Shown here: piece after piece, positions 1-64,000 of the stretch
Layout: the number at the start of each line of letters is the position of its first letter
Numbering within the stretch: position 1 is the stretch's first letter
IMG/VR virus record: IMGVR_UViG_3300035698_010479
Coordinates: 1 to 64,000 of that record
Direction: 5' to 3' (one strand)
Length of the DNA stretch: 64,000 nucleotides
Translations under genes and position numbers: made by a program
The notes under the pieces: model-generated
The model's input: the letters and a program-made list of their open reading frames with translations, nothing else
Databases searched by the model: none
What the model was told of the DNA's origin: nothing

Positions 1-381
1 GTGGCCTGACTTATTTTACACAGAAGATGAAGCAAAGGCCGAAAAGTTAATACGAAAGTATCTTGAAGATCATCACTATTTTAGTACCTTACCTACAGCT
101 CGTTTCGATATACCAATAAAGGAGTAACATGTTATTCGAATTAAAGGGCAAAACTCTTGCCGGTAAAAATAAAGTACGTAACGCAATGCGTTTACTTACA
201 AACAATTCTTGGTTAATTCTAGAACAAAAAGATAAAGTTCAGTTCAATCAAGAAAAGGGTCCTTGGGTAAAGATTGCTCCTGTATGCAGTGACTTTAACA
301 AAGCAGCAGAACTAACAAGATGGGTACATCTAAATGATGATAAAGATCTTAGTCTGATTCCCATAACAGAATAGGTGGTAT

Positions 382-801
382 ATGTCTAGTAATTTAACAC
401 GTGACACCCTTTGCCATGATTGTTTTTTTGGTAAGCAGCTCATCTCCTTCAGCGTCAGCTCAAGGATGAATGGTAAATACCAAGCAGTAGCTTCATACTG
501 GTATATTGCTAAAAATAAAGATAATATATACGGTATTGTTGGAGGAGGAAATAACGGTATCGGTGCTTTTATTGGCTGGTGTACAGGTATGTCATCTTGG
601 TGTTTTAATCCTGTAGATTTGAGTGAATATCTATGGAGTAAAATAAACAATGCTTTTATATCTAAAAATTTTGCCTTTTTAGTTAATATTAGAATAATTC
701 CGAATGAATTCTACTACTATCAAGAGGATAGTTATGGAGATATTGAAGAATTTTACAGTACTGTCAATTGTTTTGATAAAGTTACTCTATGGCACAAATA
801 A
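382..801 (+). CDS. hypothetical protein
   Basis: 139-aa ORF in the + strand gene run; no motif recognised. Confidence 0.55.
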   Translation: MSSNLTRDTLCHDCFFGKQLISFSVSSRMNGKYQAVASYWYIAKNKDNIYGIVGGGNNGIGAFIGWCTGMSSWCFNPVDLSEYLWSKINNAFISKNFAFLVNIRIIPNEFYYYQEDSYGDIEEFYSTVNCFDKVTLWHK

Positions 802-819
802 TTAAACCAAGGTGATATT

Positions 820-1356
820 ATGTCTCTTTTCGAATGTCCTAATTGTAAAAAATACTATCAATTAAGCATCAACCATGTTAAATACATTTCACATATGTGT
901 GATTCAGTAGATAGCTTCGGCCTAGCAATCGTTGAATGTGCATGTGGTGCTAAACACGTGTCTGGTGGTGAGAGTTACACAGATGGTTATGATAAAGGTG
1001 TGATGTGCTTTGGAAGAAATTACGAAGAAGCTGACGACAAGAAATTGTTAAGTTTTCCTGCAGTGATGCTTGAAGAGTGCGACGAGCTTGATATAAATAA
1101 AACAAATTCTACATACAACTCTTCACATTTTATGGACCCAGGTGGTAGAACAATACATCTAAGACCAGTACAATTGAAGAAAGGTATAGAAAGGGCTATG
1201 GAATTGCGTGAAGAATTATTTAAAATTGCTAATAGTTTTGGTGGTGATACAACAGGTGTAGTAGCTGTAATACTTCATGGTGCATGTAATAGCATAGTAA
1301 AAGCAGGAAGGCTACTAAACAGTATAACATTTATCAAAGACAGTAACGGAGAATAG
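820..1356 (+). CDS. hypothetical protein with CxxC/CxC zinc-ribbon-like N-terminus
   Basis: CPNC...CACG; AGGTG-type RBS upstream. Confidence 0.6.
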   Translation: MSLFECPNCKKYYQLSINHVKYISHMCDSVDSFGLAIVECACGAKHVSGGESYTDGYDKGVMCFGRNYEEADDKKLLSFPAVMLEECDELDINKTNSTYNSSHFMDPGGRTIHLRPVQLKKGIERAMELREELFKIANSFGGDTTGVVAVILHGACNSIVKAGRLLNSITFIKDSNGE

Positions 1357-1361
1357 TAATA

Positions 1362-1619
1362 ATGAATATATACATCGCAACTGACACGAAAAAAGAGCCT
1401 GCTGGCATAATACTAGCTGAATCATCTAAAATAGCTTGGGTAATCTTCGGAGCTCTCGGAGTTGATGCAGTATCTGTTGAAGAAATTAATCCAAACGACC
1501 CTTCATTCGCTACTCAAGCAGTAATTTACTTACTTACCTCAACAAACGTTCCAGGACATCATATTTGTGACTCCCGTAGACGTCATGAAGATGTTAAAAT
1601 CTGGAAGAGAGGTAAGTGA
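1362..1619 (+). CDS. hypothetical protein
   Basis: 85-aa ORF abutting both neighbours. Confidence 0.5.
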   Translation: MNIYIATDTKKEPAGIILAESSKIAWVIFGALGVDAVSVEEINPNDPSFATQAVIYLLTSTNVPGHHICDSRRRHEDVKIWKRGK

Positions 1620-1620
1620 T

Positions 1621-2607
1621 ATGTTTAAACAACTTAAAAAGTTTTTAAATAATCATACCGATTGGTTTCTGCCATTTTCAATATGGTTATTTGGTGCCTT
1701 TGTACTAGTTATCGTAATGCATACACTAGAAAACAGATCTATATTTGAATCAATATATTACTGTGTGGTCACTGCAAGCACCACGGGTTTTGGTGATATA
1801 GCACCACTTACTGTTGTAGGTAGAATATTTACAATGGTATACATGTTAACTGCTATTACAGCAATGGGTATATTTATAAATGCTTTAATGGCTAGGTCAA
1901 AAACTCTAAATATGAAGAAGAGGTTGGGTATGTTAACAATAAAAACTGTGCCATATTTGATAATAATTGGTTATCCGTCTAAAGGAAAAGTACTTGGTAT
2001 AGTGGAAACAATACGTGCCTATAAGCCTGACTGCAAAATCATATGTGTTGCTGATATTCCAGAAATACCAAATTGGATGATGTATGAAAATGTAGTAGAA
2101 TTTGTGAAAGGTAGAGGTTCTCAAATAGATGTATTGCGTCGTGCAAATGTAGTTAATGCTAATAGTATTTTAATATTAGCACAGAATCCCAATGACTTGG
2201 TATCAGATGAGCAGACATTTGCTGCAGTTACTTTATGTGAACAACTTAACCCCGCAGCTCATACAGTAGCCGAGAAAGTACACACTGGTGAGTGCTTATT
2301 GGATCACTCATTATGTGATAAAGTAGTTACTGTCTGTAGACCAAATGAACTTGCTTCTGAGATAATTGATGCTGGTATTATTGATTTTATTGATAGCATA
2401 GTATCACCAGCAACAAAGGAAAGACAGCGTAATATTAAATCAGCAAATCAAGATTCTGTATGGTATCAGTTAGCACAAGAAGTACTATTCAAAGGAGATA
2501 TACCATTAGGATTTTCTATCAACGGCGGCAAGACATTCACATTTGCACCCAGCCCAAATGATATTGTCCCAGCTAAGTCAGTAATAAAAATATTAACAAG
2601 AAAATAA
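1621..2607 (+). CDS. potassium channel (2TM pore + TrkA-N/RCK domain)
   Basis: Selectivity filter TTGFGDIAP between two hydrophobic helices; RCK-like IIIGY...VEFVKG...LRRANV. Start moved from 1567 to the ATG at 1621 (GAGG upstream). Confidence 0.9.
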   Translation: MFKQLKKFLNNHTDWFLPFSIWLFGAFVLVIVMHTLENRSIFESIYYCVVTASTTGFGDIAPLTVVGRIFTMVYMLTAITAMGIFINALMARSKTLNMKKRLGMLTIKTVPYLIIIGYPSKGKVLGIVETIRAYKPDCKIICVADIPEIPNWMMYENVVEFVKGRGSQIDVLRRANVVNANSILILAQNPNDLVSDEQTFAAVTLCEQLNPAAHTVAEKVHTGECLLDHSLCDKVVTVCRPNELASEIIDAGIIDFIDSIVSPATKERQRNIKSANQDSVWYQLAQEVLFKGDIPLGFSINGGKTFTFAPSPNDIVPAKSVIKILTRK

Positions 2608-2613
2608 GAGCTT

Positions 2614-3015
2614 ATGAAAACATTTGAAACCGGCGACAGGATAATAGCAAGTGATTTTTCTCCAGTAGCCCCAACAAGTACACATATGATCTATTTATGC
2701 AGTGTTGAGGAAGATAGACATCTTTGTGTGACTAAAAGTGATTGGGAAGAAAAAGATTTTTCCTGTGTAACTAAATACAAATTCATAGAAACGTTAAAAG
2801 TAATAAAGAAAGTAAAAAAAGCGCATGAGATTGTTAAATGGTTGGAGAAGCATAACTATCGAGTAACCGAACAAGGGAGCTGGGTACATAATATTAAAAG
2901 TATGGCTGTATTTAGTAGAACTATGTTTATAGAATGTGGCAAAGATATTGAAAATGTAAAAAAACCACAGCGTTTCATAGATGATTGGCTAGAAGAGGAA
3001 TATTTGGAGAATTAA
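2614..3015 (+). CDS. hypothetical protein
   Basis: 133-aa ORF in gene run. Confidence 0.55.
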   Translation: MKTFETGDRIIASDFSPVAPTSTHMIYLCSVEEDRHLCVTKSDWEEKDFSCVTKYKFIETLKVIKKVKKAHEIVKWLEKHNYRVTEQGSWVHNIKSMAVFSRTMFIECGKDIENVKKPQRFIDDWLEEEYLEN

Positions 3016-3025
3016 AGGAGGGTTT

Positions 3026-3361
3026 ATGGGGGACGGGGCAGATATGGCATTAGATTATGCCTGGGATGATTGGGAACAACATGAGGAATATATTAATGGT
3101 AATAAATTTAATATAGACCCATACGATGCTGGTATAGTAGACGAGATGGGGGTAGAAATTGGTGATTCTAGACTGCCTGCAAGTTCATCTAAATCTTTAT
3201 ATGGCAAGAAAGGTAAAAGAAAACCATCCAGCTATGCATGTAAACATTGTGGTAAAAAGAATCTTAAATGGTCAGAAGTTGAAGGTAAGTGGCGGCTATT
3301 TGATAAGAAAATACCACATATATGTAAAGAATACAAAAAGGTAGATGATGAAAATACTTAA
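3026..3361 (+). CDS. hypothetical protein with C-terminal CxxC...HxC zinc finger
   Basis: CKHCG...W...WRL...PHIC; AGGAGG RBS. Confidence 0.65.
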   Translation: MGDGADMALDYAWDDWEQHEEYINGNKFNIDPYDAGIVDEMGVEIGDSRLPASSSKSLYGKKGKRKPSSYACKHCGKKNLKWSEVEGKWRLFDKKIPHICKEYKKVDDENT

Positions 3362-3653
3362 GTCTGTTATCAATAATGGTGTAAAGATGTATGTGGTTTG
3401 TCACAGGGTTGAATATACTCTTCACGGCGAAAAAACAAGGAGAACAATTGATATAGCAACCAATTTAATAAAATCAACACTTGATATGGATAACCATGCT
3501 CCAAAGGAGGTCCATCATAACGCCACTGAAGCTATTTTTATAATGAATCAAGAGTATATTGAAAAGGAAATACCTAAAATAATAATCCCTTTTATTATAC
3601 ATAGCTACACGTTAATAAATGACACAGGTGAAATACTATGTCCAACATCTTGA
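3345..3653 (+). CDS. hypothetical protein
   Basis: 102-aa ORF overlapping the upstream stop. Confidence 0.5.
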   Translation: MMKILKSVINNGVKMYVVCHRVEYTLHGEKTRRTIDIATNLIKSTLDMDNHAPKEVHHNATEAIFIMNQEYIEKEIPKIIIPFIIHSYTLINDTGEILCPTS

Positions 3654-4185
3654 TTTTAACTGCGTTAGTATTTATATTATTACTAATGATGCACATAGCT
3701 GGTTTTCTTATGGGGGTGGCTTGGCTCTGTGTAAAATGGGTTATTCCTGCTTTTATTTGTTATGTAGTATATAAGGGTATTACTACCAGTTAGGTTACAT
3801 ATGGTTATTATTGGGGAGTAGTGGTACTTGTTGTTTTGGTAATTGTGGGGTATGTAAAATCAAATTATTGGGGTATAATATGAGTATAGAAAATAAAAGT
3901 AAGCAAGCGTTCAATGACGTTATAAACTTTCATGGCCCTTTATTCGTGGAAGATGTAGAATATATGCAATTATACTCCTATTGGCTTAATACAGTAGCAG
4001 TAAAAGCAGATTAATAGCTAGTATACTATGAATAACCAAGGGAGAAAACCTAAAAAATTAGTAATAATATTGTTATTAGCTGCTACCATACTAACTGTTT
4101 ATTTTATTATGAGTATGAAACAACTTGATGTATACATGGATAAGCAGTTACAATTACAAGAAAACTTAGTACAGGAGGATATTTA

Positions 4186-4512
4186 ATGGGTAGAAAAAAT
4201 AGCATAGCAAAAAAAGCTACTGCTACTATAAAGAATTGGCAGCTTCACACGCTTTCTGTTAAACAAGAAATGATTGATAAAGTTTATCCTGGTGAGGGGT
4301 TGACACCTCTAATTGTGTCAGGTACTGTAGTTAGTGATGACCTTGGTAGATTCCTTCCTGGCCATCATATGAGGTCCTCTCTAATTAAAAAACATGACAG
4401 AGCAAAGGGAATAATCGAGACAAGAAATACTATCTACAAACTCGAAGGAAAAGAAAATGGAGATGTATTACCAAATCTAGGTGATAATATATTAAACGTA
4501 TTTTATGATTGA
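4186..4512 (+). CDS. conserved hypothetical phage protein
   Basis: AGGAGG RBS; G..V..D..GRF..G...RSS...IETRNTIYKL pattern recalled from small phage proteins. Confidence 0.65.
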   Translation: MGRKNSIAKKATATIKNWQLHTLSVKQEMIDKVYPGEGLTPLIVSGTVVSDDLGRFLPGHHMRSSLIKKHDRAKGIIETRNTIYKLEGKENGDVLPNLGDNILNVFYD

Positions 4513-4624
4513 AAGGTTACTTATGGTAATATATAATGACAGTGGTTAATACAGGTACTAATTAATTTTTAATATTTTATTAATTCTAATACTATAAAAA
4601 CTAATATAAACTAAGGTAAATACC

Positions 4625-6325
4625 ATGTTTAAGCGAATTACATTATTGAGTGTCCTCTTTTTGGTTATTTTTTCTCTGGGCTGCGGTGAAGCATTTAGTA
4701 AAGGATTTTCTAGTGGAGGTCGTTCAAGTAGTTCTTTCCGTTCATCCTCCTCATCATCTTCTAAGTCCTCTTTTAAATCATCATCGTTATCATCAAAAAG
4801 TAAGGCTTCTTCCTCTTCTTCCAAGAAAAGTGCGTCCGTTGCTGCAGTAGGTACTGGTATTTCTAGTAATTCCTACTCAAAACCATCGTCTTTTTGGAAT
4901 ACTTCAGGACAAAAAAGTGCAAATACTTCAAAGAGTTTTAAAGGTACGTCTGTCTTTGATAAAAATCAATCATCTGCTTTAAAAGCGTCTAAATCAGCTG
5001 CAGCGAAACAACAATACACTTCATCTATAAGCAAATTTGCTAAACCTGTAAAACCTATATATTCGTCAACCGGTGCAATTAAATCAGCCCCTGTGTTTAA
5101 GAACATACATACAAAAAGTACAGATAACTATAGTACATATAATCGTAATAGAGGCAATTACTATTCTAATTCAGGATGGAAAGCCCCTACTTACGTGTAC
5201 CAATCGAGCCCATCTTTTGGTATGTGGGATGGTATGATGCTGTGGATGATGTTGGATAACATGAATGACGCTAAGTATGCTAAAATGGCTTATAATCATA
5301 CAAATGATCCCGGTATGCAACAATGGCGTGAGGAAGCTAACAAGCTTGCAGAAAGTAATGCAGACTTAAAAGCTAAATTAGCAGCTATGGATACAAAAGT
5401 ATCCTCAATGTCAGGAGTTAAGGATGCAGCATATATCCCTGAAGGTGTTCCAGCAGCCGTTATATTGTCTTCAGAGGCTCTAGCTGCGGCAGATCCGACT
5501 AAGGTTTCTTTTATTTTGGCTACGGGTGGTCAAGGTAACAATTATGCTCGAACTGGTAATCTGATGAAGAAATCTGGTGAAGCTACAATTGCTATTGATG
5601 TAAAGTATACTGCAGGAACTGGTGAAAATCTCACAATGTTTGCAAATAACAAAGTAGATGGTTTCATTGCCCAAAATGATGTTATGGATAGTAAAGCTCT
5701 TACAGACAGTAACTCCGTGGCAAAAATGAAAGCTAAATGGTTGGTACTTTTCCCAGAACCCGTGCAAATGATTTCAAACACTAATGGTTCTGTAAAAGGT
5801 ATTCAAGACCTATCGACTGATAATATTCTATACGTAGGTCCTTCTGGTTCTGGTACAGAAAGTACATGGAACCGTATGAAAATGACGGATATAAATTATG
5901 CAAAGATTCCTACAGCCAATGCGAGTTATACTGATGCCATGGATATTGTTGCTAAAAATCCTAAAGCAGTTATGATGTTTGTTTCTGGTCTTAACTCAGG
6001 CACTTTAACAGCTGCTGAAGCACGTGCTAAAAAAGACAATTTACGTCTTGTAAGTATTGCTGATAGTGGACTTACCGATATTTTAGATGTAGATGGTAAT
6101 CAATTGTACGATGAAATTGAAATACCATCAGAAGTTTATCCTAATCTTCAGAAAGGCTTTATATTCAACAAAGATATCACTACTATTGCATGTAAAGCGG
6201 TATTTGTAGTTAACCCTACTTGGGTAGAGAAAAACGGCGAAGAAGCTCTTATAGACCTAACAGCAGCGGCTGTTGAAGCTCGTGGAACAATGAATAGCAT
6301 TCTTGCTAGAACATCGGAGAATTAA
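4625..6325 (+). CDS. exported protein: Ser-rich N-terminus + TAXI-family (TRAP) solute-binding domain
   Basis: Signal peptide; GFSSGGRSSSSFRSSS tract; C-half motifs ILATGGQGNNY, TAGTGENL, LFPEPVQ, VGPSGSGT typical of TAXI receptors. Confidence 0.75.
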   Translation: MFKRITLLSVLFLVIFSLGCGEAFSKGFSSGGRSSSSFRSSSSSSSKSSFKSSSLSSKSKASSSSSKKSASVAAVGTGISSNSYSKPSSFWNTSGQKSANTSKSFKGTSVFDKNQSSALKASKSAAAKQQYTSSISKFAKPVKPIYSSTGAIKSAPVFKNIHTKSTDNYSTYNRNRGNYYSNSGWKAPTYVYQSSPSFGMWDGMMLWMMLDNMNDAKYAKMAYNHTNDPGMQQWREEANKLAESNADLKAKLAAMDTKVSSMSGVKDAAYIPEGVPAAVILSSEALAAADPTKVSFILATGGQGNNYARTGNLMKKSGEATIAIDVKYTAGTGENLTMFANNKVDGFIAQNDVMDSKALTDSNSVAKMKAKWLVLFPEPVQMISNTNGSVKGIQDLSTDNILYVGPSGSGTESTWNRMKMTDINYAKIPTANASYTDAMDIVAKNPKAVMMFVSGLNSGTLTAAEARAKKDNLRLVSIADSGLTDILDVDGNQLYDEIEIPSEVYPNLQKGFIFNKDITTIACKAVFVVNPTWVEKNGEEALIDLTAAAVEARGTMNSILARTSEN

Positions 6326-6328
6326 ATT

Positions 6329-7069
6329 ATGTTTGACGCATTAAAGAAGTCAATATCTGCAGCATTTAGACCGAAGAAAGAGTCGAAAGTACCTGATAGA
6401 GTTAAATTTTCTTATTCAGGTGCTAATGGAAGTCTTAATGTACGAGTTGGTAGTGACCTTCAAGTACGCAATAATAACGGACTGATTTATGGGTCTGTTT
6501 GTACTAAACCAACAACTACTATTATAAGTAATATTGGTGTAACTAAAATTCAACGTAGTACAATGTTTAGATTACATCTAGGTCCAGAACATTTTATACA
6601 AGTAGTTATAGACCCCACTACTCGGATTGAAGAATGTCGTCTGTTTAAACTTGTTAAGATTATTCAACCAAGCACAAGAGAAGAATGGTCTACGTATCTT
6701 TTGCATCCTGAAGATGCTGCTGCTAATGAACTACAGGTTGGTATAATCGGAACAGATGAAGTATTTTTCAATGACAACTCCTATTGTAGGCTTGAATCAT
6801 GGGCAAGCCCTGAACCAACTTGGGTTGAGCCAGTTAAACTAAGTGAAAGACGTCATGGACTGGATGAGGTAGTATACGATATAACTAATGAGGCTATGGC
6901 CTATGGTAGATGGCTCAATGAAGAAAACGGTATAGCAGAGTATTTAATTATTTCTTCAGAAGAGTTTGCAAAAGAAGGAGATATGGGTTATAATATGTCT
7001 ACAGATTGTTCAGTGAGATACTATATAGGGTTGGATGTATCCATTGATGACCTTGTAAGTAATTTCTAA
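6329..7069 (+). CDS. DUF2491/YjfK-like protein
   Basis: P...EEW, AMAYGR, EYLIIS, YIGLDV pattern; sits directly before a PspA homologue. Confidence 0.55.
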   Translation: MFDALKKSISAAFRPKKESKVPDRVKFSYSGANGSLNVRVGSDLQVRNNNGLIYGSVCTKPTTTIISNIGVTKIQRSTMFRLHLGPEHFIQVVIDPTTRIEECRLFKLVKIIQPSTREEWSTYLLHPEDAAANELQVGIIGTDEVFFNDNSYCRLESWASPEPTWVEPVKLSERRHGLDEVVYDITNEAMAYGRWLNEENGIAEYLIISSEEFAKEGDMGYNMSTDCSVRYYIGLDVSIDDLVSNF

Positions 7070-7121
7070 AGCAAAGAGCAAAGAGCATACAACTAATATA
7101 AAATTTAAGGAGAATAAAATC

Positions 7122-7901
7122 ATGGGTATTTTTTCAAGAAAGAAATCTTTTGCTGTCAACTATGCTGCAGTAAAGGTTGGTAATGTTTTTACGCAGCTAA
7201 AGGACACTGTTGATAGTTGGGACCCAGAAGGCTCAAGTGAGGCTGATATCCTAGGTATCGACCAACAGCTCAACGAACTTACTCTTGAAGCAGGGCAAGT
7301 AGAGCAGAAGGTGAAAAAAGAAAAAGAAGACGTAGTACGTGTACGTGCTGATTACAACCGTCGAGTAGGTGGACTAGGTGTACTGCAAAACCAATTCGAC
7401 ACTACTACTGATGAAGCTTTGAAAGCAGAGATCGAAGTAGTAATGGAAGAAGAACTCACTAATTTGGCAGAAGTCGAGGCGCAGCTGGTTGTTGAAGAAC
7501 AAGAAGAAGTAGAAGCTATTGAAGAGTTGGCACAAATTAGCTCACTTTGTAAGATTGTTGCTGACAAATTGAAAACTGCTCGTAAAACAATTGATCAAGG
7601 TAAAGCTGCAGCTGTTAAAGCAGACCGCCGTGAGAAACTGGCAGCCGAGAAAGAAGAGAGAGCAAAGAAAGTAGCAGGTATCACTAAGGATATGGGTGCT
7701 GTATCTGGTGCTCTTAATGCTTATGCAAAGAAAGCAGACGCTGCTAACGCTCGTGCTAATGCTCTTGAAATGAAGGCTAAACTGTTGACTCCTGTAGCAG
7801 CAAGTAACCTTATGGCTGAAGCTATGAAGGCCGCTGATGCGGGAAGCACTACTCCTAAGGTAAGTATCCAGGAACGTATGGCTGCATTGAAGAAGAAGTA
7901 G
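7122..7901 (+). CDS. PspA/IM30-family coiled-coil protein
   Basis: N-terminal MGIFSR...DPE, long Ala/Glu/Lys heptads, C-terminal ERMAALK. Confidence 0.7.
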   Translation: MGIFSRKKSFAVNYAAVKVGNVFTQLKDTVDSWDPEGSSEADILGIDQQLNELTLEAGQVEQKVKKEKEDVVRVRADYNRRVGGLGVLQNQFDTTTDEALKAEIEVVMEEELTNLAEVEAQLVVEEQEEVEAIEELAQISSLCKIVADKLKTARKTIDQGKAAAVKADRREKLAAEKEERAKKVAGITKDMGAVSGALNAYAKKADAANARANALEMKAKLLTPVAASNLMAEAMKAADAGSTTPKVSIQERMAALKKK

Positions 7902-7909
7902 TATAGTAT

Positions 7910-7944
7910 AAAGTAGTACCTCTACTTGTAGGGGTACTACTTTT
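7910..7944 (+). terminator. intrinsic terminator-like hairpin
   Basis: AAAGTAGTACC...GGTACTACTTT inverted repeat ending in a T run. Confidence 0.6.
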
Positions 7945-7958
7945 ATAAGGTGTAAATA

Positions 7959-8693
7959 ATGTTAAATAACGAAATAAAAGTTTATGTATGTGGAGACACA
8001 CATTGTCCAATAGATATACGTAAACTGACATCAAAGGAATGGCCAGAACAAAAAGAACTTAGCTTCACTAAAGATGATTTACTTATAATTCTTGGAGATT
8101 TCGGATTATTGTGGGATAACACTTGGTCAAGTGAAGAGTTATACTGGGCTAAATGGTTAACTAGTAAATCGTTTACTACTTGCTTTTTGGATGGTAATCA
8201 CGAAAATTTCGAAAGACTACTTAAATTGCCAGAAGATACACTTCATGGTGGAAAGGTAGGTGTCGCCTATGCAGATGTTAATGGTAGAATTCTCCATCTC
8301 AAACGTGGAGAAATATACACTATCAATGATAAAAAACTATTTTCTTTCGGAGGAGCAGAGTCCACTGATAAGGAACATAGAATAATAGGTAAAAGTTGGT
8401 GGTCTGAAGAAGTACCAAACTACGCTGAGTGTGATTACGCTTTGGAGAATCTAAAAAAACATAGCAACTGTGTAGATTTTATTCTAACACATACTGCTGC
8501 AACTAGTACAATAACAGATTTTAAGTTCATTAACTCCTATGATAGGAAAGATGATCCAACTTCACGCTTTCTTGAAGAAATAAAAAGAATAGTACAATTC
8601 AAGCAGTGGCATTTTGGACATTTTCACACCAGTGCTCATAGAGACCAGCGATATGTATGTCACTATAATTGGTACCCATACAAACTTTTTTAA
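7959..8693 (+). CDS. calcineurin-like metallophosphoesterase
   Basis: GDTH, GDFG, DGNHE, ILTH, FGHFH motifs. Confidence 0.9.
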   Translation: MLNNEIKVYVCGDTHCPIDIRKLTSKEWPEQKELSFTKDDLLIILGDFGLLWDNTWSSEELYWAKWLTSKSFTTCFLDGNHENFERLLKLPEDTLHGGKVGVAYADVNGRILHLKRGEIYTINDKKLFSFGGAESTDKEHRIIGKSWWSEEVPNYAECDYALENLKKHSNCVDFILTHTAATSTITDFKFINSYDRKDDPTSRFLEEIKRIVQFKQWHFGHFHTSAHRDQRYVCHYNWYPYKLF

Positions 8694-8705
8694 AGGTGTC
8701 TTAAC

Positions 8706-9203
8706 ATGAGTGAATTTAATTCTAAAACTTTATTAGCCTACAGTAAAGATTTTCTAGCAAAATGTGGTTTATCACGTGAATCTTCATTGGAAGAAATAAA
8801 AGATAAAATGATTTGGGGAACTTATGGTAAGCCTGCAGTATTAGCTAACTTTAAATGGGTAAAGATTAAAAACTGCAGTGATGAACATTTATACGCGATT
8901 GCTGAACAACCACATATACCTGAAGCAACAAGGATAATAATTAAATCTATTTTAAACGATAGAATAAACGTAGAGAAATTAATATACACGAGATGGGGCC
9001 GTGTAGGGTATGATGGTGCCTTAGGTGATTATAATGGTTATACTGTACTTGCAATAACAAATTCAGAGCACAGACATGATGACCACCCAGAACAAGTAAT
9101 CTACGTAGGTGATAATAAAAAACTTTGGAGTTTACCATTATCTAAGTGGCCGGGAAATTTAGTACCTGAAGAAGAAGCATTATTATCAGCAAAATTTATT
9201 TAA
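8706..9203 (+). CDS. hypothetical protein
   Basis: 165-aa ORF; WGTYGK motif seen in phage proteins. Confidence 0.6.
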   Translation: MSEFNSKTLLAYSKDFLAKCGLSRESSLEEIKDKMIWGTYGKPAVLANFKWVKIKNCSDEHLYAIAEQPHIPEATRIIIKSILNDRINVEKLIYTRWGRVGYDGALGDYNGYTVLAITNSEHRHDDHPEQVIYVGDNKKLWSLPLSKWPGNLVPEEEALLSAKFI

Positions 9204-9206
9204 TAT

Positions 9207-9364
9207 TAGAATGTGGCGGAATAAGTAGACGCTAGGAAAGTCGTTTAGAAAAAAGTAATTCGCTTGGCTAATACCCAAGAGGTAGGGATTAACGTACTCT
9301 AACGATGACAAAAGAATCCGAGGCATGTTAAAACCATATATGGTGTAAATCCATATCAGTCTAT
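9207..9364 (+). ncRNA. tRNA-like RNA with ~100-nt insert in place of a normal anticodon arm
   Basis: Acceptor TAGAATG/CAGTCTA; Leu-type D arm GTGGCGGAATAAGTAGACGC; T-like arm ATATGG-TGTAAAT-CCATAT. Confidence 0.5.
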
Positions 9365-9509
9365 TATTAATTAATAAGGAAAATTAAAAATGAAGGGGGG
9401 GGGGAGATGCTGACTAACCTCAGTAAGATCTTTAGTGGAGGTGGCCACCACACTAAGTAGCTGCAAAGCTGCCTCTCCTGAACTATTTAAAATAAAATAA
9501 TGGAGATTT

Positions 9510-10634
9510 ATGGACGAAATAATACTATATAAAAAATCAACAAAATCAGATAAGATACAATTTTGGGCAGTAAGTGTAGAGATGTCGGAAAATTTAAACA
9601 GTGCTATACTTGTTAGAAAAGCAGGTTTTTTAAATTTTAAAACAAAAGTAAATTATAAGGTAATTGATAAAGGAACAAACATAGGTAAGAAGAACGAAAA
9701 AACTCCCTATGAGCTAGCAGTGTTTAAAGCTAATAAAATGATAAAAGATCATTATGAGGATAATTATCATTTTTCATTGGATGATATTAATAAACCTATA
9801 GAGTTTATAAAACCAATGTTAGCAGAGCCATTTGACATTACAAAAATAATATTTCCATGTTATGCCCAGCCTAAAATGAATGGTGTTCGTTGTATCTCTT
9901 TAAGACATTTAAATGATCCTACCATGTGGTCAAGGCAGCGAAATGACTACACTGCAATAAAAGAAATAAAACAAGCTGTTGGTAAATATTTTGGGGTTAA
10001 CTCACCAGATGGCGAAATATATAATCCAGACGCAACGTTCCAAGAAATTATAAGGGCAGTAAAGAAAAGAAGCGAAGGCACTAAACATTTAAAAATGTGG
10101 ATATATGATCTAGCTATTCCTGACGTACCATTTTCAGAGCGTAATGCAATGATTATGGATATCTTTGAAACACAAAAAGATAATGGTATACTAGATTACT
10201 TTTTTGAAGTACCTACTGTAACGGTAAATTCATTTGAAGAACTGGATGCTTTACATGATAAATGGGTATTAGAAGGTTTCGAAGGCTTAATCCTTAGATT
10301 ACCTTCAGGACTCTACGAGTTCAACGAAAGAACTTTTAGTTTAATGAAATATAAAAAGTTTGTAGATGAAGAATTTGATATAATTGATTATGCGTGTGAA
10401 GTATGGTACGATGCTTTAAACGAAACATTTAGAGAATTAGTTATATGGAAATGTGTAACAGACGCCGGTGCAACTTTCGATGTTAGACCTGCTGGGTCTT
10501 TTTTATTGAGAGAAAAAGCATATAAAACTGCAGAAAAACAAATAGGTAAACCTTATACTGTTAAATTTCAAAACTATTCAGATGATGGTATACCGATATT
10601 TCCAATAGGACTAGCAATGAGAGATTACGAGTAA
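9510..10634 (+). CDS. ATP-dependent DNA ligase
   Basis: KPMLA, QPKMNGVR (motif I), DGEIY, IYD, EGLILR, MKYK, PIFP. Confidence 0.92.
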   Translation: MDEIILYKKSTKSDKIQFWAVSVEMSENLNSAILVRKAGFLNFKTKVNYKVIDKGTNIGKKNEKTPYELAVFKANKMIKDHYEDNYHFSLDDINKPIEFIKPMLAEPFDITKIIFPCYAQPKMNGVRCISLRHLNDPTMWSRQRNDYTAIKEIKQAVGKYFGVNSPDGEIYNPDATFQEIIRAVKKRSEGTKHLKMWIYDLAIPDVPFSERNAMIMDIFETQKDNGILDYFFEVPTVTVNSFEELDALHDKWVLEGFEGLILRLPSGLYEFNERTFSLMKYKKFVDEEFDIIDYACEVWYDALNETFRELVIWKCVTDAGATFDVRPAGSFLLREKAYKTAEKQIGKPYTVKFQNYSDDGIPIFPIGLAMRDYE

Positions 10635-10740
10635 AATAAGTAAAGTGAGAGGAAAGTACTGGCCTTTTATATTATCTTTAATAGTAAAAATAATATAAGT
10701 AGATTCAATTATCGCTTCTCTCAAAACATAGGTAATTAAC

Positions 10741-12069
10741 ATGATTATAGAACAAGAAATTATTGAAAGATTGTCTGGGGCAGGCTACCAAATTTTTATT
10801 GTTGGCGGCGCAATTAGAGACGAAATTTTAGGATTTGAACCACATGACATTGACTTTGCTACCAACGCAAAACCAGATGAAATTATACCATTGTTTAATG
10901 ATAAACATATTGGTATAGTTGGTAAGAGCTTTAAAGTAGTTTTTGTAGAAGGAGTACAAATAGCTACATTTAGAAAAGATACACAGAAGGTATTCTTCAG
11001 TTCCAAATATTGTGAACCTGAATATGCAGACACTATACAAGATGATTTAGCAAGAAGAGATCTTACAATTAACGCTATGGCTAAAAATGCTGTAACTGGA
11101 GAATTCTTTGATCTTTATAGTGGTGTAGAAGATTTAAAAGGAGGTATAATACGTTTAGTAGGAGATCCTATTGAACGTTTACGCCAAGATCCTAATAGAA
11201 TAGTACGGGCTTGTAGAATATTGGCAAAGACTGAGGGATACTTCGCTAAAGAAACTTATGCGGCACTATGTGAGTGTGCTATCTTTATAAAGCGCCACGT
11301 AGAGGCTGAGCGGCTCTGTGAAGAGATTTTGAAAGCTATGGAGGTCAAGACACCCTCATTGTTTTTTAGTGCTCTACACACAATTGGTGCCTTAAAATAC
11401 ATATTCCCTGCAATGGATGACTGCTTCTCACATATTGGTGGTCAATTTCATAAAGAAACAGTAGGTGAGCATTTAATGATGACAGGTGATATTATCTCAC
11501 CTAAATTTCCTATTCTACGGTTAGCTGGTTATCTTCACGACATTGGTAAGCCAAAAGCTTATGAGAAGGAGGGTGATGGTAGTTTCAAAGCTCACGAAGC
11601 TTACGGTGTAAACTTTGCCAGAGGATACTTGAAAAAGTTAAAATTTCCTAATAATATAACAAAAGAAATTCTTGGGTTGATTGACGCTCATATGAGAATA
11701 TGCAGAGGATTGACACCAAAGGGTACAAGAAGACTAAGAGTATATTTAGCTGATTCTGATGTAGACCCTAGAAGCTTTTTAAGATTAAAAATAGCTGATA
11801 GGTCGGCAAACATGTATAGATCTCCAAGCGAGATAGCACCTATAAAAGACTTAATAGTTGGTGCAGGTATCCGCTCTGTTGAACAGCCGGTATTGTCATT
11901 AAAAGATTTAGCTATGTCTGGTGGGGATTTAATTACCGAATTTAATATTCAGCCAGGGCCTGTAGTAGGAAGAATTCATAGAGCACTACTAGAATTTATA
12001 GTAGAAGAAGGTGAGGAGTTTAACACATATGAACAACTCAAGAACAAAGCAGAAGAGTTGTTAAAATAA
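10741..12069 (+). CDS. cca: CCA-adding enzyme / tRNA nucleotidyltransferase with HD domain
   Basis: VGGAIRD, DIDFAT, DLARRDLTINAMA, DPNRIVR, LHDIGK, PGPVVG. Confidence 0.9.
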   Translation: MIIEQEIIERLSGAGYQIFIVGGAIRDEILGFEPHDIDFATNAKPDEIIPLFNDKHIGIVGKSFKVVFVEGVQIATFRKDTQKVFFSSKYCEPEYADTIQDDLARRDLTINAMAKNAVTGEFFDLYSGVEDLKGGIIRLVGDPIERLRQDPNRIVRACRILAKTEGYFAKETYAALCECAIFIKRHVEAERLCEEILKAMEVKTPSLFFSALHTIGALKYIFPAMDDCFSHIGGQFHKETVGEHLMMTGDIISPKFPILRLAGYLHDIGKPKAYEKEGDGSFKAHEAYGVNFARGYLKKLKFPNNITKEILGLIDAHMRICRGLTPKGTRRLRVYLADSDVDPRSFLRLKIADRSANMYRSPSEIAPIKDLIVGAGIRSVEQPVLSLKDLAMSGGDLITEFNIQPGPVVGRIHRALLEFIVEEGEEFNTYEQLKNKAEELLK

Positions 12070-12129
12070 TAACTACTGTGTGGGTAGGAAATATTACTAC
12101 TCACACAGTATAGCAAAGGAGATATATAG

Positions 12130-12465
12130 ATGGAAGAGAATTCAAAAGTACTATCAGATCCACAATTTCAGGGTTTTACAGAACAAGTTAAGGAATCAAC
12201 TAATAGAATGTTACATAATTTTATAACCATGTTCCTTTTTATTGGCGTATATGAAAAAACAGATGATGTCACAAAAAAACATATACAAGATTTTTTAACA
12301 GTTATTCAAGATGACATTAAAACAATGCATATTAAGAAGTCAACAATAGCATTTGATCTTTCTGAATATCAACTTGACTTACTTAACAAAGAAATAGATA
12401 CTATATTAAAAGGTTGCCTTGAACCAATAACTCGTATGATAAAAAAAGATAAAGTGAAGGATTAA
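12130..12465 (+). CDS. hypothetical protein
   Basis: AGGAG RBS; 111 aa. Confidence 0.55.
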   Translation: MEENSKVLSDPQFQGFTEQVKESTNRMLHNFITMFLFIGVYEKTDDVTKKHIQDFLTVIQDDIKTMHIKKSTIAFDLSEYQLDLLNKEIDTILKGCLEPITRMIKKDKVKD

Positions 12466-12466
12466 C

Positions 12467-12985
12467 ATGGTAAATTATTTCTTTACTGCAGATGAACATT
12501 TCGGACATACAAATATTATTAAGTATACTAATAGACCTTTTAGTAACGTTGACGAAATGAATCATACAATAATATCAAAAAACAATGAAGTAGTTACTAA
12601 TTCTGATGTTGTAATACATGTAGGTGATTTTACATTGGCAAGTAAAGATTTTGCCGCTACCATGATTAAACAACTGAATGGTCAACATATATTCATTGAT
12701 GGCAATCATGATTATTGGTTAGGTGGTAAGAGTAAACAGGTTTGGGAAAAAACGATTAAGGGCCAACATATAGTGTGTTGTCATTTTCCTATGTATAGTT
12801 GGCCAAGATCACATTTTGGTAGCTGGTTATGTTATGGTCATCATCATGGGAACTTCTCAGTACCGTGTAAGGCAGTAGACGTTGGAGTAGATACAAATAA
12901 TTTTTACCCATATTCGTTCGAACAGTTGTCAAAAGTAATGGGAGAAAAACCGATTACTCCTGGTACAATAACCAAGAAGTATTAA
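12467..12985 (+). CDS. metallophosphoesterase
   Basis: ADEHFGH, HVGDF, GNHD, CHFP, YGHHH, DVGVD. Confidence 0.9.
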   Translation: MVNYFFTADEHFGHTNIIKYTNRPFSNVDEMNHTIISKNNEVVTNSDVVIHVGDFTLASKDFAATMIKQLNGQHIFIDGNHDYWLGGKSKQVWEKTIKGQHIVCCHFPMYSWPRSHFGSWLCYGHHHGNFSVPCKAVDVGVDTNNFYPYSFEQLSKVMGEKPITPGTITKKY

Positions 12986-13079
12986 AAATAAGAATTGTGG
13001 TGTTTTGGGGGATAGTGGTACTGGTTGTTTGGGATGGGTACTGCTAAAGTTATCAAAATTAAAAGGGTTGTTTATTACA

Positions 13080-13886
13080 ATGAAAGCCAAATTACTAACG
13101 GGTGGGTATAGGGTGGGTAGTGTATATGGTGGTGCAGGGGTATATTGGGCGTTTGTAAAAAAAACAGACGAAGGTTATATAGCACTTCATGACACGATGT
13201 CATGTAAAGATTATTCTCATGAAATTATATGTAACACAGTACATAATGCAGTAATATTATCAAATGGTGTAGCAAAAGTACTACCTATTGATTTAGAAAA
13301 ATTACAAATGTTACTATGTGTTAATTGTAAAGATAATAGTTTAGATACAAAAAAAGATGAATGTAAGGAAATATTATACGCTGCAAAAAAACTATTCAGT
13401 GATATAGAAACAGCATGTAAATTACCAAAAACTTTAATACAAGAAGTTGAACTGGTTGGTGGAGCTGAACAAACAAATAAAAGATATTTCATTATTACTA
13501 TGAAAAAACATATTGTAGAATCACCAGTTCTACTACATTCATTGCTTGCTTTACTTAGAACCGCTATAGTTGTTAGAATCGTTCTCACAAAAGAGAATGT
13601 AGTAAATAGCTTTGAAAATAAATATGCTAAAGACTCTGGCATATTATATAAACTATTTAAATCTGGTACACTTGAACGCTTATTAAGTGAACATAAGAAT
13701 ATATTCACAGAAGTAATTGACTTAAAAAAAGTGTACCCTGAAAAAAGTGAGTGTGGTTGTAGTTATCACAGTGGTTTTGGTCCCGTAGCACTGTATTCCA
13801 GACATCTATGTTCTGTCTGGTACAGTAAAATTTTATATAAATTAATTGATGATAATAACTTGGATTTCAAAGATGCTAGACAATAA
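13080..13886 (+). CDS. hypothetical protein, paralogous to both halves of 15859..17445
   Basis: SCKDY, SPVLLHSLLALLR, YHSGFG; start moved to ATG 13080. Confidence 0.65.
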   Translation: MKAKLLTGGYRVGSVYGGAGVYWAFVKKTDEGYIALHDTMSCKDYSHEIICNTVHNAVILSNGVAKVLPIDLEKLQMLLCVNCKDNSLDTKKDECKEILYAAKKLFSDIETACKLPKTLIQEVELVGGAEQTNKRYFIITMKKHIVESPVLLHSLLALLRTAIVVRIVLTKENVVNSFENKYAKDSGILYKLFKSGTLERLLSEHKNIFTEVIDLKKVYPEKSECGCSYHSGFGPVALYSRHLCSVWYSKILYKLIDDNNLDFKDARQ

Positions 13887-14709
13887 TGATTTTAAATATA
13901 TTTTGCCAAAAAATCCACCATATAGCGTAACTTATGGTTTATACACAGAACTTACTAAATACCCATGGAATAGTATTAAAAACCCATACGTTGACCTTAC
14001 ACCTTTTACAATGAAGGGTACTGCGAATATGCACGTAACAGTACAAAATACATGTTTTTCCAACTTGGGTTATACCTTGAAACAAAAAGGATGTGATACT
14101 CATAACAGAATTGTATATACATTTGAGCCACATAAAATTATTACAAAACAAGAGAGTTTACGTTGGTTGATCTTGGCAAAAAAGAATAAGCTTCTTCCAA
14201 GATATGCTAATGTAAAAAGAATAGTAGAGAAAAATAATGTAATTTTTGATATAAGTAACATTAATTTTAACCTATTGTACACATATCTTGCCACTGTGCG
14301 GATGATAGTAGAAGAACCTAACTTTGTAAGAAATGCATTAGTACTTATTGATAAGTACAAAGTAAATTATTTTGTGGCAATAGTAGCAGCGTCATACTTA
14401 GGTTTCCATAATTTTGGACACTCATTTTTTAGTCCAACAAATACTTATCCAGCAGTAACTAAAGCAAATTCACTTAATAGGATACAGCTGCGTGTTATAC
14501 TTGGTATGTATAGGTTTATACAAGCTAATGGACCAGATAATGCGAAAAATAGTAAACATTTTTCAGCGACAAGTAAGATATCTAGTATGTCATCTATTAA
14601 AAAAGAACTAGAACTTAAAAAATTAATAGGCTTGAATGTAGATAGTGTACTATATGCTAAAACTGACACAGATGCTGAAAAAGAACTAGAAGCTATATGG
14701 GGTAAATAA
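13873..14709 (+). CDS. hypothetical protein
   Basis: Long ORF overlapping both neighbours; start moved to ATG 13873. Confidence 0.6.
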   Translation: MLDNNDFKYILPKNPPYSVTYGLYTELTKYPWNSIKNPYVDLTPFTMKGTANMHVTVQNTCFSNLGYTLKQKGCDTHNRIVYTFEPHKIITKQESLRWLILAKKNKLLPRYANVKRIVEKNNVIFDISNINFNLLYTYLATVRMIVEEPNFVRNALVLIDKYKVNYFVAIVAASYLGFHNFGHSFFSPTNTYPAVTKANSLNRIQLRVILGMYRFIQANGPDNAKNSKHFSATSKISSMSSIKKELELKKLIGLNVDSVLYAKTDTDAEKELEAIWGK

Positions 14710-15167
14710 TGTTTAAAGAAGATTTGAAACAAATTAGAGTCGGTACAACCAAAGTAATATGTAAGGATTATGATGAAAATCCTAAGTACGGTTGGTCTGA
14801 TGGTGACATGGATGAAATGATAGGCAAGGAGTTGATAGTACGTGATCTAGCTATAGACGGAGTTATTTTAAGTCATCCTAATGGACGCACCTATACATTT
14901 CATCACTCAATAATAGAGATGGTGGACAACCCAGCGTGTTTTTTTGAGACAGTCATTAACAATACTAAATTAAACTGTATTAACAGTATAGATTTATCTT
15001 TTTTTGAACGTCATTGTATTTATGATGACTATCAAAACATTAAAAGATTAAATAAATCAAAAAGAACTTTGGAATTAACGGCAGAAATGTTAAAAACAAT
15101 TCAACAGCAATGTCCTAGAGTTTTAGGTACTATGTTAAGTAATAACAAATTAAGGAAAATGGGCTAA
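14709..15167 (+). CDS. hypothetical protein
   Basis: 152 aa; start overlaps upstream stop. Confidence 0.55.
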   Translation: MFKEDLKQIRVGTTKVICKDYDENPKYGWSDGDMDEMIGKELIVRDLAIDGVILSHPNGRTYTFHHSIIEMVDNPACFFETVINNTKLNCINSIDLSFFERHCIYDDYQNIKRLNKSKRTLELTAEMLKTIQQQCPRVLGTMLSNNKLRKMG

Positions 15168-15422
15168 AAAATGCATGATGAAATGGACTATGAAGAGGAT
15201 ACTAGCAAACGATATGAAATTAACAAAAAATATCCTAAAGCTAGAGACCAAGAAAAAAAAATCAGAAATCCAGTTAGCAAGGGAAGTGTACGGTCACAAG
15301 GTAAAGAGGCATTAAAAAGATATGTTGATATTTACACTATAGGTAATGTAGATAATGAAGACATGGATGACTTTGACTACTTTGATAATGGTGAATAGAA
15401 CTGTTTAAAGAGGGAATCTGAA

Positions 15423-15854
15423 ATGTATGAACTGCTTTCTGCACTTGATATAAAAGAGTTTAGAGACACTGTATTGCCAATAGTAAAAAGAGATACAAAA
15501 ATACCACAAGTGAAAGAAGAAAAACCATTTAAAGTATTTGTTGGTAAACACAACAGAATAGCACAAGAAGAATCTGTTATACTAAGTGGTATTCTTACTA
15601 CTCATATGAAAACACTAATTATAAAATTCTTAATACCAAAAGCTGAAGATCGTATAAAACACGAACAGGGGGCTTATTTAACATTCTGTGAAATGTTATT
15701 AGAAAATTTTTCTCTTATGGTAAAAGATAAGCGTCTTGAATCATTATTGGTACATACAAATGACAATACAGTGTTGGAAGCGTTATTAAAAAATAATTTT
15801 GAGATAACAAAAACAAAAAATAATTTCTATAAGGCATTTAAATTACTAAATTAA
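15423..15854 (+). CDS. hypothetical protein
   Basis: 143 aa; GAGG upstream. Confidence 0.55.
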   Translation: MYELLSALDIKEFRDTVLPIVKRDTKIPQVKEEKPFKVFVGKHNRIAQEESVILSGILTTHMKTLIIKFLIPKAEDRIKHEQGAYLTFCEMLLENFSLMVKDKRLESLLVHTNDNTVLEALLKNNFEITKTKNNFYKAFKLLN

Positions 15855-15858
15855 TATT

Positions 15859-17445
15859 ATGAAACAATTAAAAATAAAAATTATCCCGTTCGAAACAGAC
15901 AAGCATTTGAGTGAGATTTATCAGACATCTAAAATTACGTTTGCTTTTTTGTCAGCACCCAGAGATGGTAGTATGCAATGTCATCAATTTGTAAAGTGTA
16001 GGGATTTTTTACAAGATGCTATACGGGCACAGATAACCAAAAAACCAGGAAAAATTTATGGTTTTGAGTTTGATAGTACTAAAAATCCACCAATTGATAA
16101 CAGAAAAACTAGGATGATAGTACGTAGTACGATGCCCGAAAAAGATTTTAGTGTTGTTATGGAAAGAGCAGAAAAGTTACTACATCATTACGAGCATATG
16201 GCAGGTGTGGTTGCTTCTTCTGTGTACACGTATAATTCCGGTTATGTACTATGTAGTTCTAATTTTTGGATGTACTCACCAGTATTAATTTCACTTTACA
16301 CACTGATTATACGCCTAGCAGAATACGATATTAATTTTACAAAATTTGATAATGCAAGTTTATTAACTGCATTTGAATTATTGGCTGCTTCGGATAGTAC
16401 ATCAAATGAAGTAGAATACCTTAGAAAAATTCAAAAATACATACATAAAATTGTAACCAACTATCACTATGTATTTGAAAAAGATAAGAACAATAATTAT
16501 GACTCTCTATATTTTAAAGATATAACTATTTCATCATTTCACAATGACTCAGGTGTAGTAGGCCTATGTACAGCTATTATTAAATCCAAAATACAATTTG
16601 ATAGTTATACAAGACTTCAAGAAGCATTAACGAATGACATAGATAGAATTAATGACTTACCAGTAGTTGTATGTGGTAAGTATGGTGCTGTTGGTAGTTA
16701 CTATGCACCAAACAGTTGGCAATTCAGTGTTGCAAACTCAACAAACGAGCACATGTCTGCCGTAATTAACTTTTCCAAATGTAGAGAGCAACTAACAAAA
16801 CTGTTTGGTAAAATTGTGAAAGATACTACATTCGAAAAATTAAGTGTATTGGTTGGGATTGATGGTATTTTTGACGATGCACAGAGATTACTGAAACATA
16901 AAAAAGAAATGTTCTTTGCAAAAAGAGTATTGAACTTCATAGAAGCAAAGCATGGTATAAAGAAAACAACTATTACTACAATATGTTTAAAAGTTATAGG
17001 TACTAGGCGTAAACATTATGCCTGGTTATTGACTAGTAGTCTTGAATGGTCTAATAGTCCAGTAATGCTAAGTTTGTACGCTCTTATTATCCGAGCAGCT
17101 GCTAATTATTTCTCTTATTCAGGTATTGAATATAAAGAAATAAATGAAAAGAACTTTAAAACAATATGTAAATTTAGACGTACAGGCTCTTTACAAACCA
17201 GTAAAGATTGGGTATTACTAGATTCATTTAATAAACAAATAAATAACATAATTGAAAAAAGGAAAGAGCTGTTTGTTGATAACAATATTACAATACAAGA
17301 TAACTACTTTGTATCTAAAGAAAAAGCAGCAACCCTTGTATACGCTAATGCTACATTTAGTACTATTGGTGTGGCATCTTTACTAAATAAATGTCATATT
17401 GACACAAAACTACAAGAAAAATGTATGGAGTTAAAGGTATGTTAA
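15859..17445 (+). CDS. hypothetical protein with an internal tandem domain duplication
   Basis: KCRDFL...SPVLISLYTLIIR repeated as KCREQL...SPVMLSLYALIIR. Confidence 0.7.
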   Translation: MKQLKIKIIPFETDKHLSEIYQTSKITFAFLSAPRDGSMQCHQFVKCRDFLQDAIRAQITKKPGKIYGFEFDSTKNPPIDNRKTRMIVRSTMPEKDFSVVMERAEKLLHHYEHMAGVVASSVYTYNSGYVLCSSNFWMYSPVLISLYTLIIRLAEYDINFTKFDNASLLTAFELLAASDSTSNEVEYLRKIQKYIHKIVTNYHYVFEKDKNNNYDSLYFKDITISSFHNDSGVVGLCTAIIKSKIQFDSYTRLQEALTNDIDRINDLPVVVCGKYGAVGSYYAPNSWQFSVANSTNEHMSAVINFSKCREQLTKLFGKIVKDTTFEKLSVLVGIDGIFDDAQRLLKHKKEMFFAKRVLNFIEAKHGIKKTTITTICLKVIGTRRKHYAWLLTSSLEWSNSPVMLSLYALIIRAAANYFSYSGIEYKEINEKNFKTICKFRRTGSLQTSKDWVLLDSFNKQINNIIEKRKELFVDNNITIQDNYFVSKEKAATLVYANATFSTIGVASLLNKCHIDTKLQEKCMELKVC

Positions 17446-18344
17446 AACGTAATACTATTGGTACAGACCCTGAATTTTTTATTCGGTCTAGAGATGGTAA
17501 ATTTCTTAATGCCGAGGCAATGTTTCCTGGCACAAAAGATGAACCTTTTCCTATGAATAGTGGTGCAGGACTACAAACAGATAATGTAGCTGTAGAATTT
17601 GCCAGTCCAGTCGGTGAAAATGGGGCAGATTTGGTAGAAAAACTTAGGAATACTTTCAAAGAGTTATTTCTTATGATGCCAAAAGATACAGTGCTGGATC
17701 TATCACCTGCAGCAATATTCGATTTTGACCAGCTGCAAACTGAGCAAGCACAATTATTTGGGTGTTCTCCTAGTTATTGTGCTTGGGATTTAGTAGAAAA
17801 TGAACGCCCAAATGCTACAATAAGTAATCTTCGTAGTGCTGGAGCCCATATTCATATTGGCAAAGCAGACGGCGATGGTAATGACTTCTTACTCGATCCT
17901 TACGGTAAGATTAATACTGTCCGTATGTGTGATGCTCTTCATGGTATTATAAGTGTTGTATTAGACACATCGAAAGAGAGTGTAATGCGACGAGAGTTGT
18001 ATGGAAAAGCAGGCGAACATCGTCCAAAAGATTACGGTGTTGAATACAGAACACTATCACCATTTTGGATGAAAAGTCCTAATTTAGTAATGTTGATCGA
18101 CTCCTTAACATCAGATGCGTTGAAGTTGGTTAGGGAAGAACGGCACGAAGAACTTATTACAGATATTGGCGGAGGGGATGTTATTAGAAGTATTATAAAC
18201 ACCGGCAATGTCGAAAAAGCGAGGGAAGTTGTAGAAAATATTCTCTTTAACTATATGTCTAAAGATTCTATATATTTTTTCAAAGAATGTAGTGATGCTA
18301 TAGCCGCATATGATTTTAAAAAAGAGTGGCAATTAACAGTATAA
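17439..18344 (+). CDS. phiEco32-like COOH-NH2 ligase type 2
   Basis: IGTDPEFF, DNVAVEF, FGCSP, RSAGAHIHIG, RRELYGKAG, YGVEYRTLS. Confidence 0.88.
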   Translation: MLKRNTIGTDPEFFIRSRDGKFLNAEAMFPGTKDEPFPMNSGAGLQTDNVAVEFASPVGENGADLVEKLRNTFKELFLMMPKDTVLDLSPAAIFDFDQLQTEQAQLFGCSPSYCAWDLVENERPNATISNLRSAGAHIHIGKADGDGNDFLLDPYGKINTVRMCDALHGIISVVLDTSKESVMRRELYGKAGEHRPKDYGVEYRTLSPFWMKSPNLVMLIDSLTSDALKLVREERHEELITDIGGGDVIRSIINTGNVEKAREVVENILFNYMSKDSIYFFKECSDAIAAYDFKKEWQLTV

Positions 18345-18563
18345 ACTAGAAAAGGTACTCTAATTAAATTTAGGGTACCTTGTCATAGAGGAATTAAATA
18401 TATGACGAGGTTAGTTACAGATGCCCTGAGTGTGGTTGGGGGATATGAAGGCGAGACTGCTAATGTCCAAAATGTAGTTGTAAAGATCTTATAAATAAAA
18501 ATTAGTAAGCATTATACCGTAGTCAAAATAAATCATAAATACAAAACAACAAAGGGAAAAAAA

Positions 18564-19343
18564 ATGAAAATTGCATTACCAATCTTCGATGGCGATAACA
18601 GACTAACACTAAACACCGCCTATGTACAATATGTAGCCAACGCTGGTTTTGAGCCTATTCTTGTTACAGGCGCTAATAACTTGCAAGAAATTGCAAAGAT
18701 GTGTGATGGCCTGTTACTACCTGGAGGTATTGATGTAGAGCCTACATTCTACGGGGAGGATAATTTCGGTAGTGAAGGATGTGACCCAGAAAAAGATGAT
18801 TTTGAAAGAAAACTTCTTCACGCTTTTGCAGCAGAAGGTAAAAAGATTTTTGGTATTTGTAGAGGACATCAGTTAATAGTAAAAGAATTTCTTCACATGT
18901 TTCATAAACAATGCGCAGGTTTGTCCTTTTGGCAGCATATTAATAATCATTCATTAGCGCAAGCTAGAACAGCAAAAAGGTCTACACCTACTCACAGCGT
19001 TACTGTAAATCCTCTTCTGCTTTATGGTGTACAAGGCGAAAAGAAACTCAGTACTATATTTGTGAATTCAATGCATCATCAAGCTTTACTATCCGATGGC
19101 CCTAAAAATCTTACTAAAATTATTGATGCCCACAATTATATTAAATGTACTGGTGTAACTGACTTCGGTGCTCCTGCTGCAAAAGATAACGATTGGTTAG
19201 TTGTTGAAAGTGTAGATGTGATGCTTAACGGTGTACATATGCGCGGTGTACAATGGCATCCAGAAGAACTGATGGATATTGGCTTGTTAACTCATTATTT
19301 TGCAGGAGTCGCTAAAGCGGATGGAGTCAAATTATACAGGTAA
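18564..19343 (+). CDS. class I glutamine amidotransferase (peptidase C26 / gamma-glutamyl-GABA hydrolase-like)
   Basis: LLLPGGIDV, GICRGHQ, VNSMHHQ, GVQWHPE. Confidence 0.9.
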   Translation: MKIALPIFDGDNRLTLNTAYVQYVANAGFEPILVTGANNLQEIAKMCDGLLLPGGIDVEPTFYGEDNFGSEGCDPEKDDFERKLLHAFAAEGKKIFGICRGHQLIVKEFLHMFHKQCAGLSFWQHINNHSLAQARTAKRSTPTHSVTVNPLLLYGVQGEKKLSTIFVNSMHHQALLSDGPKNLTKIIDAHNYIKCTGVTDFGAPAAKDNDWLVVESVDVMLNGVHMRGVQWHPEELMDIGLLTHYFAGVAKADGVKLYR

Positions 19344-19565
19344 GATATTTTGGCAAGTGAATGTGTTACTAGGTAATGATTTAGAGCATTCTCGTAAAGT
19401 AACAAGGGTGGATTTAAAAAACTTTATAGCGCAAGCTCCGGCAGAATTACGCAATGTAAAGGATATGGATATAATAAATAAATATGTAATACCTTACGTA
19501 GAAAGTATTTATGCTGTATATCAAGCACCCATAAAATATATAATAGTGAGGAAAGCATCCGCAAT

Positions 19566-19946
19566 ATGACAATACTTAAAGTATTTGTGTACGGAACTTT
19601 GAAAGTAGGAGGCAGATTTTCTACTCGTTTCGATACAGTTAGAGTAAGTTCTAAGGAAGGTAAAATAAAGGGAAAGCTTTACGATTTAGGAAGTTTTCCA
19701 GCTGTAAAGCTAGAGGGTAATTCTGACGTTATAGGGGAAGTGCATACTTATTCAAATGCTGAAGAAGTTGAAAAAGCAATGGATAGGATTGAAGGCTATA
19801 ACGGTCCTGGAAAATCTTATAATCTCTACAATAAACGTACTGTACAAGTAAACACCTCAGATGGTGAAGAAACTTGTATAATGTATGAATTCGCACGTGA
19901 TATAGAAGCTAATAGGCAAATAAAAGAAGGAGTTTGGAAGATATGA
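19566..19946 (+). CDS. gamma-glutamylcyclotransferase (AIG2-like)
   Basis: VFVYGTLK, LYDLGSFPA, GEV, MDRIEG. Confidence 0.9.
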   Translation: MTILKVFVYGTLKVGGRFSTRFDTVRVSSKEGKIKGKLYDLGSFPAVKLEGNSDVIGEVHTYSNAEEVEKAMDRIEGYNGPGKSYNLYNKRTVQVNTSDGEETCIMYEFARDIEANRQIKEGVWKI

Positions 19947-20215
19947 AAATTGTTGGATTAACTACTGTATCCTTTGACGTAGCAGTTGGTAAACCTTTAA
20001 ATGAGGAACGTCCAGAGGAAGTAGTAAAAGAAATTAAATATTTTGAATCTTCTCAAGTATATAATAAGTTTATACATGAGCCTGTATATGTAGTAGAATC
20101 TACTAATACTACATTAAAGGTCTTAATACCAGTTAGGTCGGTAGACGGTATTGAGTTGGAAACAAAAAAAGATGAAGTAGTTAAACCTGATCTTTCAGTT
20201 ATTGGTGAATTATGA
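19934..20215 (+). CDS. hypothetical protein
   Basis: ORF coupled to both neighbours. Confidence 0.5.
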   Translation: MEDMKIVGLTTVSFDVAVGKPLNEERPEEVVKEIKYFESSQVYNKFIHEPVYVVESTNTTLKVLIPVRSVDGIELETKKDEVVKPDLSVIGEL

Positions 20216-20895
20216 AAATTTTGATTGTTGGTGGTTACGGCGGATATTCAAAGCCTTTTCAAGACTTGGGTGAAGTTTCGTATAAAGAAGAGGATTTTGT
20301 TAAAGAACCTAATTCCTTCGATTTGTTAGTGTTTACAGGTGGCGAAGATGTATGCCCAGCATTTTATGGACACACATCACCAAAACACATGTGTGGTTAC
20401 AATGTTAAAAGGGATATTGCTGAACAAGACTTATATAATATCGCCTCTGAAAATGGTATAAAAATGACTGGTATTTGCCGTGGTAGTCAATTTTTGAATG
20501 TAATGGCTGGTGGTGAAATGATGCATCATATTACAAATCACGGCACAAGTCACTCCGTTGAGACTGTAGATGGTTGTGAAATTTTTGTAACATCAACACA
20601 CCACCAAATGTGTATGCCAGCTAAGCATGGTTATGTAATGGCCTGGTCTAAAGAAAGAAGATCTTCTGCATATTACGGTGATAAAGATGAACTAGTTAAA
20701 TATTCAAATAAAGAAGTAGAGAGTATCTATTACCCGGAAGAGAATATATTCGCAGTACAATACCACCCAGAATACATGGATAGTAAGAGTGATGGTTTTT
20801 TATGGTATAGAGAGGCTGTGTACAATTTTTTGCATATGACAACAGAAGAGTTTGCTGCACGATATATAAATAAAGTAGCTACAGCTACTATGTAA
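20212..20895 (+). CDS. class I glutamine amidotransferase (peptidase C26-like), second copy
   Basis: FTGGEDV, GICRGSQ, STHHQ, VQYHPE. Confidence 0.9.
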   Translation: MKILIVGGYGGYSKPFQDLGEVSYKEEDFVKEPNSFDLLVFTGGEDVCPAFYGHTSPKHMCGYNVKRDIAEQDLYNIASENGIKMTGICRGSQFLNVMAGGEMMHHITNHGTSHSVETVDGCEIFVTSTHHQMCMPAKHGYVMAWSKERRSSAYYGDKDELVKYSNKEVESIYYPEENIFAVQYHPEYMDSKSDGFLWYREAVYNFLHMTTEEFAARYINKVATATM

Positions 20896-20949
20896 TTTTA
20901 AAATTGGGGTAGTTAACAGTAAGTTGGCTACCCCATATATGAGACGACA

Positions 20950-21462
20950 ATGCCGACATTTAAAAACAACATAGGAAAACAAATATTTCTAGTAGCAGAA
21001 GAAAAACGCAGTATGACTGCTATAACCTTTTACAATAAATCAGAAGAAGTACATTCTTTTTTTAATAGTTGTGTTGCTGGAAGCATAACTGAAATGTCTC
21101 TACTACATGGTACACTTACAAAAGCAATAAGCGTACCCGAAGATATAAGTTCCAATATTGACATAACTGTAATAGTTAGACAAAATAAGTCTAATAGCTG
21201 TATTTTAATACCATGTGTAAGCCTGGAGTATGCGCAGGAGATTGTTTTGGCATTAGTTAGTTCATCAGTACAAGCAAATGATATATTCAGTGATGAAATG
21301 ATTGACGACATTATTGGTATTAGTAAAAAGAATATTGATGATATTTTCATCTTCTATGGCTATGAAGTAGAACTACATTATTCTTTTGACAAAACAGAAT
21401 TAGATGAAGAAATATTAGAAGGGAGTAAAGAAATATATGAACGAATCTCTTCAGAACAATGA
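20950..21462 (+). CDS. hypothetical protein
   Basis: 170-aa ORF. Confidence 0.55.
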   Translation: MPTFKNNIGKQIFLVAEEKRSMTAITFYNKSEEVHSFFNSCVAGSITEMSLLHGTLTKAISVPEDISSNIDITVIVRQNKSNSCILIPCVSLEYAQEIVLALVSSSVQANDIFSDEMIDDIIGISKKNIDDIFIFYGYEVELHYSFDKTELDEEILEGSKEIYERISSEQ

Positions 21463-21802
21463 TAACTTCACATTATACTATTTCACTGGTATATACCACT
21501 TATTCTCAGGAAGAGTAATAGGTTACATTGATGATAGACAATTTGCTGCAGTATTAACAAGTCCACAAACACTGGCAAGAAAATTAAGTACAATGCCACC
21601 GTTAGGATTTTATGACATTATAGGTGATGCGGCCGTAAAGCTGAGATTAGCTTTTTTGGCGAAGGATAATAATAGTAATAGACATTTAATACTGTCTGGA
21701 GTTATTAAACAAATAGACAGTTCTTTGTCATACGGTTCAGGCGAGATCACATACGTAGATGAATCAAATAATATGTTTTGTCTAGAAACGGAGGTAAAAT
21801 AA
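21437..21802 (+). CDS. hypothetical protein
   Basis: 121-aa ORF. Confidence 0.5.
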   Translation: MNESLQNNDNFTLYYFTGIYHLFSGRVIGYIDDRQFAAVLTSPQTLARKLSTMPPLGFYDIIGDAAVKLRLAFLAKDNNSNRHLILSGVIKQIDSSLSYGSGEITYVDESNNMFCLETEVK

Positions 21803-21808
21803 TTCGAC

Positions 21809-22543
21809 ATGTTGTCAACATCACTTATACCAATAAATAAATGTATTGTTACTGATTATATTGAATCAACTAAATACTCTCACTATACATCAGGATATCT
21901 TGTGTATATTGAGAGTATACAAAATGATGTTGATGTACTTTGTACAATATTAATAACAAGTAACACTGGTAAGTTATTACATAGACCGTCAATAGCTAAA
22001 ATCAGAACACCCTTGATATTGTGTAATGAACTGGTACCATCAGGTTTATATAGTAAATGCAATGGTTTTCTACTTGTGGATAGTGCAATGCAGTCATATT
22101 TGAAAATTGAAAGTCCTGATTTTATAAATATGCTATACGCACGAATAATAAGTTTAAATAGAATTAGTTGTAACTATTTCAATGGCACGGTTTTAATGAA
22201 CAATAATCCAGTAATAAAAAAATTCTTCACGGATTATAACGAGTCGGCAAAAGTACACAGTAAAGTAATGATAGGTAATGTAAATACTGATGATAAACGT
22301 ATAGTATTGGTTAACAATATAATGCTTTTAGAAAGTTTTATAAAGAAGTATTTACCTAAAAAAATAGACCCAATGCAGTTTCTAAAAAGAACTTTTAGCG
22401 TAGCCAGAGATTATGAAAAAAAGGTACTTATAAAGAAATTAGAATCTATTATAAGTAACAAAAACTACGACAAAATATTGAGTGATGTGCAGGAGAACAA
22501 AGATGCTTTACATAGGTACAAAAATAGTGGTTATTGGCTCTAA
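21809..22543 (+). CDS. hypothetical protein
   Basis: 244 aa; GGAGG RBS. Confidence 0.6.
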   Translation: MLSTSLIPINKCIVTDYIESTKYSHYTSGYLVYIESIQNDVDVLCTILITSNTGKLLHRPSIAKIRTPLILCNELVPSGLYSKCNGFLLVDSAMQSYLKIESPDFINMLYARIISLNRISCNYFNGTVLMNNNPVIKKFFTDYNESAKVHSKVMIGNVNTDDKRIVLVNNIMLLESFIKKYLPKKIDPMQFLKRTFSVARDYEKKVLIKKLESIISNKNYDKILSDVQENKDALHRYKNSGYWL

Positions 22544-23324
22544 TGTAAAAAGAAAAGCTGGACCTCGTGTGGGTAGTATTGGGTTTATAGTAGAGTTACT
22601 TCATACTAATAGACATATAATTAACGAAAAAGTACTTATGTACGAAGCCAAAATATTATTTACACGTTATGGCTTCCAAAAATACCAAAGATGTGAACTT
22701 AAAAAAGTCATGTTAGCTGTACCAATGTTCGATGGTAGTGAAAAAGCTACTAATAATACAATATCTTACCTAGTAAAAAGTATAAAAACTAGTGAAGTGT
22801 TTAATAAAAAGTCTGTACTTTTAGTAAGTCCTTCTAACTATTTTATTGGTGAGGATTTACGTAGTAAGCTGCATAGTTTTTTATTAAATGGTAGTATGCA
22901 TGATAAGTTAACAAGAGTAGCTGTTACATATAATACAAAAGATTTTCCAAACACGGAAAGGTTACACAGTTCATTAACTAAGGATGCAAGCAATTTTCTA
23001 CGCATTTGTACTGCAACAAAATATCATAATAAATTAAATACATTGCTTATGTACATGTACGGTATGAATATTGACATAATCAAGGAGCTTTTATCGTTGA
23101 TATCAAAATTAATATCCTTAGAGGAAATTGCACACAGAGACAAATATAAAAATCACACAACAGTAGAGCAAGATCTTATGCAATCACTATTTAAACCTTA
23201 TGAGTTTAAATATAATATTATAAAATGGGGTAAATATGCACCAGTAGCACTCTTTATGTTTTATGCAGAAATTAATGGCTTTCTTAGAACAGAAGGAAAT
23301 AAGGTTGTAACCAAACATCTTTAA
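22482..23324 (+). CDS. hypothetical protein
   Basis: 280-aa ORF directly upstream of the RNAP; true start probably ATG 22503. Confidence 0.6.
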   Translation: MMCRRTKMLYIGTKIVVIGSNVKRKAGPRVGSIGFIVELLHTNRHIINEKVLMYEAKILFTRYGFQKYQRCELKKVMLAVPMFDGSEKATNNTISYLVKSIKTSEVFNKKSVLLVSPSNYFIGEDLRSKLHSFLLNGSMHDKLTRVAVTYNTKDFPNTERLHSSLTKDASNFLRICTATKYHNKLNTLLMYMYGMNIDIIKELLSLISKLISLEEIAHRDKYKNHTTVEQDLMQSLFKPYEFKYNIIKWGKYAPVALFMFYAEINGFLRTEGNKVVTKHL

Positions 23325-23333
23325 GGAGATACA

Positions 23334-26300
23334 ATGTTCTACTCAAACCTTGATGCAATTATTACTGGTTTTGTAAGTCAATTTAATTCTAGAATTCTTA
23401 CAAGAGCAAATGCTCAAACATTTGGTGCCTCATTAGATGTAGACAATAATGATACAGAGTTGAATTTTGTAATGAAACGTGATGATATGCAGCACGTATT
23501 ATCAATCCCAAAATCTTTCGTAGAAAACGGAGTAAAGTTAATAAGAATAAATGGTATTGAACGTGCTGTTGGTAAATACTTTTGGAAAGTACAGAATAGA
23601 CTTATGGATTATGAAGATGTGATCTACGAAGTGCTATTTGGGTATCCTGCACATATGCTACCTGAGTATATGATTAAAAGTAACTCTTCAGCTATGCAGC
23701 AATTGCGTTATGCTTTTGAGAACAACAAAGTGGCTATAACACTTCGTAGCATTCAAAAGAGAGTAAATCATGTAGTAAATAATTTACCGATTCATGAGAC
23801 AAATCTAAACTCGTTCATCATGAATCATAGAATAACAATCTTTGATCCAGAGTTTAACGTATTAACAAATCCTGAAGAACAACATACTTATCAAGTGGAA
23901 AAAAATAAAGAATACTTTGATAAAGGATGGACATCTTTGGGATTATCCGATGGATGCCTTGCGGGAAAGAATTACATGTTGGATTACGACCTTAGGAAAT
24001 TATCACCTTTTGGAAGTAATTATCATAATCCACAAAGAAATCTGTACTCAACACTTGGTATGCGTGGTGACGAAGTACCTACTGTACATTCAACAACTAC
24101 ATTTAATTTAGCTAACCAAGGTCTCACAAGAAAAGGTTGGAATATGTTTACTATATTCGTTGATATCCCAGACGTATGGGAAGATCAGTTAATGGTAGAT
24201 ATAAGCCATGTTGACAAATTTATCGAATATACAAAACGTTATATCTGTTTTGGTGATGTACTTGTAGCTGAAGGTGATGAAATTTCGACAGATGACCAAT
24301 TGTTTGTTAACAAAACTGGCGAAATAAAAGCGTTTGATATTCAATGTGATCATGCAGTTGTAACATCTATTGAAGAAAAAGATGACAATATCGGTGGTGT
24401 TCTTTTCCCATCCAACGTGGTTACAATAACCTATCGTAGAAATCTTAAAGACGGTACAAAACTTACTAACCTAGCTGCAAATAAAGGTGTTATCAGGATG
24501 CGTGATTTAGGTTACGCTATAAATCCAGAAACAGGCAAGCAGCAGAAAATTGACGTAATTGTATCTGCTAAAGCAGTACTGAAAAGAAAGAATTATACTC
24601 AGATACTGGAAGCATTAATTAATAATCTAAACAATAACCAACCAGTTGTAATACCCGATGATGTAGTAATTACAGAAGAAGCTTTATCTTCGGCTTTAAC
24701 TTCTATTGGGCATAATGCAGACGGTACTTGGATATGTAACACCTATGCAGGGAATTTTAGATGTGTCGCCGGTAATGTTTTCTGGGGAGTAACACATGAT
24801 GCTGATGATACAGTATGGAGGCCTGGTACAACAAAAGCAGTTAATGGTAGAGGATTACGTGAAGCTGGTTTAAAGTTTTCAACAATAGAGTTCAGGGCGT
24901 TAACTACTCGTTTTGGTGCAAACAATCCTTTAGAAAGTGAAATTCTACACTATGCTCAAGGTTACCAGGATGTTAAAGAACTTCTAAACATATTGAAATG
25001 TAAAGTAGGCAAGAAGAACATTGAGTGTAGTATACATCATGTCAAGGATATCAAACCACTGCGACAAGAAGATGGAATAATGATACAACCAGAAGAACTG
25101 GTTCAGTCAATAGTGGACCCAGAACTTGCTAAAGATGGTTTCATGATGAAGCTTCCTGTAAAGTATCAGGTAGTTATAGATCATGAGTACAACGTACTTG
25201 CAAGTGGTTTTCCTTGCACAGTTGGCGAAATGATAGGAGAGACTAAAGTATTTAAAGTAATTCTTATTGACTCAATCTATGTGCCTTATGAGAATCTTCG
25301 TAAATGTTGGAAACATGATATAGGTAGAGTAGGTTTGAATGACCTTGGTAATGCTTTAAATACTGTAGTTGTTATGTCCCATAATTATCTTATTGATGAT
25401 GTAGCGTCAATAAATACCACAATGCTATACAAAGCTATAGGTACCTATTTTAGTATCGTAGCTAATAAGCTTAGTACAAAACGTGGTGAATTGAGTGTGC
25501 ATACTATGGCTGTTAGATACCCTCATTCAGCTAAAGCTGTTGCCACACTTAGTAATGAATTACCACCAAACACTGTAGAAATTCATAGTAGTATGGCAGC
25601 CAGTTTAAATGTGGTTGATGGTGACGTAGTATTAGCAGAGAGATTCCCTTGTTTGGGTTTCATGTCTCTTCGTCCACAACAAATAAAAATCACTGAAGAT
25701 CCAATGTGTAAATTTACCATTAGAGTTAGTGGTAATAGTTTGGGTTCTCAAGGGTTGGATTTTGATGGTGATGTTTTGTACATAGCAGCATTTTATTCCA
25801 AAGAAGCTAAGGCTGCTCTTAGGAAAGAGTTTTATACACCTAATGAATGCTGTATTAAACATATTAATTTCTTCAATAACAAGATGGGTTCACCAAGGCT
25901 TATGGAAATGTCACTGCTAGATTATCAAATAGCTCCTTTTGAAGTTTTAAACAAAGATAGTCACGCAGAGATTGTTAGTAAACTTACAGGTGTAAAGAGT
26001 AACACGGGGCCAGTTGTAGCATTGGCTTATAATCTTTTAAGAGTTATGGAGAACTCTTCTATATCTGACGACAGAGAATTAGAGTGTGAAGTTGAAGTGT
26101 TTATGGATACAGTAGCAAATAGTGTATTCAAGCAAAAACATGGTGTAAAATCACTGCATAAAGTGGTTACAGACGCTGTGTGTGCGGCTGACCTAAATAC
26201 TTTAATTAGTGAGGGGTTTGATCCAAAAACTTCCGAAATTATCTGTAAGAATATTACTGAAAAAGCAGCACAAATTGGAATTAAAGATGTAGCTGCTTAT

Positions 26301-26591
26301 CACAAATTGATTACAGCAAAAGGAGGTAGCAATGTAATTAATAAGATAGTGAAAGCACAAAATGTGTTGTATTTCACAAGTAGGGCCAGTTTATCAGGTT
26401 GTAAAATTGTTAAGAATCTAATGGACTACGCACAAGTAGATATACCAAGTAAGATTTTTACCAAGATTATGAATTTGAACACATCTCTTACCACAGTAGA
26501 TCATGAGGCTCTAAAAACATTGAAAAATCCAGAGTCTATAATATACTGTTCAGAGGTACTTAAGGCTTTAAACAGTCTAATAACAAAATAA
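23334..26591 (+). CDS. single-polypeptide two-barrel DNA-directed RNA polymerase (beta C-half fused to beta' catalytic core)
   Basis: Collinear beta motifs (HNPQRNL, WEDQ, DGTKLTNLAANKGVI, IDVIVS..AVLKRKN, THDADD, GLKFSTIEFRAL) then beta' motifs (KRGELS...RYPHSAKAV, ERFPCL, DFDGD at 25758-25772). Confidence 0.88.
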   Translation: MFYSNLDAIITGFVSQFNSRILTRANAQTFGASLDVDNNDTELNFVMKRDDMQHVLSIPKSFVENGVKLIRINGIERAVGKYFWKVQNRLMDYEDVIYEVLFGYPAHMLPEYMIKSNSSAMQQLRYAFENNKVAITLRSIQKRVNHVVNNLPIHETNLNSFIMNHRITIFDPEFNVLTNPEEQHTYQVEKNKEYFDKGWTSLGLSDGCLAGKNYMLDYDLRKLSPFGSNYHNPQRNLYSTLGMRGDEVPTVHSTTTFNLANQGLTRKGWNMFTIFVDIPDVWEDQLMVDISHVDKFIEYTKRYICFGDVLVAEGDEISTDDQLFVNKTGEIKAFDIQCDHAVVTSIEEKDDNIGGVLFPSNVVTITYRRNLKDGTKLTNLAANKGVIRMRDLGYAINPETGKQQKIDVIVSAKAVLKRKNYTQILEALINNLNNNQPVVIPDDVVITEEALSSALTSIGHNADGTWICNTYAGNFRCVAGNVFWGVTHDADDTVWRPGTTKAVNGRGLREAGLKFSTIEFRALTTRFGANNPLESEILHYAQGYQDVKELLNILKCKVGKKNIECSIHHVKDIKPLRQEDGIMIQPEELVQSIVDPELAKDGFMMKLPVKYQVVIDHEYNVLASGFPCTVGEMIGETKVFKVILIDSIYVPYENLRKCWKHDIGRVGLNDLGNALNTVVVMSHNYLIDDVASINTTMLYKAIGTYFSIVANKLSTKRGELSVHTMAVRYPHSAKAVATLSNELPPNTVEIHSSMAASLNVVDGDVVLAERFPCLGFMSLRPQQIKITEDPMCKFTIRVSGNSLGSQGLDFDGDVLYIAAFYSKEAKAALRKEFYTPNECCIKHINFFNNKMGSPRLMEMSLLDYQIAPFEVLNKDSHAEIVSKLTGVKSNTGPVVALAYNLLRVMENSSISDDRELECEVEVFMDTVANSVFKQKHGVKSLHKVVTDAVCAADLNTLISEGFDPKTSEIICKNITEKAAQIGIKDVAAYHKLITAKGGSNVINKIVKAQNVLYFTSRASLSGCKIVKNLMDYAQVDIPSKIFTKIMNLNTSLTTVDHEALKTLKNPESIIYCSEVLKALNSLITK

Positions 26592-26602
26592 GGAAACAAA
26601 TT

Positions 26603-26974
26603 ATGGCAAAATCTGTAGGTTTGAGTTTCAACAGAGTAAATCTCTTGGGTAGAGTAACCGGCGATCCTGTTGTAAATGGTGAGTGGGTAACTTTCAATCT
26701 TAAAACTATTGTACCAAAACTTGGAGCAGACAATAAGTGGCAAGAGGCAGAAGTTATGGTACCAATTTTGACAAATGATCAAAGAAAAGTAGACACTGTA
26801 AACAGCTTTGTACAGGATGAACGTCAACTGTATGTAGAAGGTTACGTAGAAGCATGGGAAGGTGGCTGTGGTGTATTCCTTAGCATGATTAAACTTGGTT
26901 CCAAAACCATGTTTGATCCTGATGCTAATGGTGGACAACAGCAGGGTAGTAAGAAAGGTAATTTCCCTAGTTAA
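26603..26974 (+). CDS. ssb: single-stranded DNA-binding protein (OB fold)
   Basis: NRVNLLGRVTGDP ... LYVEG; Gly/Gln-rich tail. Confidence 0.8.
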   Translation: MAKSVGLSFNRVNLLGRVTGDPVVNGEWVTFNLKTIVPKLGADNKWQEAEVMVPILTNDQRKVDTVNSFVQDERQLYVEGYVEAWEGGCGVFLSMIKLGSKTMFDPDANGGQQQGSKKGNFPS

Positions 26975-27036
26975 TGTAATAATGTACATGAGTAGTAGTT
27001 ACTTTAGCTACTACTCATGTTTCAGATGGAGAAACT

Positions 27037-27441
27037 ATGCAACCAGATGTAAGTTTACAAAAAATAAATACACCAAAAGATATCAACATTGACAAAGCTA
27101 CATCACAAGAGGGTCGGTTGTTGGAATTAGAAGCTAAGATGTGCTCTATTGCACAAATGCTTTATATGTTTAAAAGGTCCGGCTTACCTAAAAAAGTAGT
27201 TTTAACAAAACGCAACACTACTGAAGAAGGAATACCTTTTAACACATGTTATCTTGGGTATACTAAGGGTTCAATATACCCGTATATACTTGTCGTAACC
27301 GAAGAAGGTAAGTATACTATAGGAGATAAAGAGTTTGAAACATTTGAAACGTCCACTGAATACTTATGTGGTAATGGCACAGATGGTTTTAAGTTTTGGC
27401 AAACATTTGAAGGTATCTCTTTAGCTGAGTCTATCAAATGA
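27037..27441 (+). CDS. RAMA/DUF4357-like DNA-binding domain protein
   Basis: G.YTIGDKEFET...YLCG...DGFKFW resembles the RAMA NGW.FW signature. Confidence 0.45.
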   Translation: MQPDVSLQKINTPKDINIDKATSQEGRLLELEAKMCSIAQMLYMFKRSGLPKKVVLTKRNTTEEGIPFNTCYLGYTKGSIYPYILVVTEEGKYTIGDKEFETFETSTEYLCGNGTDGFKFWQTFEGISLAESIK

Positions 27442-29876
27442 AAGTAGAAATATGTAATGTGTTAATTGTAGATATAACTAATGAAGCATTATTACAGGTA
27501 GTACTGGAGGATCTTACATATGACAATCCACTGTATAAAGAAGCTGTAAAGGCATTTAGGTCTACAAGAGGTATTCCACAAGTATTAAAAAACTTGTCAT
27601 TCTCTAATGGTCTTTATCAATTACCACGAGGATACTTTAATAGACTTTGTACAATTGCAGCGGACCTTGATATTGAAATTGAAATTACTGATACCAGGTC
27701 TATTGTACCATTTGAAACTACATATAACCACAGTGTTCATTTGCGTGATTATCAAATGACAGCTCTACAAACACTATCTAATTTTTCAGATGGGTTATTA
27801 GTAGCACCTGCTGGTAGTGGTAAAACAATTATAGGTATAGCTACAATATTAATGTGCGGTCAAAAGAGTTTATGGGTAACTCATACAAAACAATTATTAT
27901 TTCAATTTGTTGATAGAATAAAAGAATTTGTTGACATACCTGACGATGATATAGGTTTGATATATGATGGTAAATGGGATGCAGAAAAACCAGTAACAGC
28001 TGCACTAGTACAAACTTTACGTACGGACAAAGATAAGTTATCTGATATATCGCAAAATTTTGGTACTATAATAACTGATGAATGTCTAATATCAGGTACA
28101 AAGATAACTTTAATAAATGGGGATGAGAAGCTAGTAGAAGATGTTAATAATGGTGATGTAACGTTATATGGTGAAGTAAGTCATAAATTTAATAGATGTA
28201 CAAGAAAAACTATTGAATTAAGAACAGGGCACGGTAAGTTAGAAGGTACACTTACTCACCTACTACCAGTAATTACTAAAGAAAAAGAAACCATTGGCCC
28301 AGAAAATAAATTTAAGTCTTTTAAAGAAATTGATGTAGAATTTAAACCAATGAGTAGTATAAATGAAGAAGATTATTTATTATATTTACCTTCCTCACCA
28401 CATACTACAAAACATACGATTGGTAAAGTAAAGGCTAGATTATTAGCATTAATTGCCTGTGATGGTCATATAACAAAAAACTTGACTTGTCTACAGGTAG
28501 GTATAGTGAAAGACAAAGCTTGGTTTATTAACGAGATGATCATGAGTACTAGTATATTTAATGACGGCGACTTAAGGTATAGTAATTGTAAAAGGGGTGA
28601 CTTAATTATAAGGGAATATTCTAAAAAAGCAGTAACCTTTGTAAATTCATACGTACCTAAAGGTAATAAATCTAAACTTATAACAGTTCCTAAAATTATA
28701 AAAGAAACATCATTAGAAGAAATAAGTGATTACCTTCAAGTGGTATTTGACACAGAAGGGTCTGTCACAAATCAAATCTCAGTTACTATGTCTAATTTTA
28801 AGTACATTGAAGATATTCAGTTCCTTTTAAAAAAGTTCGGTATTATGGGTAGAATCATACCTATAAAGCGAAATGGGTATTCAAGAATAGCTATAAATGG
28901 TTATGACGCTCTACTTTTTTATACTAAAATTGGTTTTTCTATAGAGAGAAAACAAAAAGCACTATTTGAATTACTTAAAAAAACAAAAACTTTTATACGT
29001 ACAGTGTTATTTAGAGGCGTAACTTATAGATGTGTACCTATATTAGAAAAAACACATAATAATATTTTTAGGGTAGTATATGATTTCACCACAAAAGAAC
29101 ATTTATTTTCTGCAAATGGTGTATTAAGTTCTAATTGTCACCACCAACCCAGTTCCACATTTACTGAGGTGATAACTCAGCTTAATCCGTATTACTTATT
29201 TGGATTGACTGCTACTCCATCAAGACGGGATGGGCTAGAGACTGTTCTGTACCAAAATCTTGGACCAATAAGACATACAATACCAAGAACAGCAGTAGCA
29301 GATAGAATATTGACACCTGTGGTGTATACAAGACATTTAAATATTGATGGAATACCGGACGAAGTATCTTATCAAAAACTCTTGCAAATTTTAGTTAAGA
29401 GTACTGTACGTAATAATATTATAACAAAAGACGTTGTGGAACAAGCACGTGGTGGTAATATATGTATTGTGGTAACTGAAAGAGTACCACATGCAGAAAC
29501 ACTATATAATAAAATTAAAAAGTTATGGCCAAATACTGGAATAATGGTAGGTAAACATTCTGATAAACTACGTGATAAAACACTTGTAGGTTTGAAAGAT
29601 GGTAGTGTAACTGTATTAATTTGTACATCTCATCTACTAGGTGAAGGCTTCGATTTCGCACCACTAAATAGGTTGTTCATAACACTTCCTATTCGTAATC
29701 CAACTAGATGTGAACAGTTAGTTGGTAGAGTACAAAGAATAAGTGAAGGAAAAACAGACGCTTTTATATTTGATTACGTTGATAATCATGGTTTAACAAA
29801 GCATCAATATCGAAATTTTGGGGATAAAGGTTGTCGGTATAATGTATACAAGAAACTTGGCTGTACTATTTTATAA
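27438..29876 (+). CDS. SF2 (DExH, UvsW/Rad25-like) helicase interrupted by an intein
   Basis: LRDYQ, APAGSGKT, DE|CHH after intein removal, GLTATP.R.DG, GEGFD, QLVGRVQR. Confidence 0.92.
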   Translation: MKVEICNVLIVDITNEALLQVVLEDLTYDNPLYKEAVKAFRSTRGIPQVLKNLSFSNGLYQLPRGYFNRLCTIAADLDIEIEITDTRSIVPFETTYNHSVHLRDYQMTALQTLSNFSDGLLVAPAGSGKTIIGIATILMCGQKSLWVTHTKQLLFQFVDRIKEFVDIPDDDIGLIYDGKWDAEKPVTAALVQTLRTDKDKLSDISQNFGTIITDECLISGTKITLINGDEKLVEDVNNGDVTLYGEVSHKFNRCTRKTIELRTGHGKLEGTLTHLLPVITKEKETIGPENKFKSFKEIDVEFKPMSSINEEDYLLYLPSSPHTTKHTIGKVKARLLALIACDGHITKNLTCLQVGIVKDKAWFINEMIMSTSIFNDGDLRYSNCKRGDLIIREYSKKAVTFVNSYVPKGNKSKLITVPKIIKETSLEEISDYLQVVFDTEGSVTNQISVTMSNFKYIEDIQFLLKKFGIMGRIIPIKRNGYSRIAINGYDALLFYTKIGFSIERKQKALFELLKKTKTFIRTVLFRGVTYRCVPILEKTHNNIFRVVYDFTTKEHLFSANGVLSSNCHHQPSSTFTEVITQLNPYYLFGLTATPSRRDGLETVLYQNLGPIRHTIPRTAVADRILTPVVYTRHLNIDGIPDEVSYQKLLQILVKSTVRNNIITKDVVEQARGGNICIVVTERVPHAETLYNKIKKLWPNTGIMVGKHSDKLRDKTLVGLKDGSVTVLICTSHLLGEGFDFAPLNRLFITLPIRNPTRCEQLVGRVQRISEGKTDAFIFDYVDNHGLTKHQYRNFGDKGCRYNVYKKLGCTIL
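28083..29135 (+). mobile_element. intein (351 aa) with LAGLIDADG homing endonuclease, inserted in Walker B (DE/CHH)
   Basis: Starts CLISGTKI; block B TLTH; LLALIACDG and QVVFDTEG motifs; VYDFTT...FSANGVLSSN followed by C+1. Confidence 0.9.
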
Positions 29877-29940
29877 TGATTACATATTTTTCTTGTGGTT
29901 GGTTTTTATTTATAAGTATATAATCATGAGGTAATAATTT

Positions 29941-31044
29941 ATGCAGATAGAAAAGTCAGTAGTTATGTCAAATATTGCAGGTATTGAAGATAGTTTAATA
30001 AGAATGCCTGCAATATTAAGAAAAGAATTACAAGTAAATTTAGGTAATATTATTCTTGTTAGGGGACTACCCTTGCAAGTTAATAAAATGTTTAGTCAAG
30101 AAGTTATGTCTAGTGTATGTAAAGCATATGTTTCTGAAAATGTGTTAAAAAAATTAGGTATTCCAACACATAATCTATCAGTTGAGCAACATATAACTAT
30201 GGGATGTGACCCAGAATTATTTTTAGTTGACTCCAAAACAAATAAATTATATAACCCCGGATTTTTGGTTAAAAAAACAGCTCCTGTTGGGTATGATGGT
30301 ATGCTAGCAGAACTTAGACCTAACCCAGATGTAGATCCAGATAAAGTAATAAAGAATTTATACCAGTTAATAATTAATTTAAAAAATGTACTAGTAAAAA
30401 ATAATCTACATCATGTAAGAATGATAGCTAGGTCTAGTGGGTGGAACTTATTTGCGGGATTCCATGTACATCTTGGCATACCTAAGAAACTACTCGATCC
30501 TGGTATGCCTAATTATATAAAAATACTTAGAGTAATATTAAAATCATTGGATTACTACGTGGGTACTCTTGCAGTATTAGCAGAAGGAGTTGATTTTACA
30601 AGAAGATGTAATCCACTAGTAGCTTATGGTAAAGTTGGTGATTTTAGAGTTGATAATAGAACTTTAGAGTATAGAGTACCTGGTGGTGCATTACTTAAAC
30701 ACCCAGATATAGCAAGGGGTTTAATAAGCGTAGCATCATTAGTAGCACACGATGTAATTGAAAGATTGCGTATATTTACAAATGATTTTGTTGGTGAAAT
30801 AGCCGATGAGAGTATCTTGGCGAAGGAAATATATCCAAATTTAATAGACACACAGAGTATGTTTCAATTAATATGTGCACCAGATGTCAGTAAAGCTTGG
30901 GAGGAAATAAATAACATAAACCAAGATCTAAGTTGCATGGTTAATTATGATTATTACAGTGAGGCATTGGAAAAGTTTTATAACTTACTACATTTAAAAA
31001 TAGCTGATGATATTTGGCTGAATTGGAGTAAAATAGATGTATAA
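29941..31044 (+). CDS. phiEco32-like COOH-NH2 ligase type 2 with N-terminal extension
   Basis: MGCDPELF, DG..AELRP, AGFHVHLG, RR...YGK.GDFR, LEYRVPG. Confidence 0.85.
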   Translation: MQIEKSVVMSNIAGIEDSLIRMPAILRKELQVNLGNIILVRGLPLQVNKMFSQEVMSSVCKAYVSENVLKKLGIPTHNLSVEQHITMGCDPELFLVDSKTNKLYNPGFLVKKTAPVGYDGMLAELRPNPDVDPDKVIKNLYQLIINLKNVLVKNNLHHVRMIARSSGWNLFAGFHVHLGIPKKLLDPGMPNYIKILRVILKSLDYYVGTLAVLAEGVDFTRRCNPLVAYGKVGDFRVDNRTLEYRVPGGALLKHPDIARGLISVASLVAHDVIERLRIFTNDFVGEIADESILAKEIYPNLIDTQSMFQLICAPDVSKAWEEINNINQDLSCMVNYDYYSEALEKFYNLLHLKIADDIWLNWSKIDV

Positions 31045-32644
31045 CGATAAATGGATTTTCTTTAGTAATTTACCCGGAAAGCCTTCTCTAACAAACGAAG
31101 AAGTTAAATATTGGTTAGGGAGTTTAAATAAAGTATTAAAAGTAGGAGTTGAGTTTGAGTTTAACTTACAGGATGCTAAGGGCTTCTGTAGAGGTGCAAG
31201 TGAGAGTTGTCCGTGTATTAAAATGGATGACGCGCATGATTGCTGGAAAGTATGTCTTAACGAACATGAATGTAAAAACGAATTTGGTAAAGATTTTCAA
31301 GCCAATTGTCATAAACAGTTTTGTAGTGGTTTTAGAAGTGCCTGCATATCGTGTAAAGATTTCAAAGTAAATTGTTTGAATTGTAAATATATGTACGATC
31401 CAAGTTATGACCCTGACTCTATAAGAAATTTTTTACGGAGTTCTTTAGATCCATCTAAAAGTTATGGTAACTTAAGCCGGTCAGGTGTACATAGTGTAAT
31501 ATGTGACGGTTCTTTGTTAGGAGAAGGTCAGGAAGGTAAGGGTGTTGAAATTATCACGGTAGGCAGGCGTGTAGATTATTGGGAATTTTATAATATGATA
31601 AGTAATATTATTTCTATGTCTATAGAAAAAGGTGCTTACGTAAACGAAAGATGTTCCACACACATACATGTTCTTGGAGGTTATTTCGAGGCACGTGAAA
31701 ATAATTCAAAATATAGTGATGTAAATGACCTGGAAAAGCCGTTACCACAAATAGTGTTAGCCAATTTCCACCAGTTATGTAGAAGGTACCAAAACGCTAT
31801 TACTTGGATGTCAATGGGTTTAGATAAACCTGACCGTTTAACTAGATGGGAAAAGTACAGAGTATCGTTACTAAATACTTCACCAGTATCCATGTCAATG
31901 CAAGATATTATACGTAGATTAGAGGAAATTTCATATAAACCAAGAGGTAAATATGCTTGGACTAACTACATGTATTCAAAATTTGACAAAAATAACGATA
32001 TAACCAGGTTGCATGTAGAATTACGTGCATTAGATGGTATGATGTCTACAAGCGTTGTAACAGCAATGTGCTGCCTGTACCAAGCAATGATGATGAAAGC
32101 AGTAGAGATATCAAAATACGGTTTATTAGAGCTAGGTTCAAAAGAATGGTTTGAACAGACGCTTGATGTTAAGAACAACATGATGAATAACTGCCCTCAA
32201 GGTTGGTCAGAAAACAGATTTTCAGATACCTCTAATTTGAGAGAGGAACAAAAAGATATTTTACGTATGGAGTCTCTTGATCTTCTCAACCAATTGAAGC
32301 ATTTGTTAATGAGAACTGGCCCTTCTTTTGAAGTACTTGAGAAACTGGCACAAAAACCTGTAGCTTTCTTTAGATGTGATGGGGACTCTTGGGAAACCAT
32401 TGAAGAATATTTTGCTGTATTCAGAGCTAGTGAAACTATTCTAGATCAAAAACTTGACGAAATAATTGATTTTAGGACAGTGTCTGGGTGTGTGAATGAA
32501 TTAGCTTGGTTAGATCAAGTTAGTGGTATGTTAGTTAAAGAAGGTATAGCTACATCTGAGCAAGTACTAAATACAATAGCTATTCATAAACGAAATGGTC
32601 TGTGTATATGGTCTGATAACCTCGGTACCTTATTAAAAGTATAA
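31037..32644 (+). CDS. putative amidoligase (COOH-NH2 ligase type 1) with Cys-rich insertion
   Basis: VGVEFEF, DGSL, VEIIT, CSTHIHV, KY...N, VELR. Confidence 0.75.
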   Translation: MYNDKWIFFSNLPGKPSLTNEEVKYWLGSLNKVLKVGVEFEFNLQDAKGFCRGASESCPCIKMDDAHDCWKVCLNEHECKNEFGKDFQANCHKQFCSGFRSACISCKDFKVNCLNCKYMYDPSYDPDSIRNFLRSSLDPSKSYGNLSRSGVHSVICDGSLLGEGQEGKGVEIITVGRRVDYWEFYNMISNIISMSIEKGAYVNERCSTHIHVLGGYFEARENNSKYSDVNDLEKPLPQIVLANFHQLCRRYQNAITWMSMGLDKPDRLTRWEKYRVSLLNTSPVSMSMQDIIRRLEEISYKPRGKYAWTNYMYSKFDKNNDITRLHVELRALDGMMSTSVVTAMCCLYQAMMMKAVEISKYGLLELGSKEWFEQTLDVKNNMMNNCPQGWSENRFSDTSNLREEQKDILRMESLDLLNQLKHLLMRTGPSFEVLEKLAQKPVAFFRCDGDSWETIEEYFAVFRASETILDQKLDEIIDFRTVSGCVNELAWLDQVSGMLVKEGIATSEQVLNTIAIHKRNGLCIWSDNLGTLLKV

Positions 32645-32694
32645 TTTAAACTAAGCAGCTATATCTTATGGCTGCTTAGTTAAAAAGAGGATAT

Positions 32695-33426
32695 ATGAGT
32701 GATATTTTTGGTTTTACTTTATTAAAAAATAATAGAATGAGTAAGGAAAGTATTATTACTCTTACAGCTCTTTTAATCAAGAGCCAGTTTGGTCCTATTG
32801 AAGAAATCAACTTGGCGGTAGCTACAGATAGTGCAATTCACATTATACGTACAGATATGTCGGTAAATAATTTCACAGTATCAAAAGAGTTCTTTAATTT
32901 CTTTGAAAATGTTACAAAAGATCAGAAAATCTTCTCATTGATAGGTAGTTTTAAAAATACTAAAAATGCTGAAGAATATAATACATCGGAAGAAAGGGCC
33001 TTAGCTGTTTATGGAGAAGCTGTGTGTGTTCAAAAGGAGTGCGAATTTACAGATGTACAATTTGGTGGTGATGTTGTTGCTGAAGTGTTGGATAGGTATG
33101 AATATGCAGCTGATATTACATCACGTATAAAAACTGCAGCTAAGGATGTACGGCTATACGCTGGAATACATGCAGCCTACCCATCTACCCTGTTATTAGC
33201 AAAACATACAGCAGACCCTTTACGTATTTGTATGTTTGCTACATACGGTGTGCTTATTTTTTCTTCTATTATAACAAGTATTGATAAAGTAACAACTCAG
33301 TTATTACTTGGAAAAAAAGAAGATGTTGATATATTCTCACACCAAGCTTTTCTGCTCTGTATGGATAGTAATAAATACAAGGTAGTTAACTCTTATCCTG
33401 GAAATGTAAATTATGCAATTAAATGA
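32695..33426 (+). CDS. possible degenerate class II (Ntn) glutamine amidotransferase-like protein
   Basis: MSDIFGF resembles MCGIFG without the Cys; LLLAK...PL...LIFSS resembles the Ntn-GAT C-terminal strands. Confidence 0.4.
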   Translation: MSDIFGFTLLKNNRMSKESIITLTALLIKSQFGPIEEINLAVATDSAIHIIRTDMSVNNFTVSKEFFNFFENVTKDQKIFSLIGSFKNTKNAEEYNTSEERALAVYGEAVCVQKECEFTDVQFGGDVVAEVLDRYEYAADITSRIKTAAKDVRLYAGIHAAYPSTLLLAKHTADPLRICMFATYGVLIFSSIITSIDKVTTQLLLGKKEDVDIFSHQAFLLCMDSNKYKVVNSYPGNVNYAIK

Positions 33427-34975
33427 AAAGTTTTTACTTGGTTATGGTAAAATAAATGGAATAGCTTGTAATGGTATAAATATATCAAAGCTACAGCCCA
33501 TTATATACACAGAATTACCTGGTGCTGGCACATGTTATACGATGACCCAGTTTGGTCTGCCTTATTTAAGGAGGCCTTGGGAGCTTGGTCAAGAAAGAAT
33601 GTCTAATATAGTACAAGGTGATATCGCTAGACATAAAGTTATATCAAACAAAGAAATTTCTTTTATGTTAGATTTTACTGACACAAAGAAATTAAACATG
33701 GACTTCTTGTTGTCTATGGCCGAGGGTAGCAAAAGATGTACTTTTATAATGACTGGTACACGTTTCCAAAACATAGTTAATAGTCTGTCAAAATTACATA
33801 ATACCTACAAAGTTTTTTCCAAAACTTATGAATATTATGAAGAAAATTCTAAAATGGATAATAACTATATATTTATGTTATCTATTTATGATTTGTCTAC
33901 AATAGTTGCTAATTTAAAGAATAAGCAACTGACAGGTTTTGGTTTAGCTGTAGAGGTGTTGAATAAATATAATACATCAAGATATAAAGTGCCAATGTTA
34001 AGTTATGCACAATATATGATTTATACAAATAACTATGATGACGTATACTACAGAGATTGTGTAGAGATTATACGTTTTTCAAGTATCAACTACGGTAGCC
34101 TTTCAGAAAATGTTAATAGCTTTAAAGCTCGTCAAATAGATGAAGAATTTATAGGTGATATATGTGTAAAAAAAGATATTGTTAAAAAAGGTGAACCACT
34201 TAAAAGTGCACGAAGACCAGTAGGACCTACTGTACCCAAAATAGTATTAAAATACGCTAATAACGACAATGATGGTGTGCCAAAACCAGTTTATGACAAT
34301 ATGCCACAAATGGATTATGATTTAGTATATGATGATTTAGAAAAATACGCTGCAGAGGTAAAAATTGCTATAAAACCTGCAGGCAATCCACTTACTGGAA
34401 AACCATTTGATAATCCATTTGAAGTAAAAGCAGCGCAGTTTGACGTTGTACCTATGGAACCTTTAATGGAACAAGAAAAACCATTACGTTTTAAGACAAA
34501 TAAACAAAAATTAGGCAAAAATGCTGTTGGAAAATCTTATGAAGAATTTGTAAAAGAAAAAAGAGACTATACAAATTCAAAGAAAATCCCAATGCCGATG
34601 CCAGTGTCTACACCGATTCCTATTGATGTATCTAATATAGACTTTGTAGATATAGAAACAAAAGTAGATGATTGGTGGGGTGAAGGACCAGTAACAGAAA
34701 AAGTAGAAAATGATTTGGAAATAGCTGCTTCGCTTGAGAGTGATGGTGGTGCACAAAAAAGTGTAAGTCTTAGAGAAATGGCAAAAAAATCCAAAATGGA
34801 CGTGTACTCCAAAATGTATGGTAAAACACAGCCTAAATATCAAGGAAGACCTACTGCAAAAAAAACGTTGGTAGATCTAGACTCAAGTGATTATGAAAAA
34901 TATGAGTCTATTGCTAGAGAGGACGTTATGCAAGAGCTAAGAAAAATACAAACAGTAACTAAAAAGAAGCGTTAG
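33413..34975 (+). CDS. hypothetical protein with low-complexity C-terminal half
   Basis: 520-aa ORF; Pro/Lys/Asp-rich tail. Confidence 0.65.
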   Translation: MQLNEKFLLGYGKINGIACNGINISKLQPIIYTELPGAGTCYTMTQFGLPYLRRPWELGQERMSNIVQGDIARHKVISNKEISFMLDFTDTKKLNMDFLLSMAEGSKRCTFIMTGTRFQNIVNSLSKLHNTYKVFSKTYEYYEENSKMDNNYIFMLSIYDLSTIVANLKNKQLTGFGLAVEVLNKYNTSRYKVPMLSYAQYMIYTNNYDDVYYRDCVEIIRFSSINYGSLSENVNSFKARQIDEEFIGDICVKKDIVKKGEPLKSARRPVGPTVPKIVLKYANNDNDGVPKPVYDNMPQMDYDLVYDDLEKYAAEVKIAIKPAGNPLTGKPFDNPFEVKAAQFDVVPMEPLMEQEKPLRFKTNKQKLGKNAVGKSYEEFVKEKRDYTNSKKIPMPMPVSTPIPIDVSNIDFVDIETKVDDWWGEGPVTEKVENDLEIAASLESDGGAQKSVSLREMAKKSKMDVYSKMYGKTQPKYQGRPTAKKTLVDLDSSDYEKYESIAREDVMQELRKIQTVTKKKR

Positions 34976-35154
34976 ATAGTTCTGTGTATAAAACTATGCG
35001 CGTTGGTGGGAAATTAGTACATCTTTCAACTATTCAACTATTTCTACTGACTCTTCTACATCCCTTAGCTATCACGATTCAATGAAATTTGCAAAATTTA
35101 TTAGTTAAATAAGTAAACATATGTTTGCTAACAACAACGAGAGGAATTCTAAAT

Positions 35155-36852
35155 ATGTGTGGTATTATAGGTGTTTTAGCTTTAGGTGAAGCAAAAGATG
35201 ATTTGAGGACTGGTGTTATGAAGTTCTTGTTCACTGAGCTACTCCAGTTAACTGAAGAACGTGGTAAAGATGCTACAGGCGTATCTGCATTATTCGAAGA
35301 TGGAATGTCTTATATCCAAAAAGGTCCAATCACAGCAACTGAATTTATTGGTAATTTGGGTGATGATGAAACGACATATAATAATTTTTTGAGTAATTGC
35401 ACAGACTATCGTAATGTTAACGAGACTGAATTAAAATTATTTATGGGGCATTGTAGAAAAAGTTCAGTTGGTGGTGCTTTTGATAATGTTAACAATCATC
35501 CAATTAAAGTAAATGAGATCGTTGGTGTACATAATGGTACGCTTGAAAATCACAATAAAATATTTAGTAACTTAGGTTGCAAACGTGATGGAGTTGTTGA
35601 TACTGAGGCCATCATGCGCTTGTTAAATCATTATACTGGTGATTGTACAGAACCCTTTACAATGGAAGGTATTGAAGAAGCAGCCAGAAGATTAGAAGGT
35701 GCTTATAGTGTATTAGCTTATAATGCCAATAATCCTTTCCAAGTATGTGTGATGAGAAAAGAAAGACCTTTTGAGATGGCTCTAATACGCGATTTAGGTA
35801 TTATGCTAATTTGCTCAGATAAATCTTTCTTTCTAAAAGCTCTTTACCAGTATAATAAATTTGCTTATTTGTTTAATAACGATTTTGAACCAATCGACAC
35901 AACTGAAGTTGAGGTGTTTACATTGCCGTTGGATCATGTTGGTTTTGTAGATCTTGCAATTGACATAACGGAAGACACAACTATTGCAGATCTACTCACG
36001 TCGAAAGATATTTTTAAAACACCTAAACTGTGGAAAACTCCAGCCAAAACATATGGTAATACTACATATTACGGAAGAGCTGGTAGTAATGCTGGTAAAA
36101 AAAACGACACAACAAGCGCAACAAAGCCAGCAGATACACCAAAAACAGAAGAAGTTAATAAAGAAAACTTCAAAGGTAAAGTATTTTGTAAACGCCTTAA
36201 TGCATATGTTAACCAAGAAAAAATAGATGAATCTAAAGCACAAGGACCTAAAGTAGTTAGCATTAACGGTGGGAAAGTGCAAGATTTAAAACAAGAAGAA
36301 CTATCTGATTTTGTAGAAGTTAAAGATATGAAATTAGATGTTAATAAAACACCGGTGCCTATCATTATGAAAGAAGTAAAAACAGTTGATGAAACTTTGG
36401 CAGAAGCTATGAAAGCAGCTACAGAACATGAAAATTTTAGTACAAGATTTAGTAACAGTAATGAAGTTGCTGATGCCCTTGAGATAAAATCTGTTGATAC
36501 TTTAGACAGTATCCCAGCATTTGCACTTGTAAACAAAGCCAAGGATGTTATATATAAAGAAGCTTTTGTAGATGGTGCTATGTGGTATAAACAAAAAGAA
36601 GTAAATAAACCGGATGAAAAATCATCTGATTCGACGGCTGCCGTTAGAATAGCCAAGCACGTAGTAGGTATATTTGGAACAGTAATCGACCAGTTAGCCG
36701 ATGGAAGAACAGAAGATTATGCTTCTAAAATTCTTGCTGAACTTAAAAAGCGAGACGTTACTGAACTGACTTTAGAAAACGTCAGACGAGTATTTTCAAA
36801 AGGTAATAAGCTATCTTGTAAAGCCCTAACTGCCTTGGAGGATGTAATATAA
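35155..36852 (+). CDS. class II (Ntn) glutamine amidotransferase with long C-terminal extension
   Basis: MCGIIG at ATG 35155 (GAGG upstream), RGKDATG, GHCR, NNHP, VHNGTLEN, VDTE, LEGAYS. Confidence 0.9.
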   Translation: MCGIIGVLALGEAKDDLRTGVMKFLFTELLQLTEERGKDATGVSALFEDGMSYIQKGPITATEFIGNLGDDETTYNNFLSNCTDYRNVNETELKLFMGHCRKSSVGGAFDNVNNHPIKVNEIVGVHNGTLENHNKIFSNLGCKRDGVVDTEAIMRLLNHYTGDCTEPFTMEGIEEAARRLEGAYSVLAYNANNPFQVCVMRKERPFEMALIRDLGIMLICSDKSFFLKALYQYNKFAYLFNNDFEPIDTTEVEVFTLPLDHVGFVDLAIDITEDTTIADLLTSKDIFKTPKLWKTPAKTYGNTTYYGRAGSNAGKKNDTTSATKPADTPKTEEVNKENFKGKVFCKRLNAYVNQEKIDESKAQGPKVVSINGGKVQDLKQEELSDFVEVKDMKLDVNKTPVPIIMKEVKTVDETLAEAMKAATEHENFSTRFSNSNEVADALEIKSVDTLDSIPAFALVNKAKDVIYKEAFVDGAMWYKQKEVNKPDEKSSDSTAAVRIAKHVVGIFGTVIDQLADGRTEDYASKILAELKKRDVTELTLENVRRVFSKGNKLSCKALTALEDVI

Positions 36853-36858
36853 GTTTAT

Positions 36859-38187
36859 ATGCTTAAACCACTAATCATTATACCGTCCGAATCTATGGAT
36901 GGTAATAAAAAACCAGACAGGGATGAAGATGTCTTGTTGAGGATGGCTAAAAGTACAAGGACAAGTGTAGCACTAGATGACAATAGTGTTACACTTACTG
37001 GTACACTTAGTAATAAAAAACTCAACGTATATAAAGCATTTTCTAAAGATTTAATAAAAATACGTGAGTTAGTTTTAAACGACGAGATACAATTTGAAGA
37101 TTCTTCAAGAGTGGCTTTTGTATCTTCTAGGACATATAAAGAATTGGGTGGATTAGGTGATTTCCTTGATCTAAGTAAAATTAAAGCCCCAAAAGTAGAA
37201 CAAAAGAAGGTAGTAAAAGAAGTTATAGATAAGTTACTAATAGGTACAGACCCAGAATTACTACTAATGTTGCAAGGTAAGGTGGTAAATGCTGCTGGAG
37301 TACCAGGATTTAGCAAACAATCAAAGTTTGGGTCTGATGGTGCAATGGCTGAAATGAGACCTGACCCAGCTTTTACTGCAGAAGGCCTTGTTAAAAATCT
37401 ACAAGATATATTACATGATGACGATTTACAAGAAAGAATAGCTTATTATGATTTAGTAAGCTCTTGTTATCATGAAGAAAAAGAAAGAGACTATCCTGTA
37501 GGAACACATATACATATTGATAACCCCACTAAGATTGCAAAATTACCAACAGAACAAAGATACCGTTTATTTGCTGTGACTAATAAAATAATGGATGAGT
37601 TATTAACAATACCTGCAATACGTTTAGATGGCCAAAAAGGTCATAATAGGCGTGCAAAATGTCGTATGAGTACCCATAATGGTTACGGTAACACATATGG
37701 TAAAGGTTATGGATTCTTCGGTGAATGGAGAGAATGTCATGGTAGGTTAGAACACAGAAGTTTATCTGGGTTAGTTTTGATGAACCCTGAAATAGCTACA
37801 GCGGTATTTGGTACGGCGCAGGCTATTGCCGAGGCTGCTTATAACGAAGCTATTCAAAATGGATTAAATAAAGAATTTATTTTACCTAAGGATTTCGATC
37901 ATAAGAGCATATACACAGCTACATTCAAACAATGGGGGGATATACCACTTGCAGAATCTTTAAATTGTACACTGACATCAAAAGAAATGGCTGCTTTGAT
38001 GGATTCTAGTGATAGATCAGTAGTATCCACAGGTTTCATTAAAAAATGGTTAACTAAAATTAGAAAATTAACTACTTATGGTAAGTTTTCTGAACATATC
38101 GAAGCACTTGGAGATATTTTATCTTCAACTGACAAAGTATTAGATAGCTTTGATACAAATATTAAAAATACATGGAAGGATAAATAA
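36859..38187 (+). CDS. phiEco32-like COOH-NH2 ligase type 2, third copy, with N-terminal extension
   Basis: IGTDPELL, GSDG..AEMRP, VGTHIHI, RR...YG..GEWR, LEHRSL. Confidence 0.82.
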   Translation: MLKPLIIIPSESMDGNKKPDRDEDVLLRMAKSTRTSVALDDNSVTLTGTLSNKKLNVYKAFSKDLIKIRELVLNDEIQFEDSSRVAFVSSRTYKELGGLGDFLDLSKIKAPKVEQKKVVKEVIDKLLIGTDPELLLMLQGKVVNAAGVPGFSKQSKFGSDGAMAEMRPDPAFTAEGLVKNLQDILHDDDLQERIAYYDLVSSCYHEEKERDYPVGTHIHIDNPTKIAKLPTEQRYRLFAVTNKIMDELLTIPAIRLDGQKGHNRRAKCRMSTHNGYGNTYGKGYGFFGEWRECHGRLEHRSLSGLVLMNPEIATAVFGTAQAIAEAAYNEAIQNGLNKEFILPKDFDHKSIYTATFKQWGDIPLAESLNCTLTSKEMAALMDSSDRSVVSTGFIKKWLTKIRKLTTYGKFSEHIEALGDILSSTDKVLDSFDTNIKNTWKDK

Positions 38188-38190
38188 CAA

Positions 38191-39282
38191 ATGCAAGATA
38201 CATATATATGGTACTCACCGGCAACTGACGTAACTGGTAAAAAACTTCAAGCGGAGTTGAATGCTTCTGGTGGTACAGCTAAGCCACCAGCTAATAAAAC
38301 TAATGTAATCTGCTGGGGTACAAAAACTGATGCTGATATCGTGATTAACAATAATAAAGTATATAATCACCCAAACAAAATTAGGACGAATAGAAACAAA
38401 GTAAATGCTCTGGCAGTATTAGCAAAAGGTGGTGTTAATGTTGCTACATTTACAGAAAATTTCAAATTGGCCGGTAATAAAGATTTTGCATTCCCCCTCG
38501 TAGCTCGTACTAAATTTCATCAAGGAGGCGCTGGATTTTGGTTGTGCTTAACAGCAGGTATGGTAGCACAAGCAGTAAAAGATGGTGCACAGTACATTCA
38601 AACATTCATTGATATCAAAGATGAATATCGACTTCATGTAGTCGATGGTAAAGTTATCTACGGAGTACGTAAAGTACAAAGAGATAATCATGCTGAGGCT
38701 TTTGTAGAACATTATAATGAACATATTCAAGATAAAGCCGTAAAAGGCAATGTAAATCTTGATAAGGTTACAGTTGACTTTGTACTTGGTAAACTTGCAC
38801 GTAAGCTTGCTACAGGCCCAGATATGGTGATTAGATCTAATACTCGCGGCTGGAAATTTAGTAAAGTAGCTAATGAAAATTTGGACAAAGGCCTTGTAGC
38901 AGAAGCAGTAAAAGCAGTAAAAGCTCTTGGTTTGGATTATGCGGCAGTTGATTGTTGCGTAGATAGTACAGGTAAGGCATTTGTTATTGAATGTAATACT
39001 GGACCAGGTCTCGACGGTACTTCGTTTGAGGCATGGTCTTCTGCACTCAAAACACTGGTAGCACCGCCTAAAGTTGTCAAAAAGGCAGCACCGGTTGAAC
39101 AAGCAGCACCTGCACCCGCATTTGCAAAAGCCAATGTTGGCATCGCTGCAGCTAAGCTTGGGGGTATTAATGCTAAACAACGTCTAAAAGAAAGAGCTGC
39201 TTTTTTAGCTCAGTTAGCAGAAGTAGCAGACGATGATGACGCCGAGTTGTTGGAAAAATTGTTGAAAAAAGCTAATATGTAA
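38191..39282 (+). CDS. ATP-grasp ligase (RimK/YheCD-like)
   Basis: NKVNAL, FPLVAR..HQGGAG, EYRLHV, IRSNTRGW, LGLDYAAVD, IECNTGPG. Confidence 0.88.
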   Translation: MQDTYIWYSPATDVTGKKLQAELNASGGTAKPPANKTNVICWGTKTDADIVINNNKVYNHPNKIRTNRNKVNALAVLAKGGVNVATFTENFKLAGNKDFAFPLVARTKFHQGGAGFWLCLTAGMVAQAVKDGAQYIQTFIDIKDEYRLHVVDGKVIYGVRKVQRDNHAEAFVEHYNEHIQDKAVKGNVNLDKVTVDFVLGKLARKLATGPDMVIRSNTRGWKFSKVANENLDKGLVAEAVKAVKALGLDYAAVDCCVDSTGKAFVIECNTGPGLDGTSFEAWSSALKTLVAPPKVVKKAAPVEQAAPAPAFAKANVGIAAAKLGGINAKQRLKERAAFLAQLAEVADDDDAELLEKLLKKANM

Positions 39283-39287
39283 TAAAG

Positions 39288-39734
39288 GTGCTTAGTATGG
39301 ATAAATTTAAATTTATTATAGACGAACAATATTTAGCTGAACAAATTGCTGGGCTTTTAAATAGCTATAACAAATTAAATACTGTTCATACTAAGCATAC
39401 AATATTAGCCAGTGAAGTTGTATACGTCATAAAACAAAAATATACGTCTGGTAAAGCACTTGTCGTAGGTTGCATAGGTATTCATATGAAAGATGAGCAA
39501 CTAACAACCTTACGGCATTTATGTGTCAACTATGAGTATAGACGTTTAGGAATAGGTTTAGAGTTGCTTAATGATACTTTGAAATATGTTACTACAAAAT
39601 ATGTACAAATGCATATAAGGCATGATAATTTGCCTAGTATAAACTTAGCTAGCAAAGCTGGATTTTTTGTTGACTCTTACGATATTAAAAAAGAATATTA
39701 TTTATTAACAGTTAAAAAGGAAGCACATGCTTAA
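39288..39734 (+). CDS. GNAT family acetyltransferase
   Basis: HLCVNYEYRRLGIGLEL; N.PS..L..KAGF. Confidence 0.85.
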   Translation: MLSMDKFKFIIDEQYLAEQIAGLLNSYNKLNTVHTKHTILASEVVYVIKQKYTSGKALVVGCIGIHMKDEQLTTLRHLCVNYEYRRLGIGLELLNDTLKYVTTKYVQMHIRHDNLPSINLASKAGFFVDSYDIKKEYYLLTVKKEAHA

Positions 39735-40449
39735 ACCTATAAAATATATTGAAGTATCTCTGAATAAACCTGGAACAAAAGAAAAAGGATTATTTCTTAA
39801 CTATGATGCAGTAACAAAAATGGTGAGACTTGTTCTTGATGGTAAGAACACCACTGGAACTTTTTCATTGGCATTTATAACAGTATCAAGTATACTTGTT
39901 GTAAATGTAGAGGGTCTAATGGATAGTGTGTTTAATGCCTCAGACGGATCGCAAAAACTTGCTATTGAAATGTTGTTGGAGCTAAGTGAACAGCTTAAAA
40001 AAGAAAATAAGGTAAACGCATCTGGTTTTGTTAATATTGCAGCATACAAAGATGTGCCTGTTAAATATACAAAAGATGCAACAATAGTGTTACCTATGGT
40101 TAGACCTAGCACCTATGCGAATAATACAATTATACCACCACCTAAAATAGGTTTTTTAACTACAAAACCTATTAGTACAGCCACGTATTTGCCTGCTAAA
40201 AAGATTATTATTATTTATAGAAAATCTGAATTACCAACTAGTAAATTACTGGCAGCTATGAAGAAAAAGGCAGCTGCTGCTTGTTTAAATAATTATAAAT
40301 TGAAAGCAGAACCATTGAGTGAAGAAGACACTGATATTGATGTAGACAAGGCTGCTGAGGATATAATGAAAGAAGCTTACGGTAACAGTGATTGGAATGA
40401 TGAATATGGCTACGCTGGAGCGCATGGAATGCATGGAAGAATGATGTAA
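39727..40449 (+). CDS. hypothetical protein
   Basis: 240 aa, coupled to both neighbours. Confidence 0.6.
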   Translation: MLKPIKYIEVSLNKPGTKEKGLFLNYDAVTKMVRLVLDGKNTTGTFSLAFITVSSILVVNVEGLMDSVFNASDGSQKLAIEMLLELSEQLKKENKVNASGFVNIAAYKDVPVKYTKDATIVLPMVRPSTYANNTIIPPPKIGFLTTKPISTATYLPAKKIIIIYRKSELPTSKLLAAMKKKAAAACLNNYKLKAEPLSEEDTDIDVDKAAEDIMKEAYGNSDWNDEYGYAGAHGMHGRMM

Positions 40450-41432
40450 TGATAATTGGTAATACGAAAATAAAAGAGCAGATTCACGTAGCATTAGAGT
40501 CTGCTCATAAAAGAAATATGGCACCACCACATATGTTAATGTCAGGACATCCTGGGTGTGGTAAAACATCAACTTCAAAAGAAGTAGCAAAGCAGATGGG
40601 TACTGACTTTATTTCGTTAATTCCAGAAACACTAAAAGATCAAAGGTCCATATTAAACCTTCTTGATTCATTAAATTTTATTGGTTATGATGAGTTGGGA
40701 AATAGAGAATCACAAATTCAACCTACTATCGTATTTGTAGATGAGTGCCATAGGATACCCATGTATGGGCAAGAAAAACTAGGCATGTTAATGGAGAATT
40801 TTACACTGGATACAGGTAAAATAGGAAAAGTATATTGGGTACCTTACTTCACACTTATAGGTGCAACTACACTTGCAGGTAGTATGTCAAAACCTTTTTT
40901 AGATAGATTTAAACTCAACTTCTTTTTTGAAACTTATGATATATACGATTCAGTTGAGATTGTAAATTACCATGCTAAAAGATTGGGAATACCAATAACT
41001 AAAAAGGCGGTTATAGATGTTGCCTCGCGTGGTCGTGGTGTTCCTAGAATTATGGTAAAATATCTAGAAAGATGTAGAGACATGATGTTAGCTGTTGGAA
41101 GTGCTTTGGTTACCAGTAAATTAAGTAGTGATACATTTGAAAGTTTAGAAATAGATAGCAGAGGTTTTAATAAGTTAGAATTAAAAGTATTAAAAGCACT
41201 CTATGATTATGACAAACCGCTCTCACTGGAAAATTTGGTTATGATGACTGGCGAATCAAAGGAAACAATTCAGAGTGATATTGAGTCACATCTAATTAAA
41301 AATGGCCTTCTTGTAAGATCTGGTAAAGGTAGATCAATAACTTCTCAGGGACGTCTATACTTAGAAGAAGAAGGTTATGCCGGTAGTGGTTTGGGTAGAA
41401 AAACAATTCCAATAAACTATGCTCGTGGCTGA
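40449..41432 (+). CDS. ruvB: Holliday junction branch-migration ATPase RuvB
   Basis: IIGN..IKEQ, HMLMSGHPGCGKTS, FVDECHR, MENF, FTLIGATT.AG, P..DRF, RGVPRI, E..L...G...RS.KGR. Confidence 0.9.
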   Translation: MIIGNTKIKEQIHVALESAHKRNMAPPHMLMSGHPGCGKTSTSKEVAKQMGTDFISLIPETLKDQRSILNLLDSLNFIGYDELGNRESQIQPTIVFVDECHRIPMYGQEKLGMLMENFTLDTGKIGKVYWVPYFTLIGATTLAGSMSKPFLDRFKLNFFFETYDIYDSVEIVNYHAKRLGIPITKKAVIDVASRGRGVPRIMVKYLERCRDMMLAVGSALVTSKLSSDTFESLEIDSRGFNKLELKVLKALYDYDKPLSLENLVMMTGESKETIQSDIESHLIKNGLLVRSGKGRSITSQGRLYLEEEGYAGSGLGRKTIPINYARG

Positions 41433-41450
41433 AGCTGGGGGTGGTGTGAA

Positions 41451-41705
41451 ATGAAGTTAACAGTGACTAATCGTTCTGAAGAAGAAGTAGAAGAACGCGA
41501 TTATCGTAGAGCCTTGGAGATAGTAGGAGAAAGTAATGGTACCAAAATATCATTAAGTTTTTCTGATGGGGAGCCGGAAGATGCTAATATATCACGTGAT
41601 TTTAATGATGTATACAGTATAGAAAATATTATAGAACTTGCTTATAACGCAGGTAAAAATAACGAAGTACTTGTAATCAAACATTTAGTAAGTAGTGAGA
41701 TTTAA
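41451..41705 (+). CDS. hypothetical protein
   Basis: 84 aa; DGEPEDA...RDF motif. Confidence 0.55.
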   Translation: MKLTVTNRSEEEVEERDYRRALEIVGESNGTKISLSFSDGEPEDANISRDFNDVYSIENIIELAYNAGKNNEVLVIKHLVSSEI

Positions 41706-42172
41706 TGTTTTGTTTGGTTACATATGTTTTGTGTGGAGTGGTGAGTGTGTTGTACTACATCTTGTAGAGAACAGCACCAGCCTTTTATCATCCATTAAGT
41801 AATATGCAATAGGCCAAGTAGAATTAGCTAAGCTAATGACGAACGGTGTTGCTAAAAAGAAAATGAATATCGTATAGAACAGGCGTAGTATTATTATCTA
41901 TAAAACCCTAGTGGATGTGACTAGGTGGGTTTTTAAGGTCTTTTTACCTCTTACAGGAATAAAAACACCCTCGTACACATATGTGTATGAAAACTACTGT
42001 CTTCTTTGTTGTTTTCTTCTCTACAGAAAGAAAGCACCCATAGATAATAGAGAAACGTTCGAATCGTTTCTATTCATAGACTTTACTTTACATGGACTAC
42101 CTAGCGGCAAGGGGCTAATGTGCCGCGCTTCATCCACTTATTTACAATTAATCAACGAAGAGGAACAACATT

Positions 42173-42655
42173 ATGAAACCACAAGCAAATAAACCAGTAA
42201 TTCACGAAGAAGACCTGCGAAGCTTTAATGATGACATTAAATATGTTTATTTTGGCCGTATGAAAGATACCAATGCACACAACGGAGTTGTCTGTGTAGG
42301 CTATAAAGTCGACAAAACAGGTACTGTACTCCGTATGGCTGCTGCCTTTTGTAGTCCTGAAGATATTTTCGAAAAGAAAGAGAGTCGTGCTAGAGTAAAT
42401 GTGCGTATTAATGCCGGTGCTTTCGAAGAACTTATTAAAGATACAGACGAGATTTCAGAAGATAATCCTTTGTTCACTGATATGAAATATGAGGATATTA
42501 TTGACATTATCATAACTACTGTGAACTCTACTATTCCTGCAGATTGGGAAAATTACAAATCGTACCTCAATAATGCTAAACCTTACCCAAAATTCGCACG
42601 TATACCTCTCCCATGGTGGCTGGCAGGGTGGCGTCTTGTACCAGTGAAACAATAA
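42173..42655 (+). CDS. hypothetical phage protein
   Basis: GAGGA RBS; AFCSPEDIFEKK..R motif seen in small phage proteins. Confidence 0.65.
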   Translation: MKPQANKPVIHEEDLRSFNDDIKYVYFGRMKDTNAHNGVVCVGYKVDKTGTVLRMAAAFCSPEDIFEKKESRARVNVRINAGAFEELIKDTDEISEDNPLFTDMKYEDIIDIIITTVNSTIPADWENYKSYLNNAKPYPKFARIPLPWWLAGWRLVPVKQ

Positions 42656-42733
42656 TTCAATTTTTTTGGTAGTACCATGTATTTTAGTTTTCTTGCCTTC
42701 AGTAATAAACTAACCTATATAGTATTACCATCT

Positions 42734-42814
42734 GCGATGGTGGCGTAAAGGCAGCCGCACCAGGCCTAGAACCTGGCGTTGAAGAACGTGAGAGTTCGAA
42801 TCTCTCCCATCGCA
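42734..42814 (+). tRNA. tRNA-Leu(TAG)
   Basis: GCGATGG/CCATCGC acceptor; CCAGG-CCTAGAA-CCTGG anticodon arm; long variable arm; GAGAG-TTCGAAT-CTCTC. Confidence 0.85.
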
Positions 42815-42845
42815 TACAGTAATACATTATATAAAGGAGTTAATA

Positions 42846-43319
42846 ATGGCGTCAGTAATTCAAGGTTTGAAAAGAATCAAACATCTTCTACGTAAAATCG
42901 AAACAACACAAGGACGTATATCACGTTGGTGTTCTTACACCGATGATGAACAACCTCTATACACAGATATCAATGCAATGATCCAATCAGCAAATGATAT
43001 GCAGGCAGAGATTGGTAAAATTCGTCATGCTATTCATCATCTAAACGCTACAACTAAAGTTTCATTTAAAGGTAAAGAAACTACACTTGATGAACTGCTT
43101 ATTGAAGCTACTGTTAATATACCTGTCCGTATTGGAACTTTGAAGACTCTTCGTAGGAAAGAGAAACATGGTTACGGTGGTAATAATAAAGATGTTAAAG
43201 TGTTAATTCAATATGACCCTCACAAGCGTGACAAAGATTTGGATGCTTTGATTGAACTTCAATCTGATATTAATGATTTTATTGACATTATGAATATTCA
43301 ATTAGAGCTACCTTACTAG
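42846..43319 (+). CDS. coiled-coil protein, DIP1984/septicolysin-like
   Basis: AGGAG RBS; KIRHAIHHLNATTKV...TLDELL...IDIMN pattern. Confidence 0.5.
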   Translation: MASVIQGLKRIKHLLRKIETTQGRISRWCSYTDDEQPLYTDINAMIQSANDMQAEIGKIRHAIHHLNATTKVSFKGKETTLDELLIEATVNIPVRIGTLKTLRRKEKHGYGGNNKDVKVLIQYDPHKRDKDLDALIELQSDINDFIDIMNIQLELPY

Positions 43320-43320
43320 T

Positions 43321-43527
43321 TTGATTGTATGGGTAGTGATAAAGATCTATGAAAAATCTTTTATACTGATTCAGGGGCTGGACAACCAGCAAGATTAGGG
43401 TTGAGGGCTTAGGGATTAGGATTATAGGTATTAGTACTTATAACACAAATAAAAATCCTTGTAGTAGAATATGGTTTTTAAAAGATTTCCCTTTAGGTGC
43501 TCACAAGGCAGCTATCTGTACAATTAA
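43321..43527 (+). ncRNA. structured RNA enclosing a (T)TAGGG-like heptamer array
   Basis: 17-bp terminal stem 43321-43337/43511-43527; repeats at 43394-43443. Confidence 0.5.
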
Positions 43528-43531
43528 TTGG

Positions 43532-43604
43532 AGGGATGTAACTCAATTGGTAGAGTACTTGGTTTTGAGCCAAGGAGTCGTAGGTTCGAGTCCTACCATC
43601 CCCG
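43532..43604 (+). tRNA. tRNA-Gln(TTG)
   Basis: CTTGG-TTTTGAG-CCAAG anticodon arm; GTAGG-TTCGAGT-CCTAC. Confidence 0.88.
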
Positions 43605-43618
43605 TAGGAAGTAATTAT

Positions 43619-43691
43619 GGTGTCTGAAAGCAACCGGTGCGCTGCTTGGCTGTGACCCAAGTGCAAATGGGTTCGATTCCCATCGGACACA
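43619..43691 (+). tRNA. tRNA-His(GTG)
   Basis: G-1 + GTGTCTG/CGGACAC; CTTGG-CTGTGAC-CCAAG; ATGGG-TTCGATT-CCCAT. Confidence 0.8.
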
Positions 43692-43702
43692 CACAAAGTC
43701 TG

Positions 43703-44078
43703 TATAATTAAGGAGGTAGGCTTAGGAGCAGCCATCGGTACAAGTCCAACTATTTAACGCTAAAACGTTTATAGTGTCTCAGGGCCGACTAAACGAAACT
43801 TAGTACCATTAAATTCGGATGTGAGGGAGCGTATAGCCTTTAAAGAGTGGATCGTGATTCTTGGAATAGAGACGTTAATGGGGAATCCATTACAATACTA
43901 TTCTTCTATACGGATAGTTGTAGAACTGAGGATGAACTCTCAGACGTGACCGTATAAGACGCAAAGGAGTAGTTCACCAGTGACTAGGCTGAGAGTGGTT
44001 GACAACTCGTGCCCATACCTACACTGCGAAGTTAGACTCAACCATGGATTCTTTGGCGTAAAAGCACACTTAATTATA
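43703..44078 (+). ncRNA. RNA containing a split mimic of the 23S rRNA L11-binding domain (H43/H44)
   Basis: AGGAGGTAGGCTTAGGAGCAGCCATC (43711-43736) + CTTTAAAGAGTG (43838-43849) + GCGTAAAAGCACACT (44056-44070), closed by TATAATTA/TAATTATA. Confidence 0.75.
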
Positions 44079-44301
44079 TATTTTTAGAGGTGTCACATAT
44101 AATGTGTAATAAAACAGATTGTAGAATAGAGTGTATTAATTGCGGGTACCCGTACTCTGAAGCAAGATACCCTGATATTTTAGAAAAACCAATGCAGTGT
44201 AATACATCATATGAAGTATTAAACAACTATATAAATAAAATTACAACACGTATAAATAAGATCACAGCAAATAGAAAAACAGTTAATAAATTGGAGTAAT
44301 T

Positions 44302-44733
44302 ATGGATTTATTGGATTTTTTTGATGTATACAATGTAGAACATCTAAAAGCTTACAAACATCTTACAGAAAAAGGTTCGTGGCCCGAAGGATTCCTACCA
44401 GAAAATTGTATACTATCTAATGTATGGCAGTATAAAATAGCTGCTAAATTAGCTGTGACACACATTAACTACACGTTAAGTGGAAAAGATGTATGTGTTT
44501 TTTGTAATTCATCCGATACTGTAAGGTTTAAAGAGCATTATACTTTTTGTAGTGAATGTTCTGCAATATATACATCAATGATTATACAAAAAAAGAATTG
44601 TGATCATATAACAGATAACACTGTTGTAGTAGAACATGAACCTTGGTATAAACATATACGTGATAGTAAAGTATATATAATTGATGGGGAATGTTCTGAA
44701 TGCGGAAATGCGGTTGTTACTGACGGTTGGTAA
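44302..44733 (+). CDS. hypothetical zinc-finger protein
   Basis: CVFC, CSEC, CSEC pairs; GGAG RBS. Confidence 0.6.
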   Translation: MDLLDFFDVYNVEHLKAYKHLTEKGSWPEGFLPENCILSNVWQYKIAAKLAVTHINYTLSGKDVCVFCNSSDTVRFKEHYTFCSECSAIYTSMIIQKKNCDHITDNTVVVEHEPWYKHIRDSKVYIIDGECSECGNAVVTDGW

Positions 44734-44771
44734 TATATATATATATAATAAATTAGTCAATAGGAGTACAT

Positions 44772-45335
44772 ATGTGGTATAATTTCTTCATAGTTGGTGG
44801 AATATGGTTTTGGTTACTTGTAGGAATTGAATTATGCACTTTGCTATTTTTTACACACAATGAGGAGTTTGCAATAGCTACTGTTACATTAGTATTATTT
44901 CTAATAGTTGCGCATTTATTTGGAGACCTAGCAGTATTTTCTTACATAAAAAATAATCCATTAGATATATTACGTAAATTAATGGTTTACCTATTTATAG
45001 GTGTAGTGTTTTACTTTCTATATGCTGCATATACTATGGCTTTATGTAAAACAAACATCAAGAAATACAAAGAAGCATTCAAGTCTAACCCAAGAGGTTT
45101 TTCTAGTTGGGAGACTTATTATAAAGAACATGCCAATCGTTGTGACAGAGAGAAAGCTGCTTTAACTTACTATAAAGATAGGGCTCCTTTGTGGATCATA
45201 TATTGGCCAATAGTTTCTATAAGTGCTTTATTTGGTGATCTATTAGTTAATTGTGTGCGTTTCGCCTACTCACTATTTTTTGAGCGTATTATTAAAAAAC
45301 TACATTCAAAAATTATTGGTAATATTACAGAGTAA
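44772..45335 (+). CDS. membrane protein
   Basis: Several hydrophobic helices; WIIYWP; AGGAG RBS. Confidence 0.7.
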   Translation: MWYNFFIVGGIWFWLLVGIELCTLLFFTHNEEFAIATVTLVLFLIVAHLFGDLAVFSYIKNNPLDILRKLMVYLFIGVVFYFLYAAYTMALCKTNIKKYKEAFKSNPRGFSSWETYYKEHANRCDREKAALTYYKDRAPLWIIYWPIVSISALFGDLLVNCVRFAYSLFFERIIKKLHSKIIGNITE

Positions 45336-45545
45336 CATATGCATAAATTTCCAGAAGAGGTTCCAAAAAAAGATGAGTTAGTAATTGCTTACATAAAAGG
45401 TGGCGGTTTTATACTTTCTCGCTACAGTAATGCATTAACATGGTCTGGTAGAAAGATGAAATTTATAAACCTGATGTCCAATGGGTTTTGGAGGGATGAT
45501 GTTATAGGGTGGAATAGGGTACCTAAAACGTCAGACACTATATAA

Positions 45546-45860
45546 ATGTACATACAGCTAAAAGATAAAGATAATTTCAAATCAGGTATTCTTTACATTC
45601 AATGTGATGAAGAAGAATTTCTTGTACAAATATATAAATGGTTGAAAGAATTAAAGGAATGGGTAAATACTACCATATACACAGGAATGCCCTTAAGTAG
45701 GTTTGAACCTGACACAGCAATGGTTGATTTGATCTGGCATCTTTGTGAATACTATAACAAAACAAGTATGTTAAGAGAAAAAGGTAGAATTATTGGTACA
45801 TTTAGATTAATATCATATAATGTACATGATAAAGATATTACTACTATTTTATTGAACTGA
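45546..45860 (+). CDS. hypothetical protein
   Basis: 104-aa ORF. Confidence 0.5.
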   Translation: MYIQLKDKDNFKSGILYIQCDEEEFLVQIYKWLKELKEWVNTTIYTGMPLSRFEPDTAMVDLIWHLCEYYNKTSMLREKGRIIGTFRLISYNVHDKDITTILLN

Positions 45861-45867
45861 ATTATAT

Positions 45868-45941
45868 GTACCTGTAGCTCAGCTGGATAGAGCATCTGCC
45901 TTCTAAGCAGAATGTCGCAGGTCCGAGTCCTGCCAGGCATA
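45868..45941 (+). tRNA. tRNA-Arg(TCT)
   Basis: TAGCTCAGCTGGATAGAGCA D arm; TCTGC-CTTCTAA-GCAGA; GCAGG-TCCGAGT-CCTGC. Confidence 0.88.
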
Positions 45942-46457
45942 AAATTGAGATTACTATTACACTAAAGGCACACGCTGAAGAAATATTAAGGGAATAAACG
46001 CTTATCTAGAGATAAGATTGTGACTACGCTAGCCGTGTAGAATACTCGACAGTATATATGCCTTAAAGCCTCGTAACTTAGTGTAGTAGTGATATTTAAA
46101 GGAGCTAAATGCAAACATCAAGCATAGTATTTGTTGTATTAATTATTGTAAATATTATAGTTGTAAATTTATTTTTTGAATGTAAAAAGACTAATAATTA
46201 TTATCCTTATTTTTATGCGTGTTTTGGTGGTATAGGTACATGGCTACTTGGTACTTATATATTTTGTAGGTTTTTAGTTAAACGTTATAATATAAAATTT
46301 TTTTAGGTTAGGATTATTGTAAGACGCTGCACAAGAGCTATTACAAAATTTAGGGTTGGTAGTTTCTTTCAGACAGTTTGGACATATTGTCATAGTATTT
46401 TTTCCTTATTCGAATTGGTTATGTTATACTTAAGTATAGCTAGTTAATTCGAATAAA

Positions 46458-46532
46458 GGGCGTGTAGCTCAGCTAGGTTAGAGCACTCCCCTCATGAGGG
46501 AGACGTCCAAGGTTCGATTCCTTGCGCGCCCA
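46458..46532 (+). tRNA. tRNA with CAT anticodon (Ile2 or elongator Met)
   Basis: GGGCGTG/CGCGCCC; CTCCC-CTCATGA-GGGAG; CAAGG-TTCGATT-CCTTG. Confidence 0.85.
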
Positions 46533-46656
46533 AATAAAATTTTGTACGTCGAGCCATTGCTGGTAAGTGGTGCTACTGCCGTAGATTAAAGAAGAGACAT
46601 ACTCCGCCCACGTACAATTAGTAATATAATATTAAAAATTAAACTTTAGGTGCTTT

Positions 46657-46968
46657 ATGAGTAAAACTTATAAAAGTATTCTAGGATATAAAGTAATTGA
46701 GGATTCAAGATTGGTAGTTGATGGACCATTAGTCACTGTCAAAAGAACCTTGTTCGAAAGATTATTTTCTTGGCCATGGCAACCTAAAGTAAGAGAAAAA
46801 ATAGTACCAAGTAAATTACCAAAAAAAGAAATACGTAAAACAGGCGAATATTTAATAATGCATCCGCTTGTTGCAAAAAGATTACGTATTTATATGAACT
46901 TTAAAAAATATTCTTTAGTTAGGTTATATCTTCTACAACATCTAAGAGAATCTAAACATATAAAATAG
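46657..46968 (+). CDS. hypothetical protein
   Basis: 103 aa; RT..ERLFSWPW.P...LIMHP motif seen in phage proteins. Confidence 0.6.
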   Translation: MSKTYKSILGYKVIEDSRLVVDGPLVTVKRTLFERLFSWPWQPKVREKIVPSKLPKKEIRKTGEYLIMHPLVAKRLRIYMNFKKYSLVRLYLLQHLRESKHIK

Positions 46969-46975
46969 GAGGATT

Positions 46976-47494
46976 ATGATATTTAATCCTAGTATACATG
47001 TAAGTAAAATGAGTCATCCAAAAAGTGTCGATCATAAAAGGTTCTTCGTTTACAAACAAGGCAAATGTTACTTAGGAGGAGCTTGTATTTCTCAACTACG
47101 TACATTCGCGACGCAGAGAAGAGATTCTCTTGACATATCAAAAGAAGTTGTTATATTAGAAACAAATGTGATATCTACATTATTAGATGCTGGTTTCTCT
47201 ATTGAGAAGATATCGGCTTCTTATGATAAATTAGTACAGGAATTTACTGAAGATAAAGAAAAATGTCAGCAAAGATATAAAGATGACTTGTATAAATGGT
47301 TAGGTATTATGGACATGCGGAAGGATACTTTTGATAAGTTCTATAATCTAGCTAGGCTATTAAGTGAGAGTGAGAGGTTTGAATTCGGTTACGAAGAATA
47401 TAGAAGTGCAAATTTAGCAGAAGATTTTGAGCTTAATCTAAGAGAATTAGTTGATATTGGGTTAGCACTTGTTAAAGATTTAAAACAAAAATAA
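46976..47494 (+). CDS. hypothetical protein
   Basis: AGGAGG RBS; 172 aa. Confidence 0.6.
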   Translation: MIFNPSIHVSKMSHPKSVDHKRFFVYKQGKCYLGGACISQLRTFATQRRDSLDISKEVVILETNVISTLLDAGFSIEKISASYDKLVQEFTEDKEKCQQRYKDDLYKWLGIMDMRKDTFDKFYNLARLLSESERFEFGYEEYRSANLAEDFELNLRELVDIGLALVKDLKQK

Positions 47495-47696
47495 CACGAG
47501 GTGTATATGCGTAGAAATAATGTAAAGAAAACAAAACATAATAAAATCAATCGGATGACTACTGATACTCTTACTGGTTTTATAAAAGAATTAGAAAAAG
47601 CAAATCAAGGTAATAGTAAAGTGTATGCTATGGCTATACAAACATTAGCATTATCCAAAAATAAAATTGTAAAATAAAACATATTAGGTGACCATT

Positions 47697-48350
47697 ATGA
47701 AAATGCTTATTCCTGTATTTTTATTAATATTCTTATTTTGTACACCAGCAATGGCTACTGTAATGAATTATGATGGTTGCCGGTATGATTGTCATGAAGA
47801 AAAAACAACTTACACAAAACGTTGGGATACTGTAAAAGAAATTAAACATACAGACATCGTGAAAGAAATGTTATATATTAATAGAACTTCTACACCAATA
47901 ATTGGTCCTAATGATATATTAAGACAATGTATTAACTATATTGAATACGATAAAATCAAAAATGGTGTCACTGCCGGAACAGTTACTGATTATACACTAA
48001 TAAACGGTAGAGTTGGTAATAAAAGTGGTGAAACCTTTGCTAGATGTGATGATCCTACAAATGAAAAATGGATTAAAAAATGGGTAGAGGAACTAGAAGT
48101 AGACAAAACTGTAACCTGGTCTGAATTTATTACAATACCAAATGAAGATTTATTTACTATAAGTAAGTGGGTATGTTTTCCACTAACTGAATCAGTGATT
48201 ACATATTTTCGTGGTGGTGGTGGGTATGATTATCCACATAACTATACACCACCAATAGGAAGTGCACCAGTACCGGAGCCATCTACAATATTGCTATTAG
48301 GGGTAGGTCTTTTAGGTTTTGCTTCCATAAGTAAATTTAGAAAGAAATAA
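47697..48350 (+). CDS. PEP-CTERM sorting-domain protein
   Basis: Signal peptide ending AMA; C-terminal APVPEPSTILLLGVGLLGFASISKFRKK. Confidence 0.85.
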   Translation: MKMLIPVFLLIFLFCTPAMATVMNYDGCRYDCHEEKTTYTKRWDTVKEIKHTDIVKEMLYINRTSTPIIGPNDILRQCINYIEYDKIKNGVTAGTVTDYTLINGRVGNKSGETFARCDDPTNEKWIKKWVEELEVDKTVTWSEFITIPNEDLFTISKWVCFPLTESVITYFRGGGGYDYPHNYTPPIGSAPVPEPSTILLLGVGLLGFASISKFRKK

Positions 48351-48386
48351 AATTGTATTACTAAACACAACTAAAGGAGTAAAGGA

Positions 48387-48653
48387 ATGGAAAAAAAAGG
48401 CACACTAAGAGACATGGTATCAGGAGTATTTTCATCATCATCGCCACCGGCTAAAAAGACATATGCACAAATTGTTTCAAAGTTCAGTGAAACACGTACA
48501 TAGTTGCAAACTTTGGTAGCAGATAGTGAAACAAATATCGCTAATCTAGATACTCAAATTGCACAGCTTGAAATAGAAAAAGAACGAGAAGCAGAAGAAA
48601 AAATTAGTGCTATTGGTACTTTGGATTTTCTGGATAAATTTATTAAATTTTAA
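48387..48653 (+). pseudogene. coiled-coil ORF with one in-frame TAG (48501-48503)
   Basis: AAGGAG RBS; the frame stays open and helical for 49 codons after the TAG. Confidence 0.55.
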
Positions 48654-49136
48654 GTATAATAAATACACTATGTGGAGGGGGTAGTAAAGATTGTGCAGCA
48701 CTGAAAACTCCGAGAAGTGCATCCCATGAAGTGACTTTCTTAACTGCTTGGATAAGTATGGGACTGGCTAGTCACCAAAGTGTGCTTCGGTCACACCACA
48801 ATCTTGTTGCAACATAATTAAGATAGTTACTCGATTAATTATGTAATTTTGGGTAGAGTAACTATATAAATCTTAGTTTATTACAAACGATGGTGTCTTA
48901 AGGTTTATGAATGGACATCTTAATGAATGGCGCAGAAACTTAAAACACAAGCGCAAGTCTTTGGACATCGAAGACGGACATCAGTAGGTTCCCTGGACGC
49001 GTGAACTGGGTTCCTACTGATTTTTATTTTATATTTATACTAGGTAGTTTATAGTGTATAGGTTGATACAATGTGCCTGGAATACACATTGACACTGCTG
49101 AACACTCTGTAATCTATCACGTATAAACTACCTATT

Positions 49137-49370
49137 ATGAATAATAAGATATTAGATCTACATGGAGTAAAACACGAAGATGTAAAGCAATTAGTAATTA
49201 ACTTTATAGAGAATAACTGGACAATAGAAGAAAGTTTAGTTGTAGTTACAGGACATAGTAGAAAGATGAAAAATATTGTTATAGTAGTACTTAATGAGTA
49301 TAAATTACAGTATATACCTGGGGATATATTTAATGAATTAGCCCCTAAAATTATATTTTGGGTGAGATAA
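49137..49370 (+). CDS. Smr/MutS2-like domain protein
   Basis: ILDLHGV...VVTGHS. Confidence 0.75.
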   Translation: MNNKILDLHGVKHEDVKQLVINFIENNWTIEESLVVVTGHSRKMKNIVIVVLNEYKLQYIPGDIFNELAPKIIFWVR

Positions 49371-50014
49371 TGTTAGTAAAAACTTTTGTACATTTTGTAT
49401 GTTTGCTAGTTGTGATTAGTGTATTATCAATTGCAAAAGAAGTGCGGGCTATACCGATAGTAGAGACAGGGTCTCAGTGGGAATACACAATTCTAAATAA
49501 CGATTTGTGGCCTAACTGGTCATCCGTTAATTACAATTCTTTTGATTGGCAAGGTAATAGTCAGTGGTATACTGGTTCTGCTGCCTTCGGTAATGAATAT
49601 GCTGGCGGATTGGCCTTTAATACTTATTGGCAAGCGAACCAAGATATGGCTTTACAATATAATTTTAATGTAGACGGTATTATATCAGGGCCAATAACAT
49701 TGAACGTAGCTTCTGATAATGGGTTTCTTGTTTTCATCAACGGTACTCAGGTCGCTAAAGAAAATGCAGAAGGATACACCAAATATTGGGAATACACTTT
49801 GGACATATCCAGTTTTTCTGATGTATTTAGATCACAAGGAACCAATATTATACAGGTACTTGCTGAAGATCATGGTGTAGCTACGTTTTTCGATCTTCAA
49901 ATGAATGCTAATGTTTCTGCTGCACCAGTACCTGAACCAGCTACCTTTTTATTACTTGGAGCTGGTTTAGTTGGTCTGTCAACCATACGAAGAAAAAAGG
50001 TTAGTAAAACATAA
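49370..50014 (+). CDS. PEP-CTERM protein with beta-sandwich (PA14/galactose-binding-like) domain
   Basis: Signal peptide; W.TG.AAFG, SDNGFLVFING; C-terminal APVPEPATFLLLGAGLVGLSTIRRKK. Confidence 0.85.
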   Translation: MLVKTFVHFVCLLVVISVLSIAKEVRAIPIVETGSQWEYTILNNDLWPNWSSVNYNSFDWQGNSQWYTGSAAFGNEYAGGLAFNTYWQANQDMALQYNFNVDGIISGPITLNVASDNGFLVFINGTQVAKENAEGYTKYWEYTLDISSFSDVFRSQGTNIIQVLAEDHGVATFFDLQMNANVSAAPVPEPATFLLLGAGLVGLSTIRRKKVSKT

Positions 50015-50353
50015 AAGATAAAAAACTTGTTTATACTGAGTATGATGTAAATATCCTGGCAGAAGCGCTTAAAAATGCTTTTAGTGCTGTTGGGTGTGAC
50101 TTACGCTGTTTTGATTGGTTAAGTTATAGACCAGATGATTATATTAAACAAGTTAAAGTTTTGTTGTAAATATGTGAGATTGGCTAAAAATTATTTGTTG
50201 TGGTGCTTTTTGCTGTTGATTAATTAACTAACCTTAATAACTTACACCAAATGGGGGACATCATGTAAACTTTATATTGCATATTTTATTTAGATATATT
50301 ATAATTAGTTTATTAGAGAGATGTAGTAGAAAGATGTTGATTGTTTTAAAGTT

Positions 50354-50433
50354 TAGTACTATAAGTAGTGTATAAATAGAGTTACTTCAATTGGCGAAAA
50401 AACACTCTGTTTGCTAGTTCTCTTATAGTACTA
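50354..50433 (+). ncRNA. Y-RNA-like element A (short form)
   Basis: 12-bp outer stem; AGTGTA-TAAATAGAG-TTACTTC ... CTCTGTTT-GCTAGTTC shared with five other copies. Confidence 0.6.
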
Positions 50434-50442
50434 TTTTTATTA

Positions 50443-50767
50443 GGGAGTGTGGTGGAACGGTATACACATGGGAGAGCTAGTAGCTCAGTCCCCCTCAAGT
50501 AGAAATACATGAGTAAACTGTGGGTTAATTCGGGAGAGTCTAAGTCGAAAGATAAGGCAATCGCGAGCCAAGCTGGAAATACATTTTCAGAAGGTGTACA
50601 GACTACTGGAGAGCTTGAGTGCTCTTAATAACCAGCTAGAACGCCCACTACCATAGCAGGTAATGCTGATGGTAAAGAGATAGTCGGTGTCTTTTAGAAA
50701 TAAAAGAACAACATGCTTAAAATCCCCCGGCAGTAATGCCGTAAGAGTTCGAATCTCTTCATTCCCA
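50443..50767 (+). tRNA. tRNA-Leu(TAA), intron-containing (exons 50443-50473 and 50716-50767)
   Basis: GGGAGTG/CATTCCC; spliced anticodon arm TGGGA-CTTAAAA-TCCCC; long variable arm; AAGAG-TTCGAAT-CTCTT. Confidence 0.82.
50474..50715 (+). mobile_element. group I intron (242 nt, no ORF) in tRNA-Leu(TAA)
   Basis: P AATTCGGGAG, Q AATCGCGAGC, R GTACAGACTA, S AAGAGATAGTC, P3 GTGGG/CCCAC, terminal G. Confidence 0.85.
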
Positions 50768-51181
50768 AATTAAAATTTGTTTTTATTTTTACCTCTATAT
50801 GTTGAAGTTTGTGCGTGAAATAAAGAAATACGGAGCTACCCGTCCCGAAGCTACTTAGTAGCGACTATGAGATGTTATGCTCAACGGGTTTTATTATATT
50901 AAACTAGTATCTGAAAATAAATGAGAATAGGAGTTATCAGTCCCTATCAATATACTAGTAATGGTATAGAGATATTAACGTATCAACTGGTGCAGTTTCT
51001 AAATAATAAGGGGGTATGAGGTGGTGGAGAATACAGATGATATAGTTTACAAATTAACTAAACGTGCAGAAATTAGAAGACAGATACCTACACGTAAGAG
51101 TGTTATTGAAGGTAAGCCAGATCGTATTGCAGACCTATTAGAGGAAGCTGCTTTAGAGATTATAAATTTAAGAAAAAAGTT

Positions 51182-51254
51182 GCCGGTGTAGTTCAGTTGG
51201 AAGAGCGCCTCCCTTGTAAGGAGGATGTCACGGGTTCGATTCCTGTTACCGGCT
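51182..51254 (+). tRNA. tRNA-Thr(TGT)
   Basis: GCCGGTG/TACCGGC; CCTCC-CTTGTAA-GGAGG; ACGGG-TTCGATT-CCTGT. Confidence 0.9.
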
Positions 51255-51275
51255 CAAAATAAAAAGGTGAGAAGC

Positions 51276-51485
51276 ATGGGTGTTTTAAACTGTGATAGAA
51301 CTGGTTGCGAAAACATAATGTGTGATCGTTATTCAGATAAATACGGTTATATATGTTGGGAATGTTTTAATGAATTAGTAGCAAAGAAAATACCTGTAGG
51401 AGATTTTATGCATACTGTTAAGGAAGACTATGAAGATAGCCCATATACAGAAAAGTTTTATGACAAAATTTTTGAATTAAGATAG
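51276..51485 (+). CDS. small Cys-rich hypothetical protein
   Basis: MGVLNCDRTGCENIMCDRYS...YICWEC; start moved downstream of the tRNA. Confidence 0.6.
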   Translation: MGVLNCDRTGCENIMCDRYSDKYGYICWECFNELVAKKIPVGDFMHTVKEDYEDSPYTEKFYDKIFELR

Positions 51486-51493
51486 TAGTAATA

Positions 51494-51567
51494 CGGGGCG
51501 TAGCGCAGTTTGGTGGCGCGTCTGGTTTGGGGCCAGAAGGTCGAGTGTTCGAATCACTCCGTCCCGA
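51494..51567 (+). tRNA. tRNA-Pro(TGG)
   Basis: CGGGGCG/CGTCCCG; TCTGG-TTTGGGG-CCAGA; GAGTG-TTCGAAT-CACTC. Confidence 0.92.
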
Positions 51568-51593
51568 AATAGTATAATAAATAAGGTGTTTAC

Positions 51594-52106
51594 ATGTTGT
51601 TATCTAGGATATTACAACAAACTTTACGTAAGATGTTTATAGCTATTTGTACTTATACTATTAGCTTAGTATGTTTATTAGGTGCTTATTCTTCAATAGC
51701 TACATATAAAAAACTTGACTTTTATTATAGTACTGTATATAATGTATTACCAGTAATTATTATAAAAGATCCTAATTATGTACTTTCAAAAACAGACCAA
51801 TTACTAAACGCTGAAGCAAAGCAAATAGGTCCTATAATAATTATATATTCTCAATTCAAGGATGACCATTTAAAGTTAGTTATCCATGAAAAAGAACATG
51901 TTAAACAAGGTTACAGTAAATTATTTGTATGGCATGTATATAAGTACAACACTGATACAAAGTATAGATTGTTAGCTGAATACAGTGCTTATAGTGCGGA
52001 GAATGCCTTTAATTTAGCCACAATAGTAATCATGCTGCATGATTTTTATAAGCTAGAAATGTCAGAAAAACAAATAATTACTGAAATAAAAAGCACAGAA
52101 AGTTAA
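51594..52106 (+). CDS. membrane-anchored HExxH (zincin-like) protein
   Basis: N-terminal hydrophobic helix; HEKEHVKQ ... E..AY. Confidence 0.55.
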   Translation: MLLSRILQQTLRKMFIAICTYTISLVCLLGAYSSIATYKKLDFYYSTVYNVLPVIIIKDPNYVLSKTDQLLNAEAKQIGPIIIIYSQFKDDHLKLVIHEKEHVKQGYSKLFVWHVYKYNTDTKYRLLAEYSAYSAENAFNLATIVIMLHDFYKLEMSEKQIITEIKSTES

Positions 52107-52120
52107 CTTAGGGTGATTAT

Positions 52121-53038
52121 ATGCATAACAGTTTACTAAAGCAGTTTTATAGTGTGGGTTTACAGCTTAAATTGCTTAAAAATCCTATGGGTGGTCGTCG
52201 AGCAAATAGAGATATCTTTCAAATGGATATAAAAAGAAAGGTAACTGGTACAAGACGTCGTGAGTGGTTTGAGATGTACCTCGGTCATGAAACTAATTTT
52301 ATACAAGTACTTGACATAGATCCTAAATTAAATCAAATTCTTCTTCTTGTACGTGAGACTCCACGTGAGTTTGTTGTTGAAGAAAGAAAAGGTTGGACTA
52401 GAAGCAGAATTGATACTAGAAGATCTCAACTTCGAAAGGAAAGAACTCCTTTCAAAGAAACAGAAAAACATTTTATAATTACTAACAAGACACCGGGTGG
52501 TAATAGACACTTCCTTATGGGTGTTGATGAGAGACAGTTATTTGTAGCACAGCTTAAAAATGGTGTCATAAATATTAATGAAGCCAGAAAGCAGCTTGGT
52601 AATACCGTCATGTTTCATGAAGGAAAAAGAAGGATGACTCCCAGCAGACAAGGTGAGTGGTTCTTCGTAGAAGCTACAAAAAAGCAAGAAGCAGTTATCG
52701 ATCTATTGCTTGAAAAGAAACGTATATTTATACTTAATAAAGCAAACATAGGTAGATACGCAGGTAGACCAAGAGGTAATCCACATACTGCCGATGAACT
52801 ACTTATATTACCAGCTAATGAACGATTACAAGTTGAAGCCCAGTCTTCCAAGTGGGCGAAAGAAAATAAAGATTTGACTAAGGTACGGCCTATTTACCCA
52901 ATAAGGACTAAAGAGGTATTTGTTCGGGGGTGTGTGAGACACATTGACCATAAGACGGTTAAGTACACAAAGTGGCACCAAGTTATTCTCAACAATGAGG
53001 GAGCTACCGCTAGTGCTACACAAAGTTGGATCGATTAA
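52121..53038 (+). CDS. hypothetical protein (RQGEWFF / His-rich C-terminal motif)
   Basis: 305-aa ORF; RQGEWFFV, NPH, VRH.DH. Confidence 0.65.
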   Translation: MHNSLLKQFYSVGLQLKLLKNPMGGRRANRDIFQMDIKRKVTGTRRREWFEMYLGHETNFIQVLDIDPKLNQILLLVRETPREFVVEERKGWTRSRIDTRRSQLRKERTPFKETEKHFIITNKTPGGNRHFLMGVDERQLFVAQLKNGVININEARKQLGNTVMFHEGKRRMTPSRQGEWFFVEATKKQEAVIDLLLEKKRIFILNKANIGRYAGRPRGNPHTADELLILPANERLQVEAQSSKWAKENKDLTKVRPIYPIRTKEVFVRGCVRHIDHKTVKYTKWHQVILNNEGATASATQSWID

Positions 53039-53329
53039 TTTTTATTTACAGTAGCAGTTACTAATGTAGGCATACATAAGTAAATGAACAGTTGCGGGGT
53101 CCGTAAACTCCAACTATGTAGAAAGTCATTACCGGACAAATACTTAATACATACTGATTGGGACTACTGTAAATAAATTCTTATTTGAATATGTTTTAAG
53201 CAACGAGTAGACGAAAAACACACGTAGGGAAACTTTGATAGGTAATAAGAAAATGCCTCAATAAACATAAGAGGACTTTCGTTGTATCTAAAAAGAACAA
53301 CCATAGTTAATCTACGTCGAAAGTTGTAT

Positions 53330-53402
<73 letters not shown>

Positions 53403-53416
53403 AATAAAATATGTAC

Positions 53417-53546
53417 TGCTATTTAGTGTAACGGCAAGCACGCTAAAATCTCCTTATTAGATAGTTCCTCATCTCACGATGACGGTGTATAATATGGTTA
53501 CTTCTAATCATAATAGAGAAGACTGGTTCGACTCCAGAAATAGCGA
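53417..53546 (+). ncRNA. Y-RNA-like element B (tRNA-framed form)
   Basis: Acceptor TGCTATT/AATAGCG, D arm, T arm CTGG-TTCGACT-CCAG; insert CCTTATTA-GATAGTTCC...CGGTGTA-TAATATGG-TTACTTC. Confidence 0.7.
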
Positions 53547-53561
53547 CCGTAGTTAAGACTT

Positions 53562-53708
53562 TGATCTGTAGCTCAGTTGGTAGAGCAGCTGTTTAAAAAA
53601 GCCTGTTTTTGTTTATTCCTCCTTTCTCCTCCTTCGTTGTGGACGGTGTAAAAAACAGATACTTCAATATGGCATAGCGGGTCATGGGTTCGAGTCCCAT
53701 CGGATCAA
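53562..53708 (+). ncRNA. Y-RNA-like element C (tRNA-framed form)
   Basis: TGATCTG/CGGATCA, TAGCTCAGTTGGTAGAGC, ATGGG-TTCGAGT-CCCAT; insert CTGTTTTT-GTTTATTCC...CGGTGTA-AAAAACAG-ATACTTC. Confidence 0.72.
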
Positions 53709-54020
53709 TAATTGTGTTTAAGTATACCAAATATTAGGGTGCGGTTGGTTTCGAAAGCCAATGAATCTAATTGAGAGCGGCGGAAAATACAGCGAGATGA
53801 GTTCGTGGTATACTTTATTATTTTAAATTAAGGAATTTATATGAGATACGATGATGATTTAACTGTAAAAGCTGTAAAAGAGTGGGGCCTTAAACATTTT
53901 GATTGGCCTATTCAAGTATACGATTGTAACCAAAATTTCGTAGTTACAAGCCGTAAACATGTAGTAACTGTACGTAAAAATTGTGGTACAGTTGATGTAT
54001 GTGACAAGATAGAAACATAA

Positions 54021-54093
54021 TGCGGGTTAGAGAAACGGTCATCTCGCTAGGCTCATATCCTGGAAACAACCTGTTCAACTCAGGTACCCGCTA
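54021..54093 (+). tRNA. tRNA-Met(CAT), initiator-like
   Basis: 1:72 mismatch (T/T); CTAGG-CTCATAT-CCTGG; ACCTG-TTCAACT-CAGGT. Confidence 0.78.
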
Positions 54094-54101
54094 AAATAAA
54101 T

Positions 54102-54192
54102 TTAAAACTTGAATGGTGAATAGTATGGTTACTTCTATAGACTCTTAATCTAACCAAAAAAAACCTTACTAGCTAGTTCCTTCAGGTTTTAA
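54102..54192 (+). ncRNA. Y-RNA-like element D (short form)
   Basis: TTAAAACTTGAA/TTCAGGTTTTAA stem; TGGTGAA-TAGTATGG-TTACTTC ... CCTTACTA-GCTAGTTCC. Confidence 0.68.
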
Positions 54193-54222
54193 TACCTCTT
54201 TAATTAAAACACGTAGTATATC

Positions 54223-54290
54223 TAGGGTGGTGAATAGCACAGTTACTTCACTGTAAATGAAAAAACAACTGTACTAGTTTGTTCCCTCTA
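54223..54290 (+). ncRNA. Y-RNA-like element E (short form), just upstream of Ro60
   Basis: TGGTGAA-TAGCACAG-TTACTTC ... CTGTACTA-GTTTGTTCC. Confidence 0.68.
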
Positions 54291-54315
54291 ATTTTGTGTT
54301 AAAGGAGAAAACACA

Positions 54316-55761
54316 ATGTCAAAGTTAAATAGAACAGTTCCGCAAATTAAAACTTTTAATGGCGCAGTAGCAAAACACATTTCTCCAGAAGCAATGCTAA
54401 GACGTTCTATAATGTCTTGCTTGTTATGGGAAAAAGAATTTTATGAGAGTGGTTCAACTATCGCACAACGTATTGAAAATCTCGTACCTCAAGTAGACCC
54501 AATGGTTGTAGCCGACCTCGCTATACTTGCAAGAACAAGGATGAATCTCAGACATGTACCATTGTTGATCATTAATACAATGTTAAAATTCACTGAACAT
54601 AGAAAATATGTCAGAGAAGTTATTAATCATGTTGTTAATCGTCCTGATGAAATGGGTGAACTTCTAACAATGTATTTTGGTGGTGGTACAAAAAATAAAC
54701 CCCTTGCAAATGCATTGAAAAAAGGTCTTGCTGATGTATTCTGTAAATTTAACGAGTACCAGTTGGCCAAGTATAATCGCGATGCGGCTATAAAATTACG
54801 TGATGTTCTATTTCTTACTCACGCAAAACCTGTAGATAACCAACAAGCAGTTCTTTGGAAAAAGCTTATAGGTGGATTTTGTAAAAATTGTGGTCAAAGT
54901 CATTACAATAAAGATACTAAGTGTATCGACGATAATTCAACAACAACCGATTGTTCACAGTATGATGAATTGGTACTGGCTACACCTGACACATGGGAAG
55001 TAGCGTTAAGTTCTGGTGGTGATAAGACCGCTCATTGGACACGTCTTCTGTCTGAAGGAAAGTTGGGCGCTCTGGCACTACTACGTAACTTACGTAATAT
55101 GCAGACAGCTGGTATTGAAAAGGATAAAATCGCAGATGCTTTTCAAAAAACTGACTTGAGTAAAGTACTACCTTATAGATACATTGCTGCAGCTAGATAC
55201 GCACCAAGTCTTGAGGGTGTGCTTGAAGAAGGTATGTTTAGAAGTCTGAAGGGTTATCAAAAAATGGAAGGTCATACTGTGCTATTAATTGACGTTTCCG
55301 GTAGTATGGATTGGGCACTTTCGGATAAATCTGATTTACGTAGGATTGATGCTGCGTGTGGTCTTGCAATGTTACTTCGTGAGACATGTGAAAAAGTAGA
55401 TATTTTTACATTCAGCACAAAACTGGTAGAAGTAGCACCAAGAAGAGGTTTTGCTCTGCGTGATGCTATAGTTGGTAGTCAAAACCATAGCTCTACATAT
55501 CTTGGAAAAGCTATTAAAGCTTTATTTTCAAACGATAGAAGTGAAAGTGCTTTTAAAGGCCGTAATCTTTCACCAAATCGTCTTATTGTTATTTCAGATG
55601 AGCAATCAAATGACAAAGTACCTGACCCAAAATGTGTTAGCTATATGATAAATGTAGCTTCTGCTAAAAACGGTGTTGGTTACGGGGCGTGGAATCATGT
55701 AGATGGCTTTAGTGAAGCAGTTGTACAATGGATTCAAGAATTGGAAAATGATAAAAAATAA
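54316..55761 (+). CDS. rsr: Ro60/TROVE-domain RNA-binding protein with vWA domain
   Basis: LWEKEFYESG, AR..MNLRH.P, RPDE, YQLAKY, PDTWE..LS, ALLRNLRN, LPYRY, DVSGSM (MIDAS), ISDEQ, GFSE. Confidence 0.93.
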   Translation: MSKLNRTVPQIKTFNGAVAKHISPEAMLRRSIMSCLLWEKEFYESGSTIAQRIENLVPQVDPMVVADLAILARTRMNLRHVPLLIINTMLKFTEHRKYVREVINHVVNRPDEMGELLTMYFGGGTKNKPLANALKKGLADVFCKFNEYQLAKYNRDAAIKLRDVLFLTHAKPVDNQQAVLWKKLIGGFCKNCGQSHYNKDTKCIDDNSTTTDCSQYDELVLATPDTWEVALSSGGDKTAHWTRLLSEGKLGALALLRNLRNMQTAGIEKDKIADAFQKTDLSKVLPYRYIAAARYAPSLEGVLEEGMFRSLKGYQKMEGHTVLLIDVSGSMDWALSDKSDLRRIDAACGLAMLLRETCEKVDIFTFSTKLVEVAPRRGFALRDAIVGSQNHSSTYLGKAIKALFSNDRSESAFKGRNLSPNRLIVISDEQSNDKVPDPKCVSYMINVASAKNGVGYGAWNHVDGFSEAVVQWIQELENDKK

Positions 55762-56100
55762 GTTATTTTAAATATGTGATACAAGTAGCTAGAGCCTAAC
55801 AAACTCTGGCTACTAAAGTATGTTACTACCATGTCATAATAGAGATTGACAAATTGTGATTATATGAGTATTGTGTATTTATTATTTCAGTAAGACTACT
55901 GGCAATAGTATTACTGAGCTTTTTAAGACTAAACGACAAGATAACAAGATGGACTTTTACATAAGTCATGCACAATCATCGCGATTACGCTACGACAAAG
56001 TAAACTCCTAGTTTGAGTCAGACAGTTTAAGCAACTAGGTTGAATGGGATAGGGTGGGTAATTTTTTATCATTAAAGATTAATTTAATACTTGGAGTTAT

Positions 56101-56424
56101 ATGGAAAGAGACCTTTGTGATTTGATGGCTAATGGTGGTGATTACTTCAATGAAACTAGCTATAATACAGAAGATGAGTATAGTAACAACAGATCCTTTG
56201 ATAGTAGGGATCTTGGAACTGCTATGACTTTTGGCGATATGCTAGCAGAAGAACGGTCATTATCTGACTTATTAGATTTTTCGGATGACCCAGCTGAGCT
56301 ATTAGAAGCGATAGAAGCAGAACATAATCAAGATAAAATACAACGTATAAGTCTCAAAAGCAGGCAAGCAGATGTACCAGCATTTGAACAATACGTTTAT
56401 CAAAAATGTGGAATAACTAGATAA
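56101..56424 (+). CDS. acidic hypothetical protein
   Basis: GGAG RBS; 107 aa. Confidence 0.55.
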   Translation: MERDLCDLMANGGDYFNETSYNTEDEYSNNRSFDSRDLGTAMTFGDMLAEERSLSDLLDFSDDPAELLEAIEAEHNQDKIQRISLKSRQADVPAFEQYVYQKCGITR

Positions 56425-56606
56425 TGCCTATTTATAATTATGAATGTAAGTGTGGGAAACAGTACGAATCAATGCAACGAATGGATACTAAAACAATTAT
56501 CTGTACGTGCGGTGAACAAGCTAAAAAAGTACCATCCCTATCTAATTTTCATTTAAAAGGTGGAGGTTGGGCTAAGGAAGGTTATAGTAATGGCTCAAAA
56601 AAGTAG
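56424..56606 (+). CDS. FmdB-family zinc-ribbon protein
   Basis: MPIYNYECKCG...CTCG...S...F.LKGGGW. Confidence 0.8.
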   Translation: MPIYNYECKCGKQYESMQRMDTKTIICTCGEQAKKVPSLSNFHLKGGGWAKEGYSNGSKK

Positions 56607-56904
56607 TTGTAAGTACGAAAATAATATGTTAAACTTGACTATAGGTAAACGATATAAATTTACTATTTTTGCGCATAACACACCTATAGTTGGTACAATA
56701 ATAATAAAAAATGTACGTGATGCAACACATCATTCTTACTGGGTGTCGTGGTGGAGTGAGGAAAGAAAACAAAACATAGGACATTATATTTTTGATTGTG
56801 GTTACGCAAATATGCACAGAACTATTGTATATAATATGCATAGCATAAGAACTTGTATCGAAGTGTCTCCTAGTTCAGATGCTTCTAAATGTTGAGAGGA
56901 TAAA

Positions 56905-57435
56905 ATGGCACTAATTGAAGACGCCATATTGTTTGCAGAAGAAGCTCATAGAGGTATGAAAAGGAAATTTGACGGTACTGCCTATATAAGACATCCTTTA
57001 TCAGTGATGGGTATATTATCTGGTTACTATTCACAACCTGAAGTACTGGCTGCTGGTGTTATACATGATACAGTAGAAGACTGTGAAGATGTTACATTGG
57101 AAGTAATCCATGAACGCTTTGGTGAAATAGTAGCTGGTTATGTATTTTATGTATCTGAGAAGTCAAGAAAAGATGATGGTAACAGGAAAGTTAGAAAAGC
57201 TATAGACTTAATACACTATAGTAAGGGTGGTTCAGTATCACAAGATATAAAACTTGCAGACATGTTAGATAACATTCCTTCAATGGTATTATTTAATCCA
57301 GTTTTTTCAAAAGTATATTTGGATGAGAAAATGCAATTATTAGGAGTATTGACAAAAGGTAATGTGGAATTAAAAAGTTTAGCTTTAAAATTAGTTACAA
57401 ACATGTTCGTACTCATAAATGATATAAAAATATAG
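56905..57435 (+). CDS. stand-alone HD hydrolase, (p)ppGpp hydrolase (SAH/Mesh1)-like
   Basis: AEEAH.G..RK..G..YI.HP, IHDTVED, RFG..VA, IKLAD.LDN. Confidence 0.85.
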   Translation: MALIEDAILFAEEAHRGMKRKFDGTAYIRHPLSVMGILSGYYSQPEVLAAGVIHDTVEDCEDVTLEVIHERFGEIVAGYVFYVSEKSRKDDGNRKVRKAIDLIHYSKGGSVSQDIKLADMLDNIPSMVLFNPVFSKVYLDEKMQLLGVLTKGNVELKSLALKLVTNMFVLINDIKI

Positions 57436-57447
57436 TAATCTAAATAA

Positions 57448-57576
57448 GACCAGTTAGCTCAACGGTAGAGCATTAAGCCACCTTATTAGCTAGTTCCCTA
57501 TGTAAATAGCGGTGTATAGTATGGTTACTTCTCTTATGATAAAAGAAAGATAAAGGTTCGAATCCTTTGCTGGTCA
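57448..57576 (+). ncRNA. Y-RNA-like element F (tRNA-framed form)
   Basis: GACCAGT/GCTGGTC, TAGCTCAACGGTAGAGC, AAAGG-TTCGAAT-CCTTT; insert CCTTATTA-GCTAGTTCC...CGGTGTA-TAGTATGG-TTACTTC. Confidence 0.72.
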
Positions 57577-57740
57577 AATTAAAAACGTTGGGGTTGATGT
57601 GCTAGTCCTCCATGTAAGTTCCATGGTAAACTTACAATAGTACGAAAGTATAAAACTGCAACTCTTTTCAGTTATCAGACTAAACTGTTCGTATTAACTT
57701 AATTGAATAGTAATGTATAGGAGATATATAAAAGAAGAAA

Positions 57741-58460
57741 ATGAAAGAAGAAACTGTAATAGATATTCTAGATATGAATTACCCTTTGCTTGTTAATTTT
57801 AAAGCAGCAGCACAGGGTACCTTTGCCCACAGTAAAGTGCTTTCAGACATACTAGAAAAGATTGGCAACGCTTTAGGTCTTAATAGTCGTTTATTAAAAA
57901 CTATAGGGCTTTATCATGATATAGGAAAAAGTATTACACCAATGCTGTATTCAGAGAACCAACCTGCCGATTTTAACCCTCATGATAAGCTTGAAGCATG
58001 GATATCTTTTGCTCTAGTTGCTGGACATGTAGCACACTCAGTACAAATACTTCTGACTGATCCAAACGTGCCTAAAGAGGTAGTCACTATATGTTCTCAA
58101 CATCATGGAACTACCCTTGCCTTGTACTTCTTTAAAAAGAGTGGAAGTACTGATGAAAATGAATTCAGATATAAAACACAGAGACCACAATCATTTGAAG
58201 CTGCTTTGTTAATGATTTGCGATCATCTAGAAGCTCGTATTAGATCTGAAATTAATAGTGGTAGAATTACCAACCAGGAGGGTATAGAGAATCTCGTTGA
58301 ATTAGTTTTTAATCATTTGGTGGATGATAATCAATTTGATGATGTTGTGGTTCCTAGTTTTAAAACACTTCGTAAACTAAAAATAGTTTTAAAAGAAGAG
58401 TTTTCAGAGCTTTTTAAAGATCATAAACGTATTGATTATACACAAGACACTGAAAAGTAA
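57741..58460 (+). CDS. stand-alone HD phosphodiesterase resembling the PgpH (7TM-HD, c-di-AMP PDE) catalytic domain
   Basis: A.GTF.HS, YHDIGK, ENQ, NPHD, QHHGTT, YFF, FRY..RPQS.EAALLM.CD..EA. Confidence 0.8.
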   Translation: MKEETVIDILDMNYPLLVNFKAAAQGTFAHSKVLSDILEKIGNALGLNSRLLKTIGLYHDIGKSITPMLYSENQPADFNPHDKLEAWISFALVAGHVAHSVQILLTDPNVPKEVVTICSQHHGTTLALYFFKKSGSTDENEFRYKTQRPQSFEAALLMICDHLEARIRSEINSGRITNQEGIENLVELVFNHLVDDNQFDDVVVPSFKTLRKLKIVLKEEFSELFKDHKRIDYTQDTEK

Positions 58461-58609
58461 TTAAGTATCTTCAATATAGTAACAACTCGTTGCCGTTGTA
58501 GAAGAACTACACGAGGATTGTATTTAAACACAATTACGTGGTCAATAAGAGTGCAGCTAGATCTGCCCAAATCTTCTGACTTGTATTAACAGTAGTATAT
58601 TATAACTAA

Positions 58610-58638
58610 TCCTTAGATGCTATGATGCGATAGGAGAA
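58610..58638 (+). promoter_or_regulatory. RBS-sequestering motif, copy 1 (before NMNAT-Nudix)
   Basis: TCCTTAGATGCTATGATGCGATAGGAGAA; TCCT can pair with AGGA. Confidence 0.45.
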
Positions 58639-58643
58639 GTGAA

Positions 58644-59540
58644 ATGAAAGAAAAACAAAATGCAGATGTAGGCGTAGTAATTGGTCGTTTTCAAGTAGAC
58701 GATCTCCACGAAGGTCATCTAAATCTACTTTCTACAGTAGAACAATCACACAGTAGACTTATAATCTTTATAGGTTTATCTTCATGTAAATGTACTTATA
58801 ACAATCCACTTGACTTTGAGTCGAGGCGAGCTATGTTACAAATACATTATCCAAAAGCAACCATCCTTTACATTAAAGACGTACATGACGACCTGTTTTG
58901 GTCTAAAGATCTCGATAATAAAATATCAGGTTTATTAGGTCCTGGTCAGACAGTCTGTCTTTATGGTAGTAGAGATTCATTTATTCCCTATTATCATGGT
59001 AAACTACCAGTAAGAGAGCTTGTTCAAGAAACTTATTTCTCAGGTACGGAGGTTCGTAAACAAGTAGCTATTAGATCCAATTCTTCTAGAGACTTTAGAG
59101 CTGGTGCTATATGGGCGCTAGGTAATCAGTATCCTTCTCCTAATTTTACAATTGATGTCGCTATATTTGATGATAATTTCACTCGAATTCTTCTTGGAAG
59201 GAAAGTGAAAGAAACAAAATATAGACTGATAGGTGGCTTTATTCAAAACTCTGAGAAGATTTCTGATGCAGTCGCAAGAGAAGCACTGGAAGAAACTCAT
59301 CTAGTATTAAATAATATTAAATACATTGATAGCTTCCCTTCAACTGATTGGCGTTACCGTAGCGAAAGAGATAAGATTACCACCATACTTCATACAGCAA
59401 CAATAAAATCAGGTGTGCCTGAACCGGATGATGACATCCATGAACTTCGTTGGTTTGATTTTAACAACGATATACTAGATCTAATTGTCCCCGAACATCT
59501 TGATATGCTAACTGTATTACTAAAGCTGTCAAGAAGTTAA
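58644..59540 (+). CDS. bifunctional NMN adenylyltransferase / Nudix (ADP-ribose pyrophosphatase), NadM-Nudix/NatV-like
   Basis: IGRFQ...HEGH, NPL....R, SGTEVR; Nudix box GGF...E....AV.REALEET. Confidence 0.9.
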   Translation: MKEKQNADVGVVIGRFQVDDLHEGHLNLLSTVEQSHSRLIIFIGLSSCKCTYNNPLDFESRRAMLQIHYPKATILYIKDVHDDLFWSKDLDNKISGLLGPGQTVCLYGSRDSFIPYYHGKLPVRELVQETYFSGTEVRKQVAIRSNSSRDFRAGAIWALGNQYPSPNFTIDVAIFDDNFTRILLGRKVKETKYRLIGGFIQNSEKISDAVAREALEETHLVLNNIKYIDSFPSTDWRYRSERDKITTILHTATIKSGVPEPDDDIHELRWFDFNNDILDLIVPEHLDMLTVLLKLSRS

Positions 59541-59817
59541 CAATGTTATAGGAGGATTATGAAACAAATAAAAATAAAGGAAGTAGTACTACCAATAAAA
59601 GTACCATCAGGTAAATATTGTTGGGAGCATCATATATCTGGCACTTGTAATTATTTTGATAATGAAGGAGGACACTCTTCTTGTGAATTAAAATTTCACT
59701 GCCAAAAAGATACTAAGCAGGGTGTTTTAAAAGATCCAGCATGTGCGGCGTTAGTAGATGTCTTGATTATTGATAATATATCATAAATTATTTGTCTTCA
59801 TCCAAGGTACTTACTAA

Positions 59818-60009
59818 ATGAAAACATACAAAGAAAGAAAAGAAGAAAGAAAAAAGCAGTACGAAAAACATGAGTTCGGTTGGCGTTCCCGTAAGTGTGG
59901 TGCCTGTGATGGTGCCGGTTACTACGACTATAACGGTTCACCTCCTTGTGGTGCCTGTGAAGGTACAGGTAAGGAGAAGTATACAGGACCAAAAATCTCC
60001 ATTCTATGA
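59818..60009 (+). CDS. small DnaJ-type zinc-finger protein
   Basis: CGACDGAG ... CGACEGTG. Confidence 0.65.
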   Translation: MKTYKERKEERKKQYEKHEFGWRSRKCGACDGAGYYDYNGSPPCGACEGTGKEKYTGPKISIL

Positions 60010-60045
60010 CCCGAAAGATGTTATGGACTGGTAAATATTAATTTA

Positions 60046-60072
60046 TTCTTAGATGCGTTGATGCAAGGAGAA
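60046..60072 (+). promoter_or_regulatory. RBS-sequestering motif, copy 2 (before NAMPT)
   Basis: TTCTTAGATGCGTTGATGCAAGGAGAA; TTCTT can pair with AAGGA. Confidence 0.45.
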
Positions 60073-60077
60073 AAATT

Positions 60078-61409
60078 ATGAGTAAGAGAAATGTAGTATT
60101 CACAACAGATAGTTATAAAGTTAGTCACTGGTTGCAGTTTCCTAAAAACGAAGGGTCATATTATTATATAGAATCTCGTGGCGGGGCAGAAACAGTGTTG
60201 TTTTATGGGCTTCAGATGATTATAAAAAAGCTTTTAGATCGTGTTCCAACTAAAGCTGAAGTTGAACGTGCTGCTAAATCATGGACTGAACATGGGGTTA
60301 CTTTTAATAAGAATGGATGGATGGCCCTATCTGAGCTTGGTTATTTCCCTATCGAAATTAAAGCTGTTGAAGAAGGTAAACTGGTTGGGACTAAAGAAGT
60401 ACAAGTAACTATTGAATCCACAGACAAACGGTTTGGTTGGTTACCTGGTTGGTTAGAAACTCGACTTTTACAGTTGTGGTATCCTACTACTGTTGCAACT
60501 AAACAATTTGAATGCAAGAAGATTATTATAAATTATCTAAATAAAACTGGTACTCCAGAAGATGCACCGTTTAAACTTCACTCCTTCGGCTACAGGGGTG
60601 CAAGCTCTGAAGAGTCAGCAGGCGTCGGAGGTTCTGCTGAACTTCTTACATCTATGGGTACAGATACAATTGTAGGAGTCTACACTGCACAGGATTATTA
60701 TAACACTGATGCTATGTTAGGCTTTAGTATTAATGCATCAGAACATAGCACTATAACTGCGTGGGGAAGAGAATTTGAAAAGGATGCATATGAAAATATG
60801 CTTGACCAATTCTTGAAGCCTGGTGCTATACTAGCTTGCGTGTCTGATAGTTATGACCTTAGTAAAGTAATACTTGAGTACTGGGGACGTGAGTTCAAGG
60901 ATAGGATTGTAAAATCTGGTGCTACTTTGGTAGTGCGTCCTGACTCAGGTGATCCTGTAACTATAGTACTTAGATCTTTGGAACAATTACGTTCAAGTTT
61001 TGGTGTAACTACAAACGACAAAGGTTATATGGTACTGCCTAATTGTGTAAGACTTATCCAAGGTGATGGTCTTGATGGGCCTGCAGAAATTGAAGCGATT
61101 CTTGCTGCAATGGAAGCTGTTGGTTGGTCTGCAGATAATATTGCTTTTGGTATGGGAGGTGGTTCTTTACAACAACTAAATCGTGATACATATAAATACG
61201 CTATGAAAATGTCCTCAATACTAGTTGATGGTGAGTGGCGGGATGTATATAAGCAACCTGCTGATGCTGCATGGAAAATTAGCAAGAAGGGGAGATTTGA
61301 TAATTTAAATCTTCCAACCGTATGGAAGGACGGAGTATTCATCCGTGAATATACTTTTGAGGAAGTACGAGCTAACGCTATGGAGGAACTCGAAAAAGTT
61401 TGCAGTTAA
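60078..61409 (+). CDS. nadV: nicotinamide phosphoribosyltransferase
   Basis: TDSYK.SH..Q.P, YIESRG, WYPTTVAT, LH.FG.RG, GTDT, ASEHS, VSDSYD, RPDSG.P, IQGDG, FGMGG..LQ..NRDT, KISKKGR. Confidence 0.93.
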   Translation: MSKRNVVFTTDSYKVSHWLQFPKNEGSYYYIESRGGAETVLFYGLQMIIKKLLDRVPTKAEVERAAKSWTEHGVTFNKNGWMALSELGYFPIEIKAVEEGKLVGTKEVQVTIESTDKRFGWLPGWLETRLLQLWYPTTVATKQFECKKIIINYLNKTGTPEDAPFKLHSFGYRGASSEESAGVGGSAELLTSMGTDTIVGVYTAQDYYNTDAMLGFSINASEHSTITAWGREFEKDAYENMLDQFLKPGAILACVSDSYDLSKVILEYWGREFKDRIVKSGATLVVRPDSGDPVTIVLRSLEQLRSSFGVTTNDKGYMVLPNCVRLIQGDGLDGPAEIEAILAAMEAVGWSADNIAFGMGGGSLQQLNRDTYKYAMKMSSILVDGEWRDVYKQPADAAWKISKKGRFDNLNLPTVWKDGVFIREYTFEEVRANAMEELEKVCS

Positions 61410-61979
61410 ATAATGTGTTGACGATACAAAATATCGTTAATTCAGAGGGCGCAGAAGGAAGTGTAATAAATGACAAGATTATATTGTACTTTGAGTGCCT
61501 GATGGTGTCGCCGAGGAGGTAAGCATTATGTGGGTCTGTCAAACCTTTATCTATGATACCGGCGATGCCGCATCTTATAGGAGTACTTATGGGATTTGCT
61601 GAAATTAAAAAGAAAGAAACACCATTACCACGTTATAAAAATACAGTTGTATGTCATAAATGTCACGCAGAATATAATAAAGATGTTCAATTTGTAAAAG
61701 GTATTACAGTATCTAGTAATACTGGTACTGACCTCGGTGACTTTATACCACTTGCTACAATAAGAATTGGTACTTGTCCTATGTGCTCAACAAGTGAAAA
61801 GATAACTTTATGAAAACAAAGACATCTAAGATATTAGAAACAGTTGATGTAATAGCCGGAAAAAGCTATCATCAGGGCACCTTTGCTAGCATTTCACATA
61901 AGTACCCTAGTGACTTTAGTAGAATGAGTAAAGAAATAAGTGAGCTACGTAAAAAGCTTGTTGATATGCTAGCAGATGA

Positions 61980-62012
<33 letters not shown>

Positions 62013-62162
62013 TCAAGTACTGGTCTCTAGAAGTTGTTGAGTTTAAAGTTAAACCACATAATAAAAGACCAAATTCAATATATAAGGACTCTAAAACATC
62101 AGGTCATATTACTAAATCAGGTGTTGGTATGGTAGGTAAACTAATTAAAAAAGGCTAATATT

Positions 62163-62912
62163 ATGCACTCACCGTTAAAATACTGTACTAAGGGTGTACC
62201 ACTACCAAATTATTTAATTGACGGACCAGAGCGTGTTTTAAACGTTTCTGAAGCTAATGTGGAAGTAGTTTACGGAGGTGATGGTTCAGTACTTCGTGGA
62301 GTACAAGGTATAGTAAAGAACAATGTACCAGACGTTCTAATACTTGGTATTAATACTGGACACGTTGGCTTCTTATCAAACGATATTAGTAAAGAACAAG
62401 CATTAGCTTTCCTTACCAATCCTAATGAGGCCCTTATTGAGAAGCGTAATATGTTACGTATAAGCAATAATGATACTGTATGGTATGCACTTAATGAAAT
62501 AGTAATTCAACCACTAAAAAGAGGACCATTATTTGAAACGCTGCTTAAAGTTGACAATGATGATTTAGTATATAAGGGAGATGGCTTGATAATTTCTACT
62601 CCTTCTGGTAGTACTGCTTATAATCTATCTGCTGGAGGACCTATTATACATCCAAGTACCAACGTGCTTGGTATTACACCTATATGCCCATTTTCTCTCG
62701 CTGCACGGCCTATTGTAGTACCGAATTCTGTAAAACTTCTTGTTAATACTTCTGCCGATGCTGAAATAACTATAGATGGTGTATCAGTGTTCGTTGGAGT
62801 ACTAAAGAATATGTCGATAGATCTTGCAGCATTTACTATAAATTTAGTTAAGTTTGACTCGTTTTTTGAGGCAATACATAATAAACTTGGGTGGAACTAC
62901 TCTATACGGTGA
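62163..62912 (+). CDS. nadK: NAD(+) kinase
   Basis: GGDGSVL, GINTG.VGFL, ALNE, GDGLIISTPSGSTAYNLSAGGP, PICP.SL..RP, IDG. Confidence 0.93.
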   Translation: MHSPLKYCTKGVPLPNYLIDGPERVLNVSEANVEVVYGGDGSVLRGVQGIVKNNVPDVLILGINTGHVGFLSNDISKEQALAFLTNPNEALIEKRNMLRISNNDTVWYALNEIVIQPLKRGPLFETLLKVDNDDLVYKGDGLIISTPSGSTAYNLSAGGPIIHPSTNVLGITPICPFSLAARPIVVPNSVKLLVNTSADAEITIDGVSVFVGVLKNMSIDLAAFTINLVKFDSFFEAIHNKLGWNYSIR

Positions 62913-62917
62913 CTAGT

Positions 62918-63373
62918 ATGATACAACTTATAAACGAAGATATTCTTGGTAACTTAGATACAAATAAACAAAAAACAATTATTCTTCATGGGTGTAATTG
63001 TTTCCACACAATGGGTTCTGGTATTGCTAAATACTTAAGAGCCAAATTTCCAAAGGTTTACACAGTAGATATTACTACTACTAAACGTGGTGATAAATCA
63101 AAGCTTGGTACTTTTAGTACAGCAATCATTGAGGATAGATTTGTAATACTTAATTGTTATACACAATTCAGATATGGTAGAGATAACATCCTGTATGCTA
63201 ACTATGCAGCTATAGAAAAATGTTTTAGACAGGTGGCTTTGCAGTATGATAATTCATGGGAAGTACGGCTTCCAAAAATAGGGTGCGGATTGGCAGGTGG
63301 TGATTGGAATATTGTAGGGCCATTGTTGATGATGCATTTAAACAATCATAGTACTAAAGTTTATTATAAGTAA
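62918..63373 (+). CDS. macro domain protein (ADP-ribose processing, TARG1/Poa1-like)
   Basis: HGCNCFHTMGSGIA, NCYTQ, PKIGCGLAGGDW. Confidence 0.9.
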   Translation: MIQLINEDILGNLDTNKQKTIILHGCNCFHTMGSGIAKYLRAKFPKVYTVDITTTKRGDKSKLGTFSTAIIEDRFVILNCYTQFRYGRDNILYANYAAIEKCFRQVALQYDNSWEVRLPKIGCGLAGGDWNIVGPLLMMHLNNHSTKVYYK

Positions 63374-63384
63374 GAGGTGTATAA

Positions 63385-63783
63385 ATGGGTTTATATTTGG
63401 AGCTTTACCATGGCAGAAAAGTACTTGACGTAGATATGAATGGTTGGGGTTTTCATGGTCCAATTATAGGGCCACTAGAGCATATAAGTATGACTTATAT
63501 GGATATACTACGTGTGTTCTGTACATCCAATGACGTGGCAAAAGAATGCGGATTTGAAGACAAAGAAGATGTGTGGTTGACACATAAAGAAGGCTGTGTT
63601 GAATTTCAAGGTAATTATTACGGTGATTGGTCTTTACAAATAATGACCGATGATAAAGTTAAACTATTAAGAGAAGAAGTAACAAGGGTAAATGCTATAC
63701 CTTATAATGTTGATAGTACTTTCATAGACAAAAATAAGAATCCACCTGAAACAATTAATGTCGCTAATATCAGAAGATTTTAA
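63385..63783 (+). CDS. hypothetical protein
   Basis: GAGG RBS; LYL.LYHGR...WG..GP...YYGDW. Confidence 0.6.
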   Translation: MGLYLELYHGRKVLDVDMNGWGFHGPIIGPLEHISMTYMDILRVFCTSNDVAKECGFEDKEDVWLTHKEGCVEFQGNYYGDWSLQIMTDDKVKLLREEVTRVNAIPYNVDSTFIDKNKNPPETINVANIRRF

Positions 63784-64000
63784 AATTGACAAGCCTTGGG
63801 ACGTATTAAAAGTATACCCAGAAACAGCATGGCAAGTAATCAAAACTTTACATGATGAGAATATATCACTGAAAGAAGAAAAAGCCAAAACAGATAAGAT
63901 TATTCATAATTTAATTGCATCGCTAGAAGCAGAAGTTAAACTTTACTAAGGTTACTGTAATGCTAAAAGAAATAAAAAAGAAGTCTTTTGCTAATGGTTG

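What the first reader, a model, noticed from the sequence alone, without database searches (positions are those of the whole stretch)
45951..58600. Field of unassigned structured RNAs, each closed by its own terminal stem
Seen: ORF-free modules bounded by 8-15-bp stems at 45951-46092, 46542-46617, 49041-49134, 53041-53177 and 53720-53815. Less well-bounded structured tracts lie near 50790-50975, 53195-53325, 55775-56050, 57590-57700 and 58480-58600. Interiors are richer in G+C with small hairpins. The packaging matches that of the rRNA mimic and Y-like RNAs. Inference: a cassette library of small RNA decoys, ribozymes or Ro60 cargo.
Basis: partly seen in the sequence, partly recalled or inferred. 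Interest (0 to 1): 0.6.

Follow-up and report, generated by a model that had tools for sequence, protein, structure and literature searches.

The report
Phage tRNA/Ro60 island small RNAs
Between the tRNA genes and the Ro60 gene of a 228-kb salt-lake phage lie several small folded RNAs that match no described family; at least six are kept by selection in related phages, but what they do is not known.

Summary
The window is the first 64 kb of a 228-kb viral contig. Positions 42.6-58.7 kb form a + strand island. It holds about 12 tRNA genes, a group I intron, a Ro60/Rsr gene with Y-RNA modules, two HD hydrolases and an NMNAT-Nudix gene.

Those of 13 bp or more are rarer than chance allows: the field has 3 perfect inverted repeats of 12 bp or more, against 0.29 expected. 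The 7-10-bp stems are at chance level. Only two modules have G+C above background.

Six tracts are real selected RNA structures:
- 49041-49134
- 53720-53815
- 57587-57690
- 53195-53328
- 55762-56075, directly 3' of Ro60
- 48655-49032

Their identity to relatives equals or exceeds that of neighbouring genes (76-91% against 65-83%). Substitutions in their stems keep the pairing.

Three modules (45951-46092, 46542-46617, 53041-53177) have no relatives. Two tracts (50790-50975, 58480-58600) have no support.

None matches Rfam, tRNA or ribozyme models. None of the stem-closed modules carries the Ro60-binding module. All are single copy and come and go between close relatives.

My best reading is lineage-specific stable small RNAs, cut from tRNA-containing transcripts. 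Expression could not be tested.

The parts
45951..46092 (+). Module M1, 9 nt after tRNA-Arg(UCU). It has a 15-bp terminal helix (one G-U) around a multi-hairpin interior.
   Evidence: Fold -36 kcal/mol, z -2.5 on the + strand; -30.1, z -1.2 on the - strand. No relative in L030, L003 or 1.1 Mb of loci. No Rfam match. Real stem, function unverified.
46542..46617 (+). Module M2, 9 nt after tRNA-Met. 76 nt, 7-bp closing stem, 49% G+C.
   Evidence: z -0.9. No relative. Not recognised by the tRNA model or by ARAGORN. Weakest of the five; may be chance or a decayed tRNA.
48655..49032 (+). About 370-nt conserved structured RNA ending in a long terminator hairpin.
   Evidence: Aligned with L030 and L003. 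15 of 58 predicted pairs changed on both sides, against 1-4 with slid partners. 78% identity to L030. No Rfam match.
49041..49134 (+). Module M3. A 13-16-bp terminal helix, an inner 7-bp hairpin and a conserved largely unpaired stretch of about 30 nt. It ends 2 nt before the ATG of a small Smr-like ORF.
   Evidence: z -3.8. In the L030 orthologue all 6 stem substitutions keep pairing: 2 double changes and 2 to G-U in the terminal helix, plus 2 more in the hairpin. Absent in L003, where the terminator is followed by a Shine-Dalgarno site and the ATG. The covariance model finds only the window and L030.
50790..50975 (.). Tract after tRNA-Leu. Not supported as a structured RNA.
   Evidence: z +0.95. 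No relative.
53041..53177 (.). Module M4. A 14-bp perfect terminal helix starting 3 nt after the stop codon of ORF 52121-53038.
   Evidence: z -4.3 on + and -4.5 on -, so no strand preference. No relative. The ORF's orthologue in L349 has no such module after it.
53195..53328 (+). Conserved RNA whose 3' end abuts the 5' end of tRNA-Asn. It holds a GACGAA motif near the 5' side.
   Evidence: 81% identity to L003. Also found in L032 but absent in L030. One hairpin shows a compensatory change. The overall predicted structure is weak (4 double changes against 0-2 with slid partners).
53720..53815 (+). Module M5, 11 nt after a tRNA/Y chimera. A 10-bp terminal helix, a 5-6-bp second helix and a T-arm-like hairpin (5-bp stem, loop UUCGAAA).
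   Evidence: 91% identity to L030 (interior 95%) while the flanks are unalignable. 3 compensatory pairs and no breaks. + strand -23.0 against - strand -14.2 kcal/mol. Absent in L003. The covariance model finds only the window and L030.
54316..55761 (+). Ro60/Rsr orthologue, the protein around which the island is organised.
   Evidence: Pfam TROVE E 2.7e-20, plus weak vWA-domain matches (vWA_Ro60 E 3.8e-05, 24.1 bits against a 27.7-bit cut-off). 26 viral and more than 80 metagenomic relatives.
55762..56075 (+). RNA directly 3' of Ro60. Two covarying hairpins (the second with loop CUGGCAA) and a 21-nt block that is nearly invariant between phages and begins GUUGAAUG.
   Evidence: Found at the same place in L030, L029, L032 and L003. 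15 of 36 pairs changed on both sides, against 2-5 with slid partners. The block is unique in the genome. A conserved TTGACA-17-TATTGT at 55846-55874 may start a separate transcript of about 190 nt (inference).
57587..57690 (+). RNA 10 nt after the tRNA/Y chimera 57448-57576. A four-way junction closed by an 8-9-bp helix, followed by a further hairpin.
   Evidence: 85% identity to L030. 4 compensatory pairs and no breaks. Absent after the orthologous chimera in L349.
58480..58600 (.). Tract before the NMNAT-Nudix gene. Not supported as a structured RNA.
   Evidence: z -0.7. Only the last 69 nt before the start codon (58576-58643) are conserved in L030, and a shorter stretch in L349, as expected for a 5' UTR with its ribosome-binding site.
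50354..50433 (+). Free Y-RNA module just upstream of tRNA-Leu(UAA).
   Evidence: 12-bp terminal helix, z -3.4. Same motif as at 54093-54192 and 54205-54300. Conserved in L030, L031, L003 and L057.
53414..53708 (+). Two tRNA-like genes (53414-53550 and 53562-53708), each with the Ro60-type Y module inserted in or next to the anticodon arm. A third lies at 57448-57576.
   Evidence: tRNA model hits with 71-77-nt inserts. Repeat families D1, D3 and D6. ARAGORN at a lower threshold reads the anticodons as CAU and GAU.

Best explanation
The field is the non-coding part of a jumbo-phage 'RNA island': tRNA genes, a Ro60 gene with its Y-RNA modules, and repair or counter-defence enzymes, all on one strand.

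At least six tracts are genuine RNA structures kept by selection. They are 49041-49134, 53720-53815, 57587-57690, 53195-53328, 55762-56075 and 48655-49032.

I think they are made as follows. They are transcribed together with the neighbouring tRNAs. Cuts by the tRNA-processing enzymes at the adjoining tRNA ends (RNase P at 5' ends, a 3' endonuclease at the CCA-less 3' ends) set them free. The long terminal helix then holds the two ends together and protects them from exonucleases, as in Y RNAs.

The products would be stable, lineage-specific small RNAs that act through their conserved interiors, most probably by binding a protein. The RNA directly 3' of Ro60 is the likeliest Ro60 partner. The partners of the others are unknown.

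Shown: the structures, their selection, their strand, their single-copy cassette-like distribution and their tight spacing to tRNAs.
Inferred: co-transcription, processing, stability and trans action.
For: - Island context: Ro60; tRNAs and a group I intron; Y modules.
- Purifying selection: module identity to L030 is 76-91%, against 65-83% for eight neighbouring genes.
- The interior of 53720-53815 is 95% identical while its flanks cannot be aligned.
The one exception is the innermost A-U pair of 53720-53815, which becomes A-A.
- Double-sided changes number 3-4 against 0-1 with slid partners in the two-sequence sets, and 15 against 2-5 for 55762-56075.
- G-U pairs and lower folding energies on the + strand point to RNA read in the direction of the genes.
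- Modules start 9-11 nt after tRNA or chimera 3' ends, behind AAUAAAAU-like trailers. One ends exactly at a tRNA's 5' end. The tRNAs lack an encoded CCA.
- Long stems are locally enriched.
- Precedents: T4 makes two small RNAs of unknown role from its tRNA region (PMC3014915). Ro60 loci in bacteria and phages carry stem-closed Y RNAs (PMC4201824, PMC12135203).
Against: - There is no expression evidence at all. Only DNA runs from salt-lake and wastewater metagenomes hold the sequence.
- Three of the five 'well-bounded' modules (45951-46092, 46542-46617, 53041-53177) have no relative, so nothing shows that they are selected.
- 53041-53177 folds equally well on either strand.
- Most covariation rests on two or three sequences.
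- 49041-49134 ends 2 nt before a start codon and replaces the Shine-Dalgarno site seen in L003. That fits a cis-acting leader better than a free RNA.
- The stem-closed modules lack the Ro60 module. Two of them occur in only one other Ro60 phage.
Confidence: 0.45

Rival explanations
1. The modules are cis-acting leaders or insulators of the ORFs that follow them. They would be 5'-end stabilisers of mRNAs left with a processed 5' end after tRNA excision, or translational operators or riboswitch-like sensors. They would not be free RNAs.
For: - Each module lies upstream of a same-strand ORF: 46109, 46657, 49137, 53841, 56101 and 57741.
- 49041-49134 ends 2 nt before the ATG of a conserved ORF that has no Shine-Dalgarno site here or in L030. 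L003 lacks the module and has one.
- The T4 precedent of start sites buried in helices (PMC3014915).
Against: - The ORF after 53720-53815 is conserved in L003 without the module.
- Most modules stop 15-40 nt before a free Shine-Dalgarno site.
- 95% interior conservation is more than a stabilising hairpin needs.
- 53195-53328 is followed by a tRNA, not an ORF.
Confidence: 0.25
2. The weaker tracts are chance hairpins in A+T-rich spacers, ordinary terminator or promoter regions, or decayed tRNA or gene remnants, with no function of their own. These are 46542-46617, 50790-50975 and 58480-58600, and possibly 45951-46092 and 53041-53177.
For: - Inverted repeats of 10 bp are near chance level: 76 against about 52.
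- z-scores of -0.9, +0.95 and -0.7.
- No relatives.
- 53041-53177 has no strand preference.
Against: Helices of 14-15 bp are rare: inverted repeats of 13 bp or more average 1.5 per shuffled genome, and those of 12 bp or more number 3 in the field against 0.29 expected. 45951-46092 folds better on the + strand.
Confidence: 0.15
3. The modules are mobile or formerly mobile DNA: miniature inverted-repeat elements or footprints of homing-endonuclease traffic. The 'terminal stems' would then be terminal inverted repeats.
For: Presence/absence differences between close relatives at fixed sites. In L030 an HNH endonuclease gene fills the slot that holds 45951-46092 here.
Against: - Every module is single copy, and no ends are shared between modules.
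- I saw no target-site duplications by eye.
- Orthologous copies show compensatory changes and G-U pairs that work only in + strand RNA.
- The interiors are under strong purifying selection.
Confidence: 0.07
4. Some modules are self-cleaving ribozymes of an undescribed class that cut the polycistronic tRNA/RNA transcript.
For: A compact, strongly conserved interior closed by a variable helix (53720-53815, 57587-57690) is typical of small ribozymes. Such ribozymes are often found in phage genomes (my own knowledge).
Against: No hammerhead, twister, twister-sister, pistol, hatchet or HDV-like model matches, even at E up to 10 with lax filters. The hammerhead-like words seen by eye are not in the order or register of any permutation. 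Only two phages carry each module.
Confidence: 0.06

Closest known systems
Bacterial and phage Y RNAs (YrlA, YrlB, D. radiodurans Yrn1; Yrl1 and Yrl2 of Thermus phage phiLo)
   Same: Encoded beside a Ro60 gene. The 5' and 3' ends are closed by a helix and the structured interior is lineage-variable. They are often linked to or derived from tRNA (PMC4201824, PMC12135203). The island holds six clear Y modules, and the RNA 3' of Ro60 carries a GUUGAAUG word close to the GNCGAAN0-1G Ro-binding motif.
   Different: The five stem-closed modules lack both the GNCGAA motif and this clade's own Ro module. They have no tRNA-like T and D arms detectable by the tRNA model. They lie up to 8 kb from Ro60 and are not found in other Ro60 phages.
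RNAC and RNAD of phage T4
   Same: Small RNAs transcribed from a phage tRNA gene cluster, with biological roles still unknown (PMC3014915).
   Different: No sequence relation was tested or is expected. The T4 RNAs are known to exist as RNAs, whereas here expression is not shown. This island holds many more of them, together with Ro60.
Large ornate phage RNAs found next to tRNA genes (GOLLD, ROOL). Cited from my own knowledge; both are Rfam families.
   Same: Structured non-coding RNAs of unknown function in phage genomes, typically next to tRNA genes.
   Different: Those are 400-800 nt and belong to widespread families. Rfam finds none of them here. The present modules are 76-370 nt and lineage-specific.

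Membership tests
Y RNA (Ro60 partner RNA) | Encoded next to a Ro60/Rsr gene | tested here: inconclusive
   55762-56075 abuts the Ro60 stop codon in five phages. 53720-53815 lies 0.5 kb upstream. The other modules lie 1-8 kb away, inside the same island.
Y RNA (Ro60 partner RNA) | Ro-binding motif (GNCGAAN0-1G, or this clade's GGUGWA...UAGUUCC bulged helix) next to the terminal stem | tested here: not met
   Pattern scans find the clade's module only at the six Y or chimera sites, never in the five stem-closed modules. Two other tracts carry near matches: GUUGAAUG in 55762-56075 and GACGAA in 53195-53328.
Y RNA (Ro60 partner RNA) | Co-occurrence with Ro60 across genomes | tested here: not met
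   Covariance models of 53720-53815 and 49041-49134 hit only the window and L030 among 97 sources (1.14 Mb) of phage Ro60 loci. The Y module itself is in 31 loci.
Y RNA (Ro60 partner RNA) | Physical binding to Ro60 | not testable with these tools
   Needs a gel-shift assay or immunoprecipitation with the protein of 54316-55761.
tRNA or tRNA-like RNA (including the YrlA tRNA-like domain) | Cloverleaf with T and D arms recognised by the tRNA covariance model or ARAGORN | tested here: not met
   RF00005 finds the tRNAs and chimeras but none of the modules at E up to 10. ARAGORN at 85% threshold adds only the chimeras. 53720-53815 has one T-arm-like hairpin only.
Known self-cleaving ribozyme classes | Match to the class's covariance model | tested here: not met
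   No Rfam ribozyme match in 42-60 kb at E up to 1, nor in the sub-regions searched at E up to 10. Self-cleavage itself is not testable here.
Miniature inverted-repeat transposable element | Several copies sharing terminal inverted repeats | tested here: not met
   No second copy of any module in the 228-kb genome or in related loci, and the ends differ between modules.
Stable RNAs of a phage tRNA operon (T4 RNAC/RNAD type) | Located within a tRNA gene cluster on the same strand | tested here: met
   The modules lie 0-11 nt from tRNA or chimera ends, on the same strand.
Stable RNAs of a phage tRNA operon (T4 RNAC/RNAD type) | Accumulate as discrete processed RNAs | not testable with these tools
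   No RNA run holds the phage. The contigs that were laid are DNA.

The most novel reading that the evidence does not exclude
The island is a modular, fast-turning-over RNA arsenal. Each stem-closed module would be a distinct protein-binding RNA, released by tRNA-type processing. It would either load Ro60 (or the exonuclease that Ro60 recruits) with a new specificity, or act as a decoy for a host RNA-targeting defence such as an anticodon nuclease. It would be swapped between phages like an anti-defence gene. The conserved RNA 3' of Ro60, with its invariant G-rich block, would be a new class of Ro60 partner.
Probability: 0.15. Interest if true: 0.85.

Novelty: new variant of a known kind. Interest (0 to 1): 0.5.

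Why it matters
Phage tRNA clusters have been known for fifty years to make small RNAs of unknown role. Ro60 is known to work through partner RNAs, but few phage examples have been studied.

This island gives a compact test bed: a phage Ro60, six clear Y modules in two topologies, and at least six further selected RNA structures that match no described family.

If the modules prove to be Ro60 adaptors or RNA decoys against host defences, they would show that phages exchange RNA-based counter-measures as cassettes. If they are only leaders or stabilisers, they still document how mRNAs and tRNAs are packed together in jumbo-phage operons.

Tried and rejected
- Rfam at the gathering threshold on the whole window, and at E up to 1-10 on sub-regions: only tRNAs and one group I intron.
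- Phage GenBank collection by blastn: only tRNA and intron matches, no close relative.
- Exact 14-mer scans of IMG/VR with cores of 53720-53815 and 49041-49134: more than 100 hits each, all chance or coding once re-scored with nhmmer.
- Covariance models R1 and R2: no further homologues.
- Searches for relatives of 45951-46660 and 53035-53180 in L003's whole record, and through neighbouring proteins: none. L030's, L032's and L029's records are not held for searching.
- RNA expression: no RNA run. The DNA contigs that were laid were identical to the window and gave no variants.
- Antisense targets of the conserved unpaired stretches inside the phage genome: none.
- Consensus promoter and terminator scan: no enrichment (78 against 77.7; 4 against 7.3).
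- Hammerhead-like words seen by eye in 45951-46092 and 53720-53815 are in the wrong order and register, so I rejected them.
- Coding under a changed code: I named TAG read-through only because the genome has a tRNA(CUA) and an in-frame TAG. It opens no + strand ORF in the modules.
- The slot after the chimera in L349 holds a small ORF, not a structured RNA.

Full report
WHERE WE ARE. The window is bases 1-64000 of a 228,458-bp IMG/VR virus record. It has about 34% G+C, and genes and GC skew run on the + strand. DNA of the same strain is found in salt-lake metagenomes. Non-coding DNA is concentrated in 42.6-58.7 kb: of 9.1 kb of gaps longer than 90 nt in the first 66 kb, about 5.7 kb lie there.

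WHAT THE ISLAND HOLDS. Rfam and ARAGORN find tRNA-Leu(UAG), Gln, one further tRNA, Arg(UCU), Met, Thr, Pro, Asn and a second Met. They also find a tRNA-Leu(UAA) split by a 242-nt group I intron, and tRNA-model hits with 71-77-nt inserts. The proteins of the island are as follows:
- a Ro60/Rsr orthologue at 54316-55761 (TROVE, E 2.7e-20, with weaker vWA-domain matches below their cut-offs)
- two HD-domain hydrolases, one of the HD_4 family
- an NMNAT-Nudix fusion
- a weak Smr-like ORF
- two proteins with a PEP-CTERM motif
This is the kind of RNA-repair and counter-defence neighbourhood described for jumbo phages (PMC7824862).

THE OBSERVATION. The tracts are free of + strand ORFs under table 11. 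They remain so with TAG read through, which I tried because the genome has a tRNA(CUA). Their weight differs. Perfect inverted repeats of 10 bp with a 40-170-nt interior are frequent by chance: 76 in the genome against about 52 in shuffles. Repeats of 12 bp or more are not: the field has 3 against 0.29 expected, and only 1 of 300 shuffles reaches 3. 45951-46092 adds a 15-bp helix with one G-U. Only 46542-46617 and 53720-53815 have G+C above background. Folding z-scores run from -4.3 to +0.95.

RELATIVES. The Ro60 protein brought in 26 viral and 80 metagenomic loci. The nearest are L030 (78% Ro60 identity, 264-kb contig), L031 (the same sequence), L029 (73%), L003 (68%, syntenic) and L032 (55%). 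Later, L349 came in through ORF 52121-53038.

Blastn and nhmmer find orthologues as follows:
- 49041-49134: L030
- 53720-53815: L030
- 57587-57690: L030
- 53195-53328: L003 and L032
- 55762-56075: L030, L029, L032 and L003
- 48741-49030: L030 and L003
Nothing was found for 45951-46092, 46542-46617, 53041-53177 or 50790-50975. For 58480-58600 only the last 69 nt before the next start codon are conserved.

SELECTION ON STRUCTURE. Identity to L030 is 91% for 53720-53815 (95% in its interior, with unalignable flanks), 85% for 57587-57690, 76% for 49041-49134 and for 55762-56075, and 78% for 48741-49030. Eight neighbouring genes are 65-83% identical at the DNA level.

In 53720-53815 two pairs changed on both sides (G-C to A-U, U-A to C-G) and only the innermost pair is lost. 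In 49041-49134 two pairs changed on both sides and two became G-U. Inner helices covary as well. In 53720-53815 a 5-6-bp helix changes U-A to C-G. In 49041-49134 the 7-bp hairpin changes C-G to U-A.

57587-57690 folds as a four-way junction plus a hairpin, with four double changes. With the 3' partners slid by 1-3 columns, double changes fall from 3-4 to 0-1 in the two-sequence sets. They fall from 15 to 2-5 for 55762-56075 (five sequences) and from 15 to 1-4 for 48655-49032. These structures were predicted on the same alignments, which favours them, so the helix test above is the cleaner one.

G-U pairs, and lower energies on the + strand for 45951-46092 (-36 against -30) and 53720-53815 (-23 against -14), place the structures in RNA of the gene strand. 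49041-49134 and 53041-53177 fold equally well on both strands.

THE RNA 3' OF RO60. 55762-56075 starts at the Ro60 stop codon in five phages. Its parts are:
- a first hairpin, with a loop holding CUGGCAA in three of the relatives but not in the window
- a conserved sigma-70-like TTGACA-17-TATTGT
- a second hairpin with loop CUGGCAA whose stem covaries in all five phages
- a long-range helix
- a 21-nt G-rich block beginning GUUGAAUG
The block is identical in three relatives, differs at one position in L032 and at three in the window, and occurs once in this genome. An IMG/VR scan for the block found one more phage. GUUGAAUG resembles the GNCGAAN0-1G word proposed as the Ro-binding site of bacterial Y RNAs (PMC4201824). 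It has U for C, as do this island's own Y modules. Position and motif make this RNA the best candidate for a further Ro60 partner. That is inference.

WHAT THE MODULES ARE NOT.
- No Rfam family matches.
- They are not tRNA-like to the tRNA model or to ARAGORN at a lowered threshold.
- They do not carry the Y module, which is present at six places here and 60 times in 31 related Ro60 loci.
- They are not repeated: every module is single copy.
- Two of them are not general companions of Ro60: covariance models find them only here and in L030 among 1.14 Mb of phage Ro60 loci.

CASSETTE BEHAVIOUR.
- 49041-49134 is absent from L003. There the terminator of the upstream RNA is followed directly by a Shine-Dalgarno site and the ATG of the same small ORF.
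- 53720-53815 is absent from L003, which has a 27-nt gap at that place.
- In L030 the slot after tRNA-Arg holds a second tRNA and an HNH endonuclease gene instead of 45951-46092.
- 53195-53328 is absent from L030.
- L349 has the orthologues of ORF 52121-53038 and of the chimera 57448-57576, but neither 53041-53177 nor 57587-57690.

HOW IT MOST LIKELY WORKS. The modules begin 9-11 nt after a tRNA or chimera 3' end, behind A/U-rich trailers of the AAUAAAAU type. One ends exactly at the 5' end of tRNA-Asn. The tRNAs have no encoded CCA. I therefore think the modules are co-transcribed with the tRNAs and freed by the cuts that mature the tRNAs. The terminal helix would then clamp and protect both ends, as in Y RNAs. 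The conserved interiors would bind a protein. Phage T4 sets the precedent with its two small RNAs from the tRNA region, whose roles are still unknown (PMC3014915).

Confidence that the six conserved tracts are functional RNA structures is high, about 0.85. Confidence in the processing and trans-acting model as a whole is about 0.45. The main rival is a cis-acting leader role. It is best supported for 49041-49134, which ends 2 nt before a start codon that has lost its Shine-Dalgarno site. Mobile DNA, chance and new ribozymes are less likely, for the reasons given under the rivals.

LIMITS. No expression data exist. Covariation rests on two to five sequences per RNA. Three of the five best-bounded modules are unverified beyond their thermodynamics and helix length. 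The records of L030, L029 and L032 could not be searched beyond the fetched loci.

OPERATORS' NOTES. Read laying was given 5,701 letters. A changed code was named only where the genome shows a suppressor tRNA and an in-frame TAG.

Noticed in passing
window 53414-53550, 53562-53708, 57448-57576; also L030 9110-9257, 9382-9515, 13074-13209: Three tRNA-shaped genes carry a 60-77-nt Ro60-type Y module: an 8-bp covarying helix flanked by GGUGWA, WUACUUC and GNUWGUUCC, with a bulged C. In two of them it sits between the D arm and an intact-looking anticodon arm (anticodons CAU and GAU). In effect this is a Y RNA in tRNA topology, the circular permutation of YrlA.
   Followed up: partly
window 50354-50433, 54093-54192, 54205-54300; 31 of about 108 phage Ro60 loci: The same module occurs circularly permuted as free, stem-closed Y RNAs. 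Their inner hairpins end in 7-nt anticodon-like loops (CUCUUAA, CUGUAAA). A strict pattern finds 60 instances of the two topologies in 31 related loci, with free covariation of the 8-bp helix. Rfam does not detect it.
   Followed up: partly
window 50443-50767: tRNA-Leu(UAA) is interrupted in the anticodon loop by a 242-nt group I intron (Rfam 65.6 bits). The orthologous tRNA-Leu genes of L030 and L003 have no intron.
   Followed up: partly
genome c82246-82322 and window 48387-48653: The phage encodes a tRNA with anticodon CUA. The small conserved ORF 48387-48653 has an in-frame TAG at 48501-48503 where L030 and L003 have Glu, and it stays conserved after it. This could be suppression, a recent nonsense change or a sequencing error.
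   Followed up: partly
window 46405-46457: A hairpin with a near-perfect 23-bp stem (z -6.7) ends directly at the 5' end of tRNA-Met 46458. It is long enough to be an RNase III-type site.
   Followed up: no
window 48655-49032: A conserved structured RNA of about 370 nt with its own long terminator. The terminator's loop (GACGCGUGAAYU) is conserved in three phages.
   Followed up: partly
window 49137-49370: A 77-aa ORF with an LDLHG word and a weak Smr-domain match (E 0.014, below Pfam's cut-off). It starts 2 nt after the helix of 49041-49134 and has no Shine-Dalgarno site.
   Followed up: no
window 56905-57435 and 58644-59540: An HD_4-family hydrolase (Pfam HD_4, E 2.3e-11) and an NMNAT-Nudix fusion lie beside Ro60. 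From my own knowledge, HD_4 is the family of (p)ppGpp hydrolases, and the fusion fits NAD+ salvage functions described for jumbo phages (PMC7824862).
   Followed up: no
L030 2684-3254: In the closest relative a free-standing HNH endonuclease gene lies in the tRNA cluster, at the place of 45951-46660 of the window.
   Followed up: no

What the first reader, a model, noticed from the sequence alone, without database searches (positions are those of the whole stretch)
53502..57546. Y-like RNAs display different anticodon stem-loops: candidate decoy panel against anticodon nucleases
Seen: at or just after the TTACTTC motif, four elements carry a 4-5-bp stem with a 7-nt loop of anticodon form (T at loop position 2, AA at 6-7): B TTCTA-ATCATAA-TAGAG (CAT, 53502-53518), D TAGA-CTCTTAA-TCTA (CTT, Lys, 54138-54152), E TTCA-CTGTAAA-TGAA (GTA, Tyr, 54247-54261), F TCTT-ATGATAA-AAGA (GAT, Ile, 57532-57546). 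D and E have no other tRNA parts. Known: tRNA-Lys, -Tyr and -Met are targets of antiphage and toxin nucleases (PrrC, PARIS AriB, retron PtuAB, VapC). Inference: Ro60-tethered anticodon baits that titrate or trap such nucleases, or recruit synthetases and modification enzymes.
Basis: partly seen in the sequence, partly recalled or inferred. Interest (0 to 1): 0.85.

Follow-up and report, generated by a model that had tools for sequence, protein, structure and literature searches.

The report
Anticodon-like arms on phage Y RNAs
Five small RNA genes around this phage's Ro60 gene are YrlA-type Y RNAs; four carry a hairpin that copies the tRNA anticodon arm with a fast-changing triplet, a trait shared with bacterial RNA-repair operons, and three are rearranged into true tRNA order, but their proposed role as decoys for anticodon nucleases is untested.

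Summary
Their support is comparative. Across about 190 Ro60 loci this arm sits in tRNA register: 17 nt, then a 5-nt AGGUC loop, then the T arm. In 35 equal-length copies U33 occurs in 33, a purine at 37 in 35, A38 in 27, and the closing pair covaries. The triplet turns over quickly while this frame stays fixed. Bacterial yrlA-rsr-rtcB operons have the same arm, so it is not a phage invention. Window elements B, C and F are circular permutations of YrlA in tRNA order, with free acceptor ends. Three permuted copies in other phage contigs encode CCA. D and E are minimal Y RNAs. The decoy idea has published precedent but no direct support here. Verdict: a new variant of a known kind.

The parts
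53417..53546 (+). Element B: YrlA-type Y RNA in tRNA order. Acceptor 5' strand 53417-53423, U8A9, D arm 53426-53441, linker GCUAAAAUCU 53442-53451, Ro-helix 3' strand 53452-53468, closing loop 53469-53483, Ro-helix 5' strand 53484-53497, UUAC 53498-53501, anticodon-like arm 53502-53518, short variable loop, T arm 53522-53538, acceptor 3' strand 53539-53545, A73, then CCG.
   Evidence: Read. The inserted helix folds alone. 7/7 acceptor pairing to the upstream partner, which is followed by UA and the D arm. The L002 orthologue has the same layout and linker.
53502..53518 (+). B arm: 5-bp stem, loop AUCAUAA (triplet CAU).
   Evidence: 5 contiguous bp in tRNA register. The L002 orthologue keeps the stem through two compensatory changes and keeps UCAUAA, but its loop is 8 nt.
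53562..53708 (+). Element C: tRNA-order YrlA without a separate arm. The Ro-binding hairpin (about 53603-53658, followed by AUAC-UUC) replaces the anticodon loop between stem strands GCUGU and AUAGC.
   Evidence: Rfam tRNA hit, 49 bits, with a 77-nt insertion in the anticodon loop. The helix folds alone, z -1.8.
54108..54190 (+). Element D: minimal Y RNA. Terminal stem, internal loop, Ro helix (5' strand 54115-54128, 3' strand 54164-54180), apical loop with UUAC and the arm, then a U run.
   Evidence: MFE and centroid folds agree. Motifs found.
54138..54152 (+). D arm: 4-bp stem, loop CUCUUAA (triplet CUU).
54222..54292 (+). Element E: minimal Y RNA immediately upstream of the Ro60 start. 5' strand 54229-54242, UUAC 54243-54246, 3' strand about 54267-54285.
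   Evidence: Fold. Motifs.
54247..54261 (+). E arm: 4-bp stem, loop CUGUAAA (triplet GUA). A UUAC/GUAA pairing competes with it.
54316..55761 (+). Ro60 orthologue (TROVE plus vWA domains), 481 aa.
   Evidence: Pfam TROVE 2.7e-20 and Ro60 vWA. Matches phage phiLo Ro60 structures 9L5Y/9KOP at 9e-26. 228 viral and more than 566 bacterial relatives found.
57448..57576 (+). Element F: YrlA-type Y RNA in tRNA order. Acceptor 57448-57454, D arm 57457-57471, linker, Ro 3' strand 57481-57497, loop, Ro 5' strand 57511-57524, UUAC 57525-57528, arm, variable loop, T arm 57552-57568, acceptor 3' strand 57569-57575, A73.
   Evidence: Rfam tRNA hit, 43.9 bits, with a 71-nt insertion. 7/7 acceptor pairing.
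57532..57546 (+). F arm: 4-bp stem, loop AUGAUAA (triplet GAU).
   Evidence: 4 contiguous bp in tRNA register.

Best explanation
The hairpins are the anticodon-arm part of the tRNA mimicry of YrlA-family Y RNAs. Shown: five Y-RNA genes (B-F) flank a Ro60 gene. Each has the conserved two-strand helix (G-G-Y-G-A/U-A... paired with ...U-N-G-U-U-C-C) followed by YUAC. In four, the next element is a hairpin at the 'V' stem-loop position of YrlA. Across the family this hairpin is a 5-bp/7-nt arm followed by a 5-nt AGGUC loop and the T arm, which is class-I tRNA geometry. Positions 32, 33, 37 and 38 are conserved, and positions 34-36 are free to change. Inferred: Ro60 binds the helix and displays a complete tRNA look-alike. 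A tRNA-recognising partner reads the shape of the anticodon loop (U-turn frame) rather than a particular triplet. In bacteria this belongs to the RtcB RNA-repair setting. B, C and F are circular permutations, probably from tandem duplication and trimming. They open the acceptor stem and close the Ro helix, so they should be matured like tRNAs by RNase P, 3' trimming and a CCA-adding enzyme (the phage encodes one). D and E keep only the Ro helix and the arm.
For: Identity: TROVE ORF. Motifs and layout are shared with 26 and then about 160 further Ro60 loci. YUAY, the V stem-loop and GNCGAAN0-1G are described for YrlA. Arm in tRNA register: 67 of 96 unique elements close a 7-nt loop with at least 3 bp (shuffle mean 29, max 42), and 53 also have U33 and R37 (shuffle mean 3.9, max 10). 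With no register choice (n=35): U33 33/35, R37 35/35, A38 27/35, Y32 32/35, AGGUC 23/35; among the 26 with all three inner stem pairs formed, U36-A37 17/17 and G36-G37 5/5. Covariation: pair 31-39 has 15 double changes, score 0.390 against 0.160 in shuffles (0/500), and slid controls give 0.06-0.13. Short Y RNAs: a 7-nt loop is best in 30.8 against a shuffle mean of 5.8. Triplets are shared only among near-identical loci, and four alphaproteobacterial copies have an identical scaffold with four different triplets. RtcB lies next to Ro60 in L119, L132 and L158. tRNA finders and GenBank call the 5' parts of these RNAs tRNA-Gln, -Ser, -Asn or -Thr through this arm. Permutation. Encoded CCA in L057, L059 and L002. 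Phage CCA-adding enzyme at 10741-12069.
Against: No expression, binding or processing data exist for this uncultured phage. The window's own hairpins are thermodynamically insignificant and have competing pairings. About a third of tRNA-like copies lack the form (6- or 8-nt loops, triloops), as do C, crAss001 and Rhizobium phage TM30. U36 is enriched (38/55), 36/37 are coupled, and A34 is rare, so the triplet is not wholly free, which a pure shape-reading partner does not explain. The nearly invariant UUC suggests a further constraint, possibly alternative pairing with the GAAG of the 5' strand. The elements were found with my own regular expressions rather than an independent model. The Salmonella YrlA whose structure is solved has no such arm.
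Confidence: 0.6

Rival explanations
1. One reading: the arms are Ro60-tethered baits that titrate, trap or competitively inhibit anticodon nucleases of host defence systems, and different triplets cover different nucleases.
For: The arms have a faithful anticodon-loop frame with tRNA-like 36/37 coupling and few A34. Several genomes carry multiple copies with different triplets. Triplets turn over fast in a fixed frame, as an arms race would predict. Bacterial copies sit beside RtcB, which reseals broken anticodon loops. Hughes 2020 proposed that YrlA competitively inhibits an anticodon nuclease. The window's neighbours look like a counter-defence island, with NAD salvage and Macro genes. Phage tRNAs are known to counter PARIS.
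Against: No nuclease link was tested. The arm is present in bacterial chromosomes, so it is not a phage counter-defence invention. Turnover is equally compatible with neutrality, because Ro60 synonymous sites would be saturated at these distances. Some triplets are not natural anticodons. The stems share a nearly invariant UUC instead of copying target tRNAs. Known nucleases often need base modifications that cannot be assessed here. C and many copies lack the arm.
Confidence: 0.17
2. The arm is a vestige: the leftover anticodon arm of the first tRNA in the dimeric-tRNA ancestor of YrlA, with no present function.
For: The dimeric-tRNA origin model predicts an anticodon arm exactly here. ARAGORN still scores the 5' parts as tRNAs. 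Triplets drift freely. Some lineages have lost the form.
Against: Loop length, U33, R37, A38 and stem pairing (with compensatory changes) persist from actinophages to proteobacteria, while the triplet and Ro60 synonymous sites are saturated. That indicates purifying selection on the frame. The arm also persists in minimal Y RNAs that lost every other tRNA part.
Confidence: 0.1
3. B and F, and the CCA-encoding copies elsewhere, are working or chargeable tRNAs (Met/Ile-CAU, Ile-GAU) that carry a Ro60-binding insertion. This would link Ro60 to aminoacylation or translation.
For: They have 7-bp acceptor stems with free ends, a discriminator base, D and T arms, an anticodon arm and a variable loop. 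CCA is encoded in L057, L059 and L002. The phage has a CCA-adding enzyme. M. smegmatis YrlA is cut by RNase P and receives CCA.
Against: A 44-77-nt insertion sits between the D arm and the anticodon arm. ARAGORN rejects them. Arms are weak, 4-5 bp and AU-rich. Triplets in relatives include non-anticodons. A 55-kDa ring bound at the elbow side would probably block ribosome entry (inference).
Confidence: 0.07
4. The hairpins are chance AU-rich pairings.
For: Their energies are indistinguishable from shuffles.
Against: Position statistics in the window and register, composition and covariation in homologues all argue against chance.
Confidence: 0.01

Closest known systems
YrlA (Y RNA-like A) of bacteria and phages (Chen et al. 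2014, PMC4201824; Wang et al. 2018, bioRxiv 312249)
   Same: Encoded next to Ro60 on the same strand. Has the 5' Ro-binding strand motif, the conserved YUAY, the V stem-loop upstream of the T arm, and tRNA-like T and D arms. Phage copies are known.
   Different: The accessible literature equates V with the tRNA variable arm and says YrlA lacks an anticodon loop. Here V is in anticodon-arm register, with a conserved loop frame and a variable triplet. B, C and F have the opposite topology (open acceptor, closed Ro helix). The window's 5' motif reads GGUG(A/U)AUAG rather than the strict GNCGAAN0-1G.
Circularly permuted tRNA genes of red algae and archaea (Soma 2007, cited), and two-piece permuted tmRNA
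   Same: The same tRNA-shaped RNA exists in two gene orders related by circular permutation.
   Different: In those cases the permuted form is a precursor processed back into a tRNA. Here canonical YrlA is the permuted order, and B, C and F restore tRNA order while keeping the Ro module. No circular intermediate is implied.
Thermus phage phiLo Ro60 with Yrl1/Yrl2 (PMC12135203)
   Same: A phage Ro60 with two adjacent Y-like RNAs. It is the closest solved Ro60 by sequence. The authors propose hijacking of host PNPase to evade defence.
   Different: Those Yrls are described as stem-bulge-stem RNAs with a CGAA motif. No tRNA-like module or anticodon-like arm is reported.
b7a-tRNA and the Ro/tRNA-like RNA-repair platform (Burroughs and Aravind 2016, as cited)
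   Same: A tRNA-looking RNA encoded with RNA-repair genes, sometimes next to Rsr. crAss001 has a band-7/SPFH gene near its TROVE gene.
   Different: I could not read that paper, and b7a-tRNA is reported as unvalidated. Whether it carries a Ro-binding insertion is unknown to me.
Nuclease-resistant phage tRNAs (T5 tRNA-Lys against PARIS; van den Berg 2023)
   Same: Phage-encoded anticodon stem-loops that matter in conflicts with host anticodon nucleases.
   Different: Those are working tRNAs that replace cleaved host tRNAs. They are not Ro60-bound mimics or decoys.

Membership tests
YrlA-type Y RNA | Encoded within about 4 kb of a Ro60/TROVE gene, on the same strand | tested here: met
   B-F lie 24-1800 nt from ORF 54316-55761, all on the + strand.
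YrlA-type Y RNA | 5' strand motif GNCGAAN0-1G | tested here: inconclusive
   Window copies read GGUGAAUAG (D, E), GGUGUAUAR (B, F) and GGUGUAAAA (C), with U in place of C and two N. Aligned relatives read GGCGAAG (a strict match) or GGCGUAG.
YrlA-type Y RNA | Conserved YUAY that begins the V region | tested here: met
   UUAC in B, D, E and F, and AUAC in C. TTAC is nearly invariant in 79 aligned relatives.
YrlA-type Y RNA | tRNA-like T arm and D arm | tested here: met
   Met for C and F by Rfam tRNA hits of 49 and 43.9 bits, and for B by reading. D and E have neither, so they are YrlB-like or minimal Y RNAs.
YrlA-type Y RNA | [quoted passage not shown] | tested here: not met
   B, C and F have the D arm upstream and the T arm downstream, open 7-bp acceptor stems and a closed Ro helix. 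Most relatives do meet it. B, C and F are therefore a topological variant, not canonical members.
YrlA-type Y RNA | Bound by Ro60; carries pseudouridine-55 and dihydrouridine | not testable with these tools
   Needs immunoprecipitation and modification mapping.
Generic Y RNA layout | 5' and 3' ends pair into a stem holding the Ro-binding bulged helix, with an apical effector loop | tested here: met
   Folds of D and E show it. The helix strands covary between D, E and relatives (read).
tRNA (RF00005) | Cloverleaf with acceptor, D and T arms | tested here: met
   C and F pass the Rfam gathering score, as do L057 and a second L059 copy. B fits by reading only.
tRNA (RF00005) | Anticodon arm contiguous with the D arm (one nucleotide between them) | tested here: not met
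   A 44-60-nt Ro module lies between the D arm and the arm in B and F. In C, 77 nt replace the loop. ARAGORN does not call them.
tRNA (RF00005) | Aminoacylation and decoding | not testable with these tools
Anticodon-nuclease decoy (functional class) | Displays the loop determinants of a nuclease's target tRNA | tested here: inconclusive
   The generic loop frame is present. The host tRNAs and nucleases are unknown, and the stems do not copy particular tRNAs.
Anticodon-nuclease decoy (functional class) | Binds or is cut by the nuclease and protects the phage | not testable with these tools
   Needs biochemistry and plaque assays.
Circularly permuted tRNA gene | The 3' half is encoded upstream of the 5' half and is processed through a circular intermediate | tested here: not met
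   B, C and F are in normal tRNA order. It is canonical YrlA that has the T arm before the D arm.

The most novel reading that the evidence does not exclude
The YrlA 'V' hairpin is a bait for enzymes that act on anticodon loops. Its triplet is under diversifying selection because it reports on, or blocks, anticodon nucleases in bacterial RtcB repair operons and in phages alike. The tRNA-order copies (with encoded CCA in some phages) are matured, possibly even charged, as Ro60-tethered tRNAs. A phage carrying four different triplets would then hold a real panel of baits.
Probability: 0.15. Interest if true: 0.85.

Novelty: new variant of a known kind. Interest (0 to 1): 0.62.

Why it matters
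What the tRNA-like module of bacterial and phage Y RNAs binds, and what Ro60 does in RNA-repair operons, has been open since 2014. The module often includes a faithful anticodon arm with a conserved frame and a fast-changing triplet. That narrows the candidate partners to proteins that touch the anticodon loop: nucleases, RtcB-type ligases, and position-37 modification enzymes. It also gives simple mutants to test, namely loop size, U33, and triplet swaps. The tRNA-order copies with open, CCA-ended acceptor stems are a natural experiment on whether a free 3' end matters. On the practical side, these RNAs are being annotated as ordinary tRNAs in phage genomes (CcrColossus 'tRNA-Gln', Gurke 'tRNA-Ser'), which distorts phage tRNA inventories.

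Tried and rejected
Rfam at gathering and at E<=1 gave no Y-RNA or YrlA family hit, only tRNA. Megablast against the phage collection found nothing. A 2-mismatch search for GGTTACTTC was uninformative, with 188 hits against 180 expected. RNAfold MFE is a poor detector of these weak AU-rich hairpins, since many fold as open chains, so I used register-fixed counting instead. MAFFT shifted rows of unequal length, so the formal pair count used only the 35 equal-length rows. My first topology classifier was fooled by tandem copies and was replaced by an acceptor-pairing test. My first Ro60 ORF picker dropped most bacterial loci and was redone with BLAST. The promoter and terminator scans showed no enrichment. 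Three items are not held in the library: the Sim and Wolin 2018 review, the 2020 Annual Review, and the Burroughs and Aravind 2016 research paper. The Chen 2014 supplements are not held either. I therefore cannot exclude that the anticodon-like nature of V, or tRNA-order copies, is mentioned there. I considered that F keeps E. coli tRNA-Ile identity pairs, but dropped the idea because C29-G41 follows from the nearly invariant UUC in all copies.

Full report
**Setting.** The window is the first 64 kb of a 228-kb IMG/VR phage contig. It is AT-rich and carries at least nine tRNA genes and a group I intron. ORF 54316-55761 is a Ro60 orthologue with TROVE and vWA domains. Its closest solved relative is the Thermus phage phiLo Ro60. 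No close DNA relative exists among isolated phages.

**Observation.** The four hairpins are at the stated coordinates, and each loop reads N-U-NNN-A-A. Hairpins of this form occur about once per kb on the + strand, so finding one in the few bases after the motif in four of five motif-bearing elements is not a positional accident. The 3'-strand signature TWGTTCC occurs on the + strand only at B, D, E and F. The hairpins are energetically trivial, at -0.2 to -1.9 kcal/mol and no better than shuffles, and B and E have competing pairings. The window alone therefore cannot prove them.

**What the elements are.** Chen et al. 2014 define YrlA RNAs as follows: a 5' GNCGAAN0-1G strand; a conserved YUAY that begins a less-conserved 'V' stem-loop; then the T arm, a closed acceptor-like hairpin and the D arm; with the ends paired in the Ro-binding stem.
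- A motif scan of 26 related viral loci found the same 5' strand, UUAC-UUC and hairpin next to Ro60 on the same strand. Most copies were in canonical YrlA order, and others were short Y RNAs like D and E.
- D and E fold as a terminal stem, internal loop, helix and apical loop.
- In the window, B and F carry the same strands in the opposite order: acceptor 5' strand, D arm, the shared CUAAAAUYU linker, Ro 3' strand, a closing loop, Ro 5' strand, UUAC, hairpin, variable loop, T arm, acceptor 3' strand. C is similar, but its Ro module replaces the anticodon loop.
- Rfam scores C and F as tRNAs with 77- and 71-nt insertions.
- The 7 nt after the T arm pair 7/7 with an upstream partner that is followed directly by UA and the D arm.
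- The same tRNA-order layout occurs in the L002 orthologue of B, and in two unrelated contigs, L057 and L059 (the latter with two tandem copies).
- Three of those copies encode CCA after the discriminator.
- The phage encodes a CCA-adding enzyme.
- Tandem canonical YrlAs are common (for example L006), so duplication followed by trimming is a simple route to the permutation. This is an inference.

**Is the hairpin really anticodon-like?** I aligned Ro60 proteins and fetched 80 viral and 80 bacterial loci.
- Anchoring only on the T arm, 67 of 96 unique tRNA-like elements close a 7-nt loop with at least 3 bp in tRNA register (shuffle mean 29, max 42). Of these, 53 also have U33 and a purine at 37 (shuffle mean 3.9, max 10).
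- In the 35 elements whose YUAC-to-T-stem distance is exactly 22 nt, no register choice is involved. There, U33 occurs in 33, R37 in 35, A38 in 27 and a pyrimidine at 32 in 32, and the next five bases are AGGUC in 23. Among the 26 of them whose three inner stem pairs all form, U36 goes with A37 in 17/17 and G36 with G37 in 5/5.
- The formal count gives 88% paired cells and 15 double changes at the loop-closing pair. The covariation score is 0.390 against 0.160 in shuffles (0/500), and the slid controls collapse.
- Short Y RNAs prefer a 7-nt loop after UAC-UUC: 30.8 against a shuffle mean of 5.8.
- A34 is rare (6/67) and U36 is enriched.
- ARAGORN and GenBank annotators call these stretches tRNA-Thr, -Gln, -Ser or -Asn through this arm.
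- The arm is also present in Gordonia phage Trax, at about 25% Ro60 identity, and in a Microcystis phage. It is not of anticodon form in crAss001 or Rhizobium phage TM30.
- The geometry (arm, 5-nt loop, T arm) is that of the anticodon arm, not of a class-II variable arm. This fits the dimeric-tRNA origin model, with the arm being the first tRNA's anticodon arm.

**Triplets.** Loci share a triplet in 4/5 pairs at 90% or higher Ro60 identity, in 6/27 at 75-90%, and at chance level below that. Four alphaproteobacterial copies have an identical scaffold with loops CU-GAU-AA, CU-CAU-AA, CU-AUU-AC and CU-UUG-GA. This is a variable patch in a conserved frame. At these distances neutral sites are saturated, so neutrality and diversifying selection cannot be separated.

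**Not phage-specific.** L119, L132 and L158 have RtcB immediately downstream of Ro60 (L119 also has a cellular neighbour), so they are chromosomal repair operons.

**Function.** The literature offers three relevant statements.
- Ro60 with a tRNA-like partner is described as an RNA-repair platform.
- The effector of YrlA is expected to be a tRNA-binding protein.
- YrlA may competitively inhibit an anticodon nuclease, although Salmonella YrlA lacks the loop and is not cut.

My best reading is a complete tRNA mimic displayed by Ro60 to a partner that reads loop shape. The decoy model remains possible (about 0.15-0.2) and is now sharply testable.

**Context.** Next to F are a SpoT-like HD hydrolase and an HDIG protein. 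Downstream are a NadM/Nudix-like protein, NAMPT, NAD kinase and a Macro-domain protein. This fits an auxiliary or counter-defence island, but no RNA ligase or kinase lies beside Ro60.

**Limits.** Elements were found with my own patterns. Some reviews and supplements could not be read. Nothing is known about expression.

Noticed in passing
L188 1673-1740 (Caulobacter phage CcrColossus); L194 2284-2358 (Brevundimonas phage Gurke); L189 2285-2355 (Xanthomonas phage Olaya); L026 6339-6412; L015 4420-4491: GenBank records or ARAGORN call 'tRNA-Gln', 'tRNA-Ser', 'tRNA-Asn' and 'tRNA-Thr' here. These stretches are the 5' parts of YrlA Y RNAs (Ro 5' strand, anticodon-like arm, T arm), so phage tRNA inventories are inflated.
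   Followed up: partly
L057 2235-2359; L059 3953-4075 and 4089-4217; L002 about 3272-3402: tRNA-order (permuted) YrlA copies occur in other phage contigs. Three encode N73-CCA. L059 has two in tandem, one with an anticodon-form arm and one without.
   Followed up: partly
window 58644-63373: A run of NAD-related genes: a NadM-type adenylyltransferase/Nudix fusion, NAMPT, NAD kinase and a Macro-domain protein. It resembles phage NAD+ salvage used against NAD-depleting defences (from my own knowledge). Gordonia phage Trax also has a nicotinate ribosyltransferase and a nucleotidyltransferase just upstream of its Ro gene.
   Followed up: partly
window 7959-12069: A calcineurin-type phosphoesterase, an ATP-dependent ligase-domain protein and a CCA-adding enzyme lie in a row. 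This may be a nucleic-acid end-healing and tRNA-maintenance cassette.
   Followed up: no
window 56905-57435 and 57741-58460: Element F sits between a 176-aa SpoT/RelA-type HD hydrolase domain protein and a 239-aa HDIG protein.
   Followed up: partly
window 53045-53175: A structured intergenic RNA closed by a 10-bp stem (z -3.0, 1 of 200 shuffles as stable). It has no Y-RNA motifs and no Rfam match.
   Followed up: no
window 53720-53815: Another RNA closed by a 10-bp stem. It contains a T-arm-like hairpin, UUGGU-UUCGAAA-GCCAA, near 53743-53759. It might be a further tRNA-related or YrlB-like RNA.
   Followed up: no
window 50469-50707: Rfam finds a group I intron (65.6 bits) between ORFs and tRNA genes. 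Its host gene was not identified.
   Followed up: no
window 43620-43691: A tRNA found by Rfam (45.5 bits) but not called by ARAGORN, directly after tRNA-Gln.
   Followed up: no
window 47688-48350 and 49358-50014: Two phage ORFs end in PEP-CTERM sorting motifs, which is unusual for a phage and may hint at the host group.
   Followed up: no
window 17421-39282: A cluster of phiEco32-like COOH-NH2 ligases, glutamine amidotransferases and an ATP-grasp protein.
   Followed up: no
alignment A3, columns 5-7 (all loci): The UUC that starts the arm is nearly invariant (33/35, 35/35, 35/35) even though its partners vary. It is also complementary to the GAA of the 5' strand motif (GAAG with CUUC; GUAG with UUAC). 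This allows a D-arm-like alternative fold that ARAGORN exploits. Unexplained.
   Followed up: no
L190 6125-6323 (crAss001); L194 5860-6205; L021 8493-8852: crAss001 has an SPFH/band-7 gene about 2.3 kb from its TROVE gene. Brevundimonas phage Gurke carries a permuted tmRNA, and L021 carries a tmRNA, both near Ro60.
   Followed up: no

What the first reader, a model, noticed from the sequence alone, without database searches (positions are those of the whole stretch)
56905..58460. Paired nucleotide-signal hydrolases flanking a Y-like RNA
Seen: an SAH/Mesh1-like HD protein and a soluble PgpH-like HD domain lacking its 7TM sensor. Known: these families degrade (p)ppGpp-type alarmones and c-di-AMP, and PgpH is inhibited by ppGpp. 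Inference: together they erase stress or immune signals (stringent response, toxic alarmones, possibly CBASS-type cyclic dinucleotides). c-di-AMP also regulates RCK-type K+ transport, a possible link to the channel at 1621.
Basis: partly seen in the sequence, partly recalled or inferred. Interest (0 to 1): 0.62.

Follow-up and report, generated by a model that had tools for sequence, protein, structure and literature searches.

The report
Phage HD hydrolases flanking tRNA-shaped Y RNA
A 228-kb uncultured jumbo phage carries an alarmone/tRNA-pyrophosphate hydrolase and a membrane-anchor-less PgpH-type phosphodiesterase on either side of a tRNA-shaped Y RNA, inside an island of RNA-repair and NAD-salvage genes that most likely keeps translation running against host abortive-infection toxins.

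Summary
HD1 (56905-57435) is an intact single-domain RelA/SpoT-type hydrolase, 41% identical to the tested phage SAH PaSpo. HD2 (57741-58460) is a soluble PgpH-type HD domain: E 2e-30 to PDB 4S1B, model TM 0.93, all seven metal ligands, no 7TM part. The RNA between them (57448-57576) is a tRNA-like molecule whose anticodon arm is replaced by a Ro-binding-type helix. It is a circular permutation of bacterial YrlA and one of five Y-like RNAs around the phage Ro60 gene.

The two genes are not a conserved pair. Of 80 other phage SAH loci, none has HD2. Of 80 phage Ro loci, none has HD2 and one has an SAH.

HD2's recurrent neighbours are tRNA arrays, Rnl2-type RNA ligases, CCA-adding enzyme, RlaP, PTH2, Thg1 and cRec. 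The local island also holds NMNAT-Nudix, NAMPT, NAD kinase and a DarG-like macrodomain.

Best reading: two independent end-cleaning or counter-defence enzymes of an RNA/tRNA-rescue island. HD1 strips 3'-pyrophosphates from alarmones and from tRNA CCA ends. HD2 opens cyclic phosphodiesters, either RNA 2',3'-cyclic ends or c-di-AMP-like messengers; this is unresolved. Similar roles were already predicted for jumbo phages. The permuted Y RNA and the viral soluble PgpH family are the new parts.

The parts
56905..57435 (+). HD1: single-domain RelA/SpoT-type hydrolase (small alarmone hydrolase, PaSpo-like), 176 aa
   Evidence: Pfam HD_4 at E 2.3e-11. PDB Rel/SAH/MESH1 hits. 41% identity to Salmonella phage SSU5 PaSpo, E 1e-31. 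H15, R20, H30, H54-D55, E58-D59, D119 and N123 are invariant in 7 relatives.
57448..57576 (+). tRNA-topology Y RNA. Parts: acceptor stem 57448-57454 / 57569-57575; D arm 57457-57471; Ro-type helix with internal loop and cap 57481-57524; conserved UUACUUC and small hairpin to 57549; T arm 57552-57568; discriminator A at 57576. No anticodon loop.
   Evidence: Rfam tRNA model 43.9 bits with a 71-nt insert. A 4-orthologue consensus fold gives 35 pairs, 10 with compensatory changes. An 8-copy fold gives 23 pairs, 16 compensatory. The motif is linked to TROVE genes in 17 viral contigs.
57586..57700 (+). Conserved structured leader or small RNA directly upstream of the HD2 ribosome-binding site. It includes a hairpin with the invariant loop UUAUCAGACYAAA and a covarying stem.
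   Evidence: Aligned in 5 relatives whether or not another ORF precedes it. No Rfam match at E up to 5.
57741..58460 (+). HD2: soluble PgpH-type binuclear HD phosphodiesterase, 239 aa
   Evidence: PDB 4S1B at E 2e-30. Model TM 0.93 to PgpH. H30, H59, D60, H96, H121, H122 and D161 are invariant in 32 relatives. Most PgpH-invariant residues are kept.
54316..55761 (+). Phage Ro60 orthologue (TROVE plus vWA)
   Evidence: Pfam TROVE at E 2.7e-20, vWA_Ro60. More than 500 related viral loci.
53418..53545 (+). tRNA-topology Y-like RNA, copy 1
   Evidence: Read from the sequence. Motif scan. Included in the consensus fold.
53562..53708 (+). tRNA-topology Y-like RNA, copy 2 (anticodon stem kept, module in place of the loop)
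   Evidence: Rfam tRNA 49 bits with a 77-nt insert. Consensus fold.
54108..54186 (+). Minimal stand-alone Y-like RNA (ends in the Ro-type stem, no tRNA-like domain)
   Evidence: Motif pair in canonical order. Fold. Orthologue in L003.
54222..54292 (+). Second minimal stand-alone Y-like RNA, just upstream of the Ro start codon
   Evidence: Helix P1 shows compensatory changes relative to the other copies.
58644..59540 (+). NMN adenylyltransferase-Nudix fusion (NatV-like)
   Evidence: Pfam NUDIX and CTP_transf_like; NCBIfam bifunctional NMNAT/Nudix.
60078..61409 (+). Nicotinamide phosphoribosyltransferase (NadV-like)
   Evidence: Pfam NAPRTase at E 9e-45, NAMPT_N.
62163..62912 (+). NAD kinase
   Evidence: Pfam NAD_kinase_C at E 1e-23. 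Also present in L306 and L307.
62891..63373 (+). Macro domain protein, DarG-like
   Evidence: Pfam Macro at E 1.5e-4. PADLOC DarG at E 4e-8.

Best explanation
HD1 and HD2 are two independently inherited HD-superfamily phosphohydrolases. They lie in an accessory island of a jumbo phage. The island's common theme is keeping the translation apparatus and the NAD+ pool usable when host abortive-infection toxins strike.

The island holds more than nine tRNA genes, a Ro60 protein with five Y-like RNAs, the two HD enzymes, NMNAT-Nudix, NAMPT, NAD kinase and a DarG-like macrodomain. Two Rnl2-type RNA ligases follow about 8 kb downstream. A CCA-adding enzyme lies about 46 kb upstream, at roughly 10.8 kb of the window.

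HD1:
- It is a PaSpo-type small alarmone hydrolase.
- With Mn2+ it removes the 3'-pyrophosphate from (pp)pApp and (p)ppGpp and from CCA-pyrophosphorylated tRNA.
- This would neutralise toxSAS/CapRel-type defences and damp the stringent response.
- The fold, the catalytic residues and the homology are shown here. The activity is inferred from tested homologues.

HD2:
- It is a PgpH-type two-metal phosphodiesterase freed from its membrane sensor.
- Its recurrent partners in other phages are tRNA arrays, RNA ligases, CCA-adding enzyme, RlaP, PTH2, Thg1 and cRec.
- From this I infer that it most likely cleans RNA or tRNA 3' ends, opening 2',3'-cyclic phosphates or removing aberrant 3' groups, so that the ligases and the CCA-adding enzyme can finish the repair.
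- It may well still cut c-di-AMP-type cyclic adenylates.

The RNA between them is a Ro-binding Y RNA built on a tRNA frame with free acceptor ends. It is probably cut out of a long transcript by tRNA-processing enzymes.

The two HD genes are neighbours because they share the island, not because they form an obligate two-enzyme system.
For: HD1:
- Searches give the family. One search gives 41% identity to PaSpo. One search shows the catalytic residues are invariant.
- PaSpo neutralises CapRel, PhRel2, FaRel2, PhRel and FaRel (PMC7229694).
- The SAHs MESH1 and ATfaRel restore aminoacylation of CCA-pyrophosphorylated tRNA (bioRxiv 10.1101/2021.04.30.441581).

HD2 fold and ligands.

HD2 contexts:
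- RNA ligase directly upstream in L001/L389 and L013, with Thg1 downstream in L013.
- CCA-adding enzyme, RlaP, ligase-like gene, tRNA, HD2, tRNA, PTH2 in L002/L400.
- TROVE, then HD2, then two RNA ligases in the P0008 contig.
- A ligase-like ORF 560 nt downstream in L398, and HD2 inside tRNA arrays in L390, L394, L395, L404 and L410.
- A HAD/Pnk-phosphatase-like gene and cRec upstream in L014.

Own genome: two RNA ligases at 66.5-68.4 kb and a CCA-adding enzyme at about 10.8 kb.

Independence of the two genes.

Island content.

Iyer et al. 2021 (PMC7824862) predict HD-like 3' phosphatases working with ATP-grasp RNA ligases, and TROVE with a tRNA-like partner, in jumbo-phage RNA repair.

No terminator-like site lies in 53.2-58.7 kb, which fits one long transcript.
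Against: - No enzyme was assayed.
- HD2's only characterised relative is a specific c-di-AMP phosphodiesterase. HD2 keeps nearly all residues that are invariant in bacterial PgpH, so by homology alone the cyclic-dinucleotide substrate is the default.
- About half of the HD2 loci show no RNA-repair neighbour. One subgroup, including the second paralogue in this genome, sits beside a resolvase-like nuclease and a vWA protein instead.
- Phage tRNA regions collect unrelated accessory genes, so neighbourhood evidence is weaker here than in bacterial operons.
- No polynucleotide kinase was identified next to HD2.
- The host, and therefore its defence systems, is unknown.
Confidence: 0.42

Rival explanations
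1. One reading: both enzymes erase small-molecule signals. HD1 degrades (p)ppGpp and (pp)pApp. HD2 degrades c-di-AMP or related 3'-5' cyclic oligoadenylates from CBASS or type III CRISPR. Together they switch off the stringent response and nucleotide-activated immune effectors. RNA is not a substrate of HD2.
For: - HD2 is specifically PgpH-like. It keeps the seven metal ligands and most family-invariant residues.
- PgpH hydrolyses c-di-AMP to pApA (PMC8177086).
- Jumbo phages are predicted to use HD-GYP and HD-alarmone phosphodiesterases against nucleotide signalling (PMC7824862).
- The surrounding genes (NAMPT, NMNAT-Nudix, DarG-like macrodomain) look like counter-defence genes.
- RNA ligase neighbours could simply repair damage from the RNases that those same signals activate.
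Against: - There is no evidence that the host makes c-di-AMP.
- HD2 differs from all bacterial PgpH at several otherwise invariant positions: G100, G146, P147, A160 and A166.
- It has lost the sensor domain.
- Its most repeated neighbours are tRNA and RNA-end enzymes rather than other nucleotide-signal enzymes.
- No known riboswitch for such ligands lies in its conserved leader.
Confidence: 0.3
2. The two HD enzymes and the tRNA-shaped Y RNA form one functional unit. Two versions are possible. In the first, the Y RNA tethers Ro60 to one or both HD enzymes, as Y RNA tethers Ro to PNPase in Deinococcus. In the second, HD1 removes ppGpp that would otherwise inhibit the PgpH-type HD2.
For: - The order SAH, Y-tRNA, HD2 is kept in the window, L003 and L306.
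- SAH and HD2 are also close together in L304 and L401.
- ppGpp inhibition of PgpH is reported by Huynh et al. 2015. This is from my own knowledge; the paper is not held.
- Y RNAs act as tethers (PMC4201824).
Against: - L304 and L401 have no RNA between the two genes.
- L024 has SAH plus the Y-tRNA but no adjacent HD2.
- Neither gene accompanies Ro in 79 of 80 other Ro phages.
- No interaction was tested.
Confidence: 0.1
3. HD1 works in NAD(P) metabolism, like animal MESH1, which is an NADPH phosphatase. It would be one step of the adjacent NAD island (NMNAT-Nudix, NAMPT, NAD kinase) and would have no role against alarmones.
For: - HD1 matches MESH1 structures at E 2e-9 to 3e-10.
- HD1 homologues sit next to NAMPT and NMNAT in L024 and L028, and next to NAD kinase islands in L306 and L308.
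- The window has NAD kinase at 62163-62912.
Against: - HD1 is closer to bacterial Rel hydrolase domains and to phage PaSpo (E 3e-14; 41% identity) than to MESH1.
- Only 1 of 80 other phage SAH loci has NAMPT or NMNAT nearby.
Confidence: 0.08

Closest known systems
PaSpo, the small alarmone hydrolase of Salmonella phage SSU5 (RSH superfamily, SAH class)
   Same: Single HD_4 domain, phage-encoded, 41% identical over 155 residues, same catalytic motifs. PaSpo neutralises all tested toxSAS toxins (PMC7229694).
   Different: HD1 is shorter (176 against 213 aa). It sits next to a Y RNA, Ro60 and NAD-salvage genes, whereas SSU5 has none of these nearby. HD1 is untested.
PgpH (Lmo1466) c-di-AMP phosphodiesterase, HD domain, PDB 4S1B/4S1C
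   Same: Fold (TM 0.93, rmsd 1.7 A), 30-35% identity, the seven metal ligands, and the ENQ, NxHD, QHHGT and RY..P motifs.
   Different: No extracellular or 7TM sensor. Viral. Changes at residues invariant in bacteria: G100 to T/S, G146-P147, A160 to C, A166 to R. Neighbours are tRNA and RNA-repair genes. Substrate unknown.
YrlA, the tRNA-like bacterial Y RNA (Chen et al. 2014, PMC4201824)
   Same: Encoded beside Ro60. D-arm and T-arm mimic tRNA. Bulged Ro-type helix whose 5' strand is a variant of the GNCGAA(N)G motif. Relatives in other Ro phages carry GGUGAAG or GUCGAAG in the canonical YrlA order.
   Different: Circularly permuted. The 5' and 3' ends lie in a 7-bp acceptor stem as in a real tRNA, and the Ro helix is capped by a loop. 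In YrlA the ends lie in the Ro stem and the acceptor stem is closed.
The Salmonella rsr-yrlBA-rtcBA RNA repair operon (PMC7790460)
   Same: Ro60, two kinds of Y RNA, RNA ligase and RNA-end-modifying enzymes are clustered.
   Different: The ligases are Rnl2-type (5'-phosphate/3'-OH) rather than RtcB. There is no RtcA. HD enzymes stand where end-processing enzymes would be expected. An NAD island is inserted between HD2 and the ligases.
Counter-nucleotide phosphodiesterases and RNA-repair sets of jumbo phages (Iyer et al. 2021, PMC7824862)
   Same: That paper predicts 'HD-alarmone' and HD-GYP phosphodiesterases, TROVE with a tRNA-like partner, and HD-like 3' phosphatases alongside RNA ligases.
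   Different: A PgpH-type soluble HD family is not named there as far as I read. HD2 found no relative among 50,697 GenBank phage records, apart from 8 unannotated 'phage' records (30-35% identity), some only 2-3 kb; those labelled Listeria and Enterococcus look like host PgpH.
Phage NAD+ reconstitution by NAMPT plus NMNAT (KVP40 NadV/NatV; 'NARP2' of Osterman et al. 2024; from my own knowledge)
   Same: The adjacent genes 58644-61409 are that pair.
   Different: These are context only. They are not part of the two HD enzymes.

Membership tests
Small alarmone hydrolase (RSH hydrolase-only, PaSpo-like) | HD_4 / RelA-SpoT hydrolase domain above the curated threshold | tested here: met
   PF13328 scores 44.1 bits against a cut-off of 27.2. 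TIGR00691 aligns to positions 1-126 only.
Small alarmone hydrolase (RSH hydrolase-only, PaSpo-like) | Catalytic set: H, HD, ED dyad, D and N of the LAD..N motif, and the basic residue of the GxxRK motif | tested here: met
   H30, H54-D55, E58-D59, D119, N123 and R20 align with Rel and PaSpo and are invariant in 7 relatives.
Small alarmone hydrolase (RSH hydrolase-only, PaSpo-like) | No synthetase or regulatory domains | tested here: met
   The ORF is 176 aa with flanking stops.
Small alarmone hydrolase (RSH hydrolase-only, PaSpo-like) | Hydrolysis of (p)ppGpp, (pp)pApp or tRNA-3'-PP; neutralisation of toxSAS | not testable with these tools
   Needs enzyme assays and co-expression assays.
PgpH / YqfF family (7TM receptor with HD hydrolase) | HD fold with the two-metal site H...HD...H...HH...D | tested here: met
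   H30, H59, D60, H96, H121, H122 and D161 are invariant. They correspond to H514, H543, D544, H580, H604, H605 and D648 of PgpH (PMC8177086; alignment).
PgpH / YqfF family (7TM receptor with HD hydrolase) | Specific structural match to the PgpH HD domain rather than to HD-GYP or other HD families | tested here: met
   TM 0.93, rmsd 1.7 A, E 1e-14. The next hits have TM below 0.5 and E above 9e-3.
PgpH / YqfF family (7TM receptor with HD hydrolase) | N-terminal extracellular and 7TM sensor region | tested here: not met
   HD2 is 239 aa with no upstream coding continuation. Bacterial relatives lie in ORFs of about 500 to 900 aa.
PgpH / YqfF family (7TM receptor with HD hydrolase) | All residues invariant in bacterial PgpH HD domains | tested here: inconclusive
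   About 40 positions are kept. G100, G146, P147, A160, A166 and I118 are replaced throughout the viral family. The roles of these residues could not be checked because the structure paper is not held.
PgpH / YqfF family (7TM receptor with HD hydrolase) | c-di-AMP to pApA hydrolysis, inhibited by ppGpp | not testable with these tools
   Needs an enzyme assay.
YrlA-type Y RNA | Encoded next to a Ro60/TROVE gene | tested here: met
   Five copies lie within 1 kb upstream and 1.7 kb downstream of Ro. The motif lies beside TROVE in 17 other viral contigs.
YrlA-type Y RNA | tRNA-like D and T arms | tested here: met
   The Rfam tRNA model scores 43.9 and 49 bits. The T stem and acceptor stem covary.
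YrlA-type Y RNA | Ro-binding helix with the GNCGAA(N)G motif | tested here: inconclusive
   The copies here read GGUGUAUAG or GGUGAAUAG. Related Ro phages read GGUGAAG or GUCGAAG. The helix P1 and the internal loop are conserved with covariation. Binding was not tested.
YrlA-type Y RNA | 5' and 3' ends in the Ro-binding stem, acceptor stem closed by a loop | tested here: not met
   In three copies, including 57448-57576, the order is acceptor-5', D arm, Ro 3' strand, cap, Ro 5' strand, T arm, acceptor-3'. This is a circular permutation.
RNA repair (ligase plus end-healing) system | End-healing enzyme encoded beside an RNA ligase | tested here: inconclusive
   The two are adjacent in L001, L013, L002/L400, L398 and the P0008 contig. 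In this genome the ligases are 8 kb away. About half of the HD2 loci show no ligase.

The most novel reading that the evidence does not exclude
The RNA between the two HD genes is a Ro60-bound tRNA mimic with a genuine, free, CCA-extendable acceptor end. It would serve the phage as a decoy or sentinel for host toxins that attack tRNA acceptor ends, such as toxSAS pyrophosphorylation, nucleotidyl addition or cleavage. The flanking HD enzymes (SAH and soluble PgpH-type phosphodiesterase) would be recruited through it to clean damaged tRNA 3' ends. This would be a ribonucleoprotein tRNA-repair machine, with a permuted Y RNA as its scaffold.
Probability: 0.1. Interest if true: 0.85.

Novelty: new variant of a known kind. 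Interest (0 to 1): 0.55.

Why it matters
If HD1 behaves like PaSpo, the phage carries a general antidote to toxSAS/CapRel-type abortive infection.

If HD2 is an RNA-end phosphodiesterase, the PgpH fold would gain a second activity. Until now it is known only as a c-di-AMP signalling enzyme. That would also bear on why bacterial pgpH sits with RNA-processing genes.

If HD2 instead cuts c-di-AMP or cyclic oligoadenylates, it would be a new class of phage counter-signal enzyme. It has several hundred viral relatives in the ESM Atlas clusters and none among isolated phages.

The tRNA-topology Y RNAs show that the Ro-binding module and the tRNA mimic can be joined in either circular order. They give a compact phage system (one Ro, five RNAs) in which to ask what the tRNA-like half of bacterial Y RNAs is for. 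That question has been open since 2014.

Tried and rejected
- Nucleotide search of GenBank phages with the 7-kb region found only a short conserved NAMPT stretch. No close isolate exists.
- A single-sequence locus search with HD1 found nothing. An alignment was needed.
- Rfam at E up to 5 gave no Y_RNA, riboswitch or other family in 53.3-58.7 kb apart from tRNA.
- Folding energies of the RNAs are not better than shuffles, so only comparative evidence counts.
- The idea that the 57448 element is a tRNA with an intron was rejected. Removing the 71-nt insert leaves no anticodon stem-loop.
- The idea that SAH generally travels with Ro and Y RNA was rejected: 1 of 80 Ro loci has an SAH and 0 of 80 SAH loci have Ro.
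- The idea that HD2 generally travels with SAH was rejected.
- The promoter and terminator scan was uninformative.
- Three papers were not held: Burroughs and Aravind 2016, and Huynh et al. 2015 on the PgpH structure. The c-di-AMP-contacting residues could therefore not be checked one by one.
No read evidence for RNA ends or expression was obtained, and read laying was not used.
- The large representative protein search and complex prediction were not run. The word search, the family scans and the PDB already placed both proteins, and I do not claim that the proteins bind each other.
- Host prediction was not achieved. PEP-CTERM proteins in the window hint at a Gram-negative host with an exosortase.
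Full report
**Setting**

The window is the first 64 kb of a 228,458-bp IMG/VR virus record. The record is a single contig with an estimated completeness of 86% and 34% G+C. All genes in the region are on the + strand.

From 42.7 kb onward there is a tRNA cluster and a group I intron. These are followed by:
- a Ro60 orthologue (TROVE plus vWA, 54316-55761);
- three small ORFs;
- HD1, a 305-nt gap, and HD2;
- an NMNAT-Nudix fusion, NAMPT, NAD kinase and a DarG-like macrodomain.

No close relative exists among 50,697 GenBank phage records.

**The observation**

HD1 (56905-57435, 176 aa):
- It passes the Pfam HD_4 threshold.
- It aligns to the hydrolase half of RelA/SpoT proteins.
- It matches solved Rel hydrolase domains and stand-alone hydrolases, including MESH1 and a (p)ppApp hydrolase.
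- It is 41% identical (E 1e-31) to SSU5_099, the PaSpo hydrolase of Salmonella phage SSU5.
- The catalytic histidines, the HD and ED dyads, and the D and N of the LAD..N motif are invariant in seven relatives.

HD2 (57741-58460, 239 aa):
- Its only significant PDB hit is the HD domain of Listeria PgpH, E 2e-30.
- A model built on 32 homologues has pLDDT 91.7. It superposes on 4S1C/4S1B with TM 0.81/0.93 and rmsd 1.7 A. HD-GYP and all other HD families score TM below 0.5.
- The seven ligands of the two-metal site are invariant (residue list for PgpH from PMC8177086).
- Most of the 80 bacterial relatives fetched lie in ORFs of about 500 to 900 aa, mostly 650-900, with the HD domain at the C-terminus. 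Only two are clearly short. 'Soluble, sensor-less' is therefore correct.

HD2 belongs to a viral family:
- The word search found 28 proteins of 229-393 aa.
- A further 24 IMG/VR loci were found.
- Several ESM Atlas clusters of about 100 members each are roughly 94% viral.
- This genome holds a second paralogue at 74132-74815, 36% identical.

**The RNA between the genes**

Rfam's tRNA model matches 57448-57576 end to end. The match has a 71-nt insertion where the anticodon arm should be. A second such match lies at 53562-53708. Reading the sequence shows a third at 53418-53545.

The insertions share two conserved strands: CCUUAYUAGNUAGUUCC, and GGUG(U/A)AUAGUAUGGUUACUUC. The same two strands, in the opposite order, form two short stand-alone RNAs at 54108-54186 and 54222-54292, just before the Ro start codon.

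Consensus folding of eight copies gives 23 pairs, 16 of them with compensatory changes:
- an 8-bp helix;
- an asymmetric internal loop;
- a GG/CC helix with a variable cap.

Four orthologues of the HD1-adjacent copy (window, L003, L024, L306) give 35 pairs, 10 with compensatory changes. They have four different but fully paired acceptor stems and a covarying T stem.

A pattern scan of IMG/VR with the 5' strand motif returned mostly chance hits. However, 17 of the loci carry a TROVE gene right beside the motif, with E 1e-143 to 4e-14 against the window's Ro.

In several of those loci the order is Ro 5' strand, T arm, closed acceptor hairpin, D arm, Ro 3' strand. The 5' strand there reads GGUGAAG or GUCGAAG. 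This is the YrlA arrangement and the GNCGAA(N)G motif of Chen et al. 2014 (PMC4201824).

The window's three tRNA-form copies are therefore circular permutations of YrlA. The ends lie in a 7-bp acceptor stem and the Ro helix is capped.

Thermodynamic z-scores are unremarkable in this AT-rich DNA. The case rests on comparison.

I found no description of this permuted form in the papers I could search. I cannot exclude one elsewhere.

**Is it a pair?**

In close relatives (HD2 77% identical) the order Ro ... Zn-ribbon ... SAH, Y-tRNA, HD2, NMNAT-Nudix, NAMPT is kept. Sometimes an extra ORF or a homing endonuclease is inserted.

SAH and HD2 are also close together in:
- L304, where HD2 is 57% identical and a 128-aa ORF lies between them with no RNA;
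- L401, where the SAH lies about 800 nt downstream of HD2;
- L397, where they are 6 kb apart on opposite strands.

Beyond that the genes part company:
- A complete 276-kb phage and a 223-kb phage have HD2 but neither TROVE nor HD_4.
- L024/G003 has SAH, the Y-tRNA, NMNAT and NAMPT with no HD2 next to them. Its only HD2 relative (37% identical) lies elsewhere on that contig.
- Among 80 further Ro loci, one has an SAH within 10 kb and none has HD2.
- Among 80 further SAH loci (38-59% identical), none has Ro or HD2 within 6 kb, one has NAMPT and NMNAT, and three have a tRNA within 500 nt.

The juxtaposition is a feature of this phage lineage's accessory island. It is not a widely conserved two-gene system.

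**What travels with HD2?**

Across about 35 loci the repeated neighbours are tRNA genes and RNA-end enzymes:

| Locus | Neighbours of HD2 |
|---|---|
| L001/L389 | RNA ligase (PF09414) immediately upstream |
| L013 | RNA ligase immediately upstream, Thg1 downstream |
| L002/L400 | CCA-adding enzyme, RlaP, ligase-like, tRNA, HD2, tRNA, PTH2, tRNA |
| L390 | CCA-adding enzyme and RlaP |
| L395, L403, L304 | PTH2 |
| P0008 contig | TROVE upstream, two RNA ligases downstream |
| L398 | ligase-like ORF 560 nt downstream |
| L014 | HAD/Pnk-phosphatase-like protein and cRec upstream |
| L302 | a metallophosphoesterase nearby |

A tRNA or tRNA-like gene lies directly upstream of HD2 in the window clade, L014, L302, L400 and L395.

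In this genome two Rnl2-type ligases lie at 66.5-68.4 kb and a CCA-adding enzyme at about 10.8 kb. Comparison with the P0008 contig suggests that the NAD island was inserted between HD2 and the ligases.

A second subgroup, including this genome's paralogue, instead neighbours a resolvase-like nuclease and a vWA protein.

**Interpretation**

HD1's chemistry is the better founded:
- PaSpo neutralises both (pp)pApp-producing and tRNA-pyrophosphorylating toxSAS toxins (PMC7229694).
- Two other SAHs restore aminoacylation of CCA-pyrophosphorylated tRNA. Those authors likened this to a 3'-phosphatase activity on RNA (bioRxiv 10.1101/2021.04.30.441581).

For HD2, homology says c-di-AMP phosphodiesterase and context says RNA or tRNA 3'-end processing.
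- The viral family keeps about 40 PgpH-invariant residues but replaces G100, G146-P147, A160 and A166 throughout. The pocket is similar but not identical.
- Related phosphodiesterase superfamilies switch between cyclic dinucleotides and RNA ends, and HD phosphodiesterases open 2',3'-cyclic nucleotides non-specifically. This is from my own knowledge and from a reference cited in PMC7824862.

I therefore rank an RNA-centred rescue island first (0.42) and the pure signal-eraser reading second (0.30). For HD1 the two readings overlap.

A coupled unit through the Y RNA or through ppGpp inhibition (0.10) and an NADPH-phosphatase role for HD1 (0.08) remain possible.

**Comparison with the literature**

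Iyer et al. 2021 already predicted the following in jumbo phages (PMC7824862):
- 'HD-alarmone' and HD-GYP phosphodiesterases as counter-nucleotide defences;
- TROVE with a tRNA-like partner;
- HD-like 3' phosphatases working with RNA ligases.

The kinds are therefore known. The following appear to be new:
- a sizeable viral family of sensor-less PgpH-type HD proteins, absent from isolated phages;
- the tRNA-topology permutation of YrlA, present in three copies here;
- a conserved, apparently structured leader of about 115 nt in front of HD2.

**Limits**

- No enzyme, binding or expression data were obtained.
- The host is unknown.
- Neighbourhood counts were made on loci of unequal length and are not a formal enrichment test.
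- The PgpH structure paper was not available, so substrate-contact residues were not checked individually.

Noticed in passing
window 53418-53545, 53562-53708, 54108-54186, 54222-54292 (plus 57448-57576): Five Y-like RNAs surround the phage Ro60 gene. Three have tRNA topology (permuted YrlA) and two are minimal stem-loops. The relative L003 has a sixth copy, at L003 3948-4092.
   Followed up: yes
window 57586-57700: A conserved leader or small RNA of about 115 nt lies directly upstream of HD2. It is kept in five relatives and has a hairpin with a covarying stem and the invariant loop UUAUCAGACYAAA. It has no Rfam match and could be a riboswitch candidate.
   Followed up: partly
window 53720-53830: Another conserved non-coding stretch lies between the Y-tRNAs and a small ORF. 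It is closed by a stem that differs compensatorily in L003 3850-3945. This was seen by eye only.
   Followed up: no
G000:C1:74132-74815 (- strand; outside the window): A second PgpH-type HD paralogue, 36% identical to HD2, lies among a ClpB-like AAA+ protein, an AAA_28 kinase-like protein, a vWA protein, a resolvase-like nuclease and PRPP synthetase. The same arrangement occurs in G003.
   Followed up: partly
window 58644-63373: An NAD island: NMNAT-Nudix, NAMPT, NAD kinase and a DarG-like macrodomain. These look like counter-measures to NAD+ depletion and ADP-ribosylating defences.
   Followed up: partly
G000:C1:66577-68441 and window about 10.8-12.1 kb: Two Rnl2-type RNA ligases lie just past the window's end, and a CCA-adding enzyme lies early in the window.
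   Followed up: partly
window 1567-2607: A K+ channel with Ion_trans_2 and TrkA_N (RCK N-terminal) domains. No RCK_C domain was detected.
   Followed up: partly
window 47688-48350 and 49358-50014: Two proteins end in PEP-CTERM sorting motifs. This is unusual for a phage and hints at a Gram-negative host with an exosortase.
   Followed up: no
window 50469-50707: A group I intron (Rfam 65.6 bits) lies inside the tRNA region.
   Followed up: no
L006 2109-2251: A distant HD2-bearing phage has a tRNA-model match with an unrelated, G+C-richer insertion of about 70 nt in the anticodon arm. It has no Ro-type motif.
   Followed up: no
L308 576-1460: In one relative an HNH_3 endonuclease gene lies directly upstream of the SAH gene, which is called only as a 93-aa fragment.
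   Followed up: no
L003 7800-7860: A T-arm-plus-acceptor-like minihelix follows the Y-tRNA in the relative L003 but is absent from the window.
   Followed up: no
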